Positions 1-54,985 of a DNA stretch of 54,985 nucleotides are shown piece by piece. Location of the stretch: NCBI GenBank assembly GCA_030648515.1, contig JAUSHK010000004.1:1-54985 (forward strand), given 5' to 3'. The notes under the pieces were generated by a model. That model saw only the letters and a list, made by a program, of their open reading frames with translations. It was not told where the DNA came from and did not search any database. Numbering within the stretch: position 1 is the stretch's first letter; the number at the start of each line of letters is the position of its first letter. Source of the DNA: Candidatus Jorgensenbacteria bacterium (lineage in GTDB: Bacteria; Patescibacteriota; Minisyncoccia; UBA6257; GWB1-50-10). The translations under genes were made by a program, and so were the position numbers.

Positions 1-1
1 G

Positions 2-142
2 CTTGGAAGCCTCACTTACGAAGTAACTGAGACTAACCTTGGATATGACGCCGATCTTAGCGGAGGAGCTTTGGCAGGCAACATTGTGGGCCTCTACGTT
101 GACGGTACCCCGACACTCGAAACTGTCACAGCGAAGACATAG
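2..142 (+). CDS. 3' end of an upstream gene (C-terminal 46 aa, ...LGYDADLSGGALAGNIVGLYVDGTPTLETVTAKT*), function unknown
   Basis: Frame 2 is open from the window edge to TAG at 140-142. A strong hairpin terminator follows at 181-212. Confidence 0.35.
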   Translation, partial: LGSLTYEVTETNLGYDADLSGGALAGNIVGLYVDGTPTLETVTAKT

Positions 143-180
143 TCTTTGTTGTTCTGAACCTGCTAAGAGAGATCTTACAA

Positions 181-212
181 AGAACCCCCGAGAGGGGGTT
201 CTTTGTTTTCTT
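181..212 (+). terminator. Rho-independent terminator
   Basis: agaaccccc-gaga-gggggttct perfect 9-bp stem followed by ttgttttctt. Confidence 0.7.
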
Positions 213-368
213 ATTTCCTATGACTTCGCCAACTGACAGATGTTGTGGAAATTGTTTTGCGTAAATTAATTAGTGCCGGAATTTATCCACAGTTTTTTTA
301 TTCAGAAATAAGTAATGTGATACAATAAAGCCAACGCTTAGAGGTTTAGAAACCATGGCGTAGATGAA

Positions 369-737
369 ATGGGCAGTACAGCCAGAAAAAAGTTTTGGAT
401 AGTACTTGTTTTGGTGGCGCTAATTTTAATAGCGGCCTATCTTGTTTTTATTAAATTCACGCTTGAACGTTCGTATTCTGTTGTGTATCTCGCAACAGGG
501 GAAACGTACGTTGGGAAATTATCATATTTCCCGCGGTTATATCTTACGGATGGGTATCGAGTTGACGCAGTTATCGATAGCGGAAGCGCTCTAAATAAAA
601 GCAATATTCAGCTCGTACCGTTGGAAAAAATGATGTGGGCGCCAAGCGGATTGTATATTAATAAATATCAGGTCGTATTTTACGGCCCCCTACAAAGCAG
701 TAGCGAAATTGCTGAGTTGCTCAATAAACAGAAATAA
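369..737 (+). CDS. Small N-terminally membrane-anchored protein, unknown function; paralog of 46380..46841
   Basis: One N-terminal TM (FWIVLVLVALILIAAYLVFI). Shares the motif VYL-TG-xY-GKL...W-P...IN..VV with the 46380 ORF. Confidence 0.65.
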   Translation: MGSTARKKFWIVLVLVALILIAAYLVFIKFTLERSYSVVYLATGETYVGKLSYFPRLYLTDGYRVDAVIDSGSALNKSNIQLVPLEKMMWAPSGLYINKYQVVFYGPLQSSSEIAELLNKQK

Positions 738-815
738 ATGATTCCAACAATATTAAAGGTCGGGAATATGTAAAAATGTTTAATACACAAAAAGGTCGTA
801 AAAAAGTAAATAATA

Positions 816-1601
816 ATGAATAAAAAATCTATTTCTATGAGAAAAAGTATATTGCTTATTTTAGCTGTTGCTCTTTTGGTCGGTTTGGGTATGGGGGCCT
901 CGGCGGTAGTGCAGGCCGCGCTTACCATTAAAGCCGATGCTATTAATGGCGATACCGCAGTTTCTATAAACGGTATTGCTACAACGACGTATGCACTTGG
1001 TACGTCGACGACAAGCGGCACAATCGTAATCGGTGGCGAGGCGCAAACCGGCGCGCTTACTGTTGGTTCAAGCTCTGGCGCGAATACGGTAAACGTAGGG
1101 ACTGGTGCTGGTGCAACTACCGTAAATGTTGCAACTGGTGCCGGAGGAAATACGGTAAATATCGCTACTGGAGCCACGGCTGGGAAGTTAATAAAGATTG
1201 GTACCGGCTTGGTTGCAAACCAAGTAATGATAGGTACTCGGACAGGTGCGGCATCAACCACGATTCAGGCTGGCACCGGACAGATTATGTTTAAGGGGCA
1301 GTTGACAACAGTGGCGACGTCGGGGCTTATCGCGTATCCAGGGACTGCTACCACGACAGCGACGTCAAATGACACTGCTGGCACGGTGACAGCTCAAGCA
1401 ACGTCGCACGTCTATACTGGCGTTGGGTTTTCGGCAACATATGGCACTGCGCCAAGGTGTGTCGTTACCCCCGGTGATGTTGTTACCGCGGCTTTCGCGA
1501 CAACAACGTATGTTGGCACAACGGCGACATCCGTGACTATTTATCATGCGACTTCAGCCGAAGCGCTTGTGTTTACCTACTTCTGCGTAGGAACCGAGTA
1601 A
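816..1601 (+). CDS. Secreted or surface Gly/Thr/Ala-rich repeat protein (11-aa repeats G-x-x-N/T-T-V-N-V/I-G/A-T-G-A), C-terminal Thr-rich domain with two Cys
   Basis: Signal/TM-like N-terminus (ILLILAVALLVGLGMGASAVVQA). Four tandem 11-aa repeats. No enzymatic motif recognised. Confidence 0.7.
   Translation: MNKKSISMRKSILLILAVALLVGLGMGASAVVQAALTIKADAINGDTAVSINGIATTTYALGTSTTSGTIVIGGEAQTGALTVGSSSGANTVNVGTGAGATTVNVATGAGGNTVNIATGATAGKLIKIGTGLVANQVMIGTRTGAASTTIQAGTGQIMFKGQLTTVATSGLIAYPGTATTTATSNDTAGTVTAQATSHVYTGVGFSATYGTAPRCVVTPGDVVTAAFATTTYVGTTATSVTIYHATSAEALVFTYFCVGTE
1077..1208 (+). repeat. Four imperfect tandem 33-bp coding repeats
   Basis: Units at 1077-1109, 1110-1142, 1143-1175 and 1176-1208 encode GANTVNVGTGA / GATTVNVATGA / GGNTVNIATGA / TAGKLIKIGTG. 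Confidence 0.7.
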
Positions 1602-1645
1602 GGTAAGTAAATTTCCATTTCATCTATCGCGTTTGTTTGTTAAGA

Positions 1646-1715
1646 GTGAGGCCGGGGCTGCTTAGCTACTTTCTCAATCGGGTAAAGGTCGGCTAAGCAT
1701 CCGGTATTATCTCAC
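1646..1715 (+). other. Long interrupted hairpin in the intergenic region (no U-tract)
   Basis: gtgag/ctcac, ccgg/ccgg and gcttagc/gctaagc pair around a ~25-nt loop. Confidence 0.3.
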
Positions 1716-1742
1716 TGCAACTCAGAAGAATAAGAAACATAA

Positions 1743-2678
1743 ATGATAAGAAAGAATGTAAAAAAGTACATAGGAATACTTGCGCTCGGGGCGCTAATTG
1801 TCGCAGTAGCGGGAACTGCTCCTGCCGCGGAGGCTGCGTACAATAGTGTTACGTTTGCTGCGGAAACTCCGCTTTTGGTCGCCGGCGAGACGCTCTACGT
1901 CTTGAATGGAGGCACTGCGGTGAGTTATACAATTAACTCAACCTCGGTTGTTTTTGAGATGGCGGCCACCTCTTCTATAACAGTACGGTCGCTCGCGAAG
2001 AAGGTGTTGAATACGACTCCTTCCGACGCTTATAGTTGTGCCTCAACGTTTTCGTCAGCTAGTCGGACATCAACCGCGACGGAAACGTTTACGATTACTC
2101 CGACAAATACCACGTGTTCCATCACGGCAGGCGGTGGAGGAGGAACGGCGGCGTCTAGCGGCGGCACAACTCCGGCCGCGACTCCAGCCGTGGTGACAAC
2201 AACTCCAGCTCCTGTTACGACTCCAGCTCCTGTTACGACCCCTGTTGCGACTACTCCAGCCGTAACATCAGCCACTCCGACTGTTCAAATAACATCAGCG
2301 CAGCAATTCGTGAAACGCCTGAGCGTTGGATCAAAAGGATCCGATGTTCAGCAGCTGCAAGAGATGCTTTTGAATAACGGAGTATATCCGGAAGGCATTA
2401 TTACCGGCTACTACGGTTCTCTTACACGAACAGCAGTTCAGACATTTCAGGAGAAATATGGAATTGCGAATCAAGGAGACCCAGGATACGGTGACGTTGG
2501 TCCGAACACGCGAGCCAAGCTGAACGAGATTGTCAGCTCGGGAGCATCTCCTGCGGCGGCTACTTCCGCGCAATCAGCGGTTAATACCCAGCTCCAAGCA
2601 CAGATACAGTCATTGCAAGAACAGCTGGTCATGCTTCTCGCGGAGCTCGCAAAACAGCTACAATCCCAAGTTCAATAG
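1743..2678 (+). CDS. Secreted protein with Thr/Pro-rich linker, peptidoglycan-binding (PG_binding_1-like) domain and Gln-rich coiled-coil tail
   Basis: Signal peptide ending AAEA. Linker TTPAPVTTPAPVTTPVATTPAVT. GSKGSDVQQLQEMLLNNGVYPEGIITGYYGSLTRTAVQTFQEKYG matches the PG-binding helical repeat. Confidence 0.75.
   Translation: MIRKNVKKYIGILALGALIVAVAGTAPAAEAAYNSVTFAAETPLLVAGETLYVLNGGTAVSYTINSTSVVFEMAATSSITVRSLAKKVLNTTPSDAYSCASTFSSASRTSTATETFTITPTNTTCSITAGGGGGTAASSGGTTPAATPAVVTTTPAPVTTPAPVTTPVATTPAVTSATPTVQITSAQQFVKRLSVGSKGSDVQQLQEMLLNNGVYPEGIITGYYGSLTRTAVQTFQEKYGIANQGDPGYGDVGPNTRAKLNEIVSSGASPAAATSAQSAVNTQLQAQIQSLQEQLVMLLAELAKQLQSQVQ
2202..2237 (+). repeat. Perfect in-frame 18-bp tandem duplication (actccagctcctgttacg x2, TPAPVT x2)
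   Basis: Identical units at 2202-2219 and 2220-2237, followed by a degenerate third copy. Confidence 0.9.
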
Positions 2679-2712
2679 TAGTGATGGGTAAAAAGAGTTT
2701 GTTGCTGTATTA

Positions 2713-2753
2713 AAAACAGCCTCGGCGTAACCCGCCATGGCTGTTTTGTTTTC
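2713..2753 (+). terminator. Putative Rho-independent terminator
   Basis: aacagcc...ggctgtt stem (17-nt loop) followed by ttgttttc. Confidence 0.45.
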
Positions 2754-2794
2754 TGTTGCGGCCGTAAGATAAAGGCGGTACAATAAGTCCGCTA

Positions 2795-4156
2795 ATGAAA
2801 AACTATTTTACAGTAGCCAAATTCCTCCTCGTGTTTCCCGTGGTAGGAATTGTCGTTGTTACAGTTTCAACGCTCTTTCCGTTTATTGTCGGGAAATATG
2901 TTTTATTCCGGACAAGCGTTGATCTTTCACTTATCGTATTTTTGCTCGGTTTGTTGTTTCAGGACGCTGAAGGAATTATGTTGCGCAGAGTTTTCGCCGT
3001 GCTTAAGCGGCCGCTTGTTGTAGCGGTTTCCATTTTCGTCGCTATTTTTCTTCTCGCCAGCTTTTTTGCTTTTGACCCAATGATGGCGTTCTGGTCCAAT
3101 TTTGAGCGCGGGGAAGGCGGGTTACAGCTTCTACATCTATGGTTATTTTTTGTGCTTCTTGTAACTCTTTTCCGCGAAAAAAAGGACTGGCGAATGATTT
3201 TTTGGTGGACGATTGTTGGGGGAGCGCTCTCGGGAATTTATGGGATATTCGCCGGATTAGGCGTTTCGGGGTTTATTGGAGCGCTTTTCAGTGATCCTGG
3301 ATTTCGTTTTCAGGGCTCAATCGGCAATCCCGCATATGTTGCGGCATATGCAATTTTTCTGCTGTTTTATGTCTTTTATCTCCTTTCCAGCGAGTACCGG
3401 CGCAGACTAATGTCCCCGGGCGGGATTATTTTACTGATTCTTGGGGCTGGGTTTTTGGGAATGTTTTTCTCAGCAGCGACACGTGGCGCGTTTCTCGGGC
3501 TTATTGCGGCTGTTCTTGTGTTTTTGCTTTATGTTATGTATTCGCATAAGAAGTGGCGCAGGTGGATGATTGTTGCCAGTTTATTGATCGTGGCAGTAGT
3601 CGGTTCTTTCGTGTATTTCAAAGACACTACTTTTGTAAAGTCCATTCCTGGTTCGCGCATATTCGATATTTCTTTTAAAACCGAAACATTCCAAGATCGC
3701 GCGACAATGTGGAAAATAGCATTAGATGGATTCAGGGACCAGCCGCTTTTAGGGTGGGGTCCCGAAAATTATCTAAATATATTTGACAGGCGTTTTAATA
3801 TAGAATATTTTGCGCCGAGTGCCGGATTTGGCGCCTGGTTTGATAGGGCGCACAGCGTTTACTTTGACTATCTTGCCGAAACAGGAATCCTCGGGTTCCT
3901 GAGTTTCTTGAGCATTTTCGTTGTGTTCTACTGGCAATTTATCCGATTTAGCAAAAAGCAATTTTCATTGCAGGGCAACAGCAATAGAGTTTCCTACGTA
4001 CCTATTTTGGAACGGGGGCTTTTATCCGCAATTCTTGTCGCGTATCTTGTGCAGGGACTTGTACTTTTTGACGTATACACGATTTATATAAATTTGTATC
4101 TTCTTCTCGCGTTTTCAGCGTTTACATTTCAAGAAACATTGGGAACTCATAACTAA
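2795..4156 (+). CDS. O-antigen ligase / Wzy_C-family polytopic membrane protein (ligase, polymerase or O-oligosaccharyltransferase)
   Basis: At least 10 hydrophobic segments. AATRGAFLGLIAAVLVF and RATMWKIALDGFRDQPLLGWGPENY are typical of the Wzy_C domain. Confidence 0.8.
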   Translation: MKNYFTVAKFLLVFPVVGIVVVTVSTLFPFIVGKYVLFRTSVDLSLIVFLLGLLFQDAEGIMLRRVFAVLKRPLVVAVSIFVAIFLLASFFAFDPMMAFWSNFERGEGGLQLLHLWLFFVLLVTLFREKKDWRMIFWWTIVGGALSGIYGIFAGLGVSGFIGALFSDPGFRFQGSIGNPAYVAAYAIFLLFYVFYLLSSEYRRRLMSPGGIILLILGAGFLGMFFSAATRGAFLGLIAAVLVFLLYVMYSHKKWRRWMIVASLLIVAVVGSFVYFKDTTFVKSIPGSRIFDISFKTETFQDRATMWKIALDGFRDQPLLGWGPENYLNIFDRRFNIEYFAPSAGFGAWFDRAHSVYFDYLAETGILGFLSFLSIFVVFYWQFIRFSKKQFSLQGNSNRVSYVPILERGLLSAILVAYLVQGLVLFDVYTIYINLYLLLAFSAFTFQETLGTHN

Positions 4157-4167
4157 CACTTTGTATT

Positions 4168-4746
4168 ATGTTTAAACAAATAGTCGCAACTGTTCTTATC
4201 GCATTCGCAATTTTATCAATATATTTCGGGTCGTACCTCCCACTTTCGAAGGCACAGAAATATGTTGAAGCACTTCGTGCCGCGCGCTCATCCGCGCGAA
4301 GCATCAGTGATTTTAAAATGCTTTTTAACATCCCGCTTGATTTTTATTCCCCGATTGGCAACGAAGAGGTGATAAAATTTCTTAGCATAGATATCTTAAA
4401 CGCGATTACGCAAAAACAGCCTGAGGAAATAAACCGCTCGCTCGTTGAGTATATTGAACCGCATATGTTTAAAAATGACGTGCGGCACCTCATTATTCTT
4501 GGGCAGATGTACGCGATTTTATGGAGAGAATATGGGAATAAGGAAGATTATCTGAAGTCGGAGTCATATCAGCAAATGGCGCTTGCGATCGGGCCCAATC
4601 TTCCGCCGGTGCTTTATGGGCTGCTTGATATATATCAGGCGAGCGGGGATAAGGTAAAACTTATGGAGATTGCCAAAACAATTGTTAAATATTGGCCTGA
4701 AGATGAGGGCGTGCAAAAAGTTATTAAAAAACTCAACGGTCAATAA
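4168..4746 (+). CDS. Membrane-anchored helical (TPR-like) protein, unknown function
   Basis: Single N-terminal TM. The rest is predicted helical. Lies 12 nt downstream of the Wzy_C gene. Confidence 0.6.
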   Translation: MFKQIVATVLIAFAILSIYFGSYLPLSKAQKYVEALRAARSSARSISDFKMLFNIPLDFYSPIGNEEVIKFLSIDILNAITQKQPEEINRSLVEYIEPHMFKNDVRHLIILGQMYAILWREYGNKEDYLKSESYQQMALAIGPNLPPVLYGLLDIYQASGDKVKLMEIAKTIVKYWPEDEGVQKVIKKLNGQ

Positions 4747-4842
4747 GGCGCGGTCTGTAAAATTCTGTGTTTGCTTATATTGCGCGGCGCAGGATTATTG
4801 TAGCGGATTACTGACAGCGGAGAGCGCCGACGCGGTAAATAT

Positions 4843-5898
4843 ATGAAAACGCTTTTTCTTGTTTCTAATCTTAATAATGTAGGCGGCATCCAGAGATATT
4901 GCCGCGATTTTCTTTCCGCTCTTTCAGAGTCGTCGTCTGTTTCCAAGGTAGAGCTTAAAAAAAGCTCTCCTTTCTGGAAAATTGTTTTTATTATAACTGC
5001 GTGCGCCGCCATTTTTAAAAATAGCCCGCGCCTTATTGTGTGCGCCCATATCAATTTTTCTCCGCTGTGCCACTTTTTACGGAAGGTTTTTGGCGTGGAA
5101 TATATTGTTTTAACATACGGCATCGAAGTGTGGAATATAAAGAGTTCCCTTAAGAAAAAATCGTTGCGGTCGGCGCAAAAAATAATCACAATTTCTCAAT
5201 TTACGAAGCGGAAACTCACTGAGCAATTTCCAGAGTTAGAAAGCAAAATTAGCATAGTGAGCAACGCCGTTGACGGCGCGGAATTCTCAATTGATTCGAA
5301 GCCGGACGATATTTCACGTAAGCTCGGCGTTACAGGAAATAAGGTTGTTCTCACGGTGTGCCGGCTTTCTGCGCAGGAAACGTATAAGGGATACGAGAAA
5401 ATAATTGGAATTTTGCCGGCAATAATCAAAGAGATTCCTGATGTAAAATATGTTCTCGCGGGAAGTGGAAATGATTCGGACCATATTCGCTCCATGGTGC
5501 ATAATTTACAACTAGATAAATATGTAATCATGCCCGGGTACGTTCCTGATGGTGAGCTTGCCTCATACTATAATCTTTGCGACGCGTTTATTATGCTTTC
5601 TAAAAGCGAGGGGCTCGGATTTGTATTTCTTGAAGCGCTTGCTTGCGGGAGACCGGTTATTGCCGGCAACCAAGATGGCTCGCGGGAGGCGGTTTTAAAT
5701 GGGGAGATTGGGGTTTTAGTTGACCCTGATAATGACGACGAGATAACGCGTGCAATAGTTGATGTTTTAAAAGGAAACGCCGATCAGAAATTTTTAAACA
5801 GGGAGTATTTGCGCAATAAAGTTCTAGAAGCTTATAGTGTCAAGACATTTAAGGAAAGAGTAGGGATGTTGCTTGATTTGAAAACCGATCGGAAATGA
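4843..5898 (+). CDS. Glycosyltransferase family 4 (GT-B)
   Basis: E-x7-E region SEGLGFVFLEALACGRPVIAGNQDGSREAV. Confidence 0.85.
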   Translation: MKTLFLVSNLNNVGGIQRYCRDFLSALSESSSVSKVELKKSSPFWKIVFIITACAAIFKNSPRLIVCAHINFSPLCHFLRKVFGVEYIVLTYGIEVWNIKSSLKKKSLRSAQKIITISQFTKRKLTEQFPELESKISIVSNAVDGAEFSIDSKPDDISRKLGVTGNKVVLTVCRLSAQETYKGYEKIIGILPAIIKEIPDVKYVLAGSGNDSDHIRSMVHNLQLDKYVIMPGYVPDGELASYYNLCDAFIMLSKSEGLGFVFLEALACGRPVIAGNQDGSREAVLNGEIGVLVDPDNDDEITRAIVDVLKGNADQKFLNREYLRNKVLEAYSVKTFKERVGMLLDLKTDRK

Positions 5899-7151
5899 TG
5901 GTTTTTGAACATGGCATATTTATACCAATGAAAAAATACAGACTGGCAATTTTAGTTTCTCATCCAATACCATACTTAGTCCCGCTTTTTAGGAGGCTCG
6001 CGGAAAGCCCTGACCTTGATGTGATGGTTTATTATTGTTGGAATTCCGGAGCGGGTAAAGAAGTGTACGACCCGGGGTTCGGAATGAAAATCAAGTGGGA
6101 CACTCCGCTTCTCACCGGATACTCATACAAATTTTTGAGAAATATTTCGCCCCAAAAAACATCCACAAAGGCGTGGGGAGAAATAAATCCAGGGATAGTT
6201 AAAGAGCTTCTCTTTGGCCATTATGACGCGCTCATGGTTCATGGGTATATGTTCGTAACGGATTGGCTCGCATTTTTTACTGCTTGGATAACAAGGACGC
6301 CGATTCTTTTGCGCGGAGAATCTCATATGTTGCGGCCAAGGCCGCTTTGGAGGAAAATTTTTAAGAAGCTTGTGTTTAAATTATTATTTAAGGGAATCTC
6401 GTGTTTTCTTACTGTCGGCACATTAAACAGGGAATTTTACGAATATTATGGCGCAAATCCTAAAAAGTTCTTTAAGGTTCCGTATGCCGTGGATGAGCGA
6501 TTTATGAGCGCTGAAGCGCAAAAGAAAAATGAGTATCGCGAAGAGTTGAAGAAAGAACTTGGGATTGATGCTGAAACGGTTGTCATTTCATATGTGGGGA
6601 AAATTTTTGGCGGCAAGGGGCCCGGGGCGTTTGATTTGCTTAAATCTTTTGAAATTATGGAAAACAGGGACAAGGCGGCCCTTGTGTTTGTTGGTGACGG
6701 GCGCGAGAAGAAGATTTTAGAGGAGTATGTAGAAAAGAATGCTATCCCGGGAGTCATTTTTGCGGGATTTAAAAATCAAACAGAACTTCCAAAATATTAC
6801 AGCGCGACCGATATTCTTGTCGCGCCGTCATATACGGATCAGTGGGGGCTTGGAATAAATGAGGCTATGTATTTTGGTACTGCTATAGTTTCTTCCGACC
6901 AAGTCGGGGCGGCTCGCGACCTTGTTCGCGAAGGAAAGAACGGGAATTTGTTTTCTCCGGGCGACGTCGCAAAATTAAAGAAAATATTGGAAAATCTCGT
7001 GCGTAATAAAAATCTTCGCGTTTCCATGCAGCAAGAATCTCAGAAAATAATCAAAGAATGGAGTCTGGATGCCGGCGTGCGCGGCATTATTTCCGCAGTT
7101 CATTACGTAAAGCCGAGAGAACATGGGAGTTGCTCTTGCGCGGACGATTAA
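5895..7151 (+). CDS. Glycosyltransferase family 4-like (GT-B)
   Basis: DQWGLGINEAMYFGTAIVSSDQVGAARDLVREGKNGNLF. ATGA overlap with the upstream gene. Confidence 0.8.
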   Translation: MMVFEHGIFIPMKKYRLAILVSHPIPYLVPLFRRLAESPDLDVMVYYCWNSGAGKEVYDPGFGMKIKWDTPLLTGYSYKFLRNISPQKTSTKAWGEINPGIVKELLFGHYDALMVHGYMFVTDWLAFFTAWITRTPILLRGESHMLRPRPLWRKIFKKLVFKLLFKGISCFLTVGTLNREFYEYYGANPKKFFKVPYAVDERFMSAEAQKKNEYREELKKELGIDAETVVISYVGKIFGGKGPGAFDLLKSFEIMENRDKAALVFVGDGREKKILEEYVEKNAIPGVIFAGFKNQTELPKYYSATDILVAPSYTDQWGLGINEAMYFGTAIVSSDQVGAARDLVREGKNGNLFSPGDVAKLKKILENLVRNKNLRVSMQQESQKIIKEWSLDAGVRGIISAVHYVKPREHGSCSCADD

Positions 7152-7155
7152 ACAA

Positions 7156-7776
7156 ATGTTTCTTTTTAATAAAAGCTCAGGAATAAAATATCTCGCAAAG
7201 CGGGCCGTGGAATTTCTTACGCGATATGCTATCCGATATCACGTGCCGCCACGCGAAAATAAGGGGCCGCTTTTTACTTTTGACGACGGACCGCTTCCCT
7301 CTACGCTTGGCATTTTAGATATTCTTGATGAATACAAGGAAAAGGCCGTGTTCTTTTTAGTCGCTGAAAACGTTCAAAAATATCCCCAGATAGCCGCTGA
7401 GATAGCCAGGAGGGGGCACTCCATAGGATCGCATGGCTTTCGCCATATCAATATGAAAAAGTTGTCTTTGTCGGAGTTTTCGCGCCAGATAAAAGAAAGC
7501 TTTGATATTGTAGAGAAAACATGTAAAATCAAAACCAGATATTTCAGGCCGCCCTTCGGACAAATCAGTTTGATCCAGGCGATTTGGCTTTTAATGAGGG
7601 GGACGATAGTATTTTTTTGGTCGTGCGGCGTTTCACAATCAGGAGAAATCGACTTTATAAATCCTGGAATTGAAAAAAATAAAAAGCTTTATTTAAACAA
7701 GAATCCATTGATTGTTTTATTGCATGATTATATGCAGCCGGACATAATCAGGGCCGGTTTAAAAAAACTAAAATAA
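7156..7776 (+). CDS. Polysaccharide deacetylase (NodB homology domain)
   Basis: NodB motifs TFDDGP, SHGFRH and YFRPPFG. An alternative start at 7123 would overlap the upstream gene by 29 nt. Confidence 0.75.
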   Translation: MFLFNKSSGIKYLAKRAVEFLTRYAIRYHVPPRENKGPLFTFDDGPLPSTLGILDILDEYKEKAVFFLVAENVQKYPQIAAEIARRGHSIGSHGFRHINMKKLSLSEFSRQIKESFDIVEKTCKIKTRYFRPPFGQISLIQAIWLLMRGTIVFFWSCGVSQSGEIDFINPGIEKNKKLYLNKNPLIVLLHDYMQPDIIRAGLKKLK

Positions 7777-7792
7777 CCAAATTAAAAATAAG

Positions 7793-8827
7793 ATGAAAGT
7801 AATCATAGTTGGAAAAGGGGCAAGGGGAGGAGTAGAGTCTTTTATTCTGAAAGCCTTTATTCAGTCGGGGGTAGAGACCAAGTTTTTAGATTCTGATAAG
7901 TATTTTGCACAGTCCGTGTTTAATAGGATTTTTAATAAAATTCGCAGAACCCCGAAGTACTGGGGCGTTAAAAGTTTTAATGATGCCGTTATAAAAGAAG
8001 CCGAGGAATTTACTCCTGATTTTATTTTATTTTTCAAGCCAGTGCTTATTCTTCCATCGACACTCGTAAAGCTAAAAGCCGTCACTAAAACTTTTTCATG
8101 GTATCCGGATTATATCCCGACTAAAAAATCAGCGAGCACGTATTTTTTTGACTCGATTCCTCTCTATGATTGCCATCTTTCTTTTAATTTTGCGAACGTA
8201 GAGGAGCTTAAAAAACTCGGAGCCAAGCGCTCGCTTTTTCTTCCTTGCGCCGCCGATCTTGACTGCCACGGGCCGGTGGCCGCCTCCGACGAAGAGAAAA
8301 AAGAACTGGGCGCCGATATTGTTTTTATGGGAACTTACGCAAATGAAAAACGCGCGGAATATCTGGAGCGGCTTTGTAAGGATGGCTATGACATTAAAAT
8401 ATACGGAGACGGATGGGAAAAACATCCCAAGAATTCTTGTCTTAGGCAAAAAAACTGCATTCAATTCAAGGCGCTTTATTGCAAGGATATGTCGAAAGTT
8501 CTAAATTCGAGCAAGATCTCGCTTTCTTTTGTAAGGGAATACAACAAAAAAGTGGTTACCTTTTGTTGCAGGATATACGAGATACCTGCCAGCGGGGGTT
8601 TTATGTTGCATCAGAGAGCATTAAAAACAGACGAGGTATTTAAAGAAGGGGAAGAGGCCGCCTTCTTCTCCTCATATGAAGAGATGAGAGAAAAAATTGA
8701 TTTTTATTTAAAAAATGAGGAGTTGAGGAAAAAAATAGTACAAAAAGGAAAAGAAAGAGTGCTGCGCGAGTACCTTTTCATTCACAGAGTTCAGAGCATC
8801 ATTGAGATTTTTAAAGAATTAAAATAA
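7793..8827 (+). CDS. CgeB-family / DUF3880-type glycosyltransferase-like protein
   Basis: C-terminal RIYEIPASGGFMLHQR...FKEGEEAAFFSSYEEMREKIDFYLKNEELRKKI pattern typical of CgeB-like GT1_2 domains. Confidence 0.6.
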   Translation: MKVIIVGKGARGGVESFILKAFIQSGVETKFLDSDKYFAQSVFNRIFNKIRRTPKYWGVKSFNDAVIKEAEEFTPDFILFFKPVLILPSTLVKLKAVTKTFSWYPDYIPTKKSASTYFFDSIPLYDCHLSFNFANVEELKKLGAKRSLFLPCAADLDCHGPVAASDEEKKELGADIVFMGTYANEKRAEYLERLCKDGYDIKIYGDGWEKHPKNSCLRQKNCIQFKALYCKDMSKVLNSSKISLSFVREYNKKVVTFCCRIYEIPASGGFMLHQRALKTDEVFKEGEEAAFFSSYEEMREKIDFYLKNEELRKKIVQKGKERVLREYLFIHRVQSIIEIFKELK

Positions 8828-8877
8828 TTCATAAAAGCGGCGCGCTTATCGAGGCGCAGAGAAAGCCGCAATAAAAA

Positions 8878-8920
8878 ATACCCCATAACGGGCTTGACGC
8901 GGGGTATTGTTGAAGTTTTT
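8878..8920 (+). terminator. Possible terminator
   Basis: atacccc...ggggtat stem (16-nt loop) followed by tgttgaagttttt. Confidence 0.35.
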
Positions 8921-8945
8921 AGGCGCCTGATGTAGGATACAGGGC

Positions 8946-10004
8946 GTGAATCAAAAAACGATTTTAATCACAGGTGCTGCGGGTTTTATAGGCAGTAACA
9001 CGCTTATTTATCTCTTCAATAAGTATAAAAACTACAAGTTCGTTGTGCTTGATATCCTTACGTATGCCGCGGACCTTAGGAACATTCCTGACTACATAAA
9101 AACAAGCGGCAGATTTCAATTTTGGTACGGTGACGTTAAGAATGCAAAGCTGGTAGAGCATCTCGTGTCGCAGGCCGACATAGTAATCCATTTTGCCGCG
9201 GAAACGCACGTGTCGCGTTCCATTTATGACGACACCGCGTTTTTTGAGACGGATGTTTTAGGAACTCAGCGCGTCGCAAACGCCGTTCTTCATAACAGGA
9301 AGAAAGTTGAAAAATTTATACACATATCAACGAGCGAAGTATATGGCACGGCTGTTTCGGAAAAGATGGACGAAGACCACCCGCTTAATCCGCAAAGCCC
9401 ATACGCATCGGCGAAAGCCGGGGCTGATAGGCTAGTGTATTCGTATATTGCCACATATAAAATTCCAGCGACAATCATCCGACCATTCAATATGTACGGG
9501 CCGCAACAGCACCTTGAGAAACTTATTCCGCGGTTCATAACAAACTGTCTCTTGGGAGAGCAGCTCACTGTTCATGGCACCGGAGAAAGCAGCCGCGATT
9601 TCACGTTTGTGACTGATTTGGCGCGCGCCGTTGATTTGGTTATGCACGCTCCGCGGGAAAAAGTTGAAGGAGAAGTATTTAACGTCGGTTCGGAAAAAAG
9701 CCACTCCATTAACGAAGTCGCCGATCTTATCTTGAAAAAGATGAATGGGGGAAATCCGTCTGCTGGCAAGCAACACACGTCATTTGCCGTTCTTGTCGGA
9801 GACCGTCCTGGCCAGGTATTCCGTCATACGGCACATCATGGTAAAATTAAAACTGTTCTCGGTTGGACGCCGCTTGTTGATTTTGAGACGGGACTCGATA
9901 AGACAATCGCGTGGTATACGAGCAACCCGCGGTGGTGGAAAAACAAGCTTTGGATGCGCCATGTTCCGATTGAAACCGAGGAAGGCAAGACGGAGATGCA
10001 CTAA
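8946..10004 (+). CDS. rfbB: NDP-hexose 4,6-dehydratase (dTDP-glucose 4,6-dehydratase family)
   Basis: ILITGAAGFIGSN Rossmann motif, STSEVYG and YASAKAGADRLV (YxxxK). Length and C-terminus are typical of RmlB. GTG start. Confidence 0.85.
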   Translation: MNQKTILITGAAGFIGSNTLIYLFNKYKNYKFVVLDILTYAADLRNIPDYIKTSGRFQFWYGDVKNAKLVEHLVSQADIVIHFAAETHVSRSIYDDTAFFETDVLGTQRVANAVLHNRKKVEKFIHISTSEVYGTAVSEKMDEDHPLNPQSPYASAKAGADRLVYSYIATYKIPATIIRPFNMYGPQQHLEKLIPRFITNCLLGEQLTVHGTGESSRDFTFVTDLARAVDLVMHAPREKVEGEVFNVGSEKSHSINEVADLILKKMNGGNPSAGKQHTSFAVLVGDRPGQVFRHTAHHGKIKTVLGWTPLVDFETGLDKTIAWYTSNPRWWKNKLWMRHVPIETEEGKTEMH

Positions 10005-10015
10005 TTGTTTCGGTA

Positions 10016-11251
10016 ATGAACCCTCTTATTAAAGATAAAAAATTTGTTCCCAGTAAAGACTGGGTTTGGTATGCGCCGAACACAACAGACGCATTTGGCG
10101 AAAACGAAATTCAGGCCGTTATGGCGTCGCTTAAAAGCGGGTGGCTTACAACTGGCAAGATTACAAGAGAGTTTGAAAATAAAATCGCCGGGCTTTTCGG
10201 GAAAAAGTACGGCCTTTTTGTTAACTCCGGTTCTTCTGCAAATCTGCTTGCGCTTGAGGCGCTCAAGTTTCCGAAAGGTTCGGAAGTTATAACTCCGGCG
10301 TGCAATTTTAACACGACGGTTGCCCCGATTATTCAGACCGGGCTCAGGCCGGTTTTTGTTGATGTTGGGCTGGGGACGTACGTTATTGACGCCGATTCTT
10401 TAGAAAAAGCGCTATCAAAAAAGACCGTTGCTGTTTTTGCCCCGCACCTCATAGGCAACTTCGTTGATTTGCCGAAGATACGGGCATTTTGCAAAAAGCA
10501 TAAGCTCGTCTTTATTGAAGACAGCTGTGACACAATAGGTGGAAATTTCCACGGCGAACCGTCCGGCAAATTCAGCGATATCACGACGACGAGTTTCTAC
10601 GCGTCGCATCTTATTACTACCGGTGGCGCAGGCGGCATGCTCATGACAAATGACAAAAAAATCCGCGAACGCGCGCGGCTCTTTAGGGACTGGGGCAGGG
10701 GAATATCGCGCCACGACGAGAAAATCCGCTCGCGCCTCGCCACGTTCAAGATAGATGGCAAGCCGTATGACAGCGCGTTTGTTTTTGTAGAGCACGGATA
10801 TAATTTCAAGCCCACGGAAATGCAGGCCGCGTTCGGCTTAGAACAGCTCTCGCGGCTTCCGGGCTTTACCGAACTTCGTAGGTGTAATTTCAGCTATTTG
10901 CGTAATTTTTTCAAAAAGTTTGAGAAATTCTTTATTCTCCCGGAAGAAAAACCAAACACCATTACAAACTGGCTCGCGTTTCCGCTCACGATTAAAAAAG
11001 GCGCGCCGTTTAAGAGAAACGCGCTTGTAAAGTATCTTGAAGATAATAAGATTCAGACGCGCCCGCTTTTTTCGGGGAATATTTTAAAACAACCCGCGTA
11101 TCTCGCCGTATCGCACAACAGAATAGGGAATCTTGAAAATTCCCAGCACATTTTAGAGAACTCATTTCTTATCGGGCTTCATCACGGGCTTACCCAACTA
11201 ATGCTTGAATATGTTGCGGATACTTTTGAAAAATTTTTGAAAAAGCAATAA
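10016..11251 (+). CDS. PLP/PMP-dependent NDP-4-keto-6-deoxyhexose 3-dehydratase (RfbH/E1-ColD branch of the DegT family)
   Basis: GWLTTG, NSGSSANLLAL and FRDWGR closely resemble RfbH. SFYASHLITTGGAGG has His198 where aminotransferases have the Schiff-base Lys. Confidence 0.8.
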   Translation: MNPLIKDKKFVPSKDWVWYAPNTTDAFGENEIQAVMASLKSGWLTTGKITREFENKIAGLFGKKYGLFVNSGSSANLLALEALKFPKGSEVITPACNFNTTVAPIIQTGLRPVFVDVGLGTYVIDADSLEKALSKKTVAVFAPHLIGNFVDLPKIRAFCKKHKLVFIEDSCDTIGGNFHGEPSGKFSDITTTSFYASHLITTGGAGGMLMTNDKKIRERARLFRDWGRGISRHDEKIRSRLATFKIDGKPYDSAFVFVEHGYNFKPTEMQAAFGLEQLSRLPGFTELRRCNFSYLRNFFKKFEKFFILPEEKPNTITNWLAFPLTIKKGAPFKRNALVKYLEDNKIQTRPLFSGNILKQPAYLAVSHNRIGNLENSQHILENSFLIGLHHGLTQLMLEYVADTFEKFLKKQ

Positions 11252-11294
11252 ATTTGTTCCTGCGCCAGACATAATTGATGTTAATGTAGAAATA

Positions 11295-11328
11295 AAAAAT
11301 CCCAGCGTGAATCTTCGCTGGGATTTTT
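11295..11328. terminator. Bidirectional Rho-independent terminator between convergent genes
   Basis: aaaaatcccagcg-tgaatctt-cgctgggattttt, a perfect 13-bp stem with an A-tract and a T-tract. Confidence 0.85.
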
Positions 11329-11350
11329 GTTTAGACGTTTTTCAAATCGA

Positions 11351-11914
11351 TTATATCTCTACTCTCGGATGAAGAAGCATCCACGCTATCGCGTGAGGAA
11401 TCAACGTATTGCGGTGATGCTCGAGCGTGTTTTCCGGAAGATGGTTTGGGTCATAGAACCCTCCAAAATTCCCAGTAAACGGTCCCTTGTGGAATCCTAC
11501 CCATATCACGGCACGTTCCTGCCGTGTTGGGTTTTCTCCGCGTCCGGTGCCTTTCATAACGTCCGCATCGCATATCCTTATGACGCGTTGAACATTCAGG
11601 CTGTTTAAACCCTCCCCAGACTTGAAAGCGCGTCGGATTGCTTGTGCCTCGGTTTCTCCTGGTCGTTGCACGGTACCCGGACAATGTGATGGTTTGCCGG
11701 GGTATTCTTTGTCCCCGTCCGGTCTTGGTATCATAAATACTTGGCCGTGCTCGTCAAATATTATGATTTCCATCGGGCCTGATGGGAATTTTCCTACCCA
11801 TTTCGGGAAAATCTCGGGCGGTATGAAGCCATCCGGTATTCTTTCCATAAGGTCTGCACACTGCCTGATTTCCGCGGCTGATAGTGGTTCTTTTGCTTTG
11901 CTCGTTCCTGCCAT
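11351..11914 (-). CDS. Nudix-fold-like protein with a degenerate Nudix box
   Basis: CPGTVQRPGETEAQAIRRAFKSGEGL aligns without gaps to the MutT box FPGGKIEMGETPEQAVVRELQEEVGI, but RE-x2-EE is RA-x2-SG. GGAGGTG SD 5 nt before the ATG. Confidence 0.5.
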   Translation of the reverse strand: MAGTSKAKEPLSAAEIRQCADLMERIPDGFIPPEIFPKWVGKFPSGPMEIIIFDEHGQVFMIPRPDGDKEYPGKPSHCPGTVQRPGETEAQAIRRAFKSGEGLNSLNVQRVIRICDADVMKGTGRGENPTRQERAVIWVGFHKGPFTGNFGGFYDPNHLPENTLEHHRNTLIPHAIAWMLLHPRVEI

Positions 11915-11968
11915 TCAACACCTCCGTCGTTTTTGTTCTCGTACTGCGTTAGTTAATGGTCCGCGGAC

Positions 11969-11997
11969 AGTATAATCCATATTTCTATGAATGTCAA
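11969..11997 (-). promoter_or_regulatory. Sigma70-like promoter for 11351..11914
   Basis: On the minus strand: TTGACA-17 nt-TATACT. Confidence 0.5.
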
Positions 11998-12008
11998 GTG
12001 ATGATATA

Positions 12009-12036
12009 TTGACAAACAACTTTTTTATTCTAATAT
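12009..12036 (+). promoter_or_regulatory. Sigma70-like promoter for 12107..12439
   Basis: TTGACA (12009-12014)-16 nt-TAATAT (12031-12036). Its -35 lies 11 bp from the divergent -35. Confidence 0.55.
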
Positions 12037-12106
12037 AGCTTTAGCAATATAAGTCTGTTTTACACTATTTGTTTCACGCGCACTTTTAATTTAAAAGGAG
12101 GATGCG

Positions 12107-12439
12107 ATGTTTTCGATTAAGAGATTTGTTAAGGGTTTTTTAAGGATGCGTAAGACTGAAACGTGCCCCATTTGTGGAAGGTCGGCAACGTTCAGATCAA
12201 ATCTTTCTGCTCCTGCAATGGGCTCCAGTGAGAGCGGTTTTACAGGGTCGATTGATTGCGAACACTGTGACGAAAAGTTACTGAATTACCTTGGCGTATG
12301 CCCTGCTTCGGCGCAGACGAAGTGGGCCGAAGGCAGTAAAATACTGGCAGGGTACGGGCAATTTGAAGTTAATCCAGAAATAGAACCGTCCGGCGATAAT
12401 CAGCATCTCCTTGAACATATAATAAAAATCGCCGATTGA
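12107..12439 (+). CDS. Small Zn-ribbon-like protein (CPxC...CxxC), unknown function
   Basis: CPICG and CEHCD pairs. AGGAGG SD at 12096-12101. Confidence 0.6.
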   Translation: MFSIKRFVKGFLRMRKTETCPICGRSATFRSNLSAPAMGSSESGFTGSIDCEHCDEKLLNYLGVCPASAQTKWAEGSKILAGYGQFEVNPEIEPSGDNQHLLEHIIKIAD

Positions 12440-12475
12440 TATAATCCTCATCTCCCATCTCCCACAAATTAAGCA

Positions 12476-12507
12476 ACCCCAAACAATCAAGTTTGGGGAT
12501 TTTGCTT
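12476..12507 (+). terminator. Rho-independent terminator
   Basis: ccccaaac-aatcaa-gtttgggg followed by attttgcttt. Confidence 0.75.
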
Positions 12508-12543
12508 TAAAATAATGCTACAAATGCGCCGCTTAGCCAGCGA

Positions 12544-12572
12544 TTGATAAGTTTTCAGTCGTTATGTATAAT
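12544..12572 (+). promoter_or_regulatory. Sigma70-like promoter for the transketolase operon
   Basis: TTGATA-17 nt-TATAAT. Confidence 0.55.
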
Positions 12573-12610
12573 ATTGCAACTTGTGAAAAGCAATTCCACC
12601 CTTTATTGAT

Positions 12611-13450
12611 ATGGATAATTTTCATCAAAAAGATCAAGATTTAACGAAGCTCTTAGAAGAAAAGGCGCGCTGGGTCAGAAAAGAAACGTTCAAAATTTAC
12701 AAGATATCTCCAGGAATCCGTTTGGCCTCCTCGTTATCCGACGTAGAAATACTTGTCGCCTTGTATTACGGCGGAGTTTTAAAATTTGACCCCCAAAATC
12801 CTTATTGGGAGGGGAGGGACAGATTTATAGCCAGCAAGGGGCACGGGTCTATTTCACTGTATCCCATATTGGCTGATCTCGGTTTTTTTGATTTAAAAGA
12901 ACTAGCGAGGATTTCTCACGAGGGTTCGTTTTTGGCGGACATTCCGGATACCCGAATCCCGGGGTACGAAACCATAAACGGTTCCTTGGGACACGGACCT
13001 GGGGTTGCGTGCGGAATTGCCATCGGTTTGCAGAAGAAAAAGTCTGACGCCAGAGTTTTTGTTTTGACCGGGGATGGAGAATTAAACGAAGGGTCGGTTT
13101 GGGAAGCAGTTATGTTCGCCGGCCATCACAAACTGAATAATTTGATATTGATTGTTGATAATAATAAAACCTCAATGCTCAGCCGGAGTAAGGACATTAT
13201 TGATTTAGAGCCGCTGGAAAAAAAGTTTTCGGATTTCGGATGGAAAGTCGTAAGAATTGACGGCCATAATGCGATGAATGTTTACGAGACACTAAAGAAC
13301 TTAAAGGAAGACACAAGCGGGTATCCCAAAGTATTGATAGCGGATACTATTAAGGGCAAAGGCGTCTCGCAATTAGAAAGCGATGCAATGTCCCACAGCA
13401 GGGTATTAAAGGTAGAAGAAATTATTGACGCAGAAAGACAACTACAATGA
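12611..13450 (+). CDS. Transketolase, N-terminal (ThDP/PP-binding) subunit
   Basis: KGHGSISLYP, GSLGHGPGVACG and LTGDGELNEGSVWEAVMFAGHHKLNNLILIVDNN (ThDP GDG-N motif). Confidence 0.9.
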   Translation: MDNFHQKDQDLTKLLEEKARWVRKETFKIYKISPGIRLASSLSDVEILVALYYGGVLKFDPQNPYWEGRDRFIASKGHGSISLYPILADLGFFDLKELARISHEGSFLADIPDTRIPGYETINGSLGHGPGVACGIAIGLQKKKSDARVFVLTGDGELNEGSVWEAVMFAGHHKLNNLILIVDNNKTSMLSRSKDIIDLEPLEKKFSDFGWKVVRIDGHNAMNVYETLKNLKEDTSGYPKVLIADTIKGKGVSQLESDAMSHSRVLKVEEIIDAERQLQ

Positions 13451-14415
13451 ACCCCGAGCCATTAAAAAAATCAATGCGGGAAGTCTTAGTGGAAACTTTG
13501 CATCGAAGGATGCTCAACAACGACCGCCTTTTTCTTTTGTCCGACGATCTCGGGACTCCCGCTTTGGACAAAATAAGAAAAGATTTTAGTGATAAGTTCA
13601 TTAACGTCGGCATTGCCGAACAGAATATGGTCAATGTCGCGGCGGGGCTGGCTCTGGAGGGCTATGTTGTTTATACATATGCCATAGCGCCGTTTTTGAT
13701 GAGAGCGTATGAACAAATACGGTTGAACTTATGCGTGTCGAGCCAGATAAGGCCCGTTAATGTTAATTTGATAGGTGTTGGCGCGGGAGTGAGCTACGAC
13801 GTAGCCGGCGTAACGCACCACTGCTTGGAAGATGTCAGCATTATGAAGGTCTTGCCTAATATGATGGTGTTTTCTCCGAGCGACTGGAAATTAGTGGAAC
13901 TTTTTGTTGACTACTCAATTGAAAAAAAATCGCCAAAATATTTTCGCCTGGACGGTAAGCCGGTGCCGTCGATTTATGAAAATATTAACGACGTCGATTT
14001 TTCCAAAGGATTTTACGAGCTCGTGAGTCCGACGGCTGGAGGAGGGAAGGTTTGTTTGGTCACGACTGGCTATCCCACGCATCGCGCGCTCCAGGTTGCT
14101 AAAAAACTTCCCGGGGTCGGCGTCGTTGACGTTTTTATGCTGAAGCCGCTCAATGAAAAATTATTATTTGAGGCGCTAAAGAAGTACGATTCCGTCATTA
14201 CCATCGAAGAAGCATTTTTGAACGCTGGCGGACTTGATAATCTGATTCTTAAAATTCTCCGCGCCAATCGGTCAACAATTGAGCTAAACAGCCTTGGGTT
14301 TAATGACAAATACGTTTTTGATTCAGGAGGCAGAGATTATCTGCACGCGTTGAATGGTTTGGATGAGGGAAGTATTATAAAAACAGTGCAAAAACTTCTT
14401 GAGAGCAGTAAGTAA
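13447..14415 (+). CDS. Transketolase, C-terminal (pyrimidine-binding) subunit
   Basis: FINVGIAEQNMVNVAAGLALEG and THHCLEDVSIMKVLPNM. 4-nt overlap with the N-terminal subunit gene. Confidence 0.9.
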   Translation: MNPEPLKKSMREVLVETLHRRMLNNDRLFLLSDDLGTPALDKIRKDFSDKFINVGIAEQNMVNVAAGLALEGYVVYTYAIAPFLMRAYEQIRLNLCVSSQIRPVNVNLIGVGAGVSYDVAGVTHHCLEDVSIMKVLPNMMVFSPSDWKLVELFVDYSIEKKSPKYFRLDGKPVPSIYENINDVDFSKGFYELVSPTAGGGKVCLVTTGYPTHRALQVAKKLPGVGVVDVFMLKPLNEKLLFEALKKYDSVITIEEAFLNAGGLDNLILKILRANRSTIELNSLGFNDKYVFDSGGRDYLHALNGLDEGSIIKTVQKLLESSK

Positions 14416-14432
14416 TCCAAATTTATATTTCC

Positions 14433-15383
14433 ATGAAAAAAATATTAGTTGCGGGAGGAAGCGGACTTATCGGCGGGCATTTGGTAAAAAGTCTTTTGAA
14501 AGACGGTTTTGAGGTTCGCGCAGTCGGGAAGGGCAAGCTCCAGGATTGGAAACAGCTTCACGCCGGAGCTGAAAATATTTCTTTAGACCTGTCTCTTAAG
14601 GAAAATTGCGACAAAGTTATGGATGGCGTTGATAGGGTTTATAACTTAGCCGCAGAGATTGGAGGGGTTAATTTTATTGAGAAGCAGAAAGCCCAGACAA
14701 TGCTTTCTGTTTTAATCAATACCCATCTTCTTATGGCCGCGCGGGCGATGCAAGTACAAAGATATTTTTATTCTTCGACATGCGCCGTGGCTGTTGCCGA
14801 GGTTCCGCAAGAAGGCAAGGCGTTAACCGATGTTATTGAAGATGGGCATGTCTGGGAAAAACTTTTCAGCGAGAAGCTTTGCAAGTATTTTCGCGAGGAT
14901 TTTGGTCTGCCTACCAGAATCGGGCGGCTTCAGAATGTATATGGGCCATATGATATCTATGACGGCGGCAGGGAACGCGCTCCCGCTGCCCTATGTCGGA
15001 AAGCGGTTATTGCCAAAGCATCAGGCAATCACGACCTTGAAATTTGGGGAGATGGCACGCAGATTCGAAGCTTTATATTTGTTTCGGACGCCGTAGAAGG
15101 AATACGCAAGCTTGCTGAAGGCGATATTGTTAATCCCGTAAGAATAGGAAGCAATGAATTTGTAACGATAAATCAGCTTGTTGACGCCGTGGAGAAAGCG
15201 GCTGGCATACAATTTAACAGAAAATACAACACAAGCGCGCCCAAAGGCATTGAGCGCAAACTGGGTCCGGAGACCGCGGCTGATAAAGAATTTAACTGGA
15301 AGCCGAAGACGTCTTTGACGGAAGGAATAAAGGTGATGTACGATTGGATTCAAGAAGATATGAAGCAAAAAGGGAAGATATAA
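14433..15383 (+). CDS. GDP-mannose 3,5-epimerase-like extended SDR (catalytic set appears altered)
   Basis: GVDRVYNLAAEIGG, IGRLQNVYGP, GGRERAPAALCRKA, EIWGDGTQIRSFIFVSDAVEG and NPVRIGS are collinear with plant GME. Confidence 0.75.
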   Translation: MKKILVAGGSGLIGGHLVKSLLKDGFEVRAVGKGKLQDWKQLHAGAENISLDLSLKENCDKVMDGVDRVYNLAAEIGGVNFIEKQKAQTMLSVLINTHLLMAARAMQVQRYFYSSTCAVAVAEVPQEGKALTDVIEDGHVWEKLFSEKLCKYFREDFGLPTRIGRLQNVYGPYDIYDGGRERAPAALCRKAVIAKASGNHDLEIWGDGTQIRSFIFVSDAVEGIRKLAEGDIVNPVRIGSNEFVTINQLVDAVEKAAGIQFNRKYNTSAPKGIERKLGPETAADKEFNWKPKTSLTEGIKVMYDWIQEDMKQKGKI

Positions 15384-15388
15384 CACAT

Positions 15389-16420
15389 ATGAAATTAGCA
15401 ATTGTTTCTACGACTATAAACGGGGAAAAGGGCTATCTGCCTTTTGATAAGCTTGCGGAGCATAGCAAGTTCTCTGAAATAATTTTTGTCATTGCCGGCG
15501 ATACGTCATCAAAGCCGTTTGATACGAGCGCCTTCAAATGCAAAATAGAGCACATTTTACCGAAGGATCAGGAGCGTTTCTCCGTGAGTAATATTATTGG
15601 CTGGAAAACGCAGAAGCGCAGAAGTGTCGCATTTTTGCGGGCAATTGAATTAAATCCTGATTTTATTTTAAGCATTGACGACGACAACATACCTGAGCCG
15701 GATTATTTCGACCGGTGGTACGATGTTTTAACCAAGGATGCTACGAAAACCGTTGAGCCGACGAAAACCGTTGAGCCGGCGCATTGGCACAACTATCTTA
15801 AAACCGCAGATGCGCCTATTGAGATGTATCCGCGCGGTTTTCCTATGCCATTTCTCTGGCAAGATGCCACGGCGGTTACGGATGCGAAACAGCCAATCCC
15901 AGCGAACCGGATTGGACTTTTTCAGGGTATATCTCTTGGCGACCCGGATATTGACGGACGAACGCGGCTTGTTTATCCGAAGCATCTTCCCTTAAATTCT
16001 GTTCGCGAAAAGAATTATTGTTTGAAGAATGTTTGGTCGCCTTACAATACACAGAACACCATTTTCGCAAAAATACTTTTTCCGCTCATTTTTATGTGGC
16101 CCTTCGCGGAACGCATGGATGACATCTTCGCTTCTTTCGCGTGGCAGAAAGTACTCTTTAATAATGATATGTACGTTCACGTCGGGGACGCGGTAAATAG
16201 GCAGGATCGCGGAGTTAGGGACGTTTATAAAAATGACTTTTTGACCGAAGTCGAGGGGTACGTGCACGGGCATGAGGTATGGGCAGACATCAACACCATT
16301 ACCGAAAAAGATTCCATGAAATTCCTTGAGAAGCTCGCGGAATCGCAGAACGATATTATTAAGAGGCACAAACCTTACTTTGAGGCGCATTTGAAAGATA
16401 TGCGCAGGATTTACGGCTAA
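15389..16420 (+). CDS. Reversibly-glycosylated-polypeptide (RGP / GT75, UDP-arabinopyranose-mutase-like) family protein
   Basis: ILSIDDDNIP (DDD motif), YPRGFPMPF, GISLGDPDIDGRTRLV and ERMDDIFASFAWQKV parallel RGP1 segments TIDDDCFV, VRGYPFSLR, LNIPDYDAPTQLV and GRYDDMWAGWCVKV. ATG 15389 chosen because it lies just after the upstream stop. Confidence 0.5.
   Translation: MKLAIVSTTINGEKGYLPFDKLAEHSKFSEIIFVIAGDTSSKPFDTSAFKCKIEHILPKDQERFSVSNIIGWKTQKRRSVAFLRAIELNPDFILSIDDDNIPEPDYFDRWYDVLTKDATKTVEPTKTVEPAHWHNYLKTADAPIEMYPRGFPMPFLWQDATAVTDAKQPIPANRIGLFQGISLGDPDIDGRTRLVYPKHLPLNSVREKNYCLKNVWSPYNTQNTIFAKILFPLIFMWPFAERMDDIFASFAWQKVLFNNDMYVHVGDAVNRQDRGVRDVYKNDFLTEVEGYVHGHEVWADINTITEKDSMKFLEKLAESQNDIIKRHKPYFEAHLKDMRRIYG
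15743..15778 (+). repeat. Perfect in-frame 18-bp tandem duplication (acgaaaaccgttgagccg x2, TKTVEP x2)
   Basis: Identical units at 15743-15760 and 15761-15778. Confidence 0.9.
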
Positions 16421-16443
16421 AAACAATACGCATCTGATACGGC

Positions 16444-16944
16444 ATGAGCATTATAGATATAAAAGATCTCCCTTCTATCCGGGAGAAGCACAAAAACGAA
16501 AAAATTGCATTTTGCGCCGGCGCGTTTGATCTTGTTCACGCCGGGCACGTTCTCTTCTTTGAGGATTGCAAAAAATACGGCGATATTCTCGTGGTAATGG
16601 TTGGCAATGATTTCAACTTAAAGAATTATAAAGGCGAAGAGCGTCCGATATTAAATCAGTATGTCCGGCTAAAAATGATATCGTCTCTTAAGCCGGTTGA
16701 TTATGCCCTTCTTGACCTTGACGCGTCAGACAAGGATTTCCTGGCCATTATCCGCTCAGTGTTTATTGAATTAAAGCCAGATTTTTATATTGTTAATGCC
16801 GATGCGTTTGATATGCCGCGGCGCTATGAATTGGTGAAAGGATTGCCGACGAAGCTCGTTGTTCTTGAACGGACATGTCCGCCGGAGTTTGAAGATATAT
16901 CAACAACTGGCATCATTAAGAAAATCAGGGAAGGGAAAAAATAA
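16444..16944 (+). CDS. Cytidylyltransferase-fold nucleotidyltransferase (HldC/RfaE-domain-II or TagD-like)
   Basis: AGAFDLVHAGHVLFF (HxGH), then KGEERPILNQYVRLKMISSLKPVDY resembles the RfaE domain II KGxxRPI...R...L..VD. Confidence 0.7.
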   Translation: MSIIDIKDLPSIREKHKNEKIAFCAGAFDLVHAGHVLFFEDCKKYGDILVVMVGNDFNLKNYKGEERPILNQYVRLKMISSLKPVDYALLDLDASDKDFLAIIRSVFIELKPDFYIVNADAFDMPRRYELVKGLPTKLVVLERTCPPEFEDISTTGIIKKIREGKK

Positions 16945-16955
16945 AAAGTAATAAA

Positions 16956-16997
16956 AGAAAAAGCGTGCCACGGGAAAACCCGGGACACGCTTTTTTT
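16956..16997. terminator. Bidirectional terminator between convergent genes
   Basis: gcgtgccacggg-aaaa-cccgggacacgc (10 of 12 positions paired) flanked by an A-tract and ttttttt. Confidence 0.75.
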
Positions 16998-17002
16998 GAT
17001 GA

Positions 17003-17581
17003 TTATTTGAATTTCAGTTCCCCGCTTATAATATGCGGCAGAACGAGCAGTGAACAGGCGATTGCTTTATTATCCTTAATCTCGCCCGCCCAGATTTTTT
17101 CGTACCACTTTTCAATCGGTACAAGAACCGTTTCGATGGTTCCTTTTTCGTTTTCATCGAGTTCAGGTTCCCCGACTTTTTCACAGTCGGTCCCCAGTAG
17201 AAAAACGCATTTTACGTTCAGGGAAGGGGCGTCAATATAAGAAGTGCAATGGAGATTGGTTATCTCGCGTGGCTTGTATCCCGTTTCTTCAAGAAACTCC
17301 CTCTCTCCAGCTCTCCGAGGATCCTCGCCTTTTTTAGGTATGCCTCCGGGTATTTCTAACATGAAATTATTGGCGCCCGCCCTAAATTGCCGCACTACTA
17401 CAACCTCCCGATCCTTCGTTACTCCAAACACAAGTACCGGATCTCCTTTTGTCCACCACCAGAGATAGTGGGTTTCTTTTCTGTTTCCCGGATAATAAAA
17501 GTCTCTTTCAGCCATTCCTTTTCCCCATTCGCCTGGAAAAACAATTCTCGGATCGCCAGCTTGAGGCCTTACTAGTCCCAT
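17003..17581 (-). CDS. Nudix hydrolase (ADP-ribose / NDP-sugar pyrophosphatase-like)
   Basis: Canonical Nudix box GGIPKKGEDPRRAGEREFLEETGY. Confidence 0.85.
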   Translation of the reverse strand: MGLVRPQAGDPRIVFPGEWGKGMAERDFYYPGNRKETHYLWWWTKGDPVLVFGVTKDREVVVVRQFRAGANNFMLEIPGGIPKKGEDPRRAGEREFLEETGYKPREITNLHCTSYIDAPSLNVKCVFLLGTDCEKVGEPELDENEKGTIETVLVPIEKWYEKIWAGEIKDNKAIACSLLVLPHIISGELKFK

Positions 17582-17638
17582 AAAACCGTCCTTTCTATTT
17601 ATTAGTTTAGTTATTAATTTACTTAACCAGCTTTTTTA

Positions 17639-17667
17639 ATTGTGCTCCCTTTTCTCCGATTTGTCAA
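17639..17667 (-). promoter_or_regulatory. Possible promoter for the Nudix gene
   Basis: On the minus strand: TTGACA-17 nt-CACAAT (weak -10). Confidence 0.35.
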
Positions 17668-17705
17668 GTCGGCATACTAATGTGGCGGAACTTAAAAACA
17701 GACTC

Positions 17706-17734
17706 TTGAAGCCAGTAAAAATAGATGTTATAAT
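17706..17734 (+). promoter_or_regulatory. Sigma70-like promoter for gmhB
   Basis: TTGAAG-17 nt-TATAAT. The ATG lies only 11 nt after the -10. Confidence 0.5.
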
Positions 17735-17745
17735 AATGAGCGAAA

Positions 17746-18300
17746 ATGAATAATTCCAATAGTATATCTAAAAATAAGGCACTCTTTCTTGATAGAGACG
17801 GAGTTGTCTGTGAAGCTCTGAATCCTAACGACGGGAAGAACGGCTACCTGATTAAACCCGAGGAATGCGAACTGCTTCCCGGTATTAAGGAGCTTGTAAC
17901 CAGCGCCAAAGAAAAAGGATATGTTGTCGTGGTAGTCAGCAACCAGCCCCAAATAGCCAAAGGGCTTCTTAAAGAAGGGGAGCTTGCCAGAGTTCATTTG
18001 AAGATACAGAATTTGTTAGATAATAAAATTGATAAAATATATCATTGTCCGCACAAAGATGAAGACAATTGCGATTGTCGGAAGCCGAAAGCGGGAATGC
18101 TCAAACGAGCCGCGGAAGAATTGAATATCGATTGTACGAAATCAGTGATGGTGGGGGATGGCGATAAGGATATCTTTGCCGGCCAGGCGGTCGGTTGTAA
18201 GACCATTTTTATAAAGAACAAGTTCAAGGAACAGTATTTGGCCAATTGTTCGCCTGACTATACAGTTACGCGTCTTTCGGAGGTTATTCCTTTGATTTAA
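17746..18300 (+). CDS. gmhB: D,D-heptose 1,7-bisphosphate phosphatase (HAD-IIIA, GmhB/HisB-N family)
   Basis: LFLDRDGVV (DxD), VVVSNQ, CPHKDEDNCDCRKPKAGM (Zn-loop Cys plus RKP) and GDGDKD. Confidence 0.8.
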   Translation: MNNSNSISKNKALFLDRDGVVCEALNPNDGKNGYLIKPEECELLPGIKELVTSAKEKGYVVVVVSNQPQIAKGLLKEGELARVHLKIQNLLDNKIDKIYHCPHKDEDNCDCRKPKAGMLKRAAEELNIDCTKSVMVGDGDKDIFAGQAVGCKTIFIKNKFKEQYLANCSPDYTVTRLSEVIPLI

Positions 18301-18305
18301 ATAAA

Positions 18306-18330
18306 AAAGGGACCGCGTTGGCAGTCCCTA
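18306..18330 (-). terminator. Terminator for the minus-strand kinase operon (also a hairpin after gmhB)
   Basis: gggac-N10-gtccc. Read on the minus strand it is followed by tttttt. Confidence 0.5.
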
Positions 18331-18360
18331 TAATCTAACCAGTCCTTATCCTTGGCGTTT

Positions 18361-18954
18361 TTAGCCATGGATGAAATTTAAAGAAAGATTCACGCAGCGC
18401 TCAACTGACTGACTTGTGTCAATTATCAGGAGATCATCAGGAGAGAATACGCCAGTTTTATGCGGCCATTCAAACCGGCCTTTTACATGGTAGTAATCAA
18501 TCAACGTTTGCGTTCCGTATACGAATTTCTTTCCTTCGTCGCGTTGTCTCATTCTACGCTTAAGCTCCTCGTCTGTTTCCTGTTCTACGCGGCATATAAT
18601 AAAGCGAAGTCGCGCTTCCTGTGTCCGCACTAATTCCAGCAAGAATTCTTGCGAGGACTTGCTCGCGTAAGTCGCGGAAATAATAAGAGACCTATCCGCT
18701 TCAAGTGATAGATTTACGGTTTCATGAAGCAGGCGATAGGCTAGAGTCATGTCTTTACGCGTGATTAGTGCCGCTTCCGTAGGATTTTTCCACCGCTTTG
18801 CATATTCCTCATGGGTCGGCACGCCGAAGGCGGCCGCTCTGAGCTCATCGCTGTCGCAATAATGAATCCCGAGTGTTGCCGCCAGATTTTTGCCCAAGGT
18901 AGTTTTTCCGGCAAGCGGGGGACCGGCGATGGCTATCAACATCGGTTGGTTCAT
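18361..18954 (-). CDS. P-loop kinase-like protein (AAA_33 / PNK-PSTK-like), paralog 2
   Basis: Walker A GPPLAGKTT, DSDELR after it and lid-like KRRMRQR (RxxxR). Confidence 0.65.
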   Translation of the reverse strand: MNQPMLIAIAGPPLAGKTTLGKNLAATLGIHYCDSDELRAAAFGVPTHEEYAKRWKNPTEAALITRKDMTLAYRLLHETVNLSLEADRSLIISATYASKSSQEFLLELVRTQEARLRFIICRVEQETDEELKRRMRQRDEGKKFVYGTQTLIDYYHVKGRFEWPHKTGVFSPDDLLIIDTSQSVERCVNLSLNFIHG

Positions 18955-19520
18955 AAACCCTCCCTCGGTTCTTGAATATAGGCGAGCGCGGCTTTTGCGG
19001 CCCCATTAACGTTTTCGGACATCATACTGACTTTAAGATGCGGGATATCGGTTCCCTCGTATCTCGATTTATCGTCGAGATAATGTTCCACCGACCGGCA
19101 GCCGCCGGGGTCGCCATTTGCGAGGCGTTCCCGTATGCGGCGATTAATTTCTTCATCCGTGTCTTCAAACGTGCACCAGATGAGTTTGAGTTTTCCTCCA
19201 TTTTGTTCAACCGCGCGGCAGAGATATTCCTGGCTTTTCCTGCTTGAATACGCGGCAGAAACAATAATAGGAAACCCCGCCGTCACATTCGCCGTGATTG
19301 CTTCATGGAGAACGGAATAAGCCACCGCCATTCGTCTGCGTTCCCGATCGCGCTTCTCGTCGGAAGAATAAGGCTCCGGTTCCTGCGATGGTGCACAACG
19401 GGCAGGGCCGTCGTCAATATCAATGTGGTGAATGCCGGTACGCTGGGAAAGCTCTTTTCCAAGCGTGGTTTTGCCGGAAAGCACGATTCCCATAATCGCG
19501 ATTACTATTTTCTCTTCCAT
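18951..19520 (-). CDS. P-loop kinase-like protein (AAA_33 / PNK-PSTK-like), paralog 1
   Basis: Walker A GIVLSGKTT, DIDD and NRRIRER. Collinear with the downstream paralog (IAI-G--L-GKTTLGK-L...AY--LHE...SA-Y-S--SQE). 4-nt overlap with it. Confidence 0.65.
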   Translation of the reverse strand: MEEKIVIAIMGIVLSGKTTLGKELSQRTGIHHIDIDDGPARCAPSQEPEPYSSDEKRDRERRRMAVAYSVLHEAITANVTAGFPIIVSAAYSSRKSQEYLCRAVEQNGGKLKLIWCTFEDTDEEINRRIRERLANGDPGGCRSVEHYLDDKSRYEGTDIPHLKVSMMSENVNGAAKAALAYIQEPREGL

Positions 19521-19603
19521 TGCACATACTCCTTTTGGGTTAGTACGGTTCTTGTATATTTTTTATGTAACTTCACTATCTTGCGTGTAAAAAATCTTGT
19601 TGC

Positions 19604-19631
19604 ATTATAATACATTAAAATAAAAAGTCAA
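19604..19631 (-). promoter_or_regulatory. Sigma70-like promoter for the kinase pair
   Basis: On the minus strand: TTGACT-16 nt-TATAAT. AAGGAG SD 8 nt before the ATG. Confidence 0.55.
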
Positions 19632-19673
19632 CTACTACGGTGATGTTCCGCGTTTTCCGGTCCTAATGTTAAT

Positions 19674-19702
19674 TTGACAACAGCTTTTTTGTGTGATATC
19701 AT
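19674..19702 (+). promoter_or_regulatory. Sigma70-like promoter for the HD-domain gene
   Basis: TTGACA-17 nt-TATCAT. Confidence 0.55.
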
Positions 19703-19760
19703 TCTTTTTGTTAATAAGGGTTTAAAACTGTACATTTAAAACTTAAAAAGGAGGTGCGCA

Positions 19761-20594
19761 GTGATAATAGGGTTACCGGAATTTTTTCAGACTAGTGGTT
19801 TAAGCCCCGAAGTAAGGAATTACCTTCTTTTGTTTGTGGAGGACCGCGACAAAGAACTTCTTTTGCATAAAGACCCCGGTGGATTGTGGGAGCCGGACGG
19901 TAAGAAAGGCGACTGGAGAAATGTCACTGAGCATTGTCTCATGGTTGCCGCTCGCGCTGATATGCTTGGACGCTTTCTAAATCTCCCGAAAGATGTTCAG
20001 GAAGGGCTTGACTCGGCCGCTATGTTGCACGATTTCTATAAGCGGCGAGAAATCGAGATGATGAAAAACGGCACTATTGCCGGAGGAGACGGTTTGGTTA
20101 TTGCGTGGACCGCCGGGAAAGAAAGCGAAAAAATTCTCCGAAGGGCGGGGTTTTCAGAATTAGTCATCTCGCTTGTAGGATGTGTCGGCGGATTTCCTCA
20201 GATTATCCTCCGCATGAAAGAGATTTTAGACGCGCCGGATTTAAAACCGGAAGATGTAGCGCATCTTGCGTTGCATTACATCGATGGTTACACCAACGGC
20301 AGTTCCCTTGCGGAGCCCGCAGTGGAAGAAGGAGATAAAATTATCAATGATGTTGACCGGAGAAATAAGAAGAACGCGGAGCGGTATTCTGAGCTTGCTA
20401 AGCAAAGTCCCCCGGAATACAAGGACCATCCGTTTTTCGGCAAGATGACGCTCTTTGAAGCGCAGGCTGCGATGAGCCATCTTATAGAAGTGCGCATTAC
20501 TGAAATCCTTCACGACAATGGAGGACGAAGTATAAAAAGTCAGCTGCATCTTCCGGAATATATTGATGAGTGTATCATCGAGGCGGCGGCGTAA
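19761..20594 (+). CDS. HD-domain phosphohydrolase-like protein
   Basis: TEHCLMVAA...AAMLHDFYKR gives the H...HD signature. AAGGAGG SD 6 nt before a GTG start. Confidence 0.65.
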   Translation: MIIGLPEFFQTSGLSPEVRNYLLLFVEDRDKELLLHKDPGGLWEPDGKKGDWRNVTEHCLMVAARADMLGRFLNLPKDVQEGLDSAAMLHDFYKRREIEMMKNGTIAGGDGLVIAWTAGKESEKILRRAGFSELVISLVGCVGGFPQIILRMKEILDAPDLKPEDVAHLALHYIDGYTNGSSLAEPAVEEGDKIINDVDRRNKKNAERYSELAKQSPPEYKDHPFFGKMTLFEAQAAMSHLIEVRITEILHDNGGRSIKSQLHLPEYIDECIIEAAA

Positions 20595-20610
20595 TATTTT
20601 TGATTAAAAA

Positions 20611-20644
20611 GCGCGACCTAGAATTCTAGGCCGCGTATTTTTTT
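20611..20644 (+). terminator. Rho-independent terminator
   Basis: cgcgacctaga-at-tctaggccgcg (one mismatch) followed by tattttttt. Confidence 0.75.
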
Positions 20645-20668
20645 AATTTGTAGGCCAGTCAATTTTCT

Positions 20669-20710
20669 AAATTAGCGCGCCTTGAAAATGCTAATTTCCG
20701 GTGCTAGCAT
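20669..20710 (+). promoter_or_regulatory. Promoter with overlapping 8-bp inverted repeat (possible operator)
   Basis: TTGAAA (20682-20687)-17 nt-TAGCAT (20705-20710). aaattagc (20669-20676) and gctaattt (20690-20697) flank the -35. Confidence 0.45.
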
Positions 20711-20716
20711 GGAATC

Positions 20717-21235
20717 ATGATTGAAATTAAAAAAACAAAGCTGGAGGGGGTTCTGCTTATTAAGCCGGACGTTTTTGAAGACTTTCGCGGCAAATATGTT
20801 TCTCCGTATAACAAGGAGGAGTTCCAGAAAGCGGGGATTTCAGTTGACTTCGTGTGCGAGGATTACTCAACTTCTACGAGGGGCGTTCTTCGCGGCGTCC
20901 ACGCCGATTCTAATAATTGGAAGCTTATTTCCTGCAGGCGCGGCAGGTTTTATTTTGTCGTGGTGAACTGCGATAAAAACTCAAAAGAGTTTCGAAAGTG
21001 GGAATCGTTCGTTCTTTCCGAAGAAAACCATTTGCACGTGCTCGTCCCGCCGACATTCGGCAACGGGCATTTTGCCTTGAGCGACGAAGTTGAATTTCAT
21101 TATCTGCAGTCCAACTACTATGATCCGTCCAGGCAGACCTCATATCGGTACGATGACCCGCAGTTTAATATTTGGTGGCCGACTAAAAATCCGATTCTTT
21201 CCCAGAGAGACGAAGCGGGGAAGTACGTAGAGTAG
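20717..21235 (+). CDS. NDP-4-dehydro-6-deoxyhexose 3,5-epimerase (RmlC-like cupin)
   Basis: LEGVLLIKPDVFEDFRGKYV, RGVHAD and KLISCRRGRFYFVVVN are typical of the RmlC family. Confidence 0.8.
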   Translation: MIEIKKTKLEGVLLIKPDVFEDFRGKYVSPYNKEEFQKAGISVDFVCEDYSTSTRGVLRGVHADSNNWKLISCRRGRFYFVVVNCDKNSKEFRKWESFVLSEENHLHVLVPPTFGNGHFALSDEVEFHYLQSNYYDPSRQTSYRYDDPQFNIWWPTKNPILSQRDEAGKYVE

Positions 21236-21294
21236 TTGAGATACGCGTGGCGCGAAAATCTTTTTCGCTGGCTTTTTTGCGGCGCAATGGGGAA

Positions 21295-21323
21295 TTGACA
21301 AAGTTTTAAAAATAAGCTATATA
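21295..21323 (+). promoter_or_regulatory. Sigma70-like promoter for the 21382-27324 operon
   Basis: TTGACA-17 nt-TATATA. Confidence 0.5.
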
Positions 21324-21381
21324 TCTAACTAGTAGTTTAATCGGTGATTTGATCTTAAAAAATAAAAACGGAGGAAAATGT

Positions 21382-22179
21382 ATGAAGAAAAAAGAATTTA
21401 ATCCGAAGACGGCAATTTCCCGCTTGAGGCTGCTTCTTCTTGATATCGGTGAAAAAGTGCTTAAGATGCGCAAGTCCGGCGGTAATATGGGAATTAGAAT
21501 AAAGACGGGTGTTACGGATATTGTAACGCGCGCCGACAATTTTTCGGAAGAAAAGATTGTTTCCCATATTAAAAAATTATATCCAGGACATCGCATACGC
21601 GGAGAAGAAAAGGGAGTGAGCGTAGAGTCAAACTCAGAATGGGAGTGGATTATTGACCCTATTGACGGAACATCCAACTACTCCGGCGGTATGGATTTCT
21701 TCGGTATTTCCGTGGGATTGTACAGAAATGGGATAGGCCAACTGGGAATGATTAACTACCCGGCCCTTAAAAAGCTTGTATACGCGATTAAGGGGGAGGG
21801 CGCCTGGATGAACGGGAAGCGAATCACGATACAAAGAGCAGATAAGAAGGCGTTGAAAGATTCTCTGATTGCGGCCGGCATTATGTTGAGCACCGCTGGC
21901 AAATTCGAACGTTTGCAGAGTCACTCGCGCAACATAGTTATGTTTGGTTCATTTACTTGCGATACTCTATTATTCCTCGAAGAGAAGATTGGCGCCAATA
22001 TTCATACGGGAGCGACCCCTTATGATATCGCCGCGGCCCGCATTATTGTCAGGGAAGCCGGCGGTGTATCGTCCGGAATCGAAAGCGCCGCGATTAATAT
22101 AGATAACGAAAAAATTCCCATTATTTTCGCGAGGTCCCAAAAACTCGCTCAGGAATTGAGGGAACTCTTAAGAAACTAA
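21382..22179 (+). CDS. Inositol-monophosphatase-family sugar phosphatase
   Basis: EEKG and WIIDPIDGTSNY motifs. GGAGG SD precedes ATG 21382, so the ORF-track TTG start at 21349 is less likely. Confidence 0.8.
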   Translation: MKKKEFNPKTAISRLRLLLLDIGEKVLKMRKSGGNMGIRIKTGVTDIVTRADNFSEEKIVSHIKKLYPGHRIRGEEKGVSVESNSEWEWIIDPIDGTSNYSGGMDFFGISVGLYRNGIGQLGMINYPALKKLVYAIKGEGAWMNGKRITIQRADKKALKDSLIAAGIMLSTAGKFERLQSHSRNIVMFGSFTCDTLLFLEEKIGANIHTGATPYDIAAARIIVREAGGVSSGIESAAINIDNEKIPIIFARSQKLAQELRELLRN

Positions 22180-22201
22180 AAAATCCCGAGTTTTGCCATG
22201 T

Positions 22202-22233
22202 AATCGCCGCGCATCTGCCCGGCGATTCTTTTT
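22202..22233 (+). terminator. Rho-independent terminator or attenuator
   Basis: aatcgccg-N10-cggcgatt followed by cttttt. Confidence 0.65.
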
Positions 22234-22301
22234 ATACAGCCTTTATTTGCAAAACTATATGATTGCGTTTCATGGATAAACGTGGCATTATGGAGGAAAT
22301 T

Positions 22302-23549
22302 ATGAAATTAACGGTATACGGTTCATGGCATCTAGCCGAGGTTTATGCGGTGGGACTTTGCGAACTGGGCCACGAAGTAAACCTGGTTTCCAGCAATACT
22401 GAGACCTATGAAAATTATAAAAAAGGCAAACCGCCGGTTTTTGAACCTGGAATCAGTGAGGGAATAAAGAAGTACGCCGAGAGCGGCAAACTCTCATTTT
22501 CCAACACAACAGCCGGCTCAGAAGGCAAAACGGATATTTGTTTCTTTGCTCAGGATGTAAATATCACACCCGAAGGAGTTGATATGAAAGACATTCAGGA
22601 CCATTTTCGTAAAGCAATCGAGGGTAAAAATTTTAAAATACTCTGCGTTTCTTCCCAACTGCCTATAGGAACCTGCAGAAGGTGGCAGGAAGAAAATAAA
22701 GACATTGACATTGTTTATTTCCCTGAATTTCTTCGCTTCGGAGACGCTCTAAAGCGTTTTATTGAACCGGATTACATAGTTCTAGGAGGGGAGGCGTCAG
22801 TGGTTCAAAAAGTGTCGGAAGTTTTTAAAAACGTGAATTCGCCGAAATTCTCCGTTTCCTTGGAAGAAGCGGAAATGGCAAAACATGCGGCGAATATTTT
22901 CGTCGCCATGACAGTGAGCTTTATTTCCGAACTTACGAAATTCAGCGAACATTTTGACATTGATTTTGAAAAAATCGGCGCGATATTGCGGGCGGACAAA
23001 AGAATAGGGCCAAAAGCATACACTTTGCCAGGACTCGGATTTTCCGGAACCGTGAAGCGCGATATCGTGGTTTTGATAAACGAGGCAAAAAAGCTCAAAA
23101 AACAGCTTCCGATGTTTGAACAAATCATTGCCGTGAACGACGAGCATAATAAATTTATTGAATATGAGCTCAAGTCCCGTTTTCAGACGTTTAAAGACAA
23201 AAAGATAGGATTTTTAGGGGCTACCTATAAGCCATTCACTTCAAATATGAGAGGATCTCTTGTTGCCCCGCTTATGGAAGGTCTTAAAAAAGAAGGCGCC
23301 TTAGTGGTTTTATACGATCCGCTGGTTGAAAATAATCCCTATACAGTCGGTTCTATCAATGAAGCTTTTTCAGGGGCGGACGCGGTTGTTATCGCAGTTA
23401 GTAAAAAAGAGTTCAGGGAAGCGCCTCACGGAGAGCTCATTTCTTCCATGAGAAAAAAAGTTATCATAGACGCCGCTAATATGTTTAAGAAAGAAGATGC
23501 GAAAAAACTCGGCGTTGATTATTCGTCCATAGGTCGCGGGAAACTTTAA
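22302..23549 (+). CDS. UDP-glucose/GDP-mannose dehydrogenase-family protein lacking the canonical NAD motif and catalytic Cys
   Basis: Family blocks EMAKHAANIFVAMTVSFISE, ADKRIGP and GATYKPFTSNMRGS..VVLYDP are present. GGAGG SD 5 nt before ATG 22302. Confidence 0.7.
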   Translation: MKLTVYGSWHLAEVYAVGLCELGHEVNLVSSNTETYENYKKGKPPVFEPGISEGIKKYAESGKLSFSNTTAGSEGKTDICFFAQDVNITPEGVDMKDIQDHFRKAIEGKNFKILCVSSQLPIGTCRRWQEENKDIDIVYFPEFLRFGDALKRFIEPDYIVLGGEASVVQKVSEVFKNVNSPKFSVSLEEAEMAKHAANIFVAMTVSFISELTKFSEHFDIDFEKIGAILRADKRIGPKAYTLPGLGFSGTVKRDIVVLINEAKKLKKQLPMFEQIIAVNDEHNKFIEYELKSRFQTFKDKKIGFLGATYKPFTSNMRGSLVAPLMEGLKKEGALVVLYDPLVENNPYTVGSINEAFSGADAVVIAVSKKEFREAPHGELISSMRKKVIIDAANMFKKEDAKKLGVDYSSIGRGKL

Positions 23550-23562
23550 TTTTTATACAAAT

Positions 23563-24432
23563 ATGAAGATAGTAATTTTCGGCGGAAGGGGATTTATAGG
23601 CACGGCGCTCCAAAAGAAAGCGAGGGAGAAATCGCATGAAATTACCGTGTTTGATTTAACTAAAGAGGACATTCGGGATCCGAAAACGTTTCAACGACTC
23701 CTTGAGGCAGAGAAGGCAGATGTAGTAATCAACCTAGCCGCAATTTTGGGAACCATGAAGGAGTCCCCGTCAGTTCAGGATCTTTTTGAAACGAACGTGA
23801 TGGGTAATTTGAAAGTTTTGAAATCTTCTTATGACGCAGGCATAAGAAACTACATTTTTACCAGTTCCATGACGGTTCACGGAGAAAATGAAATCGGCGA
23901 CCACAGAACGCGATTTTCCCCGTTTAATCCGAAGCACGGCTATAGCGCGAGCAAGGCTTCCGCGGAATTTTCTATGATGCAGTTTTTAAAAGAGGCGCCG
24001 GGGATGAAAATAGTGGCGGTGCGCCCGACCATGGTTTTAGGCAAGGGCACGTATTTGCCTCACGCTCCGATTGATTTCATAAAAACAATACTGTCGGGGA
24101 AAAATATAGAGATTTATGGAGAAGGCCTCCATGAAAGGGAATGGATATGGATTGATGACGTTGCTGAAGGGATTCTAAAGGCCGTTGAGTACGCTCTTTC
24201 CGCGGACGCCGGTTATTATCCATTTTTCCTTTCCTCTGTGCGCATTTCAATGCGCGATTTGGCAAATAAGGTGGCGGATAAGCTCGGCGGCAAAGTTGTT
24301 TTTGTCCCTTCTACTAAACAGGCCTTCACTTTGACGTCGGATTTTTCCGAGTCGCAGTCGCTTTTGAAGTGGTCGCCTAAGAATGGCATTGATGACATGA
24401 TCGGCAAATTAATTGACATACTCCGCAGTTAA
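23563..24432 (+). CDS. NAD(P)-dependent sugar epimerase/reductase (extended SDR)
   Basis: IFGGRGFIGTAL and YSASKASAE (YxxxK). Confidence 0.8.
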   Translation: MKIVIFGGRGFIGTALQKKAREKSHEITVFDLTKEDIRDPKTFQRLLEAEKADVVINLAAILGTMKESPSVQDLFETNVMGNLKVLKSSYDAGIRNYIFTSSMTVHGENEIGDHRTRFSPFNPKHGYSASKASAEFSMMQFLKEAPGMKIVAVRPTMVLGKGTYLPHAPIDFIKTILSGKNIEIYGEGLHEREWIWIDDVAEGILKAVEYALSADAGYYPFFLSSVRISMRDLANKVADKLGGKVVFVPSTKQAFTLTSDFSESQSLLKWSPKNGIDDMIGKLIDILRS

Positions 24433-24483
24433 CAGCGCGGTGATTTACAAGGCAACCGTTGTGTTATATTATTACGCATCTCT

Positions 24484-25473
24484 ATGATGGTTATTACAAA
24501 AACGCCTTTACGAGTATCCTTCTTTGGCGGCGGCACGGATTACCCCGCGTGGGTTAAAGAATATGGCGGAGCCGTACTTAGCACATCCATTGATAAATAT
24601 TCGCATCTGTACGTGCAGCGCCTTCTGCCATTTTTTTCCTACAAAACGAAAATAGTTTGGTCTCGAATAGAGGAGGTCGGCGCCATTAATGAAATAGCTC
24701 ATCCTTCAGTGCGCGAAACTCTGCGTTTTATGAATTTGGACGGCGGATTGGCTATCACGTATAACGGGGATTTGCCCGCCAGATCGGGCGTCGGTTCAAG
24801 CTCGTCTTTTACTGTCGGCTTTCTTCACGCGCTTTACGGGCTTAAAAAGGTTACCCCTGATAAAAAAAAGTTAGCGGAAGAAGCGATTCATATTGAGCAA
24901 AATTGCATTAAAGAAAACGTCGGATCGCAGGATCAGATTGCCGCTGCCTTTGGCGGATTCAATAAAATAGAGTTCAATAAAGACGGCAGTTTCACTGTCA
25001 TGCCGATACAGCTGAGCAAGGAGAGGTGTGAAAATTTGCAAAAACACATGATGCTCTTTTTCACAGGTTTTTCCCGGAACGCCTCAGACGTCGCTCATGA
25101 ACAGATTAAAAATATTCCCAATAAAATAAAAGAGCTTCACGCAATGCATGGAATGGTCGATGAGGCTATCGGCATACTGCAGCGCAATGGCGATTGGCTC
25201 GGGGATTTTGGCCGGCTTCTCAATAAAAGCTGGGAACTCAAAAGAGACCTTTCGGCGCATATATCAAATGACGCAATTGATAATCTTTATAAACGGGCAA
25301 TGGACGCCGGAGCGCTTGGCGGCAAACTCCTTGGCGCCGGTGGCGGAGGATTTTTTCTTGTGTATGCCCGGCCGGAAAAACAAAAGAAAATACGCGCTGC
25401 GCTTTCCGAATTGCTCTATGTTCCATTCGCCTTTGAAAATGAGGGTAGTAAAATAATCTACCAGGCGCATTAG
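24484..25473 (+). CDS. GHMP-family sugar kinase (HddA-like, D-glycero-D-manno-heptose 7-phosphate kinase type)
   Basis: TPLRVSFFGGGTDYPAW, PARSGVGSSSSFTV (GHMP motif II) and KLLGAGGGGFFL. Confidence 0.75.
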   Translation: MMVITKTPLRVSFFGGGTDYPAWVKEYGGAVLSTSIDKYSHLYVQRLLPFFSYKTKIVWSRIEEVGAINEIAHPSVRETLRFMNLDGGLAITYNGDLPARSGVGSSSSFTVGFLHALYGLKKVTPDKKKLAEEAIHIEQNCIKENVGSQDQIAAAFGGFNKIEFNKDGSFTVMPIQLSKERCENLQKHMMLFFTGFSRNASDVAHEQIKNIPNKIKELHAMHGMVDEAIGILQRNGDWLGDFGRLLNKSWELKRDLSAHISNDAIDNLYKRAMDAGALGGKLLGAGGGGFFLVYARPEKQKKIRAALSELLYVPFAFENEGSKIIYQAH

Positions 25474-25491
25474 GCCCGCGGTGTAATTACT

Positions 25492-26250
25492 ATGAACCAA
25501 AAACTTAGAGATGTGCGCGTAGCTATTCTTGTCGGCGGCGCCGGGACGCGCCTACGCCCTGTTCTTTCCGATAGGCCGAAGGCTTTGGCGCCAGTAGGAA
25601 ATAAAACGTTACTGGATTACGTACTTGATAATCTTTTACAGCAGGGATTTCGCGACATAGTGCTTTGTGTTGGTTATATGAAGGAAAAAGTTAGGGAGCA
25701 TATAGGCAAGCGGTCATTTCCGGAAGGCACGACCATAAGCTTTTCGGAAGAGGAGAACCCACTAGGAACAGGCGGCGCGATTAAAAAAGCTCTTAGTGGC
25801 TCTCCGAGCGAAATAGTTCTTGTTTTGAACGGCGATACGCTTTTTCCCGTTGATTACGGCAATTTTATAAAGTTGCACATAGAACATAACGCTCATGTTT
25901 CCCTTTGTCTTAAACATATGAATGACGCCGGTCGTTTTGGGACTGTGCACACAGACAATGATAATAAAATAGTCGGCTTTCAGGAGAAAACTCAGAAGCG
26001 TGAACCCGGGGTAATTAATTGCGGAGTATACGCGTTCAATAAGAATATATTTAACAACTTTAATATGCCGGAGACGTTCTCAATAGAGAAAGATTTTTTT
26101 GAAAAACATATTCATACGGTAAGCGCCTACGGTTTCACGTTTCCTGATTATTTTATAGACATCGGAACGCCAGAAGACTATCAAAAGGCGCAGGACGATC
26201 TCAAGAACAAGCCAGAGGGGAACGAGCAGTATCATACTGATGTCGCCTAG
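25492..26250 (+). CDS. Sugar-1-phosphate nucleotidyltransferase (HddC / mannose-1-P guanylyltransferase-like)
   Basis: ILVGGAGTRLRPVLSDRPKALAPV, then GTGGAIKK and FIDIGTPEDY. Confidence 0.8.
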   Translation: MNQKLRDVRVAILVGGAGTRLRPVLSDRPKALAPVGNKTLLDYVLDNLLQQGFRDIVLCVGYMKEKVREHIGKRSFPEGTTISFSEEENPLGTGGAIKKALSGSPSEIVLVLNGDTLFPVDYGNFIKLHIEHNAHVSLCLKHMNDAGRFGTVHTDNDNKIVGFQEKTQKREPGVINCGVYAFNKNIFNNFNMPETFSIEKDFFEKHIHTVSAYGFTFPDYFIDIGTPEDYQKAQDDLKNKPEGNEQYHTDVA

Positions 26251-26388
26251 CTTCTCAGTAAGATTTATGGTCTGCTGCACGCAGAAGGCGACTTGATAGT
26301 TTGCATAAAATGCCGGGCACAGGTATGATGAAATAAAGGTTACATATAAATAAAAAGGTCAATTATACTAATATTTTATTCAAAGAAT

Positions 26389-27324
26389 ATGTCAAAAGTT
26401 CTCATCACGGGGGCGGGTGGATACATAGGTTCAACCCTAACCCTGGAAATTCTAAAGAAAGGTCATGAGGTTGTCGCAATTGATAGTTTTTCACACAACC
26501 AACCGTCGCTTATGGACTGCTGCCGTTACGGAACGTTTACCATAGTTCGTGGCGATGTGCGGGATAGAAACTTGATTTCTAAATACATCAAAGGCGTTGA
26601 TTTTATTATTCCGCTGGCTGGCATAGTAAGCGCGCCGGCATGCGATAGAGATCCTTTGGCGGCTCGAAGTATCAATCTTGAGGCAATCAACATGATTTTG
26701 GAGCTCCGCCAGCCGGAACAAAAAATTATTTATCCGGATACAAACAGCGGTTACGGTGTCGGGGAGAAAGATATATATTGCGATGAAAACACGCCACTGA
26801 ACCCAATTTCTCTATACGGCCAGACGAAAGTGGAAGCCGAAAGGAATATTCTTAAAGCTGGGAATGCGGTTGTTTTCAGGCTGGCAACGGTTTTTGGAAT
26901 CAGCCCGCGGATGCGGATGGATTTGCTGGTCAACGACTTTGTTTATCGAGCAGTTAACGACCGTTTTATCGTTCTTTTTGAATCTCATTTTAAGAGAAAT
27001 TATGTCCATGTTCGCGATGTTGCGCGGGCTTTTATTTATGCTATGGAAAATTTCGAGAAGATGAAAAACGAGCCATACAATGTGGGTTTAAGCGAAGCTA
27101 ATTTAAGTAAATTGGAACTGTGCGAAGAAATTAAAAAACAACTGCCTGGCTTCTATTTCATTGAGGCAAAAATCGGGGAAGACCCTGATAAAAGAAATTA
27201 CATTGTCAGTAATGCGAAAATAGAAAAACTTGGATTTAAGACTCAGGTATCATTGCAAGAGGGGATTACTGAATTAATTAAGGGCTACCAGATTCTTAAG
27301 CGTACCCAATACTCGAACAATTAG
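26389..27324 (+). CDS. NAD(P)-dependent sugar epimerase/dehydratase/reductase (extended SDR)
   Basis: ITGAGGYIGS and YGQTKVEAE. Confidence 0.8.
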   Translation: MSKVLITGAGGYIGSTLTLEILKKGHEVVAIDSFSHNQPSLMDCCRYGTFTIVRGDVRDRNLISKYIKGVDFIIPLAGIVSAPACDRDPLAARSINLEAINMILELRQPEQKIIYPDTNSGYGVGEKDIYCDENTPLNPISLYGQTKVEAERNILKAGNAVVFRLATVFGISPRMRMDLLVNDFVYRAVNDRFIVLFESHFKRNYVHVRDVARAFIYAMENFEKMKNEPYNVGLSEANLSKLELCEEIKKQLPGFYFIEAKIGEDPDKRNYIVSNAKIEKLGFKTQVSLQEGITELIKGYQILKRTQYSNN

Positions 27325-27331
27325 TGCGTAT

Positions 27332-28483
27332 ATGGGTAATGGAGATGCCAGCGATAAAAATCCACTGGTAAGCATCTGCGCGACTTTTTTTAACGCGGAG
27401 AGGTACATTTACAGGTTTCTCGAAAGTTGCCTTAATCAAACATATAAAAATATTGAGATAGTAATACTTGATGACGCGAGCACTGATAACAGCGAGAAGA
27501 TAATACGTGAGTATGCGGGGCGGGATTCTAGAATAAAGTATTACAAGAATGAAACGAACATTCGTCTCGCGGAAAGTCTTTTAAAGTTATTCAAGCTTGC
27601 AAAAGGAGATTTTTCCACGATGATTGGGGCGGATGATTGGCTTGCAAGGGATTACGTAGAAAACGGGGTGCGTAGTTTTTTAAAACATCCGGAATCCGCC
27701 GGCGTTATACCGAAAGTAGTCAGTCTTTTTGAAACTCGCCATAACGTGTTTCAATACGACACTGAAACAGATTTTCCTTCGCGGACATATTCAGCCGAGT
27801 GGTTCATGAAGCACATGTATCACCCGATATTCCTTTATATAAGCGGGTTCGCGCTTGTTAGAAGCAGTGACCTTGTAAGTGGGGAAGAATACCATGTTAA
27901 AAATTATTGTCGTAATACATCAGAATCTGTTCCGGAAGAATTACGCGGATTTTTTAAAAGAGGATACGGTACGGATTCGGTATTATTTCCGGAAATTCTT
28001 ACGCGTTATAAAAATTTTGTTTTTGACAACTCAATGAGCTATATAAAAATTACGCACGGTGGGAATCAGAGCTTTGATAGCAGCCACAACTCGATCTACG
28101 AAATTTTTAAAGAGGCATATTATTTTCTTCTTATATACACACTTATGTATAAGCCAAAATGGCCAAGGTTTTACAAGGGAATGAAAATTTTCCGCGGAGC
28201 AGAAGTATTGTCAACGGTATATATTCATATTTTTAGATGCCATTTCAGACTTTCATTTTTGAATATTTCAAAGAGTAGAAAATTAATTTCCGGGTTTTTT
28301 AGCGACTTTTCTTTTTTTGAAATTGTTGCGACGGTCGCATACTCAATTCCAATGGCTATCCATCGTTGTTTTGGCGGGATGAAGAGGATGATTATAAAAA
28401 ACAATCCCAACGATGAGGCGCCGCGCGTTTTTGTTAAGGAAAATTTTCTTAGTAAAGAGGGTAATTTCACTATCGCGATATAA
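27332..28483 (+). CDS. Glycosyltransferase family 2 with a C-terminal extension of unknown function
   Basis: VSICATFFNAERYIYRFLESCLNQTYKNIEIVILDDASTDNS and GADDW (DxD-like). Confidence 0.8.
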   Translation: MGNGDASDKNPLVSICATFFNAERYIYRFLESCLNQTYKNIEIVILDDASTDNSEKIIREYAGRDSRIKYYKNETNIRLAESLLKLFKLAKGDFSTMIGADDWLARDYVENGVRSFLKHPESAGVIPKVVSLFETRHNVFQYDTETDFPSRTYSAEWFMKHMYHPIFLYISGFALVRSSDLVSGEEYHVKNYCRNTSESVPEELRGFFKRGYGTDSVLFPEILTRYKNFVFDNSMSYIKITHGGNQSFDSSHNSIYEIFKEAYYFLLIYTLMYKPKWPRFYKGMKIFRGAEVLSTVYIHIFRCHFRLSFLNISKSRKLISGFFSDFSFFEIVATVAYSIPMAIHRCFGGMKRMIIKNNPNDEAPRVFVKENFLSKEGNFTIAI

Positions 28484-28521
28484 TAGTTTAGCGTCGGCAT
28501 TAAGCTTGTATTTTCCCCAAC

Positions 28522-29628
28522 ATGTTTACACCAAACCCCAGATTTACGAAGCATCTTGTTGAAAGCAACTTTTTTCGCAGTCATCCATTAACTGTTATTG
28601 ATGTTGGCGCCCGCGATGGCGTTGAGCCTCACTGGTCATGTTATGGCGACTCGGTGCGAATCATAGGTTTTGAACCGGACTTTGAAGAGTGTGAGAAATT
28701 AAATAAATCTTCAGGAAACAATCCGACTCGCGTTTTTTATCCGTTTGCTCTCCATAAAGACAAAAGCTCTCATGCCTTTTATCACATGAGCCCAGTTTCT
28801 TCTGGTTTATATCCCCCTGATCCAAAATTTATCAATCGGTTTCCGGTTGAAGATATTTTTACAATTACGAAGACCTCTACAATTGACACCATAGATTTTG
28901 ATTCTTTTGCGGATACACATGGAATTTCCGACGTTGATTTTATGAAACTCGACACAGAAGGGTCGGAGCTTGATATTCTCCGCGGCTCTATTAATCAGTT
29001 AAAAAGAACAGTTTTAGGAATAAGCTGCGAAGTTTTGTTTTTTCCGTGGCGCGATGGAGGCGAAACATTTAGCGAGGTGGAGCAATTTCTAAGGCCTTTA
29101 GGCTTCAAGTTGTACGACCTGGATGTTTGGCGTTTTGCCAATAAGTCATTTCCAAGTTTTAACAGCGTCGCTCCGGTAGGTTCCAATAGTCCGAACGCTT
29201 CATACGGCCAGATTATTCAGGGCCAGGCAGTATTTTTTCGAGACCCCGTCGCAGAGATAGAAAACAAAAAGCTGATTCTTTCTGATTGGGACGAGGCGCG
29301 CATTATAAAGATGGCGTCTTTATTTGAACATTTCCGTATGCCCGATTGCGCCATTGAGCTTCTTGATGTCGCGGTAAAACATCGTATTATTACCGATTCA
29401 GAAAAAATGCCGGTGCAAAAATTTCATGATCTTATAACGTCGGGCTTTCTCGGGCGCGCAACAACATATGAGCGCTATATTAAAAAATTGGCGCATATTA
29501 AAAAACGCGGCTATTTAAGTAATTTCGACCGTATAATGCCATACTTAAGGAGAGTCCCTTATTTAAAGAATCTCAGGGACTTTGTTAGAAGAATCTTTTA
29601 TTATTTTCACAATAACCATATCTTTTGA
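28522..29628 (+). CDS. FkbM-family methyltransferase
   Basis: IDVGARDG and MKLDTEGSELDILRG. Confidence 0.75.
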   Translation: MFTPNPRFTKHLVESNFFRSHPLTVIDVGARDGVEPHWSCYGDSVRIIGFEPDFEECEKLNKSSGNNPTRVFYPFALHKDKSSHAFYHMSPVSSGLYPPDPKFINRFPVEDIFTITKTSTIDTIDFDSFADTHGISDVDFMKLDTEGSELDILRGSINQLKRTVLGISCEVLFFPWRDGGETFSEVEQFLRPLGFKLYDLDVWRFANKSFPSFNSVAPVGSNSPNASYGQIIQGQAVFFRDPVAEIENKKLILSDWDEARIIKMASLFEHFRMPDCAIELLDVAVKHRIITDSEKMPVQKFHDLITSGFLGRATTYERYIKKLAHIKKRGYLSNFDRIMPYLRRVPYLKNLRDFVRRIFYYFHNNHIF

Positions 29629-29651
29629 AATAAATATAGTTATATTACAGC

Positions 29652-30419
29652 ATGAATGAAAACATCCTCGTAAAAATACTCGGATATGCTGCAACTATTC
29701 TCCACGGAGACGTGGCGGTTTTTGATCGCTGGATGTGGCTGCGCCGCAATTTGAAATCAGGGCTGTTGCGAACATTGGATGCCGGGTGCGGTTCAGGTTC
29801 TTTTACTATGTACGCGGCAAAACGCGGCAATGATGCGGTAGGCATTTCTTTTGATGAGAGAAACAATAAGATTGCCGAAGAGAGGGCGAGGCTTTTGCGT
29901 ATTGCCAACGCACGTTTTATAACAGGAGATTTGCGGAAACTTGATGAGATTGGGAAAACTCTTGGTTTGTTTGACCAGATAATTTGTTTTGAAACGATTG
30001 AACACATACTAGATGATGAAAAACTTGTCAGAAATTTTTCCGGCCTTTTGAAGCCCGGGGGCACTTTATTACTTACCGCTCCTTATAAATATTATTACAA
30101 GCATTTGCTAGGGGATGATAAGACGCCAATCTCGTCATACGAAGACGGCGGCCACGTAAGGCTGGGATACACGCACGAAGATCTCGAAAAAATATTCAAT
30201 AAAGCGGGCATTGTTCTTGTAAAAAGGGAATATGTTTCCGGTATTATTACTGCATTACAGATGGCGCTTTTCAGATTTCTCCAAAGGAAAATAAACTTCA
30301 GAGTCGTTTGGTTTTTGGTTTTTCCTCTAAGAGTTCTTTTCCTAGTTGACCCATTTATTACTTGGGCGACTCATTGTTCACATCTTACTGTCGCGGTAAC
30401 TGGCATCAAAAAAATATGA
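29652..30419 (+). CDS. Class I SAM-dependent methyltransferase
   Basis: LDAGCGSGSFT motif I and LKPGGTLLLT. Confidence 0.8.
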   Translation: MNENILVKILGYAATILHGDVAVFDRWMWLRRNLKSGLLRTLDAGCGSGSFTMYAAKRGNDAVGISFDERNNKIAEERARLLRIANARFITGDLRKLDEIGKTLGLFDQIICFETIEHILDDEKLVRNFSGLLKPGGTLLLTAPYKYYYKHLLGDDKTPISSYEDGGHVRLGYTHEDLEKIFNKAGIVLVKREYVSGIITALQMALFRFLQRKINFRVVWFLVFPLRVLFLVDPFITWATHCSHLTVAVTGIKKI

Positions 30420-31606
30420 AAGTAGCCGTCACAGTTCCGGGTAGATTTTGGCTTTTTTATCTGGCGCAGCAATTATTGAAGCGAGGCTATCTGGAACAGC
30501 TCATAACTTCATACCCTAAGTTTGAGGTCAAAAAATATGGAATTCCGAAAGAAAAAGTAAGTTCGATTTTGATTAAAGAAATTTTATTTCGAGGCTGGCA
30601 CGGACTTCCCGGATTTTTGAGGAATGCCTATAACCCCCAGTATTTTATTCAAGAAACCTTTGATTATTTTGCATGTCGGGCGCTTCGGAAAGCCGACATC
30701 GTCGCCGGCGGTTCATCGTCTTTTCTAAGGACTCTTAGAAAAGCAAAAAAATTTGGAGCGATAACAATTGTAGAGCATGGCAGTTCGCACATCGTCTACC
30801 AGAATAATATTTTAAAAGAAGAATATGAACGATTTGGCATAAAAGTTGAACCGGTGCACCAGAAAGTTATCGAGAAAGAAGTAAAAGAATACGAAGAAGC
30901 AGATTATATCGCGATTCCTTCGTTTTTTGTTAAGAAGACCTTCTTAGAAAAAGGGATTCCGGAATCAAAGATCATCCATGTTCCGTACGGAGCTGATCTC
31001 TCGCAATTTCACCAGATACCCAAAACTGATAACGTTTTTCGTGTAATTTTTGCGGGTGGAATGAGTTTGAGAAAAGGCGTGCATTATTTGCTTCAGGCGT
31101 TTTCAGAATTGAATTTACCCAACTCGGAGCTTATGCTCATAGGTTCTTTTAATGACGAAATTAAGCCGTTTTTTAAAAAATACGCCACCGCCTTTCGGCG
31201 GGGTCCCGCTGAAAGCGGGAAGGGGAAAATCATATGGATGGGGCATATCCAACAAAAAGAACTTCATAAATATTATTCACAGGGCTCTGTATTTGCGATA
31301 ATGTCTATTGAAGAAGGGCTCGCTCTCGTCCAGCCGCAGGCGATGGCATGCGGATTGCCGATTATCGCGACAACTAACACCGGCGCGGAAGACATTGTGC
31401 GCGATGGGCAAGACGGATTTATTATTCCAATTAGGGATATTGAGGCGCTCAAAACAAAACTTCTGTATCTTTATGAGAACCGCGATATCTGCAAGAAAAT
31501 GGGGGAGTCCGCGAAAGCAAGGGTTTCGAGCGGTTTTACGTGGGACGATTATGGTAATAGAATGGTTTCGGAATACGAGAGAATTCTTGCAAAAAATGCC
31601 CTATGA
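30416..31606 (+). CDS. Glycosyltransferase family 4
   Basis: EEGLALVQPQAMACGLPIIATTNTGAEDIV. ATGA overlap with the upstream gene, so the ORF-track start at 30362 was rejected. Confidence 0.85.
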   Translation: MKVAVTVPGRFWLFYLAQQLLKRGYLEQLITSYPKFEVKKYGIPKEKVSSILIKEILFRGWHGLPGFLRNAYNPQYFIQETFDYFACRALRKADIVAGGSSSFLRTLRKAKKFGAITIVEHGSSHIVYQNNILKEEYERFGIKVEPVHQKVIEKEVKEYEEADYIAIPSFFVKKTFLEKGIPESKIIHVPYGADLSQFHQIPKTDNVFRVIFAGGMSLRKGVHYLLQAFSELNLPNSELMLIGSFNDEIKPFFKKYATAFRRGPAESGKGKIIWMGHIQQKELHKYYSQGSVFAIMSIEEGLALVQPQAMACGLPIIATTNTGAEDIVRDGQDGFIIPIRDIEALKTKLLYLYENRDICKKMGESAKARVSSGFTWDDYGNRMVSEYERILAKNAL

Positions 31607-32790
31607 AGATACTTCACATAACGCCGGCATACGTTCCGTCATACAAACACGGCGGACCCATTAAGGGCGTTCATTATCTGAATAAATATCTCGCACGGCT
31701 TGGGGTAGATGTAACTGTTTATACAACAACGATAAACGGGAACGAGAATTTATCAGTTCCGCTTGAAACGCCAGTAATGATAGACGGTGTGCGCGTTATT
31801 TATTTTAAACCATCATTCCCGCGCGCATGGTCCTATTCGCGCAGTATGCATAAGGCGCTTTCAAAAACAGCGGGCCAATTTGATTTAATACATATTACGT
31901 CCGTTTTTCTCGCTGCATCAATGCTTGGCGCGCATTACGCAAGGAAGTTTAAAAAGCCGTATATTATTTCTCCACGCGGGAGCCTGATGAGTGAACCACT
32001 TACAAGTTTTACAAGAAGGAATCGGGCTAAAAAAAGCATTTACCTTTCGCTTATTGAGAAGAGAAATTTGCGCGCGGCTTCTATAATCCACTTCACAAGT
32101 GACGCGGAGCAAGAGGAGTATATTGCCGCCGGTTTGCCGCTTGCACGCGGCGTTATAATCCCAAACAGCTTTGACGTTGAAGATTTTGATAAGGAAGCGA
32201 ATAGCCAAGCACGCGGCGATACTTTTAACGTTCCTCCTGGGGCTAAGATCGTCCTTTTCCTTAGCAGATTAGATTGGAAAAAGGGGTTTGATACGCTCAT
32301 CCCGGCTTTTGGGGAAGTATTAAAGGCTTTACCAAATACTATTCTTGTTATTGCCGGCGGCGATGAGGGCGGATATAAAAAAACAGTAATCAGCTTAATA
32401 GAGCGATACAAAATCAAAGAACATGTCCGCTTTACCGGAATGGTTCTTGGTGCTGATAAAATAAATCTTTTAAAACGCAGTGCGGTGTTTGTTTTGCCAT
32501 CATATTCGGAAAACTTCGGGATGGCCGTCGTTGAGGCGATGTATTCCGGGGTGCCTGTCGTAATTACGAAAGGCGTGGGAATTGCGCCGGACATTGAACG
32601 CGCTGGCGCCGGAATAGTTGTTGAGAAAAACCCGAATGCAGTAAGCTCGGCAATCATAAAAGTTTTGGCCGGCGCCGTTTCAGGGGATATGGGAGAACGT
32701 GGAAAAATGCTAGTTGAAACCAAATTTGATGCTATGAATGTCGCGAAACAGATGTCTTTCGTGTACGATGGTCTTGTACATATAATATAA
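31603..32790 (+). CDS. Glycosyltransferase family 4
   Basis: GGPIKGV N-terminal motif and SENFGMAVVEAMYSGVPVVITKGVG. Confidence 0.85.
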   Translation: MKILHITPAYVPSYKHGGPIKGVHYLNKYLARLGVDVTVYTTTINGNENLSVPLETPVMIDGVRVIYFKPSFPRAWSYSRSMHKALSKTAGQFDLIHITSVFLAASMLGAHYARKFKKPYIISPRGSLMSEPLTSFTRRNRAKKSIYLSLIEKRNLRAASIIHFTSDAEQEEYIAAGLPLARGVIIPNSFDVEDFDKEANSQARGDTFNVPPGAKIVLFLSRLDWKKGFDTLIPAFGEVLKALPNTILVIAGGDEGGYKKTVISLIERYKIKEHVRFTGMVLGADKINLLKRSAVFVLPSYSENFGMAVVEAMYSGVPVVITKGVGIAPDIERAGAGIVVEKNPNAVSSAIIKVLAGAVSGDMGERGKMLVETKFDAMNVAKQMSFVYDGLVHII

Positions 32791-32792
32791 CT

Positions 32793-33440
32793 ATGGATTC
32801 ACGGCAGGATGTGTTTGAAAATTTTGAGGTACCTGATCCGATTCGTATTCAAAAAGCGGCTCGGCTTGTGCGCGCCCAACTTTCCTCTGTGCGCGGTATA
32901 GCCCTACTTGAGTGCGGTGTTACGAAAGGCGGGCTTGCTGACACCTTGAAAAATGAGGGCGCTAGGTGTTTTGGCGTGGATATCAACCCGCGCGATGTCC
33001 CGGGTGTTGCCATACAACAGGCCGACCTTAATCTCGGGTTTCCGAAGTTTGACGCCGCGTTTGATGTTATTTTTGCAGGCGAGGTAATGGAACACCTTTT
33101 TGATGATGAAAAATTTGTGCAATCAGCCCGCGCGCTATTGAAGCCCGACGGTATTCTCATGCTTACCGTGCCAAATCTTGTTTTTAGCATGAACCGGCTA
33201 CGGATGCTTTTTGGAATGACGCCGCTTTTTGCGTACGCGCTGTACCACTACCATATATATACGCGGAGCACGCTCGAGGATTTGCTTCGGCGCAATGGTT
33301 TTGAAATCGCGGACTTTACGTCGTCGCATGTTTTGTTTTCAACACGGAGAAATAAGCGGTTTGGCAGAATTTTTGAAATCCTCGGCGATCTTTTCCCATC
33401 GTTCGGGGCGCATCTCATCGTGTGCGCAAAGAAAATCTGA
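32793..33440 (+). CDS. Class I SAM-dependent methyltransferase
   Basis: LLECGVTKGG (degenerate motif I), FAGEVMEHL and LKPDGILMLTVPN. Confidence 0.7.
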   Translation: MDSRQDVFENFEVPDPIRIQKAARLVRAQLSSVRGIALLECGVTKGGLADTLKNEGARCFGVDINPRDVPGVAIQQADLNLGFPKFDAAFDVIFAGEVMEHLFDDEKFVQSARALLKPDGILMLTVPNLVFSMNRLRMLFGMTPLFAYALYHYHIYTRSTLEDLLRRNGFEIADFTSSHVLFSTRRNKRFGRIFEILGDLFPSFGAHLIVCAKKI

Positions 33441-33444
33441 TTGT

Positions 33445-34299
33445 ATGCTTGTATATCTTGGAAAAATCAGGCGGCTTATTGGCGAACTTTACGCGCTGTT
33501 TTTTATTACTGATTTTAAAACCTTCGCGCGGTATGTCTGGGCGATTGTAATTGGTATTCCCGCGATTATCCGCGTCGGGGATCTTGGCCCTGCATCCCAA
33601 AAAATGATAGGGCGGAATTACGCGTTTACTATTTCCGGCAAGCAGGCAGTATTAAGAGGGGAGGATTTTGGGAGGGCGACGGAGCTTTATGCGCGAGGCG
33701 TGTACAATGCATTGCCGGAATTCAGGCTTCATGACGGCATGGGCGTCATAGTGGATTTAGGCGCGAACGTCGGGGACTTCACGGTTCTCGCGGCGAAGTT
33801 TGCAAAAAAAGTAATAGCCGTAGAAGCCGATAAGGCGCTTATTGAAACAATTCGGGAGAACGCGCGCCTGAACGGCGTTGAGGATAAGATAATTCCGGTC
33901 CGCGCAATTATCGGCGCGCGTTCCGGAATGTTCGCTGACCCTAAGATTAAAGAACGATTTTTTCACGGCGACGTTCCTCCCTCAATTTTGTTCCGCGAGC
34001 TACTTGAAAAGAACGGCGTGCGCGATGTTGATTTTGTGAAAATTGATATAGAGGGTTCTGAATTTGATTTGTTTAAGCACGAGATTGATTCCTTCGCGAA
34101 CGTTAAGCTTATTTCTATGGAAGCGCATACGCCGTTTATGGTTCACGGAAACGAGGTTTCGTGCGGCGACATCCAGGAGCTAAAATCTATCTTTGAGCAC
34201 GCCGGTTTCAAGGTTTGGCTCGTTGATGTAAACGGAAGAGTCGTGAAGGAGATTAAGGGCCAGGCGGGCTACCTGTTTGCAAAAAACCTAAAATTCTAG
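33445..34299 (+). CDS. FkbM-family methyltransferase
   Basis: VDLGANVGDFTV and VKIDIEGSEFDLF. ATG 33445 lies 5 nt after the upstream stop, whereas the track start at 33229 overlaps that gene by 212 nt. Confidence 0.75.
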   Translation: MLVYLGKIRRLIGELYALFFITDFKTFARYVWAIVIGIPAIIRVGDLGPASQKMIGRNYAFTISGKQAVLRGEDFGRATELYARGVYNALPEFRLHDGMGVIVDLGANVGDFTVLAAKFAKKVIAVEADKALIETIRENARLNGVEDKIIPVRAIIGARSGMFADPKIKERFFHGDVPPSILFRELLEKNGVRDVDFVKIDIEGSEFDLFKHEIDSFANVKLISMEAHTPFMVHGNEVSCGDIQELKSIFEHAGFKVWLVDVNGRVVKEIKGQAGYLFAKNLKF

Positions 34300-34313
34300 A
34301 AGAATTGAAGAAT

Positions 34314-35174
34314 ATGGTGAAACTCCCGCTCAGTGTTGTAATCCTGACTAATAATGAAGAAAAAAACCTCGGGCGGTGCCTCGAGAGCGTTTCGGGTATT
34401 GCCGGGGAAGTTATAATTGTTGATTCCGGCTCTACTGACGCGACGCGCGATATCGCAAAGCGGTTCGGCGCGAAAATATACAAGCATCCGTTTACAAACC
34501 AGGCAGATCAATTTAATTGGGCGCTTAATAATACAAAAATAAAGGGGGAGTGGATTTTACGGTTGGATTCAGATGAGCGGCTCACGCCAGAACTTGCCGA
34601 CGAAATTAAGGAAACGCTTTTGGAGGTTTCTCCCAAGGTTTCTGGATTTTTTCTGCGCCGTCGCGTTTATTTTATGGGAAGGTGGATTAAGCACGGCGGA
34701 TATTACCCGGCATGGTTTTTGCGGCTTTGGCGAACCGGGGATGGGAAGATTGAAGATCGGGAAGTTGACGAGCATACAATACTTTTGCGGGGCGAGTCGC
34801 GGAGGCTCAAAAACGATTTTATTGATGATAACCGCAAGGGGCTCGAAGAATGGGTCGCAAAACAAAACCGGTACTCAACGCGCGAAGCGCGCGAGCTGAT
34901 GGGCCTCGCAAAAGAGGAACAGCTTAGTGCGCGTTTTGGCGGCGAGCAAGCTGAGCGCAAACGGTGGATAAAACAGAATCTTTACGGCCGCCTGCCTCTT
35001 TTTGTCCGCGCATTTGCTTATTTTTTCTACCGCTATTTTCTGCGGCTTGGTTTTCTTGACGGGAAAGAGGGATTTATTTTTCATCTTCTGCAAGGGTGCT
35101 GGTATCGCTTTTTAGTTGATGCCGAGCTTTATGAAATGCGCGGGAAAGGCGGGGCTTCTTTACAGAATTTGTAA
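34314..35174 (+). CDS. Glycosyltransferase family 2
   Basis: LSVVILTNNEEKNLGRCLESV..VIIVDSGSTDAT and RLDSDER. Confidence 0.8.
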   Translation: MVKLPLSVVILTNNEEKNLGRCLESVSGIAGEVIIVDSGSTDATRDIAKRFGAKIYKHPFTNQADQFNWALNNTKIKGEWILRLDSDERLTPELADEIKETLLEVSPKVSGFFLRRRVYFMGRWIKHGGYYPAWFLRLWRTGDGKIEDREVDEHTILLRGESRRLKNDFIDDNRKGLEEWVAKQNRYSTREARELMGLAKEEQLSARFGGEQAERKRWIKQNLYGRLPLFVRAFAYFFYRYFLRLGFLDGKEGFIFHLLQGCWYRFLVDAELYEMRGKGGASLQNL

Positions 35175-35216
35175 TTGGTGATATAGTTGATACGTTAGAT
35201 ATTCTTTGATTTATAC

Positions 35217-36278
35217 ATGCTTAAAGACGAGGAAATAAAAAAATTCATAGAGGGGAAGGTAGTCCTGGTTACTGGCGGCACCGGCTCGTTCGGAAACGCT
35301 GTCGTAAAAAAGCTTCTTCCGTTAAATCCCAAGCAGATTATTGTTTATAGCCGCGACGAAAAGAAGCAATTTGATATGGCAAACACTTTCGCGAACAGCG
35401 ACGGCAAGCTTAGATTTTTTATCGGAGACGTGCGAGACGCAGCCCGCGTTAATTATATTATGAAGACGGTTGATATCGTGTTTCAGGCGGCCGCGTTAAA
35501 ACAGGTTCCGAACTGCGAATTTTTCCCTGTTGAGGCGCTTATGACAAACACGATAGGAGTGCATAATATCGTTTCCGCGGCAGCCCACCATGATGTAGAG
35601 CGCGTTGTTGTTCTCTCAACTGATAAGGCATGCTATCCGGTTAATGTCATGGGAATGACAAAGGCCTTGAGCGAACGCGTTATGATTGCGCAATCGAGGG
35701 AACACGAGGGGCGGACGGCTTTTTGCGGGACGCGTTACGGGAACGTAATGTATACAAGAGGGTCCGTTATCCCGTTTTTTATTGACCTTATGAAACAGGG
35801 GAAGCAGCTTATCATGACTAACCGCAATATGACGAGATTTATGATGCCACTTGATGAGTCGGTTGACTTGGTGCTTTACGCGATGGCGCACGGAAAGAGC
35901 GGAGAAATTTACGTAAGAAAATCTCCAGCGGTTACGATAGGCAACCTTACAAAAGCTTTGGCGGATCTTTTCTCGTATGATAAGGAGATAAAAGAAATCG
36001 GTACGCGTCCTGGCGAGAAGCTTCACGAAACTCTTATCACGAGTGAAGAAGCTGTGCGGGTGGAGGATTGTGGTGAATATTATAAAATAAATCCAGAAGT
36101 ACCGAAGATGGATATGAAAAAATATTATTTCAACAGTGCTGAAAAGGGCTCTATTGTTCCGTCTGACGGATACACCTCCGCAAACACGCGGCTTTTAACC
36201 GTTGCGGAAACAAAGGAGATGCTTCTTGCGCTTCCCGAAGTTCAAGAAGAGCTTAAGAATTGGAAGAAAAAGAGTTAA
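35217..36278 (+). CDS. fnlA: UDP-GlcNAc 4,6-dehydratase/5-epimerase (CapE/FnlA/WbjB type)
   Basis: VTGGTGSFGNAV, AAALKQVPNCEFFPVEA, MGMTKALSERV (the MxxxK that distinguishes CapE/FnlA) and GTRYGNVMYTRGSVIPFF. Confidence 0.85.
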   Translation: MLKDEEIKKFIEGKVVLVTGGTGSFGNAVVKKLLPLNPKQIIVYSRDEKKQFDMANTFANSDGKLRFFIGDVRDAARVNYIMKTVDIVFQAAALKQVPNCEFFPVEALMTNTIGVHNIVSAAAHHDVERVVVLSTDKACYPVNVMGMTKALSERVMIAQSREHEGRTAFCGTRYGNVMYTRGSVIPFFIDLMKQGKQLIMTNRNMTRFMMPLDESVDLVLYAMAHGKSGEIYVRKSPAVTIGNLTKALADLFSYDKEIKEIGTRPGEKLHETLITSEEAVRVEDCGEYYKINPEVPKMDMKKYYFNSAEKGSIVPSDGYTSANTRLLTVAETKEMLLALPEVQEELKNWKKKS

Positions 36279-36303
36279 AAGTTAAGTCGGAATTTATAAC
36301 AAG

Positions 36304-37053
36304 ATGAATATTCGAGTTGGCATTACTGGCGCTGGTGGGTTTCTAGGTGGTCATATTTCACGCGCTCTCGCGGCTCATGGCGGGGCTAGCATTTCGAAGT
36401 GTGATGTTTCGAAGGGGTGTAATCTTATTGACCCGCGCGCGGCCGAGCGGTTTGTTTGCGATAAAGACGTTATTATCCATGCGGCTGCGGTTAGCAGGGG
36501 TAGCGATGCCGATATTATTGCTGGGAGTGTAGTAGCGACGTGGAACCTTCTATCAGCTGCCGCTGCGCTCAAAAAAAAGCCAAAGATAATTTTTTTCTCG
36601 TCCATTCACGCGGCGTCTTTTGATAATACATACGGAATAAGCAAAAAACTTACCGAGGTAATGCTTGAAGATTTTGCAAAACGCCTTGGCGTTCCGGTTT
36701 CTATTTTCCGCCTTACGAACGTATTCGGCGAAGGATCAAAGCCTTTTTACACTTCTGTCGTAGCGACTTTTTGCTACCAGCTTTCACATGGCAAAAAACC
36801 CACCGTAAGCCCGCTTGCGAGAAAAGTTACCTTCATCTATGTTGGAGATGTCGTGAGACTGATTGCGCGAGAAGTATTTACCAAAAGACGCGGAAAGTTC
36901 TATTTCAAACACGTTGCATCAAAAAATCAGATTACTGTGCCGCAGCTCGCCGCGCTGCTTCAAAAACTTTCATCAATGAAAAACGAGAGCGAGCTCAAAT
37001 CTAAATTTGAACGAGATCTTTATAGGACATATAAATCATATACGAAGGCATGA
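36304..37053 (+). CDS. capF: CapF/FnlB/WbjC N-terminal SDR (reductase) domain as a stand-alone protein
   Basis: ITGAGGFLG, YGISKK, SVVATFCYQLSHGKK and FERDLYRTYKSY are collinear with S. aureus CapF residues ~1-250. Confidence 0.8.
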   Translation: MNIRVGITGAGGFLGGHISRALAAHGGASISKCDVSKGCNLIDPRAAERFVCDKDVIIHAAAVSRGSDADIIAGSVVATWNLLSAAAALKKKPKIIFFSSIHAASFDNTYGISKKLTEVMLEDFAKRLGVPVSIFRLTNVFGEGSKPFYTSVVATFCYQLSHGKKPTVSPLARKVTFIYVGDVVRLIAREVFTKRRGKFYFKHVASKNQITVPQLAALLQKLSSMKNESELKSKFERDLYRTYKSYTKA

Positions 37054-37421
37054 ATAAATTTTTAGACATAAAAGGCGACGAGCGCGGAATCTTTGTTGAG
37101 GTTTTTAAAATCCCTGGTGTAGGCCAGGCGTCATACTCCACGACGAAAAGGCGGGGGATTGTGCGCGGCAATCATTACCACACGCACAAGATTGAGTTGT
37201 TCTGTGTTATTGAGGGAGAAGCAAAAATACGGCTTCGGAATCGCGCGGATAATGAGATAAGAGAATATATTGTTTCCGGCGAGAAGCCCGAGCTTGTAGA
37301 AATGATACCGAACTGGACGCATAATATTGAAAATGTGGGCGAGGGCGAAATGAAACTTCTTATATGGGCGAACGAGGTTTTTGATCCGCAAAATCCTGAT
37401 ACATTCGCGGAAGTTGTGTAA
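37050..37421 (+). CDS. capF: CapF/FnlB/WbjC C-terminal cupin (3-epimerase) domain as a stand-alone protein
   Basis: DERGIFVEVFK, VRGNHYHTHKIELF, REYIVSGEKPELVEMIPNWTHNIENVG and FDPQNPDTF match the CapF cupin domain. ATGA overlap with the SDR half. Confidence 0.8.
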   Translation: MNKFLDIKGDERGIFVEVFKIPGVGQASYSTTKRRGIVRGNHYHTHKIELFCVIEGEAKIRLRNRADNEIREYIVSGEKPELVEMIPNWTHNIENVGEGEMKLLIWANEVFDPQNPDTFAEVV

Positions 37422-37433
37422 TATTTGGAAAAA

Positions 37434-37466
37434 CAAAAAAAGACCTCAAAATTTTGAGGCCTTTTT
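37434..37466. terminator. Bidirectional terminator
   Basis: aaaaaaa-ga-cctcaaaattttgagg-cc-ttttt, a perfect 16-bp palindrome. Confidence 0.75.
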
Positions 37467-37489
37467 ATATTAATTGTGACTTTTTTATA

Positions 37490-38164
37490 TTAATTGCGGC
37501 AAGCCAAGTCCGCTTGTACTAAAGGCTGGCTGTATGCCCAGCTTAAATATTTCATCAATTCTTCCATGGTCGCAACGTCACCTTTTTCCTGATATTCGGT
37601 GATGCGTTTTAATTCGCCTGGGACCATGTCCGTTTGTTTTTTTTTGGTTTCCGGTACTATATAATCCGGCGGTAATGGGGTTGGAGATGGAATTATTATG
37701 ACATTCATCCCCCTTTTAATGAATGTTTTTAGGAGCGTGAGATATGCCCGTAACATATGGTACGGACTTACACACAACGTCAAACTGATAATTTTTCCCT
37801 CCGCTACTATGCGAGCTACCCATTTAGTTTGTTCCGGTGTATTTTTCGCGTCCCCTTGGGAAAATACCCCACCAATGCGGAGCAAATTGAATGGTTCTTT
37901 TTGTAGATTTTCCAAGTTCCGAATGACGGAGTTTTTCTCGTTTGGGTTTTGCCCGGCAATTAATAAGTGTTTTACGGTACAATTTTCCTTATTCCACTCC
38001 TTAATAGCATCCGATTCGCGCCGCCATTCTCCGAGGCCGGGGAAGACCACCAATGCGTCTACTTTCGATGCGAACCGGCTTAGAGGCATGATGTAAGCAA
38101 GCATGGCGACAAAAGTACTTGCTGGCGTGGCCTCTATAATTCTTGACTGCGGTGTTGCTTCCAT
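37490..38164 (-). CDS. DUF218 (YdcF/ElyC/SanA-like) domain protein
   Basis: VDALVVFPGLG, LLIAGQN and KNTPEQTKW...ISLTLCVSPYHMLRAYLT follow the DUF218 pattern (..VLG.., ..SGG.., NT.ENA...LVTS..HM.RA). AAGGAG SD. Confidence 0.6.
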   Translation of the reverse strand: MEATPQSRIIEATPASTFVAMLAYIMPLSRFASKVDALVVFPGLGEWRRESDAIKEWNKENCTVKHLLIAGQNPNEKNSVIRNLENLQKEPFNLLRIGGVFSQGDAKNTPEQTKWVARIVAEGKIISLTLCVSPYHMLRAYLTLLKTFIKRGMNVIIIPSPTPLPPDYIVPETKKKQTDMVPGELKRITEYQEKGDVATMEELMKYLSWAYSQPLVQADLACRN

Positions 38165-38224
38165 AGAATCCGCTCCTTATTTAGTTATATTTATCCAACT
38201 ACACTGAATTAAATTACTTCTTGC

Positions 38225-38253
38225 ATGCTAGCACGCTTTTCCCCCTCTGTCAA
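38225..38253 (-). promoter_or_regulatory. Sigma70-like promoter for 37490..38164
   Basis: On the minus strand: TTGACA-17 nt-TAGCAT. Confidence 0.55.
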
Positions 38254-38263
38254 TAGTATGTTA

Positions 38264-38292
38264 TTGACATTTTTGTTTGTGCGTGCTAGATT
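38264..38292 (+). promoter_or_regulatory. Sigma70-like promoter for 38367..39080
   Basis: TTGACA-17 nt-TAGATT. It is a mirror image of the divergent promoter, with the two -35 hexamers 10 bp apart. Confidence 0.55.
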
Positions 38293-38366
38293 GTGTTTAG
38301 CAACAAAAGGACGTTTTAGGCGTTCTTAATTAATTAAAAATCAACTAATAGGAAAGGAGAGTAGTT

Positions 38367-39080
38367 ATGATAGAAAAAGCTTATTTAGATCTTTTCAGGG
38401 CGGCGACAATGCTGTCGTCCGACAGGCCTTCGGACAAGGTTAATGCCGTTTACCTTCACGGGCTCAGTGAAGGTATGGTGGAATCCGCTGGTATTTTTAA
38501 GAAGGCCGTGGATATGGTTACTTTTGGCTCCATGGGAAGACAAGCGGAGTTTATTGCCTTTAATGGTTCTCGTGGCGAAGGCATGGGTGAACAAAACAGG
38601 CCGGGTGCGGCATGGCCAGGTAGTGAATACTACATAAAAGAACTCACGACCGAACTAACTTCGCATCACTCTTTGGCTAATACACCTAATATACTTGTTC
38701 CAACCGGTCCGGGATTTCATACGCGGAGCGAGACTGACGAACTGGTTTTAACTGCGAAAGAGCGCGGCTGGAAATCGGTCGCGATTATGTCCGTGGCGTG
38801 GCACTCAGTGCGTTCTATGTCTTGTGTTGTTGCAAGCATGTACGCGCTCGGGTATCAATTCAAGGCGTATTTCGTTACGCCAAACAGTACGAATTGGTGG
38901 CTGCCCATGAAGGGAAGCCAGGGGATTGCGGACACAATTCCTTTCGCCGAAGTTCTTGCCGAGATCGACAGGATTTTGAAATACTGGTCTCGAGGAGAAG
39001 GAGATGGGTGGAGAAAAGGTTACGGCGCTCCTCCTGAAATGCTTTTTGATTATCTACACAAGAGAGAAGAAATAGAATAA
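38367..39080 (+). CDS. Divergent DUF218-like protein
   Basis: AVYLHG, IAFNGSRGEG and HTRSETDELV...KSVAIMSVAWHSVRSM show the same block order as DUF218. AAGGAG SD. Confidence 0.5.
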   Translation: MIEKAYLDLFRAATMLSSDRPSDKVNAVYLHGLSEGMVESAGIFKKAVDMVTFGSMGRQAEFIAFNGSRGEGMGEQNRPGAAWPGSEYYIKELTTELTSHHSLANTPNILVPTGPGFHTRSETDELVLTAKERGWKSVAIMSVAWHSVRSMSCVVASMYALGYQFKAYFVTPNSTNWWLPMKGSQGIADTIPFAEVLAEIDRILKYWSRGEGDGWRKGYGAPPEMLFDYLHKREEIE

Positions 39081-39102
39081 ACATCTTCTATTGTGCGGGT
39101 AG

Positions 39103-39131
39103 GGGCTGGTGATTTTCACTAGCCCTTTTTT
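39103..39131 (+). terminator. Rho-independent terminator
   Basis: gggctggtg-atttt-cactagccc followed by tttttt. Confidence 0.75.
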
Positions 39132-39166
39132 ATTTATTAAATAAACGACTTTTTAAATGTAAATAT

Positions 39167-39195
39167 TTGCACTAGTTGGCGAGTTAATGTATTAT
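39167..39195 (+). promoter_or_regulatory. Sigma70-like promoter (extended -10) for the 2-epimerase/GT4 genes
   Basis: TTGCAC-17 nt-(TG)TATTAT. The ORF-track start at 39187 lies inside this promoter. Confidence 0.55.
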
Positions 39196-39207
39196 AGAAA
39201 CACTAAT

Positions 39208-40350
39208 ATGGCTAAGGAAAAACCTTTCAAACCTCTCAAAATAATGACCATTTTCGGGACGCGGCCGGAGATTATCCGGCTTTCGCGGGTTTTTGCCGAG
39301 CTTGATAAATATGTCAATCATATTATGGTCCATACCGGCCAGAGCTATGACTATGAGATGAACCAGGTTTTTTTTGACGATTTGAAAGTACGGAAGCCCG
39401 ATTATTTTCTTGAAGTGAAATCTGAAACCTTGGGCGGGCAGATTGCGAATATTATTTTGAAAAGCGAAGAAGTATTAAAAAAAGAAATGCCGGATGCGGT
39501 TTTGATTTTGGGAGACACAAACAGCGCGCTTGCGGCGATAGTCGCGAAGCGGATGAAAATACCGATATTTCATATGGAGGCGGGGAACCGCTCGTTTGAT
39601 GAGAACGTTCCCGAGGAAACCAACCGGAGGATTGTTGACCATATCAGCGACATTAATATGCCCTACAGCGAAAACGCGCGGACATATCTTATTCGGGAAG
39701 GCGTGCATCCGGGAACCATATATACGACGGGATCGCCGTTCGGGGAAATCTACGCTCACTACAAGAGCGCTATAGATAAATCAACCATTTTGAAAGAATT
39801 AAAACTGCTCCCTAAAAAATATTTTGTAGCGAGCATGCACAGAGAAGAAAATGTTGAGAGCAAGGAGTTGCTTGCGAAACTTATTGATTCTTTAAACGCC
39901 GTTGCGGAGACGTACAAAATGCCGATTATTATGAGCACTCATCCGAGGACGGCTAAGCGGCTCGCGGAATATAAATTTAAGGCGAACGCACTGATTAACT
40001 TCCATAAGCCGATGGGTTATTTTGACTACAACAAGCTCCAAAAAAATGCCTTTTGTGTTTTATCAGACAGCGGCACCATACATGAGGAATCTTCCATTAT
40101 GGGTTTTCCGGCGGTTCAGGTCAGAGTAAGTTCAGAAAGGCCAGAAGCGTTTGATGAGGGAGTTGCGATTCTTTCGGGGTTAGACAAGGACATAATTTTA
40201 CACGCGATAGACACAACAATAGGTCAATTAGCTGTTGGGGAAAAATTCAACATTCCTTTGGCTTACCGAGCCACTAATGTTTCTGGAAAAGTATTGCGTT
40301 TAATCGTGGGCCTTACCAAGATAGTGAAAAAGAGAAGGGCGCTTAACTAA
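39208..40350 (+). CDS. fnlC: UDP-N-acetylhexosamine 2-epimerase, non-hydrolysing (FnlC/CapG/WecB family)
   Basis: IMTIFGTRPEIIRL, LGDTNS, EAGNRSFDENVPEE.NRRI.DH and DSGTI.EES. Confidence 0.85.
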   Translation: MAKEKPFKPLKIMTIFGTRPEIIRLSRVFAELDKYVNHIMVHTGQSYDYEMNQVFFDDLKVRKPDYFLEVKSETLGGQIANIILKSEEVLKKEMPDAVLILGDTNSALAAIVAKRMKIPIFHMEAGNRSFDENVPEETNRRIVDHISDINMPYSENARTYLIREGVHPGTIYTTGSPFGEIYAHYKSAIDKSTILKELKLLPKKYFVASMHREENVESKELLAKLIDSLNAVAETYKMPIIMSTHPRTAKRLAEYKFKANALINFHKPMGYFDYNKLQKNAFCVLSDSGTIHEESSIMGFPAVQVRVSSERPEAFDEGVAILSGLDKDIILHAIDTTIGQLAVGEKFNIPLAYRATNVSGKVLRLIVGLTKIVKKRRALN

Positions 40351-40357
40351 AATAGGA

Positions 40358-41593
40358 ATGAAAATCCTAATTGCTGCCGATGTTTACCCGCCGGAGGTTT
40401 CTTCTGCTGCAAACCTTATGGCAGAGCTTGCCGAAGGGCTTGTAAAGCGCGGGCACGCTGTAACAGTAGTGACATCATATCCGCGTCACTATTTAACAGA
40501 CGCCTCAAAAGGGAAGACGTTCCTATCGAGGGAGACGGTGCATGGCGTTGATGTTTTGCGCGTAAAGACGTTGCCGCTCCATAAAGTAAATTACATCGTG
40601 CGTGGAATTTCCCAGCTCATTCTTCCGTTTCTGTTTTTCCGTGCCGTAAAACGGTCCGTGCAAAACGGTGTTGACGCGGTAATCATATACAGCCCGCCGC
40701 TTCCGCTCGCTGTTCTCGGGGTGCTCGTGAAACGCCGCTATAAGGCGCGGTTCCTTTTGAATCTCCAGGATATTTTTCCGCAGAACGCAATTGATCTCGG
40801 TATTCTGACTATAAAACCGCTCATTATGTTTTTTGAGTGGATTGAAAAAATAGTTTATAAGAGAGCCGACGTTATAACGTTTCATTCTCCAGGCGGAAGA
40901 AAATTTCTTATTGAGAAAAAAGGAGTGCCGTCTGAAAAAATAGTTACGCTTATGAACTGGGTTGATGTTGATTCTTATCAGCGCTTCCCAAATATTACCC
41001 CGCCGTTCCGAGAGCGCTATCATCTGGCAAACAAATTCATTTTTCTTTTCGCGGGAATTTTCGGCCCGGCACAAGGACTTGAGTTTCTTATGCGTGTCGC
41101 GCGCGAGGTTCAGGATATTTCTGATATTGTGTTTCTTCTCGTCGGAGACGGCGTTGAGAAAGAGAAAATGACGCGCCTGGTTTCGGAATGGAAATTGAAG
41201 AATGTTATTATCCAACCGTTTATCCCGCAAACAGAATATCCGGCGCTTGTGCATGAGAGCGATGTTGGCGTGGTGTGTCTGAGTGAGAAGAATAAAACCT
41301 CGTTTGTGCCAGGTAAGCTTCTCGGATATCTTGCCGCTGGGAAACCTGCCGTCTCGTTTTTAAACAAGGAAAGCGACGGGTTTGAAGTGATGCGTGACGC
41401 GCAGTGCGGATATGCGAGCGTGGCGGGGGATTTATCCGCCGCTGTTTCGCTTGTGCGGAAGATGTATTCCGAACGGACAACGCTCGCGAAGCTTGGGGAA
41501 AGCGGACTTGCGTACGCCAGAAAAAATTTGGCGCTTGATAGCTGTTTGGAAAAGATTGAAAAACTTGTAGCTTCTCCAAATCACGCGGCGTAG
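40358..41593 (+). CDS. Glycosyltransferase family 4 (WbuB-like, candidate L-FucNAc transferase)
   Basis: MKILIAADVYPPEVSSAANLMAELAEGLVKRGH is the typical WbuB-type N-terminus. The gene lies immediately after fnlC, as in fnlABC-wbuB loci. Confidence 0.75.
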   Translation: MKILIAADVYPPEVSSAANLMAELAEGLVKRGHAVTVVTSYPRHYLTDASKGKTFLSRETVHGVDVLRVKTLPLHKVNYIVRGISQLILPFLFFRAVKRSVQNGVDAVIIYSPPLPLAVLGVLVKRRYKARFLLNLQDIFPQNAIDLGILTIKPLIMFFEWIEKIVYKRADVITFHSPGGRKFLIEKKGVPSEKIVTLMNWVDVDSYQRFPNITPPFRERYHLANKFIFLFAGIFGPAQGLEFLMRVAREVQDISDIVFLLVGDGVEKEKMTRLVSEWKLKNVIIQPFIPQTEYPALVHESDVGVVCLSEKNKTSFVPGKLLGYLAAGKPAVSFLNKESDGFEVMRDAQCGYASVAGDLSAAVSLVRKMYSERTTLAKLGESGLAYARKNLALDSCLEKIEKLVASPNHAA

Positions 41594-41607
41594 AAATACT
41601 GAAATTC

Positions 41608-43080
41608 CTACGTTCTTGCCGTCCGGATCATTCCTTTGATTTCTCCAACGATGTGCTCTTTGAGGAGATAAAGGCAAATGAGATAGGCGGCGCCTGACGC
41701 AGCTATAGTTATAAGAACGTGGAATCCGAGGCGGTTTAAAAAGTACGCCACAATACCCATAAGAACAGACGCGATAAATGACTTTCTGATGTGAAACAGC
41801 GCCCGGAAAAAATTAATCTTTTTCGCGAGATTCCATAGGAAGATATTGTACATTATCTGTACGGCAAGCGTTGAGAGCGCCACGCCGGCTATACCGAGGA
41901 GCGGAAGGAGAAGTACATCGAGTACAACGTTGCCGATTGATGTAAGCGCTACGTACACTGCTACGCTTTTTTGGCGGTCATACGCTAGAATGAGATTTCC
42001 TAGAAGCATCCCAGGGAAAACCACAAGCACGGTTGATATCAAAATCTGAAACACCGCCGCTCCTGGAAGATATTCAGCGCCATACAGAAACAAAATGATT
42101 GGCTTTCCGAGCACGATGCCTCCTGTGGCGAGCGGAAATGCTAAGAGAAATATTGCCGCGGCGCCTTTTTCCATAATAGAGGCGACTTTTTTAGGATCAT
42201 GCGCGCTGACAGCGCGAGAGAGCGCAGGAAAAAGCGCGCTCGTGATGATTGAAGGAATTGTATAAAGCACCTGCACGACTTTCTGTCCAGCTGAGTAATA
42301 TCCGATTTCCGCAGCGGTGCGCAACCAACCGAGAATAATAATATCTACGTTTAACATAAATGCTCCAAGAAGACTTGTAAGCGCAATCGGCCACGCTGAC
42401 CGTAAGAGCGGGCGGATGAGTGACCTGTCGAAATTTTTTATCACATGGAAAAATTCCTCGCGAAGTATGAAAGCCGCGGCAAGAAAGCCGGCTCCGGTGC
42501 TCGCGACATACGAAAGCGCGAATGAGCTCGCCGTTGCGGAAATTGAAATTGCGATGAAGCCAAATGCGGTGATTGAGATGTTCATGAGAACCGTGGTTAT
42601 TCCCTCATACTCCATTTTTTCCTTTGCGCGGAAGAACGTATTTGAAAATTCCCTGAGATTATCAAAAACAACCAGGAATGCCACGAACGGCAGAAGCGCG
42701 GTGGCGGCTTCCAGTTTTGAAAAATGCGGCGCGGCAAAAAGTATCAGAAGCGATGTTCCGAATAGTAGCATCGCTTTTATCCAGAATGCCGTCGAAAAAT
42801 ACAGCGAAGCTTTCTCCGGTTTCTGCGACACCTCACGAGTAAGAATCTGTCCGATGCCGATATCGGCGAAAATGGTAAAGAAACTAGCGAGTCCCAGTGC
42901 GTATGAAAAGATGCCGTACTCGGCGGCTCCTAACACTCTAGCGGCATAAATAATGATAACTGCGCGAATCAGGCGGCTTACAATCTGGCTGAATGTTAGC
43001 CAGAACATATTTTTTACGACAGTCTGACGCCCTCCCCGGTTATGAAAGAGGAGCTCTTTTATTTTCCGAAGTATGTTCAT
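41608..43080 (-). CDS. Wzx-type oligosaccharide flippase (MOP superfamily)
   Basis: 490 aa and about 14 hydrophobic segments. N-terminus NMFWLTFSQIVSRLIRAVIIIYAARVLG is typical of polysaccharide-biosynthesis flippases. Confidence 0.8.
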   Translation of the reverse strand: MNILRKIKELLFHNRGGRQTVVKNMFWLTFSQIVSRLIRAVIIIYAARVLGAAEYGIFSYALGLASFFTIFADIGIGQILTREVSQKPEKASLYFSTAFWIKAMLLFGTSLLILFAAPHFSKLEAATALLPFVAFLVVFDNLREFSNTFFRAKEKMEYEGITTVLMNISITAFGFIAISISATASSFALSYVASTGAGFLAAAFILREEFFHVIKNFDRSLIRPLLRSAWPIALTSLLGAFMLNVDIIILGWLRTAAEIGYYSAGQKVVQVLYTIPSIITSALFPALSRAVSAHDPKKVASIMEKGAAAIFLLAFPLATGGIVLGKPIILFLYGAEYLPGAAVFQILISTVLVVFPGMLLGNLILAYDRQKSVAVYVALTSIGNVVLDVLLLPLLGIAGVALSTLAVQIMYNIFLWNLAKKINFFRALFHIRKSFIASVLMGIVAYFLNRLGFHVLITIAASGAAYLICLYLLKEHIVGEIKGMIRTART

Positions 43081-44399
43081 CGTGATGATGTTACAAGATA
43101 ACGAATTGTTTTGAGGGCAATGAGAAGATCAAGAAAAATGGACCGATTCTTTATATAGTAAATATCGTAGCGGAGTTTTTCGTACGCTTCCTCAAGCGAT
43201 GCGCTTGGCCGGTAGTTAATCTGTGCCCAGCCGGTAAGACCAGGTTTTATGATGTGCCGCATCTCGTAGTGGGGGAGTTCTTCGTACTGTTTTGCAAGTT
43301 CCACCCGCTCAGGGCGCGGTCCGGCAACCGAGATGTCGCCGCGGATAATGTTGATGAGCTGCGGAATTTCATCAAGGTGCGTAAAGCGGGTAAATCTTCC
43401 GAAAGCGGTGACGCGCGAATCATTCTCGGTAGTCCAGAGTGGCCCGTTATTTCCGCTTCGCATGCTTCTGAATTTATAGAGCGTGAAAAGCGCGCTGCCT
43501 TTTCCGACACGTTCCTGTTTATAGAAGATCGGTCCTGGAGAAGTCAGTTTTATTCCAACCGCGACAAGGAGCGCAAATGGCGAGAGGATGATGGCTCCCA
43601 GGATTCCGAGTACGAAGTCAAGCGCGCGCTTCAACGCATCATAGAACGGCTTCCGCGCTGTCACATTTTCAATAAACCATTCTTCATGCAGCTCAGAAAG
43701 CGGTATCTTTTCAAAAAGCATTTCATAAAAATCCGGAAAGTTCACGACGCTTACATCAAGAGGCAAAAGCTGATACAGCGCCTTTCGGTTCGCGAGGTCT
43801 TTTGTAAGATTTGGCTGGACGATAACTATATCAATTTTTCTTGCTCGCGCCATTTCAGTAATTTCTTTAAGACTTTGTTCCGACGGGCGCTCTGTCCAGT
43901 GAATAACACTGTAGCCGGTGTGGCCGTTTTCCTTGAGATATTTGACGGTTTCTATAATGAGCGGAGACGAACCAAGCACGATTACTTTGAGTGCGCCGGA
44001 TGTGAAGAGGTTTAAAAATATTATTCGGACCGCATAGAGAAGGACAAGTGAAATTACGCTAAAGATAAAAAGGTTCGTCTTCGGCGTAAGCTCAAAGAGT
44101 CCCGGGAAAAGGTAAAAGCTGATTGCAGAGATGGCGCCGCTTACTATGACGGCGGTGAATATTTTTGTGAAAAGCCGCTTGCGAGTTTGAAATGCCTGAT
44201 ATCGGTAAAGGTCGTTCAAGTAGAAAACAAAAAGCCAAAGAATGAAGATTGCGGAAAATGGGGCGGTATGAACTCCGAATTGCGCGTCAAACGCCTCAAG
44301 CCCGTACCTTATAAGGACGGTTGCCGCGAGTGAAACGTAGAGGACAATAACATCCCCCAAAAGCAAGACAAGCTTCTTTAATATTGACATTTTCCCCAT
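43077..44399 (-). CDS. Polyprenyl-phosphate glycosyl-1-phosphate transferase (WbaP/EpsL-type initiating sugar transferase)
   Basis: N-terminal TM bundle and a central Rossmann-like domain. C-terminal KRALDFVLG..., PIFYKQERVGKG, YKFRSM and DEIPQLINIIRGDISVAGPRP. Confidence 0.85.
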   Translation of the reverse strand: MGKMSILKKLVLLLGDVIVLYVSLAATVLIRYGLEAFDAQFGVHTAPFSAIFILWLFVFYLNDLYRYQAFQTRKRLFTKIFTAVIVSGAISAISFYLFPGLFELTPKTNLFIFSVISLVLLYAVRIIFLNLFTSGALKVIVLGSSPLIIETVKYLKENGHTGYSVIHWTERPSEQSLKEITEMARARKIDIVIVQPNLTKDLANRKALYQLLPLDVSVVNFPDFYEMLFEKIPLSELHEEWFIENVTARKPFYDALKRALDFVLGILGAIILSPFALLVAVGIKLTSPGPIFYKQERVGKGSALFTLYKFRSMRSGNNGPLWTTENDSRVTAFGRFTRFTHLDEIPQLINIIRGDISVAGPRPERVELAKQYEELPHYEMRHIIKPGLTGWAQINYRPSASLEEAYEKLRYDIYYIKNRSIFLDLLIALKTIRYLVTSSR

Positions 44400-44475
44400 A
44401 TCCTAGCACCAATTTTGATTTTTTGCGAGTTTTGGGGTATTGCATTTTGAAACGCGTCATTTGCCGGCGATGGGA

Positions 44476-44503
44476 TTGACTCTATGCAAGGCGAACGTAC
44501 AAT
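44476..44503 (+). promoter_or_regulatory. Sigma70-like promoter for the DsbA-like gene
   Basis: TTGACT-16 nt-TACAAT. ATG 44511 lies 7 nt after the -10. Confidence 0.5.
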
Positions 44504-44510
44504 AAAGAAT

Positions 44511-45257
44511 ATGAATGAAATTCAAGGAGGTGAAACGAAAAAGGGGGATTATTTTTTGCCAGTGAGTATTGTGGTCGCGGCGATTCTTATTTCAGGAGCT
44601 GTGTTTTATAGCGCGGGGAGTATATCTGGGCCTAATGACAAGCTTGCTGCAAATCTTGGAACGGTTGTTCAGAAAAAAACATTACCAAATGTGCCGCCGA
44701 TTGGCCCACTCGACCATCGCGAGGGTAGCGAGAATGCTCCGGTAACGCTTGTAACGTACACTGATTTCGAATGTCCCTTCTGCAAACAGTTTCACGAGAC
44801 AGCGCGCCAGGCGCTTGATGCATACGCGCCGAATGTCGCGCTTATCTATAGGAACTATCCCATTTCCGATCTCCATTCAAAAGCATCAAAGGAAGCGGAA
44901 GCGGCGGAGTGCGCAGCGGAACTTGGCAGCAATGCCGCATACTGGAAATTTGTTGACCGCCTTTTTTCCGTGACGCCGTCGAATAACGGGCTTAATCCGA
45001 TAGAGCTTCCTAAAATTGCCCAATATGCCGGCCTTGATGTCGCGGCATTCAATGACTGTCTTTCAAGCGGGAAAGAAGCGGTTAAGATTGCAACGCAAGT
45101 AAAAGACGCGGAGGATGCGGGCATTTCAGGAACGCCGTTCTCCATTGTATTTGTGCGCGGGAAAGCAGTCGAAGTAATTCCCGGCGCGCTTTCATTTGAC
45201 GATGCCCGTCCCGAAGTTTCTACGGTAAAACAGATTATTGAGGCGGCGATGAAATAA
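44511..45257 (+). CDS. Membrane-anchored DsbA-family thiol:disulfide oxidoreductase
   Basis: N-terminal TM and the DFECPFCKQF thioredoxin CxxC motif. The track start at 44484 falls in the promoter spacer. Confidence 0.8.
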   Translation: MNEIQGGETKKGDYFLPVSIVVAAILISGAVFYSAGSISGPNDKLAANLGTVVQKKTLPNVPPIGPLDHREGSENAPVTLVTYTDFECPFCKQFHETARQALDAYAPNVALIYRNYPISDLHSKASKEAEAAECAAELGSNAAYWKFVDRLFSVTPSNNGLNPIELPKIAQYAGLDVAAFNDCLSSGKEAVKIATQVKDAEDAGISGTPFSIVFVRGKAVEVIPGALSFDDARPEVSTVKQIIEAAMK

Positions 45258-45258
45258 T

Positions 45259-45432
45259 ATGAGCGCAAAACACATTACTCAGATTATTGTCGGCGCGTGG
45301 CTCATTATTTCACCGTGGATTTTTGGGTTTTCATCGCTCAATCTTCCGTTTTGGAATAATGTTATTATTGGAAGCGCCTTGATTCTCGTGGCCGTGTGGG
45401 AAAACGCATCGCAGAAAAACGATTTCGTATAA
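45259..45432 (+). CDS. Small (57 aa) two-TM membrane protein resembling SPW-repeat proteins; not in the supplied ORF track
   Basis: My translation is MSAKHITQIIVGAWLIISPWIFGFSSLNLPFWNNVIIGSALILVAVWENASQKNDFV*. The ATG lies 2 nt after the dsbA-like stop. Confidence 0.5.
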   Translation: MSAKHITQIIVGAWLIISPWIFGFSSLNLPFWNNVIIGSALILVAVWENASQKNDFV

Positions 45433-45453
45433 CGCATAAAAATTTATTTGATT

Positions 45454-46380
45454 ATGTATGAACTTGTAATTATAGGCGGTGGTCCCGCCGGTGTTACGGC
45501 CGGAATATACGCTGCGCGCAAAAAAATACGTACAGCGCTCGTGACCGACACATTTGGCGGGCAGTCGCTTGTTTCCTCCGATATTCAGAACTGGATTGGC
45601 ACCATTTCTATTTCAGGTTTTGAACTCGGAAAATCGCTTGAAAAACATCTTCGCGCCCAGGAGGGAATCGATATTATTGACGGCGACAATGTTACTGAGA
45701 TTTCCGATAATACCGCACAAAAAATTTTTACTATAAAAACAAAACAGGGGCGAACGCTTGAAACGCGCTTTCTTTTAGTCACTTCCGGCAGTAGGCGGCG
45801 CCGGCTCGGCGTGCCAGGGGAGTCGGAGCTTGATGGAAAAGGGGTCGCGTATTGTTCAATCTGCGATGCGCCTCTTTTCCGCGGCAAGGACGTTGTGGTT
45901 ATCGGGAGTGGAAATTCGGGGCTTGAGGCGGTCCGCGATCTTTTGCCGTACGCAAAAAACATTTTTATCCTTGATAAAGTAAACGGGTTGCGTGGCGACA
46001 AGACAACGCAGGAAAAAATTCTTAAAGAAAAAAACGTGCAGACGATTTTAGGCGTTGATGTTCTTGATATCTTCGGCTCCCCGATGGTTCAGGGATTGCA
46101 TTTTAAAAAAGGCGACGGCGATCCACAGGCGCTTTCTGTTGGTGGTGTATTTATTGAAATCGGGCTTATGCCAAACAGCGACATCGTAAGGAATTTTGTA
46201 AAACTTAATGAGTACGGCGCGATTATTGTTGATGCAAAAACCCAGCGCGCATCCAACCCGCGCATTTGGGCGGCTGGCGATGTTTCGGATGGTCTCTATC
46301 GGCAAAATAATATTTCAGTTGGCGACGCGGTGAAGGCGGTGCTCAATATCCACGACTCTCTGCACTCGGGTGTGGTATAA
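45454..46380 (+). CDS. trxB: Thioredoxin-reductase-like FAD/NAD(P)H disulfide oxidoreductase
   Basis: VIIGGGPAGVTAGIYAARK, redox CSIC, VVVIGSGNSGLEA and AAGDV. Confidence 0.8.
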   Translation: MYELVIIGGGPAGVTAGIYAARKKIRTALVTDTFGGQSLVSSDIQNWIGTISISGFELGKSLEKHLRAQEGIDIIDGDNVTEISDNTAQKIFTIKTKQGRTLETRFLLVTSGSRRRRLGVPGESELDGKGVAYCSICDAPLFRGKDVVVIGSGNSGLEAVRDLLPYAKNIFILDKVNGLRGDKTTQEKILKEKNVQTILGVDVLDIFGSPMVQGLHFKKGDGDPQALSVGGVFIEIGLMPNSDIVRNFVKLNEYGAIIVDAKTQRASNPRIWAAGDVSDGLYRQNNISVGDAVKAVLNIHDSLHSGVV

Positions 46381-46841
46381 TGAACGCAATGGGAGTCACG
46401 AGTAAAAATAAAAATTTTCGTAAGGACACAAAAAGGATATTGCTTATTGTCGCCGCCGTTCTTGTTGTCGCCGCCGCCGCTGTTACGATAGGCGAGTTTG
46501 CATACGAATCGTCTGGAGATTACGGTTTTCACGCGGTCTATCTTCGCACCGGCGATCTTTATTTCGGGAAACTTACCAAGCATCCGTTTGGTTTGAGCCA
46601 AGTATATCTCCTTCGGGTGAATCAAGGCCAGCAGGAAACGCCAGTCTCAATTCAGCAGTTTAAAAAAGTTTTCTGGGGACCTGAAGATTTCATCACTATA
46701 AACCCAAGTGAAGTCGTTTGGACCACAAAGCTTGATCCGAATGGGCAGTTTATGGCATTCCTGAAACAAAATCCTGATCTTACTCTTCCACAAAGCGCGC
46801 TTCCGAATTCCTCTGCGCCTGAGACAAGTACAAAAAAATAA
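46380..46841 (+). CDS. Small N-terminally membrane-anchored protein, paralog of 369..737
   Basis: TM ILLIVAAVLVVAAAAV, then AVYLRTGDLYFGKL...FWGPEDFITINPSEVVW, collinear with the 369 ORF. Confidence 0.65.
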   Translation: MNAMGVTSKNKNFRKDTKRILLIVAAVLVVAAAAVTIGEFAYESSGDYGFHAVYLRTGDLYFGKLTKHPFGLSQVYLLRVNQGQQETPVSIQQFKKVFWGPEDFITINPSEVVWTTKLDPNGQFMAFLKQNPDLTLPQSALPNSSAPETSTKK

Positions 46842-46930
46842 AAGTAGAAGCAGGTGCTGGGCAAATCATGTCTATTTATTAAGCGTGAATGCTGTCACGC
46901 AGAATCCCGTTTTGTTATGATTAATAGGTA

Positions 46931-47458
46931 ATGCGAATTTCTTATACATTCGCCGAGTCGTGTTTTGTGCGCAATGCAAATCTTACCATGCGATGCAATC
47001 CCAATAATGTGCGGGCGCCCTACCTGCGCAGGCAGGGATTTCTAACGGGACAGGCGACCATCTCTTTCATCCTTCTCATCAGTGGTGTGATTCTTCAAAT
47101 TGCGATTGCGGGTTCAGTTGTTACATATTTTTTAAGCTCCTCGCGATTCAATGATCGGCTTTTGGTCCGTTCGTTTATAGCGGCAGATGCTGGTTTTCGG
47201 GACGCCGAGGTGCATATCGCGCGCAATCTGAATTTTGTGCAGTCCGGCACAACGGCATATTCAATAACAGTTGGAAGCGACACAGCGCAAGTAACCGTTT
47301 CGCGCGCAACCGACGCAACTAATAATGTGTATGTGTACACCATTACTTCAATCGGCACCGCTCTCTCTAGGCAAAAGAAGCTTGTGGGCACGCTCCTTGC
47401 GCACCAGACAACTGGGCTTTTGGAATTTAAGTCGCTCACAGAGCAATCAGTAAACTAA
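46931..47458 (+). CDS. Membrane-anchored protein, possibly PilX/minor-pilin-like
   Basis: RRQGFLTGQATISFILLISGVILQIAIAG resembles PilX_N-type N-termini. An alternative start is ATG 46988. Confidence 0.4.
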   Translation: MRISYTFAESCFVRNANLTMRCNPNNVRAPYLRRQGFLTGQATISFILLISGVILQIAIAGSVVTYFLSSSRFNDRLLVRSFIAADAGFRDAEVHIARNLNFVQSGTTAYSITVGSDTAQVTVSRATDATNNVYVYTITSIGTALSRQKKLVGTLLAHQTTGLLEFKSLTEQSVN

Positions 47459-47463
47459 AACAC

Positions 47464-48993
47464 ATGCCAAATACCGGAGATATCATTATCCAAAAGGCGA
47501 AAGCAATTTTAGACCGTCTTACCTCGCGGCCGATTATCGGCGGACTTCTTATAAGCGATTCGCTTCTTGAGTATCTTGTGCTTGGGGTATCTCCAAAAGG
47601 AGCGTCGCTTAAAATTCCGCCGGGCGTATTCCGCGACGGGAAAATTATTGACCAGGAACAGTTTGTCGCGCTTTTGAAACAGCTTCATAGCATCATTGAC
47701 GCCGAGAATCGCGAACGGAGCATGTCAGTCATTGCTGTTCTTCCGGCTGGCACCGTTTATTCCCAAGGTCTTCAGGTCCCAAACATCGGCGCTGATAAGC
47801 TTGAAGAATCCGCGTACCTCAATCTTCGGATGATTTCTCCAATACCCGCCGACACGGCATACATGAGCTATCAGATAATAAATGAAACACCAGACAAGTT
47901 CGATCTTCTAGGCGCAATTGTAGAGCGATCATACATTGAAGAAATGCGCACGGCGCTTATCCGCGGCGGATTTTCTCCTATTGTGTTTGAATTTCCCGGG
48001 CTCGCGCTCGCGCGCGCAGTCGGCGAATATCTTCCCAAAAATAACCGCGCGTCAGTTCTTTTCCAGATTACCGGCGACGGGCTTGAGCTTTCAATCGTCC
48101 GCGGCGACGGGCTTTATTTTGATTACTTCCGTTCGTGGCACTCAATTCAAGGAGAAGAGCGGCAAATTTCGCGCGCGCTGTTTGAAAACGTGGTCGCGCA
48201 GGAGATTCAGAAAGTGCTTAACTTCGGGCTAAGCAGGTTTAAGGAAAGCATCGGGGATATTTTTCTTATCGCGCCGGGGTTTGAAGAAGAAGTTAAGGGA
48301 TTTGTAGAAACGCGTTTTGGCGTCACTGTCACTCCGCTTGTGCTTTCCGGGATTGAGCTTGCGCCGAACTGGTATGCTGTTCTAGGCGCCGCGATGCGCG
48401 GGAATATAGACAGGTCGAGCGATCGGTTTATCACCCTTTCAAATATAAGTTCAGTTGAATCGTTCCGCGAAGAGCAGATTATAAACTTTGTCGTGTTATG
48501 GAGAAATATTATCGTTTCCGTTCTCGGGATATTCCTTATTCTATTTGGCGGCATTTCGTATTTTATCGGCAGTGAAGCAAAATCGGTTCAAGGCAACCTT
48601 GCGCTCTTTAATACCGCAGGACAGAAACAGAAACTATCAAATCTTGAAAAGCTTGCCGGAGAGTTTAACGCGCTTGTAAAAACTGTTGCGGATGTCAGGG
48701 GAACTGCCGAACCGTGGGGGCTGTTTCTCTCGCGCATCATCCCGATAACGCAAGCGCATCAGGTGGGGATTGATAGGATTGACGAGCTTGGCTCGTTTAC
48801 GGGCGCAACGGTCACGCTTGGAGCGCGCACGGTTTCCTACGACTTGATTACGAATTTCAAAGCGGCGCTTTCCGCGGAGCCGGATTTTTCAAATGTTGAT
48901 TTGAGCATCTCGCGGATTACGACGCTTGAAGACGGGTCAATCGGATTTATCCTTACGTTCAATTTTGATCCGACAAAGAGTCCGAAGAGCTAG
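47464..48993 (+). CDS. PilM-like (actin-fold) domain fused through a TM helix to a PilN/PilO-like C-terminal domain (putative type IV pilus assembly protein)
   Basis: N-terminal IIGGLLISDSLLEYLVLG sits where PilM has GLDIGSSSIK.V.L. TM at VVLWRNIIVSVLGIFLILFGGISYFIG. The assignment is tentative. Confidence 0.4.
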   Translation: MPNTGDIIIQKAKAILDRLTSRPIIGGLLISDSLLEYLVLGVSPKGASLKIPPGVFRDGKIIDQEQFVALLKQLHSIIDAENRERSMSVIAVLPAGTVYSQGLQVPNIGADKLEESAYLNLRMISPIPADTAYMSYQIINETPDKFDLLGAIVERSYIEEMRTALIRGGFSPIVFEFPGLALARAVGEYLPKNNRASVLFQITGDGLELSIVRGDGLYFDYFRSWHSIQGEERQISRALFENVVAQEIQKVLNFGLSRFKESIGDIFLIAPGFEEEVKGFVETRFGVTVTPLVLSGIELAPNWYAVLGAAMRGNIDRSSDRFITLSNISSVESFREEQIINFVVLWRNIIVSVLGIFLILFGGISYFIGSEAKSVQGNLALFNTAGQKQKLSNLEKLAGEFNALVKTVADVRGTAEPWGLFLSRIIPITQAHQVGIDRIDELGSFTGATVTLGARTVSYDLITNFKAALSAEPDFSNVDLSISRITTLEDGSIGFILTFNFDPTKSPKS

Positions 48994-49607
48994 GCGCTAG
49001 CCCCTGGGAAAATTTTTCCGGCAATTTCCTCGAAGACGCCCTCGAGGATTTTTTGTTCGCTTTTTGCAATCGGGCGAAGCACGAATTCCTCCGCCTTTTT
49101 TCTCTCGCCGCCGAATTCAGGCCGGACGCCGATGCGTACCCGCCGGAAATTTTTTGTGCTGAGCGCTGTAATAATAGATGCAACGCCATTATGACCCGCG
49201 GCGCCCTGGCTGCGGCTTTCTTTCCAGCTTCCAATAGAGAGGTCCGTATCGTCATGGATAACAAGGAGCGCATCTTCGTTGAGTTTGAAATACCGCAGTG
49301 CTTCACGGACGGCGTTACCTGACTCATTCATAAACACAAGCGGCAAAATAAGCATAGCGTCTTCCGATTTTGAAAGCATAAATTGTTTTGCGGTGATTTT
49401 TTTAAACGCAGGCATTCCAAAATGCTTCCGAATGTATTGAAGCGCCTCTCCTCCGACGTTGTGATACGTGTTTTTAAATTCTTCGCCGGGGTTTCCAAGC
49501 CCGACGATAAGCAGTGGGCTTGCCCCGTTAGAAACAGACCGTCCAAAGACGGTTGTAGGCGTGTTTGTCTGGCGACGGTTTCTAATGGGGTTGTGTTCTT
49601 GTTTCAT
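48990..49607 (-). CDS. pth: Peptidyl-tRNA hydrolase
   Basis: LIVGLGNPGEEFKNTYHNVG, VIHDDTDLSIG and GHNGV. Confidence 0.9.
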   Translation of the reverse strand: MKQEHNPIRNRRQTNTPTTVFGRSVSNGASPLLIVGLGNPGEEFKNTYHNVGGEALQYIRKHFGMPAFKKITAKQFMLSKSEDAMLILPLVFMNESGNAVREALRYFKLNEDALLVIHDDTDLSIGSWKESRSQGAAGHNGVASIITALSTKNFRRVRIGVRPEFGGERKKAEEFVLRPIAKSEQKILEGVFEEIAGKIFPGASA

Positions 49608-49640
49608 CCCACCTATAATAACACAAATTTTATCCGCGCT

Positions 49641-50180
49641 ATGAAATTTTTGAAGTCATTACTTGAAACCATTGAGACCGTCGCCATTGCCGTTGCAGTT
49701 GTTTTCGTCATACGCGCGTTTATTGCCCAGCCGTTTCTTGTTTCCGGCTCAAGCATGGAGCCGGGTTTTTCAAACGGCGACTATCTTCTCGTTGATGAGC
49801 TGTCATACCGCATACGCGCTCCGGAGCGCGGCGAAGTCATCGTGTTCCGTTATCCAGGCGACCATCGTTCCTATTACATCAAGCGGATTATCGGGCTTCC
49901 AGGCGAGCGCGTGGTCCTTGTAGACGGGCGCGTGACGATATATGAAACTGACGGAGTGACAAAAGTTCTCGCGGAGCCCTATATCGCGAAGCAAAACTTT
50001 TCAGGATCAATGGATTCAACGCTCAAACCTGACCAGTATTTTATGATGGGGGATAACCGCGACTTCAGTTTTGATTCACGTGCTTGGGGGCCGCTTGATA
50101 AAGGCGACATCGCGGGCCTTGCCCGTTTCCGGCTCTGGCCGATTCAGAGGGTTATGGCATTTAGCGCGCCATCCTACTAA
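49641..50180 (+). CDS. lepB: Signal peptidase I
   Basis: SGSSMEP (Ser), YIKRIIGLPGE (Lys) and GDNRDFSFDSRAWG. ATG 49641 precedes the TM; the track start at 49383 runs antisense through pth. Confidence 0.9.
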   Translation: MKFLKSLLETIETVAIAVAVVFVIRAFIAQPFLVSGSSMEPGFSNGDYLLVDELSYRIRAPERGEVIVFRYPGDHRSYYIKRIIGLPGERVVLVDGRVTIYETDGVTKVLAEPYIAKQNFSGSMDSTLKPDQYFMMGDNRDFSFDSRAWGPLDKGDIAGLARFRLWPIQRVMAFSAPSY

Positions 50181-50221
50181 ACTGACATTAATCGCGCGAT
50201 AGCAGAGAAATCTTTTTCTTC

Positions 50222-51523
50222 ATGCCGACAAAAGAAAAACCCCAAAAGAAAAAAACCGGAGCCGCAGAGAAAAAGACGTCAATGAGAGTTGCTGGCACAG
50301 TAAGCGTTTTGCCTCCGGACGAGGCCGCGTGGAAATTTTTATGGAACGCGCAGGAAGCAACCGCAGAGCTCCATGATTATCACGTCATTGAAACCCCGTT
50401 TTTTGAGTCCGCGAACCTTGTCGTGGGAAGCATGCGCGGCGGCGATGAGGACGCGGTGTGTGTTTTGAAACCCGCGGGCGGAGGAAGCGACATCGCGCTT
50501 CGTGTTAGCCAGGAGATAGGCATCGTGCGCAGTTATTCCGAAGAACGCCTCGGGCGTTTTGCCCAGCCGCTCAAGGTTTATAGCCGAGGGACGATTTTTT
50601 CCTGTGAAAAACAGGGAAACAAATCCGCGCTCCGTGAGACGTATGAGCTTGGATTTAATATAGTTGGCGACAATGATCCGATTTACGACGGCCAGGTTAT
50701 TACGACCGCGATTTCGTACGTGAAGGCGCTTAAGTTGAAAACCGCTTCGCTTCGCGTGAATACTTTAGGGTGCAAGGCGTGCCGCGCGGTGTATCGGGAA
50801 AAATTGCGCGGGTATTACGGCGGGAAAAAATCAAAAATTTGCGATTTGTGCACTGTCTCGTTTGACCGCGGGATGTTTGAAGGGCTTGCGTGCAAATCAC
50901 CGAAGTGCGCGCCGGTGCACGAAGAGGCGCCGCTTATTCTTGATAACTTGTGCCACAACTGCAACAACCATTTTAAAGCCGTCCTCGAGCTTCTTGAGGA
51001 CAACGGCATCGCTTACGAACCGCAGCCGCGCCTTTCCCGCGCGCTGCCGTATTACACGCGGACTGTTTTTGAGCTCCGCGGGGCAGGCAATCGGCTCATT
51101 GCGCAAGGCGGCAGATACGACTATCTTTCGGAAATGCTTTTTAGCCGCACGGTGCCCGGCGTCGGCGTTTCGTTCAATGCTAAAAACATTATTGAATTGC
51201 TTGCTGAGGAAAAAATTCAGATTCGCGAGAAGAGGAGGCCGTTCGTGTTTTTTGTAGCCGTCGGCGACCAAGCAAAGAAGGCGAGCCTCCGTTTTATGAG
51301 TGAAATCCGCTCGCATGGCTTTCCTGTTGTTGAGTCAATCGGTAAAAAAGCTCTTCAGGCGCAGCTCAGAACCGCCGAGCGGTGCGGAGCGGCTGTGGCG
51401 CTTATCTTTGGTCAGCGCGAGGTTTTTGAGGGGACGATTATCATCAGGGACTTGCGTTCAGGCGCGCAAGAAACTATTATCCTTACGAAGCTTATTGACG
51501 AGGTGCGGAAGCGCTTGAAATAG
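50222..51523 (+). CDS. hisS: Histidyl-tRNA-synthetase-like class II protein with anticodon-binding domain; active-site motifs divergent
   Basis: Collinear with HisRS (LSRALPYYTRTVFE, QGGRYDYL, C-terminal HGTP-anticodon-like FVFFVAVGD...ALIFGQRE...IRDLRSG). Confidence 0.65.
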   Translation: MPTKEKPQKKKTGAAEKKTSMRVAGTVSVLPPDEAAWKFLWNAQEATAELHDYHVIETPFFESANLVVGSMRGGDEDAVCVLKPAGGGSDIALRVSQEIGIVRSYSEERLGRFAQPLKVYSRGTIFSCEKQGNKSALRETYELGFNIVGDNDPIYDGQVITTAISYVKALKLKTASLRVNTLGCKACRAVYREKLRGYYGGKKSKICDLCTVSFDRGMFEGLACKSPKCAPVHEEAPLILDNLCHNCNNHFKAVLELLEDNGIAYEPQPRLSRALPYYTRTVFELRGAGNRLIAQGGRYDYLSEMLFSRTVPGVGVSFNAKNIIELLAEEKIQIREKRRPFVFFVAVGDQAKKASLRFMSEIRSHGFPVVESIGKKALQAQLRTAERCGAAVALIFGQREVFEGTIIIRDLRSGAQETIILTKLIDEVRKRLK

Positions 51524-51537
51524 GCAGATTTAGGCTT

Positions 51538-51951
51538 ATGGATGACTGTATATTCTGTAAAATGACGCGCGGGGAAATAAAGGTGGACATTGTCCATGAA
51601 AGCAGCGGGGCGCTCGCTTTTCTTGACCAGAGCCCAATTACCCCGGGGCACACGCTTGTAATACCCAAGGTCCACGCGGCAAATATTTCCGAAGCCTCGC
51701 ATGATTCCATAGGTCCTACGTTTATTGCGGTTCAGGCGGTGGTAAAGTTGCTCAAAGCAACGCTCGCGCCTGACGGGTTTACAATCGGCGTGAACCACGG
51801 CAAAGCGGCCGGGCAGGCGATTGACCACCTGCACATACATGTTCTTCCCCGGTGGGCAGACGATCACGGGATTACTATTCATCAAGTTGTAAAAAATCCG
51901 CCGGAATCGTACGAAGCGGTTAAGGAAAAAATCATGAAAGGTCTCGAATAA
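51538..51951 (+). CDS. HIT-family (histidine triad) nucleotide hydrolase
   Basis: CIFCKM and DHLHIHVLPR. Confidence 0.9.
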   Translation: MDDCIFCKMTRGEIKVDIVHESSGALAFLDQSPITPGHTLVIPKVHAANISEASHDSIGPTFIAVQAVVKLLKATLAPDGFTIGVNHGKAAGQAIDHLHIHVLPRWADDHGITIHQVVKNPPESYEAVKEKIMKGLE

Positions 51952-51977
51952 TAAAAAGACAATCAAAATAAAAAATT

Positions 51978-52187
51978 ATGGCACTAGAAGTAAAAAAACG
52001 GGAAGGGGAGACGCTCGCTGCATTTTTATACAGGTTCAATAAAAGAATCAAAAACAGCGGTCTCATAAAAGAGGCGCGAAAGCGGCAGACGAGAAAGCGC
52101 AGCCCGAACAAACGCGTGCGCAGAGCCTCCGCAATTTATCGCCTTAATAAAGAGGCAGAAATTTCCCGCACAAAAAAGTACGGGTAA
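51978..52187 (+). CDS. rpsU: 30S ribosomal protein S21
   Basis: Short basic protein. EVKKREGETLAAFLYRFNKRIKNSGLIKEARKR matches the S21 pattern. Confidence 0.9.
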   Translation: MALEVKKREGETLAAFLYRFNKRIKNSGLIKEARKRQTRKRSPNKRVRRASAIYRLNKEAEISRTKKYG

Positions 52188-52191
52188 GCCC

Positions 52192-52653
52192 ATGGCACTC
52201 GTTGAACAAATAAAACGCGATTTCGAAACGGCTTTTAAAGCGAGAGAAACAGTGAAGATGGAAACGCTGCGGCTTTTGCGTTCCGCGTTCCACAATCGGG
52301 AAATTGAAAAGCGCGGGAAGGGAAGCGAACCGGTTTTGACCGAGGAGGAGGCGCTTGAGGTTCTGCGGCGCGAAGCGAAAAAGCGGAAAGAGGCGAGCGA
52401 GATGTTTTTAAACGGCGGGCGGAAGGAGCTCGCGGAAAAAGAGCTTAAAGAACTCGCGGTGCTTGAGGCGTATCTTCCGGCGCAGATAACCGAGGCCGAT
52501 CTCCGACGCATGGTTGATGAGGCGCTAAAGAATTTTCCCGGCGCAACGCAGAAAGACGTGGGCAAACTTATGGGGTTTGTTATGAAACAGGCGAAAGGAA
52601 ACGCCGACGGAGCGCTTGTCGGCCGCATCATCCAAGAAAAGCTCGCGCAATGA
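52192..52653 (+). CDS. GatB/YqeY-domain protein
   Basis: IKRDFETAFKARETVKMETLRLLRSAFHNREIEK and KELAVLEAYLP. Confidence 0.85.
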   Translation: MALVEQIKRDFETAFKARETVKMETLRLLRSAFHNREIEKRGKGSEPVLTEEEALEVLRREAKKRKEASEMFLNGGRKELAEKELKELAVLEAYLPAQITEADLRRMVDEALKNFPGATQKDVGKLMGFVMKQAKGNADGALVGRIIQEKLAQ

Positions 52654-53075
52654 CATCGGTTCGCATAGACAGTTCAAAAAAGCAGTTTGCTCCGCTTGTC
52701 CCATGTGTACAGCGCGCCGCAGAAGCGGCGCTTTCCGCGCTTCGGCTCAAAGATTCCGTTCTTGACGTGCACCTTATGAGCCGTGCCATGATGCGGAAGC
52801 TGAACCGCGAGACGCGCGGCAAGGATGAACCCACGAATGTCTTAAGTTTTGAGGGTGAGGCGTTCGTTCGCGGGGACGCACCCAACAAAAAATACCTTGG
52901 GGAGGTGTTTCTCGCCCCCGAAGTCATCAAAGAGCGCGGGGAGGAGATTCAGTACCTTGTTATCCACGGGATTTTGCATTGCGCGGGGTATACTCACGCA
53001 GCCTCGCGTGATAGTATAAAGATGGAAAAAAAAGAACGCGAGATTTTGAGGCATGAACATAATCACCGGACTTGA
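52650..53075 (+). CDS. ybeY: rRNA maturation endoribonuclease YbeY
   Basis: HGILHCAGYTH Zn-binding H-x3-H-x5-H motif. Confidence 0.85.
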   Translation: MTSVRIDSSKKQFAPLVPCVQRAAEAALSALRLKDSVLDVHLMSRAMMRKLNRETRGKDEPTNVLSFEGEAFVRGDAPNKKYLGEVFLAPEVIKERGEEIQYLVIHGILHCAGYTHAASRDSIKMEKKEREILRHEHNHRT

Positions 53076-54270
53076 TGTTGGATCATCATATATAAAAGGC
53101 ATCGTTGCTGAAGTAAAAAAGAACGGAACTCCGTCCGTTATTACTGTTTTTAAATATCCGTCCGCGGGATTTCGCAAAGGCGCGCTCGTTGACGCGGAGG
53201 CGGCGACCGCCGTGCTCACGGATATCGGGCGCGACATTGAAAAAATTTCCCGATACGCGGTGCGGAATGTGTTTGTAAATATTAATAGCGAGCACATCAA
53301 GTCGCATCCATCGCGCGGCATCGTTGCGGTGTCGCGTTCCGATTTTGAAATTCAGCAGGACGACATTGATCGCGTGACGCAGGCGTCGCAGGCGATGAAA
53401 ATGCTTCCGAACCGCCTCATGCTCCACAACATCACGCGCGAATATTTTGTGGACGATGTTGGCGATATTACGGACCCCGTCGGCATGACAGGGAGCCGGC
53501 TTGAAGTAAGCACGCTTGTCGTCGAGGGGTTTTCGCCGCAGGTTTCCATATTAACCAAACAGCTCGAACGCGCCGGCATGCTCGCATGCGGCATTATTTT
53601 TAATCCGCTCGCGGCGGCGCGCGCCGTGCTCTCAAAGCGCCAGAAAGAGCTCGGCGTTATTCTTATTGACTTCGGGTCGGACACGACGTCGTTTGCCGTA
53701 TATCAGGAAAATAAAATCGTCCAGACGAAAAGTTTGCCTATCGGTTCGGGATACGTGACGAAAGACATCGCAATCGGGCTTCAGACGTCAATTGATATTG
53801 CCGAACAGCTCAAGGTGGAATGCGGATACGCGGCGTCGCGCGACATTCCGCGGCACGACCTTGTGAAACTCGCGCATCTTGACCCGGAAAATAAAGAGCG
53901 GGTTACAAAGAAATTTCTTTCGGAAATCATTGAAGGGCGGCTCGCGGAGATATTGGATGTTGTTAGTAATGAGATAAAATCACTTGGCCGTACGGTACAG
54001 CTTCCCGGCGGTGCCGTGATTACCGGTGGCGGCGTAAAGCTTTCGGGCATGACGGAGCTCGTGCGGAGCAGTTTGAAGCTTGCAACGCAAATCGGCGTTC
54101 CCGACGTGAGCTCGTTTGAAGTTGTAAATCCCACACACCAGAGCCTTCTTGCGGACCCCGAATTTTCAACAGCGGTTGGGCTCGTGATGTGGGGGATGAC
54201 TGGCGAGCGCAAGCCGACGCACGACACAAGCGCACTCATCAGGAACATCTTTAAGAACTTGATGCCGTAG
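53053..54270 (+). CDS. ftsA: Cell division protein FtsA
   Basis: GLDVGSSYIKGIV, VILIDFGSDTTSFAVY and ITGGGVKLSGM. Confidence 0.9.
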   Translation: MNIITGLDVGSSYIKGIVAEVKKNGTPSVITVFKYPSAGFRKGALVDAEAATAVLTDIGRDIEKISRYAVRNVFVNINSEHIKSHPSRGIVAVSRSDFEIQQDDIDRVTQASQAMKMLPNRLMLHNITREYFVDDVGDITDPVGMTGSRLEVSTLVVEGFSPQVSILTKQLERAGMLACGIIFNPLAAARAVLSKRQKELGVILIDFGSDTTSFAVYQENKIVQTKSLPIGSGYVTKDIAIGLQTSIDIAEQLKVECGYAASRDIPRHDLVKLAHLDPENKERVTKKFLSEIIEGRLAEILDVVSNEIKSLGRTVQLPGGAVITGGGVKLSGMTELVRSSLKLATQIGVPDVSSFEVVNPTHQSLLADPEFSTAVGLVMWGMTGERKPTHDTSALIRNIFKNLMP

Positions 54271-54280
54271 TGTTGTAAGA

Positions 54281-54322
54281 GGGGGTCGTAATCGGTCTCT
54301 TTTTGTTTTTTGACGGCATTAA
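54281..54322 (+). terminator. Possible terminator (G-U-rich stem)
   Basis: gggggtcg-taat-cggtctct followed by ttttgtttttt. Four of the 8 pairs are wobble pairs. Confidence 0.3.
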
Positions 54323-54342
54323 GACAAGCTTGGTTGGGGTAC

Positions 54343-54371
54343 TTGACAAAATAGACGCGTTTCTCTATCAT
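54343..54371 (+). promoter_or_regulatory. Sigma70-like promoter for 54468..54929
   Basis: TTGACA-17 nt-TATCAT. Confidence 0.5.
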
Positions 54372-54467
54372 TCTGCCCAGTTGTGAGCTGGGTAAATTTA
54401 TAGAAAACGCGCTCGCATTGACATAACACAACAAATACACAAGTTCATTTAAAGGGAGGAATGCAGG

Positions 54468-54929
54468 ATGAAATTATTACGCAAGTTACTCGCAGATGTA
54501 GACGCCGTCACAGACGAGATGATTAAGAGTCAGGAGCCTGAGGAAGAAATTCAAGATGGTGCGAAGATTATTGGCCCACTTTCTCTTGATTTACAAAAGC
54601 TTTTTACCCTTCGCGGCTTACTGGCTGATAAGCTTACTGAGACGGTAGGGGTGCACCTAAGAGAGCATCTCGATCCCAAACATACCAGTGAAATGTGTAA
54701 AGATTTCGCGGCTTCAGTTGCTTTACTCGAAGAGGAGATCGATTTTGCCGGAAAAGTGCTTTTGCGAGAGCTTTATGGCGAATTTAAAACCTCGACTGGT
54801 GTGGAAATTACAAAGGGATGGAATGTGGTCGCGCCGCCGGAAAAGAAAAAATTCGGCATTGAAGTGATTGGTATTGAAATAGGTGGTCCGTATTCATTTT
54901 CAGAGTTTCTGCGGGGCATTCGAGCATAA
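54468..54929 (+). CDS. Hypothetical acidic cytoplasmic protein
   Basis: GGGAGG SD 8 nt before the ATG. No recognisable motif. Confidence 0.55.
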   Translation: MKLLRKLLADVDAVTDEMIKSQEPEEEIQDGAKIIGPLSLDLQKLFTLRGLLADKLTETVGVHLREHLDPKHTSEMCKDFAASVALLEEEIDFAGKVLLRELYGEFKTSTGVEITKGWNVVAPPEKKKFGIEVIGIEIGGPYSFSEFLRGIRA

Positions 54930-54985
54930 GGTGAATGTTAACAGCAGGAAAGCGGGAGTTATTAAAAAACGCGGCGGGACGGTTT

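What the first reader, a model, noticed from the sequence alone, without database searches (positions are those of the whole stretch)
8946..16944. Gene set suggesting a C-branched or otherwise unusual 3,6-dideoxyhexose pathway
In order, the genes are: an NDP-hexose 4,6-dehydratase, a ColD/RfbH-type 3-dehydratase, a split ThDP-dependent transketolase, a GME-like SDR, an RGP-like protein and a cytidylyltransferase-fold enzyme. The first two steps generate an NDP-3,6-dideoxy-4-keto-hexose. In yersiniose A biosynthesis that same intermediate receives a two-carbon branch from a ThDP enzyme (YerE) and is then reduced. Here a transketolase could play the ThDP role and would transfer a glycolaldehyde-type unit. 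The product would then be a C-branched dideoxy sugar made by a different enzyme family. This is an inference from gene content, and the substrate nucleotide (GDP, CDP or dTDP) is unknown.
Basis: inference. Interest (0 to 1): 0.7.

Follow-up and report, generated by a model that had tools for sequence, protein, structure and literature searches.

The report
Odd split transketolase in sugar-tailoring locus
A surface-sugar gene cluster of an uncultured (Patescibacteria-like) bacterium carries a two-part transketolase-like enzyme that has lost the hallmarks of the housekeeping enzyme and that, in many unrelated microbes, sits beside enzymes that make keto-deoxy sugars, so it most likely adds a carbon branch to an activated sugar, a reaction never yet demonstrated for this enzyme family.

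Summary
All six gene identifications are confirmed: RmlB-like 4,6-dehydratase, His-type RfbH/E1-like 3-dehydratase, split transketolase (TK)-like pair, GDP-mannose-3,5-epimerase-like SDR, GT75/RGP-like protein and a cytidylyltransferase-fold protein. They are not one linear pathway. RmlB/RfbH form their own transcript, and GME+GT75 is a separable furanose-forming pair. The TK pair is non-canonical. It keeps the ThDP/metal motifs but lacks human-TK His37, His110, Ser345, His416 and Asp424. Among 83 comparison loci, TK-like pairs with Gly at the His416 position have a DegT gene within 10 kb in 28 of 38 cases (21 His-type). Pairs with any other residue there have none in 45. The window-type signature sits beside a His-type DegT in 12 of 14 loci from at least nine lineages, usually with a Cj1427-like C4-dehydrogenase, HddA/HddC-like genes and B12 radical-SAM enzymes. 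The window carries these partners at 24484-27324, apart from the radical-SAM gene. In the reverse test, 10 of 17 RfbH orthologues with enough flank are followed by an SDR and a TK-like pair. The chemistry stays inferred: most likely ThDP-dependent C-branching of an NDP-4-keto-3-deoxy sugar, possibly a GDP-heptose, with an unknown donor. Verdict: partly supported, a new variant of a known kind.

The parts
8946..10004 (+). RmlB-family NDP-sugar 4,6-dehydratase
   Evidence: Pfam GDP_Man_Dehyd and Epimerase. TIGR01181 scores 312 bits, below the 365 cut-off. PDB 6BI4 scores 235 bits. Orthologues at 64-74% identity always lie directly upstream of RfbH orthologues.
10016..11251 (+). PMP-type 3-dehydratase: E1/RfbH-like, His in place of the Schiff-base Lys, no [2Fe-2S] Cys motif
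   Evidence: NF011936 scores 403 bits. 3BCX scores 300 bits and ColD about 200 bits. The 'SFYASH' motif is visible. The Cys motif 'RDC.C..GKDNTC' is present in L033/34/54/61/78 but absent here.
11295..11328 (.). Bidirectional terminator-like hairpin separating the RmlB/RfbH transcript from what follows
   Evidence: 13-pair stem followed by a T-run.
11351..11914 (-). 187-aa ORF with a faint NUDIX resemblance; a recurrent neighbour of RfbH orthologues
   Evidence: Pfam NUDIX E = 0.006, below threshold. Homologues at 28-39% identity lie next to RfbH in L095, L097, L100, L102 and L111.
12107..12439 (+). 110-aa ORF with a CxxC...C pattern, function unknown
   Evidence: No significant Pfam hit. It is followed by the hairpin at 12477-12498.
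12544..12572 (+). Best sigma-70-like promoter match of the region, 39 nt upstream of TK_N
   Evidence: TTGATA-17-TATAAT, 11 of 12 matches. This is a consensus match only.
12611..13450 (+). TK-like N subunit (ThDP/PP domain), non-canonical: Arg37 and Ile111 replace human-TK His37 and His110
   Evidence: Transketolase_N scores 114 bits. NF004559 scores 209 bits against a cut-off of 488. Split TK 6YAK scores 187 bits. All 120 best homologues have Ile or Met at the His110 position, and Arg37 is invariant in the 29-sequence alignment A1. The position mapping is corrected.
13447..14415 (+). TK-like C subunit (Pyr + C domains), non-canonical: Pro, Gly and Ala replace Ser345, His416 and Asp424; Glu366, Arg318 and Arg474 are kept
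   Evidence: Transket_pyr and Transketolase_C. Alignments to 6YAJ and 4KXU. Signature table.
14433..15383 (+). GDP-mannose 3,5-epimerase-like SDR
   Evidence: PDB 2C59 and 8SG0 score about 200 bits over the full length. Orthologues at 73-79% identity always lie directly upstream of GT75.
15389..16420 (+). GT75-family (RGP/MtdL-like) putative NDP-pyranose/furanose mutase; the ORF opens at TTG 15344 and the likely start is ATG 15389
   Evidence: MtdL structures 7XPR/7YUA score 67 bits, E = 2e-17, with DDDN, Arg90, Gln229 and Arg257 aligned (residue roles from PMC9937993). 159 homologues were found; the few that carry a source name are Patescibacteria or 'bacterium' hypothetical proteins.
16444..16944 (+). 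Cytidylyl/adenylyl-transferase-fold protein (RfaE-domain-II-like), part of a variable insert
   Evidence: PF01467. TIGR02199 scores 79.5 bits against a cut-off of 181. PDB 3ELB and 3GLV. Absent from L086 and L087 and present in L091 at 73% identity.
17746..18300 (+). GmhB-like HAD phosphatase (heptose bisphosphate phosphatase type)
   Evidence: NF006506 scores 140 bits against a cut-off of 178. Homologues lie next to GHMP/NTP in L087 and L009.
20717..21235 (+). RmlC-fold sugar 3,5-epimerase
   Evidence: PF00908. It scores about equally against C. jejuni GDP-4-keto-heptose epimerases (8DCO, 7M14) and dTDP RmlC proteins, about 110 bits each.
24484..25473 (+). HddA-like GHMP sugar-1-kinase; conserved partner of the TK clade
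   Evidence: NF049969 scores 165 bits, below cut-off. Homologues at 50-57% identity lie next to the TK pair in L007-L011, L013, L015, L017 and L018.
25492..26250 (+). HddC-like sugar-1-phosphate nucleotidylyltransferase
   Evidence: NF049965 scores 197 bits against a cut-off of 300. It co-occurs with the TK clade.
26389..27324 (+). Cj1427-like SDR (GDP-heptose C4-dehydrogenase type); the most conserved partner of the TK clade
   Evidence: PDB 6VO6/6VO8 score 386 bits, E = 9e-115, over the full length. Homologues at 52-71% identity lie next to the TK pair in 12 of 14 window-type loci, and the gene is fused to the His-type DegT in L004.

Best explanation
The interval lies inside a surface-glycan locus of about 42 kb (Wzy at 2795, flippase and initiating transferase at 41608-44399). 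The host is a Patescibacteria-like organism. The interval is a mosaic of three nucleotide-sugar tailoring modules.

(1) RmlB-like 4,6-dehydratase plus a cluster-less E1/RfbH-like PMP 3-dehydratase. Together they would make an NDP-4-keto-3,6-dideoxy sugar. The family assignments are shown; the product is inferred.

(2) A split transketolase-fold ThDP enzyme. It keeps the cofactor machinery but has lost the canonical donor-binding and phosphate-binding residues. It belongs to a clade that is embedded across many phyla in operons with four kinds of partner:
- a His-type DegT 3-dehydratase;
- a Cj1427-like C4-dehydrogenase;
- HddA/HddC/GmhB-like GDP-heptose genes;
- often B12 radical-SAM enzymes.
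Most likely it is not a pentose-phosphate enzyme. It more likely acts as a carboligase that adds a two-carbon unit to the C4 carbonyl of the NDP-4-keto-3-deoxy(-6-deoxy) sugar. That sugar could be a hexose or a GDP-heptose, and the product would carry a tertiary-alcohol branch. This is the reaction YerE performs in yersiniose synthesis, done here by a different ThDP fold. The donor is unknown. The His-to-Arg and His-to-Ile changes suggest an alpha-keto acid such as pyruvate or hydroxypyruvate rather than a ketose phosphate. All of point (2) beyond the residue pattern and the gene neighbourhoods is inferred.

(3) A GME-like epimerase plus a GT75 mutase, an MtdM/MtdL-like pair. It would make an L-galacto-configured GDP-furanose. 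This is inferred from homology and from conserved pairing.

The cytidylyltransferase-fold gene belongs to a variable insert and is not part of the branching route.
For: Gene identities.

Non-canonical TK:
- Alignments to human TK (4KXU) and to the characterised split TK (6YAK/6YAJ) show His37->Arg, His110->Ile, Ser345->Pro, His416->Gly and Asp424->Ala. The GDG...NN motif, Glu366, His77, His258, Arg318 and Arg474 are kept.
- All 120 closest homologues have Ile or Met at the His110 position, and Arg37 is invariant in a 29-sequence alignment of them.
- NCBIfam TK models score 209 and 133 bits against a cut-off of 488.

Co-occurrence, from the TK side:
- 12 of 14 loci with the window-type signature have a His-type DegT within 10 kb, against 0 of 26 canonical loci (p = 1.6e-8).
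- Pairs with Gly at the His416 position have a DegT nearby in 28 of 38 loci, against 0 of 45 for all other pairs (p = 5e-14).
- The 14 loci include five Patescibacteria-type contigs (three distinct places) and nine GTDB genomes: Planctomycetota, Syntrophorhabdus, an unclassified bacterium, a Methanoperedenaceae archaeon, Elusimicrobiota, Desulfovibrio, Methylococcales, Spirochaetes and Chitinivibrionales.

Co-occurrence, from the dehydratase side:
- Of 17 RfbH orthologues (at least 66% identity) with at least 4 kb of downstream sequence, 10 are followed within 6 kb by a TK-like pair and 13 by an SDR314-like reductase.
- After the 4,6- and 3-dehydratase steps the only carbonyl left is C4, so a ThDP enzyme acting on that product would branch at C4 (established deoxysugar chemistry).

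Other support:
- Two different TK-like pairs occur in one glycan locus (L086) or in tandem (L089).
- The His-type DegT is fused to the Cj1427-like SDR directly downstream of the TK pair in L004.
- A D-2-hydroxyacid dehydrogenase lies between TK_C and DegT in L018, which hints at an alpha-keto-acid donor.
- Split-gene TKs have already been proposed, but never shown, to branch keto sugars in miharamycin and amipurimycin biosynthesis (PMC12247030).
- GME+GT75 are paired without any TK in L088 and with GmhA in L087.
Against: - There is no biochemical evidence for any TK-superfamily enzyme that uses an NDP-keto-sugar as acceptor. The literature calls this function 'still pending'.
- In the window the TK operon is separated from RmlB/RfbH by terminator-like hairpins and two unrelated ORFs.
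- The TK type (TK1) and the SDR314 that normally follow this RfbH lineage are absent from the window. The window's TK clade normally pairs with a different, ColD-like DegT (about 30% identity to the window RfbH) and usually with a B12 radical-SAM enzyme that the window lacks.
- Fcl/Cj1428-like C4-reductases are common in loci of the TK clade. This would be unexpected if C4 always became a tertiary alcohol.
- L087 has an orthologue of the TK2 type next to the Cj1427-like, HddA-like and HddC-like genes but no DegT within 10 kb of the GT75 gene; the RfbH orthologue lies further along the same contig.
- The identification of PDB 6VO6 as Cj1427 rests on my memory. The PDB name is only 'putative sugar-nucleotide epimerase/dehydratase'.
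- The donor inference rests on residue changes alone.
Confidence: 0.5

Rival explanations
1. Precursor supply. The TK-like pair makes sedoheptulose-7-phosphate, or another ketose phosphate, to feed the neighbouring GmhA/HddA/GmhB/HddC-type GDP-heptose pathway. It is placed in the glycan locus only for co-regulation.
For: Sedoheptulose-7-P is both the transketolase product and the starting point of GDP-heptose synthesis (PMC10680097). HddA-, HddC- and GmhB-like genes are frequent neighbours of the clade, and GmhA (SIS) is present in L009, L087 and L099.
Against: Residues that bind the sugar phosphate (Ser345, His416), read the acceptor C2-OH (Asp424) and hold the donor (His37, His110) are all replaced. 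The 28 canonical-type split TKs in the same scan keep them and never sit next to DegT genes. Two different TK-like pairs in one locus (L086, L089) are hard to explain as supply. The TK1-type pairs follow RmlB/RfbH/SDR314, not heptose-phosphate genes. GmhA is absent from the window's 55 kb.
Confidence: 0.12
2. A different C-C chemistry on the nucleotide sugar. The pair lengthens or shortens the exocyclic chain of a GDP-heptose or hexose by two carbons, giving octose or nonose formation or C6-C7 removal from a 6-keto intermediate. Alternatively it acts at a carbonyl other than C4. The DegT and SDR genes would then act before or after it.
For: The clade's most constant partner is a Cj1427-like dehydrogenase that keeps the C6/C7 diol (PMC10680097). 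Fcl/Cj1428-like 4-reductases are common, which implies that a C4 keto group often survives to the end. Several B12 radical-SAM enzymes and, in L090, an extra E1 alpha/beta pair plus an HMGL-like enzyme suggest extensive carbon-skeleton editing.
Against: No dehydrogenase that would make a C6 or C7 carbonyl has been identified. In the RmlB/RfbH/SDR314/TK1 cassettes C6 is a methyl group and C4 is the only electrophile. The donor-site His residues needed to handle a hydroxymethyl ketone are lost in the window's clade.
Confidence: 0.2
3. Unlinked neighbours in this particular genome. RmlB/RfbH plus another SDR simply make an ordinary unbranched 3,6-dideoxy sugar (colitose/abequose-like). The lineage's branching cassette (SDR314 + TK1) has been lost from the window. 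The remaining TK-like pair serves an unrelated sugar, or is a remnant.
For: RmlB/RfbH and the TK operon are separate transcription units. SDR314, unk234 and TK1 are absent with no remnants. Seven of 17 RfbH orthologues with enough flank have no TK nearby. ColD-type products are normally just reduced (PMC10680097).
Against: The window's TK clade is accompanied by a His-type DegT in 12 of 14 other loci, and RfbH is the only DegT homologue detected in the 55-kb window. Both TK ORFs are intact, overlap by 4 nt and keep every cofactor-binding residue. The closest relative (80/81% identity) sits in tandem with a TK1 pair in the same kind of locus.
Confidence: 0.15

Closest known systems
Yersiniose A pathway (DdhA-D, then YerE ThDP/FAD carboligase, then YerF reductase) of Yersinia pseudotuberculosis
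   Same: The logic and gene set match: a nucleotide-sugar 4,6-dehydratase, a PMP-dependent His-type 3-dehydratase, a ThDP enzyme and an SDR reductase, all in a cell-surface glycan locus. In relatives of the window these sit in one cassette, RmlB-RfbH-SDR314-TK1. YerE transfers activated acetaldehyde from pyruvate to CDP-3,6-dideoxy-4-keto-D-glucose (PMC12247030).
   Different: YerE belongs to the decarboxylase (acetolactate-synthase-like) ThDP superfamily, whereas this enzyme has a split transketolase fold. The 3-dehydratase here lacks the E1 [2Fe-2S] motif, and no E3 reductase is present in the window. The nucleotide and the sugar (hexose or heptose) are unknown. No activity has been shown.
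Split-gene transketolases proposed for C-branching of a deoxy-keto sugar in miharamycin/amipurimycin biosynthesis, plus 13 further Streptomyces BGC transketolases
   Same: The same protein superfamily, the same two-gene architecture and the same proposed role: a carboligase with a keto-sugar acceptor (PMC12247030 section 2.3).
   Different: Those enzymes come from actinomycete secondary-metabolite clusters and are thought to transfer a hydroxyacetyl unit. The function is unproven in vitro. The present clades sit in cell-surface glycan loci of Patescibacteria, an archaeon and many other phyla, and the window's clade has lost the donor-site His residues. Sequence relatedness to the Streptomyces enzymes could not be tested because no sequences were available.
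alpha-KADH2 (E1 alpha/beta-like) sugar-branching enzymes (aldgarose, kibdelomycin KbDH-alpha/beta, avilamycin, trioxacarcin, paulomycin)
   Same: A two-subunit ThDP enzyme that adds a C2 unit from pyruvate to a C3 or C4 keto group of a deoxysugar, after which the branch ketone is often reduced (PMC12247030). An E1_dh alpha/beta pair occurs in the related locus L090.
   Different: A different ThDP superfamily. For the window N subunit, E1_dh scores 45 bits and Transketolase_N 114 bits. These enzymes are known only from natural-product clusters.
Campylobacter jejuni GDP-heptose tailoring toolbox (HddA, HddC, GmhA/B, Cj1427 C4-dehydrogenase, PLP/Glu C3-dehydratase, Cj1430 epimerase, Cj1428 reductase)
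   Same: The window and the TK-clade loci carry HddA-, HddC- and GmhB-like genes, a Cj1427-like SDR (386 bits to 6VO6), an RmlC-fold epimerase, Fcl-like reductases and a His-type 3-dehydratase. Cj1427 plus the C3-dehydratase make GDP-3-deoxy-4-keto-heptose in vitro (PMC10680097).
   Different: C. jejuni has no ThDP enzyme, no B12 radical-SAM enzyme and no GT75 mutase in these clusters; its mutases are FAD-dependent. The HddA-, HddC- and GmhB-like proteins here score below the equivalog cut-offs.
MtdM/MtdL (A201A) and Hyg20: GDP-mannose 3,5-epimerase plus GT75 GDP-L-galactose/fucose pyranose-furanose mutase
   Same: Adjacent GME-like and GT75-like genes. The DDD(N) motif, Arg90, Gln229 and Arg257 align (PMC9937993).
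   Different: The match to MtdL is only 67 bits. The Mn-binding His287 aligns with Gln. There is no Pfam RGP hit. The setting is a glycan locus rather than an antibiotic cluster, and the substrate could be a heptose (GmhA lies directly upstream in L087).

Membership tests
Canonical transketolase (EC 2.2.1.1, including bona fide split TKs such as C. hydrogenoformans 6YAK) | ThDP/metal-binding GDG...NN motif and the cofactor-activating Glu (human Glu366) | tested here: met
   GDGE and DNN are conserved, as is Glu in 'GIAEQN'.
Canonical transketolase (EC 2.2.1.1, including bona fide split TKs such as C. hydrogenoformans 6YAK) | Donor-site histidines His37 and His110 (human numbering; E. coli His26 and His100) | tested here: not met
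   Arg37 and Ile111 in the window. The clade signature is RHIH, against HHHH in canonical loci.
Canonical transketolase (EC 2.2.1.1, including bona fide split TKs such as C. hydrogenoformans 6YAK) | Sugar-phosphate binding residues Ser345 and His416, and the acceptor-reading Asp424 | tested here: not met
   Pro, Gly and Ala stand at these positions. Arg318 and Arg474 are retained.
Canonical transketolase (EC 2.2.1.1, including bona fide split TKs such as C. hydrogenoformans 6YAK) | Score at or above the curated NCBIfam equivalog cut-off | tested here: not met
   NF004559 scores 208.8 bits (N subunit) and 132.5 bits (C subunit) against a cut-off of 488.
Canonical transketolase (EC 2.2.1.1, including bona fide split TKs such as C. 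hydrogenoformans 6YAK) | Xu5P/R5P/S7P transketolase activity, and being the cell's pentose-phosphate-pathway enzyme | not testable with these tools
   This needs an enzyme assay and a complete genome. Only 55 kb of the genome is available.
YerE-type sugar-branching carboligase | Decarboxylase-superfamily fold (TPP_enzyme_N/M/C, FAD-binding) | tested here: not met
   The pair has a transketolase fold. TPP_enzyme_C gives only 28 bits over the shared ThDP motif.
YerE-type sugar-branching carboligase | Genomic association with an NDP-sugar 4,6-dehydratase, a His-type 3-dehydratase and a reductase | tested here: met
   Window genes 8946-11251 lie upstream. The association holds in 12 of 14 and 10 of 17 loci in the two directions.
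YerE-type sugar-branching carboligase | Transfer of a C2 unit to the C4 keto group of an NDP-3,6-dideoxy-4-keto sugar | not testable with these tools
   Requires in-vitro reconstitution with LC-MS and NMR.
E1 / RfbH (CDP-6-deoxy-L-threo-D-glycero-4-hexulose 3-dehydrase) | DegT fold with His replacing the PLP-binding Lys | tested here: met
   The motif 'SFYASH' aligns with E1 'SFYPAH'. 3BCX scores 300 bits.
E1 / RfbH (CDP-6-deoxy-L-threo-D-glycero-4-hexulose 3-dehydrase) | [2Fe-2S] cluster Cys motif | tested here: not met
   The segment 'RDCYCAPGCDNTC' of E1 is replaced by 'RGI---SRHDEKI'. The protein has only four Cys residues and no CxC.
E1 / RfbH (CDP-6-deoxy-L-threo-D-glycero-4-hexulose 3-dehydrase) | E3 (AscD-type) reductase partner | tested here: not met
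   The Pfam scans of the window ORFs show no FNR/ferredoxin-type reductase within the glycan locus. The only flavoprotein found is a thioredoxin-reductase-like ORF at 45448-46380, just outside it.
ColD-type PMP 3-dehydratase (glutamate-recycling, no Fe-S) | His in the Lys position, no Fe-S motif, no E3 requirement | tested here: met
   See the E1 rows. The sequence is closer to E1 (300 bits) than to ColD (200 bits). The mechanism is inferred.
GT75 NDP-pyranose/furanose mutase (RGP, MtdL, Hyg20) | DXD (DDD) motif plus Arg90, Gln229 and Arg257 of MtdL | tested here: met
   The HMMER alignment to 7YUA/7XPR shows 'SIDDDNIP', 'KRRS', 'TQNT' and 'ERMDD' aligned. Residue roles come from PMC9937993.
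GT75 NDP-pyranose/furanose mutase (RGP, MtdL, Hyg20) | Mn2+-coordinating His287 | tested here: inconclusive
   It aligns with Gln in a low-confidence terminal part of the alignment. No structure was predicted.
GT75 NDP-pyranose/furanose mutase (RGP, MtdL, Hyg20) | Match to the Pfam RGP family | tested here: not met
   No Pfam family reaches E <= 0.001. The only hit is Glyco_tranf_2_3 at E = 0.024.
[quoted passage not shown] | HddA, HddC and GmhB equivalogs | tested here: inconclusive
   These are the best-matching families, but all score below cut-off: 165 against 600, 197 against 300, and 140 against 178 bits.
[quoted passage not shown] | GmhA (SIS) isomerase | tested here: not met
   No SIS homologue was found in the 55-kb window by tblastn. 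One is present in the related loci L009, L087 and L099.
[quoted passage not shown] | Cj1427-like SDR | tested here: met
   386 bits, E = 9e-115, over the full length to PDB 6VO6/6VO8. That this entry is Cj1427 is from my own knowledge.

The most novel reading that the evidence does not exclude
Several clades of split transketolase-fold enzymes (the window's RHIH/PEGAHR type, the TK1 type and the TK2 type) would be dedicated nucleotide-sugar carboligases. They would branch or extend 4-keto-deoxy hexoses and heptoses for cell-surface glycans in Patescibacteria, archaea and at least eight other bacterial lineages. Under this reading they act as interchangeable, serotype-like tailoring cassettes. 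This would be the first physiological ketone-acceptor reaction established for the transketolase superfamily. It would also imply a hidden diversity of C-branched, higher-carbon sugars on the surfaces of uncultured microbes.
Probability: 0.45. Interest if true: 0.8.

Novelty: new variant of a known kind. Interest (0 to 1): 0.68.

Why it matters
ThDP-dependent branching of deoxysugars is established for YerE in lipopolysaccharide and for E1-like enzymes in antibiotics. For transketolases it is only a proposal, described in 2025 as 'still pending'. This analysis adds three things. First, a residue signature separates glycan-locus TK-like pairs from housekeeping split transketolases: Gly at the His416 position, loss of Asp424 and Ser345, and, in the window's clade, Arg and Ile at His37 and His110. 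Second, these pairs are tightly and reciprocally linked to His-type 3-dehydratases and to GDP-heptose tailoring genes across very distant lineages. Third, there are cassette-level candidates for direct testing, including one cultured organism. If the function is confirmed, it would add a new enzyme class for making tertiary-alcohol sugars, which is useful for biocatalysis. It would also predict unusual branched or extended sugars on the envelopes of candidate-phyla-radiation bacteria, whose surface chemistry is essentially unknown.

Tried and rejected
- Housekeeping TK. I first expected the pair to be the ordinary split pentose-phosphate TK of a small Patescibacteria genome, because the best hits are annotated 'transketolase'. 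I rejected this after the neighbourhood look-ups and the residue analysis.
- CDP-alditol route (TK, then a cytidylyltransferase, then an SDR). No support: the cytidylyltransferase is missing from the syntenic loci L086 and L087.
- An alignment error of my own. I first mapped human His37 onto Ile35. Inspection of the MAFFT and HMMER alignments shows it aligns with Arg37. The later tables use the corrected column.
- N-terminal extension of the TK_N homologue P0102. It looked HIT-like by eye but has no Pfam hit, so I dropped it.
- Remnants of SDR314, unk234 or TK1 in the 11200-12650 gap. None found.
- An exact-sequence look-up of the window's TK_N found no record.
- One literature search (Cj1427 OR transketolase) was uninformative. 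No paper in the library combines 'transketolase', 'O-antigen gene cluster' and 'branched'.
- No tRNA genes and no Rfam matches in the window.
- I did not attempt a structure prediction of the TK heteromer. The active site lies between subunits, and the tool folds single window-encoded chains only.

Full report
**1. What is in the window.**
The 55-kb window is dominated by a surface-glycan locus. It holds a Wzy-type polymerase/ligase (2795-4156), many GT1/GT2/GT4 glycosyltransferases and five methyltransferases. It also holds a PseB/FnlA-like dehydratase, a UDP-GlcNAc 2-epimerase, a Wzx-type flippase (41608-43080, minus strand) and an initiating sugar transferase (43077-44399, minus strand). 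The closest protein relatives that carry a source name come from Patescibacteria/Paceibacterota MAGs. No tRNA or Rfam element is present.

**2.
- 8946-10004 is an RmlB-family 4,6-dehydratase (TIGR01181 312 bits, below the 365 cut-off; PDB 6BI4 235 bits).
- 10016-11251 is closest to the Yersinia E1/RfbH 3-dehydrase (3BCX, 300 bits), with ColD at about 200 bits. It has His where aminotransferases have the Schiff-base Lys ('SFYASH'). It lacks the Cys-rich [2Fe-2S] segment of E1, and no E3-type reductase is present in the window. It should therefore work like ColD, with PMP recycled by an amino donor (the mechanism is inferred).
- 12611-13450 and 13447-14415 are the two halves of a transketolase-fold enzyme.
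- 14433-15383 is a GDP-mannose 3,5-epimerase homologue (2C59, 200 bits).
- 15389-16420 has no Pfam hit but matches the GT75 mutase MtdL (E = 2e-17).
- 16444-16944 has the cytidylyltransferase fold.

**3. The genes are not one operon.**
After RfbH comes a 13-bp-stem bidirectional hairpin (11295-11328), then a minus-strand ORF (11351-11914) and a small plus-strand ORF (12107-12439). A second hairpin follows (12477-12498), and then the best promoter-like site of the region (12544-12572), 39 nt before TK_N. TK_N, TK_C, GME, GT75 and the cytidylyltransferase-fold gene are tightly packed, with a 4-nt overlap and gaps of 5 to 23 nt.

**4. The transketolase is not a canonical transketolase.**
I compared the pair with human TK (4KXU) and with the biochemically characterised split TK of Carboxydothermus (6YAK/6YAJ), using HMMER alignments.
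- Kept: the GDG...NN ThDP/metal motif, the activating Glu, His77, His258, Arg318 and Arg474.
- Replaced: His37 by Arg, His110 by Ile, Ser345 by Pro, His416 by Gly and Asp424 by Ala.

From established TK enzymology, His37 and His110 hold the donor, Ser345 and His416 hold the sugar phosphate, and Asp424 reads the acceptor C2-OH. I first mis-assigned the His37 column and corrected it. All 120 closest database homologues have Ile or Met at the His110 position, and Arg37 is invariant in a 29-sequence alignment. The NCBIfam TK equivalog model scores 209 and 133 bits against a cut-off of 488.

**5. Co-occurrence, from the TK side.**
Three context look-ups of homologues showed TK_N-TK_C followed directly by a DegT gene. 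A 312-aa SDR comes next, then further SDRs and B12 radical-SAM enzymes, all inside glycan loci. In L004 the DegT and the SDR are fused. A scan of one genome per GTDB species returned 80 loci. I called ORFs in them, labelled the ORFs by BLAST and typed each TK pair and each DegT by active-site residues.

| TK signature | Loci | With DegT within 10 kb |
|---|---|---|
| Window type (RHIH / PEG[AS]HR) | 14 | 12, all His-type |
| Canonical (HHHH / [ST]EHD..) | 26 | 0 |
| 'SESLHR' type | 12 | 0 |
| Any pair with Gly at the His416 position | 38 | 28 (21 His-type) |
| Any pair with another residue there | 45 | 0 |

- Window type against canonical: Fisher p = 1.6e-8.
- Gly at the His416 position against all other pairs: p = 5e-14 for any DegT and p = 1e-9 for His-type.
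- The 14 window-type loci are five Patescibacteria-type contigs (three distinct places) and nine GTDB genomes. The nine are Planctomycetota, Syntrophorhabdus, an unclassified bacterium, a Methanoperedenaceae archaeon, Elusimicrobiota, Desulfovibrio, Methylococcales, Spirochaetes and Chitinivibrionales.
- A second group of TK-like pairs (L033, L034, L054, L061, L078) sits next to genuine E1-type RfbH genes that carry the Cys motif, together with CDP-glucose-pathway-like genes.

**6. The constant partners of the window's TK clade.**
The 312-aa SDR has an orthologue in the window at 26389-27324 (about 70% identity). It matches PDB 6VO6/6VO8 at 386 bits. I recall that entry as C. jejuni Cj1427, the GDP-heptose C4-dehydrogenase; the PDB title is generic. 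The other recurrent partners are:
- an HddA-like GHMP kinase (window 24484-25473) and an HddC-like nucleotidyltransferase (window 25492-26250);
- a GmhB-like phosphatase (window 17746-18300), and sometimes GmhA;
- Fcl/Cj1428-like reductases;
- a B12 radical-SAM enzyme.

The window has neither GmhA nor the radical-SAM gene. The Raushel laboratory showed that Cj1427 plus a PLP/glutamate C3-dehydratase make GDP-3-deoxy-4-keto-heptose in vitro (PMC10680097). The DegT-SDR fusion in L004 suggests that this is a natural intermediate in these loci.

**7. Co-occurrence, from the dehydratase side.**
A metagenome scan with the window's RfbH found 31 orthologous loci at 66% identity or more. Of the 17 with at least 4 kb of downstream sequence, 13 carry an SDR ('SDR314') and 10 carry a TK-like pair within 6 kb. 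The typical order is RmlB-RfbH-(unk234)-SDR314-TK1N-TK1C-GME-GT75.

L086 is syntenic with the window. Eleven shared genes are 52-83% identical, and nine of them are at least 73% identical. L086 nevertheless carries two other TK-like pairs:
- TK1 (signature HWIH/GESYHR), in the position of the window's pair;
- TK2 (signature HHHH/MEADHY), between HddC and the Cj1427-like SDR.

In L089 the closest relative of the window's pair (80/81% identity) lies directly after a TK1 pair. The window itself has no SDR314, unk234 or TK1, and no remnants of them. TK-like pairs therefore behave as exchangeable tailoring cassettes in these glycan loci. That pattern is hard to reconcile with a housekeeping role.

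**8. GME, GT75 and the cytidylyltransferase.**
GME-like and GT75-like genes are always adjacent in relatives (L086, L087, L091, L104, L119). A GT75 homologue (59% identity) is paired with an SDR in L088, where there is no TK at all. In L087 GmhA lies directly upstream of the pair. The characterised bacterial GT75 enzymes, MtdL and Hyg20, convert GDP-L-galactose or GDP-L-fucose from pyranose to furanose, downstream of a GDP-mannose 3,5-epimerase (PMC9937993). I therefore read this pair as a separate furanose-forming module for a hexose or a heptose. The DDD motif, Arg90, Gln229 and Arg257 align with MtdL, but the Mn-binding His287 does not, so family membership is only partly established. The cytidylyltransferase-fold gene, two NUDIX-type ORFs, the GmhB-like phosphatase and two P-loop kinases form a variable insert (16444-20594). 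The insert is absent from L086 and L087 and partly present in L091.

**9. Most likely mechanism.**
- Shown: the family assignments, the altered active-site residues, and the conserved neighbourhoods.
- Inferred: the TK-like pair is a ThDP carboligase acting on a nucleotide-activated keto sugar.

After a 4,6-dehydratase and a 3-dehydratase, the only electrophilic carbon left is the C4 ketone. The simplest reaction is then the addition of a ThDP-bound C2 unit at C4. This gives a 4-C-branched 3,6-dideoxy sugar, as YerE does. In relatives an SDR (SDR314) could play the YerF-type reductase role. In the window, the acceptor could be the RmlB/RfbH product. It could also be a GDP-4-keto(-3-deoxy)-heptose made by the Cj1427-like enzyme with or without RfbH.

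The donor is unknown. Loss of the two donor-site His residues, the invariant Arg, and a D-2-hydroxyacid dehydrogenase between TK_C and DegT in L018 all hint at an alpha-keto acid rather than a ketose phosphate. I put about 0.5 on this overall reading. I put about 0.75 on the weaker claim that the pair is a nucleotide-sugar tailoring enzyme rather than a pentose-phosphate transketolase.

**10. Rivals.**
- (a) Sedoheptulose-7-P supply for the adjacent GDP-heptose genes. This is attractive because of the neighbours. The lost phosphate-binding and acceptor residues argue against it, as do the duplicated TK types and the TK1 cassettes that have no heptose-phosphate genes.
- (b) Other C-C chemistry, such as two-carbon extension or removal on the heptose side chain. 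The retained C6/C7 diol and the frequent Fcl-like 4-reductases favour this. No enzyme that would make the required carbonyl is visible.
- (c) In this genome the modules are unlinked. RmlB/RfbH would then simply make an unbranched dideoxy sugar, because the lineage's SDR314-TK1 cassette has been lost.

**11. Comparison with what is known.**
The closest functional analogue is the yersiniose pathway, which has the same logic but a different ThDP superfamily. The closest structural analogues are the split-gene TKs proposed, but never demonstrated, to branch a deoxy-keto sugar in miharamycin and amipurimycin biosynthesis. A 2025 review states that this function is 'still pending' and that all known candidates come from Streptomyces (PMC12247030). 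Sugar branching by E1-like (alpha-KADH2) enzymes is established only in natural products. A search of the held library for 'transketolase', 'O-antigen gene cluster' and 'branched' together found no paper.

**12. Verdict.**
The finding is best classed as a new variant of a known kind: ThDP-dependent sugar branching carried out by a divergent split transketolase fold, in cell-surface glycan loci of many lineages. I score interest at 0.68. The comparative signal is strong and yields directly testable enzymes, but the chemistry remains entirely inferential.

Noticed in passing
window 16444-20594: A variable insert, absent from the syntenic loci L086 and L087. It holds an RfaE-domain-II-like nucleotidyltransferase, a NUDIX hydrolase (minus strand), a GmhB-like HAD phosphatase, two tandem AAA_33 P-loop kinases (minus strand) and a 277-aa ORF with a faint HD-domain match. 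It looks like a second sugar-phosphate or alditol-phosphate activation module that uses non-PfkB kinases.
   Followed up: partly
window 15389-16420; P0121-P0240: The GT75-like protein has 159 detectable homologues. None of the 120 listed has a precomputed Pfam domain, and the few that carry a source name are 'hypothetical protein' from Patescibacteria or unclassified bacteria. This is a large, unannotated bacterial branch of a family known mainly from plants plus two actinomycete enzymes.
   Followed up: partly
L086 7249-9004 and 15489-17263; L089 209-2792: Two different non-canonical TK-like pairs occur in a single glycan locus (L086). In L089 two pairs lie in direct tandem (TK1 type, then the window's type). 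The three TK types have distinct active-site signatures: HWIH/GESYHR, HHHH/MEADHY and RHIH/PEGAHR.
   Followed up: partly
L004 11800-14043 (also L005): A natural fusion of the His-type DegT (3-dehydratase type) with the Cj1427-like SDR, 747 aa, directly downstream of the TK pair. It suggests that C4 oxidation and C3 deoxygenation are coupled.
   Followed up: no
L090 12148-15861: The same locus as a window-type TK pair also encodes a class I/II aminotransferase, an HMGL-like (homocitrate/isopropylmalate-synthase-like) enzyme and an E1_dh alpha/beta pair. That makes a second ThDP system and another C-C-forming enzyme in one glycan locus.
   Followed up: no
window 11351-11914 (-); L095, L097, L100, L102, L111: The 187-aa ORF between RfbH and the TK pair is not a random insertion. 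Homologues at 28-39% identity recur beside RfbH orthologues. It has only a sub-threshold NUDIX match (E = 0.006).
   Followed up: partly
L086 5586-6290; L100, L104, L112, L119: A conserved protein of about 234 aa with no Pfam hit ('unk234') often lies between RfbH and SDR314 in the RmlB-RfbH-SDR314-TK1 cassette, and is duplicated in L104 and L119. It is absent from the window.
   Followed up: no
window 36304-37421: A 249-aa SDR ORF is followed, with a 4-nt overlap, by a 123-aa ORF. This lies just after a PseB/FnlA-like dehydratase (35217-36278) and before a UDP-GlcNAc 2-epimerase (39187-40350). It looks like an FnlA/B/C-type 6-deoxy-hexosamine route in which the middle gene may be split.
   Followed up: no
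window 28522-34299: An unusually high density of methyltransferases within about 6 kb (two FkbM-type and two or three class-I SAM enzymes), interleaved with glycosyltransferases. The glycan is probably heavily methylated.
   Followed up: no
L018 11780-12712: A D-isomer-specific 2-hydroxyacid dehydrogenase lies between TK_C and the His-type DegT in a Rhodospirillales genome. It could supply an alpha-keto-acid donor (pyruvate or hydroxypyruvate).
   Followed up: no
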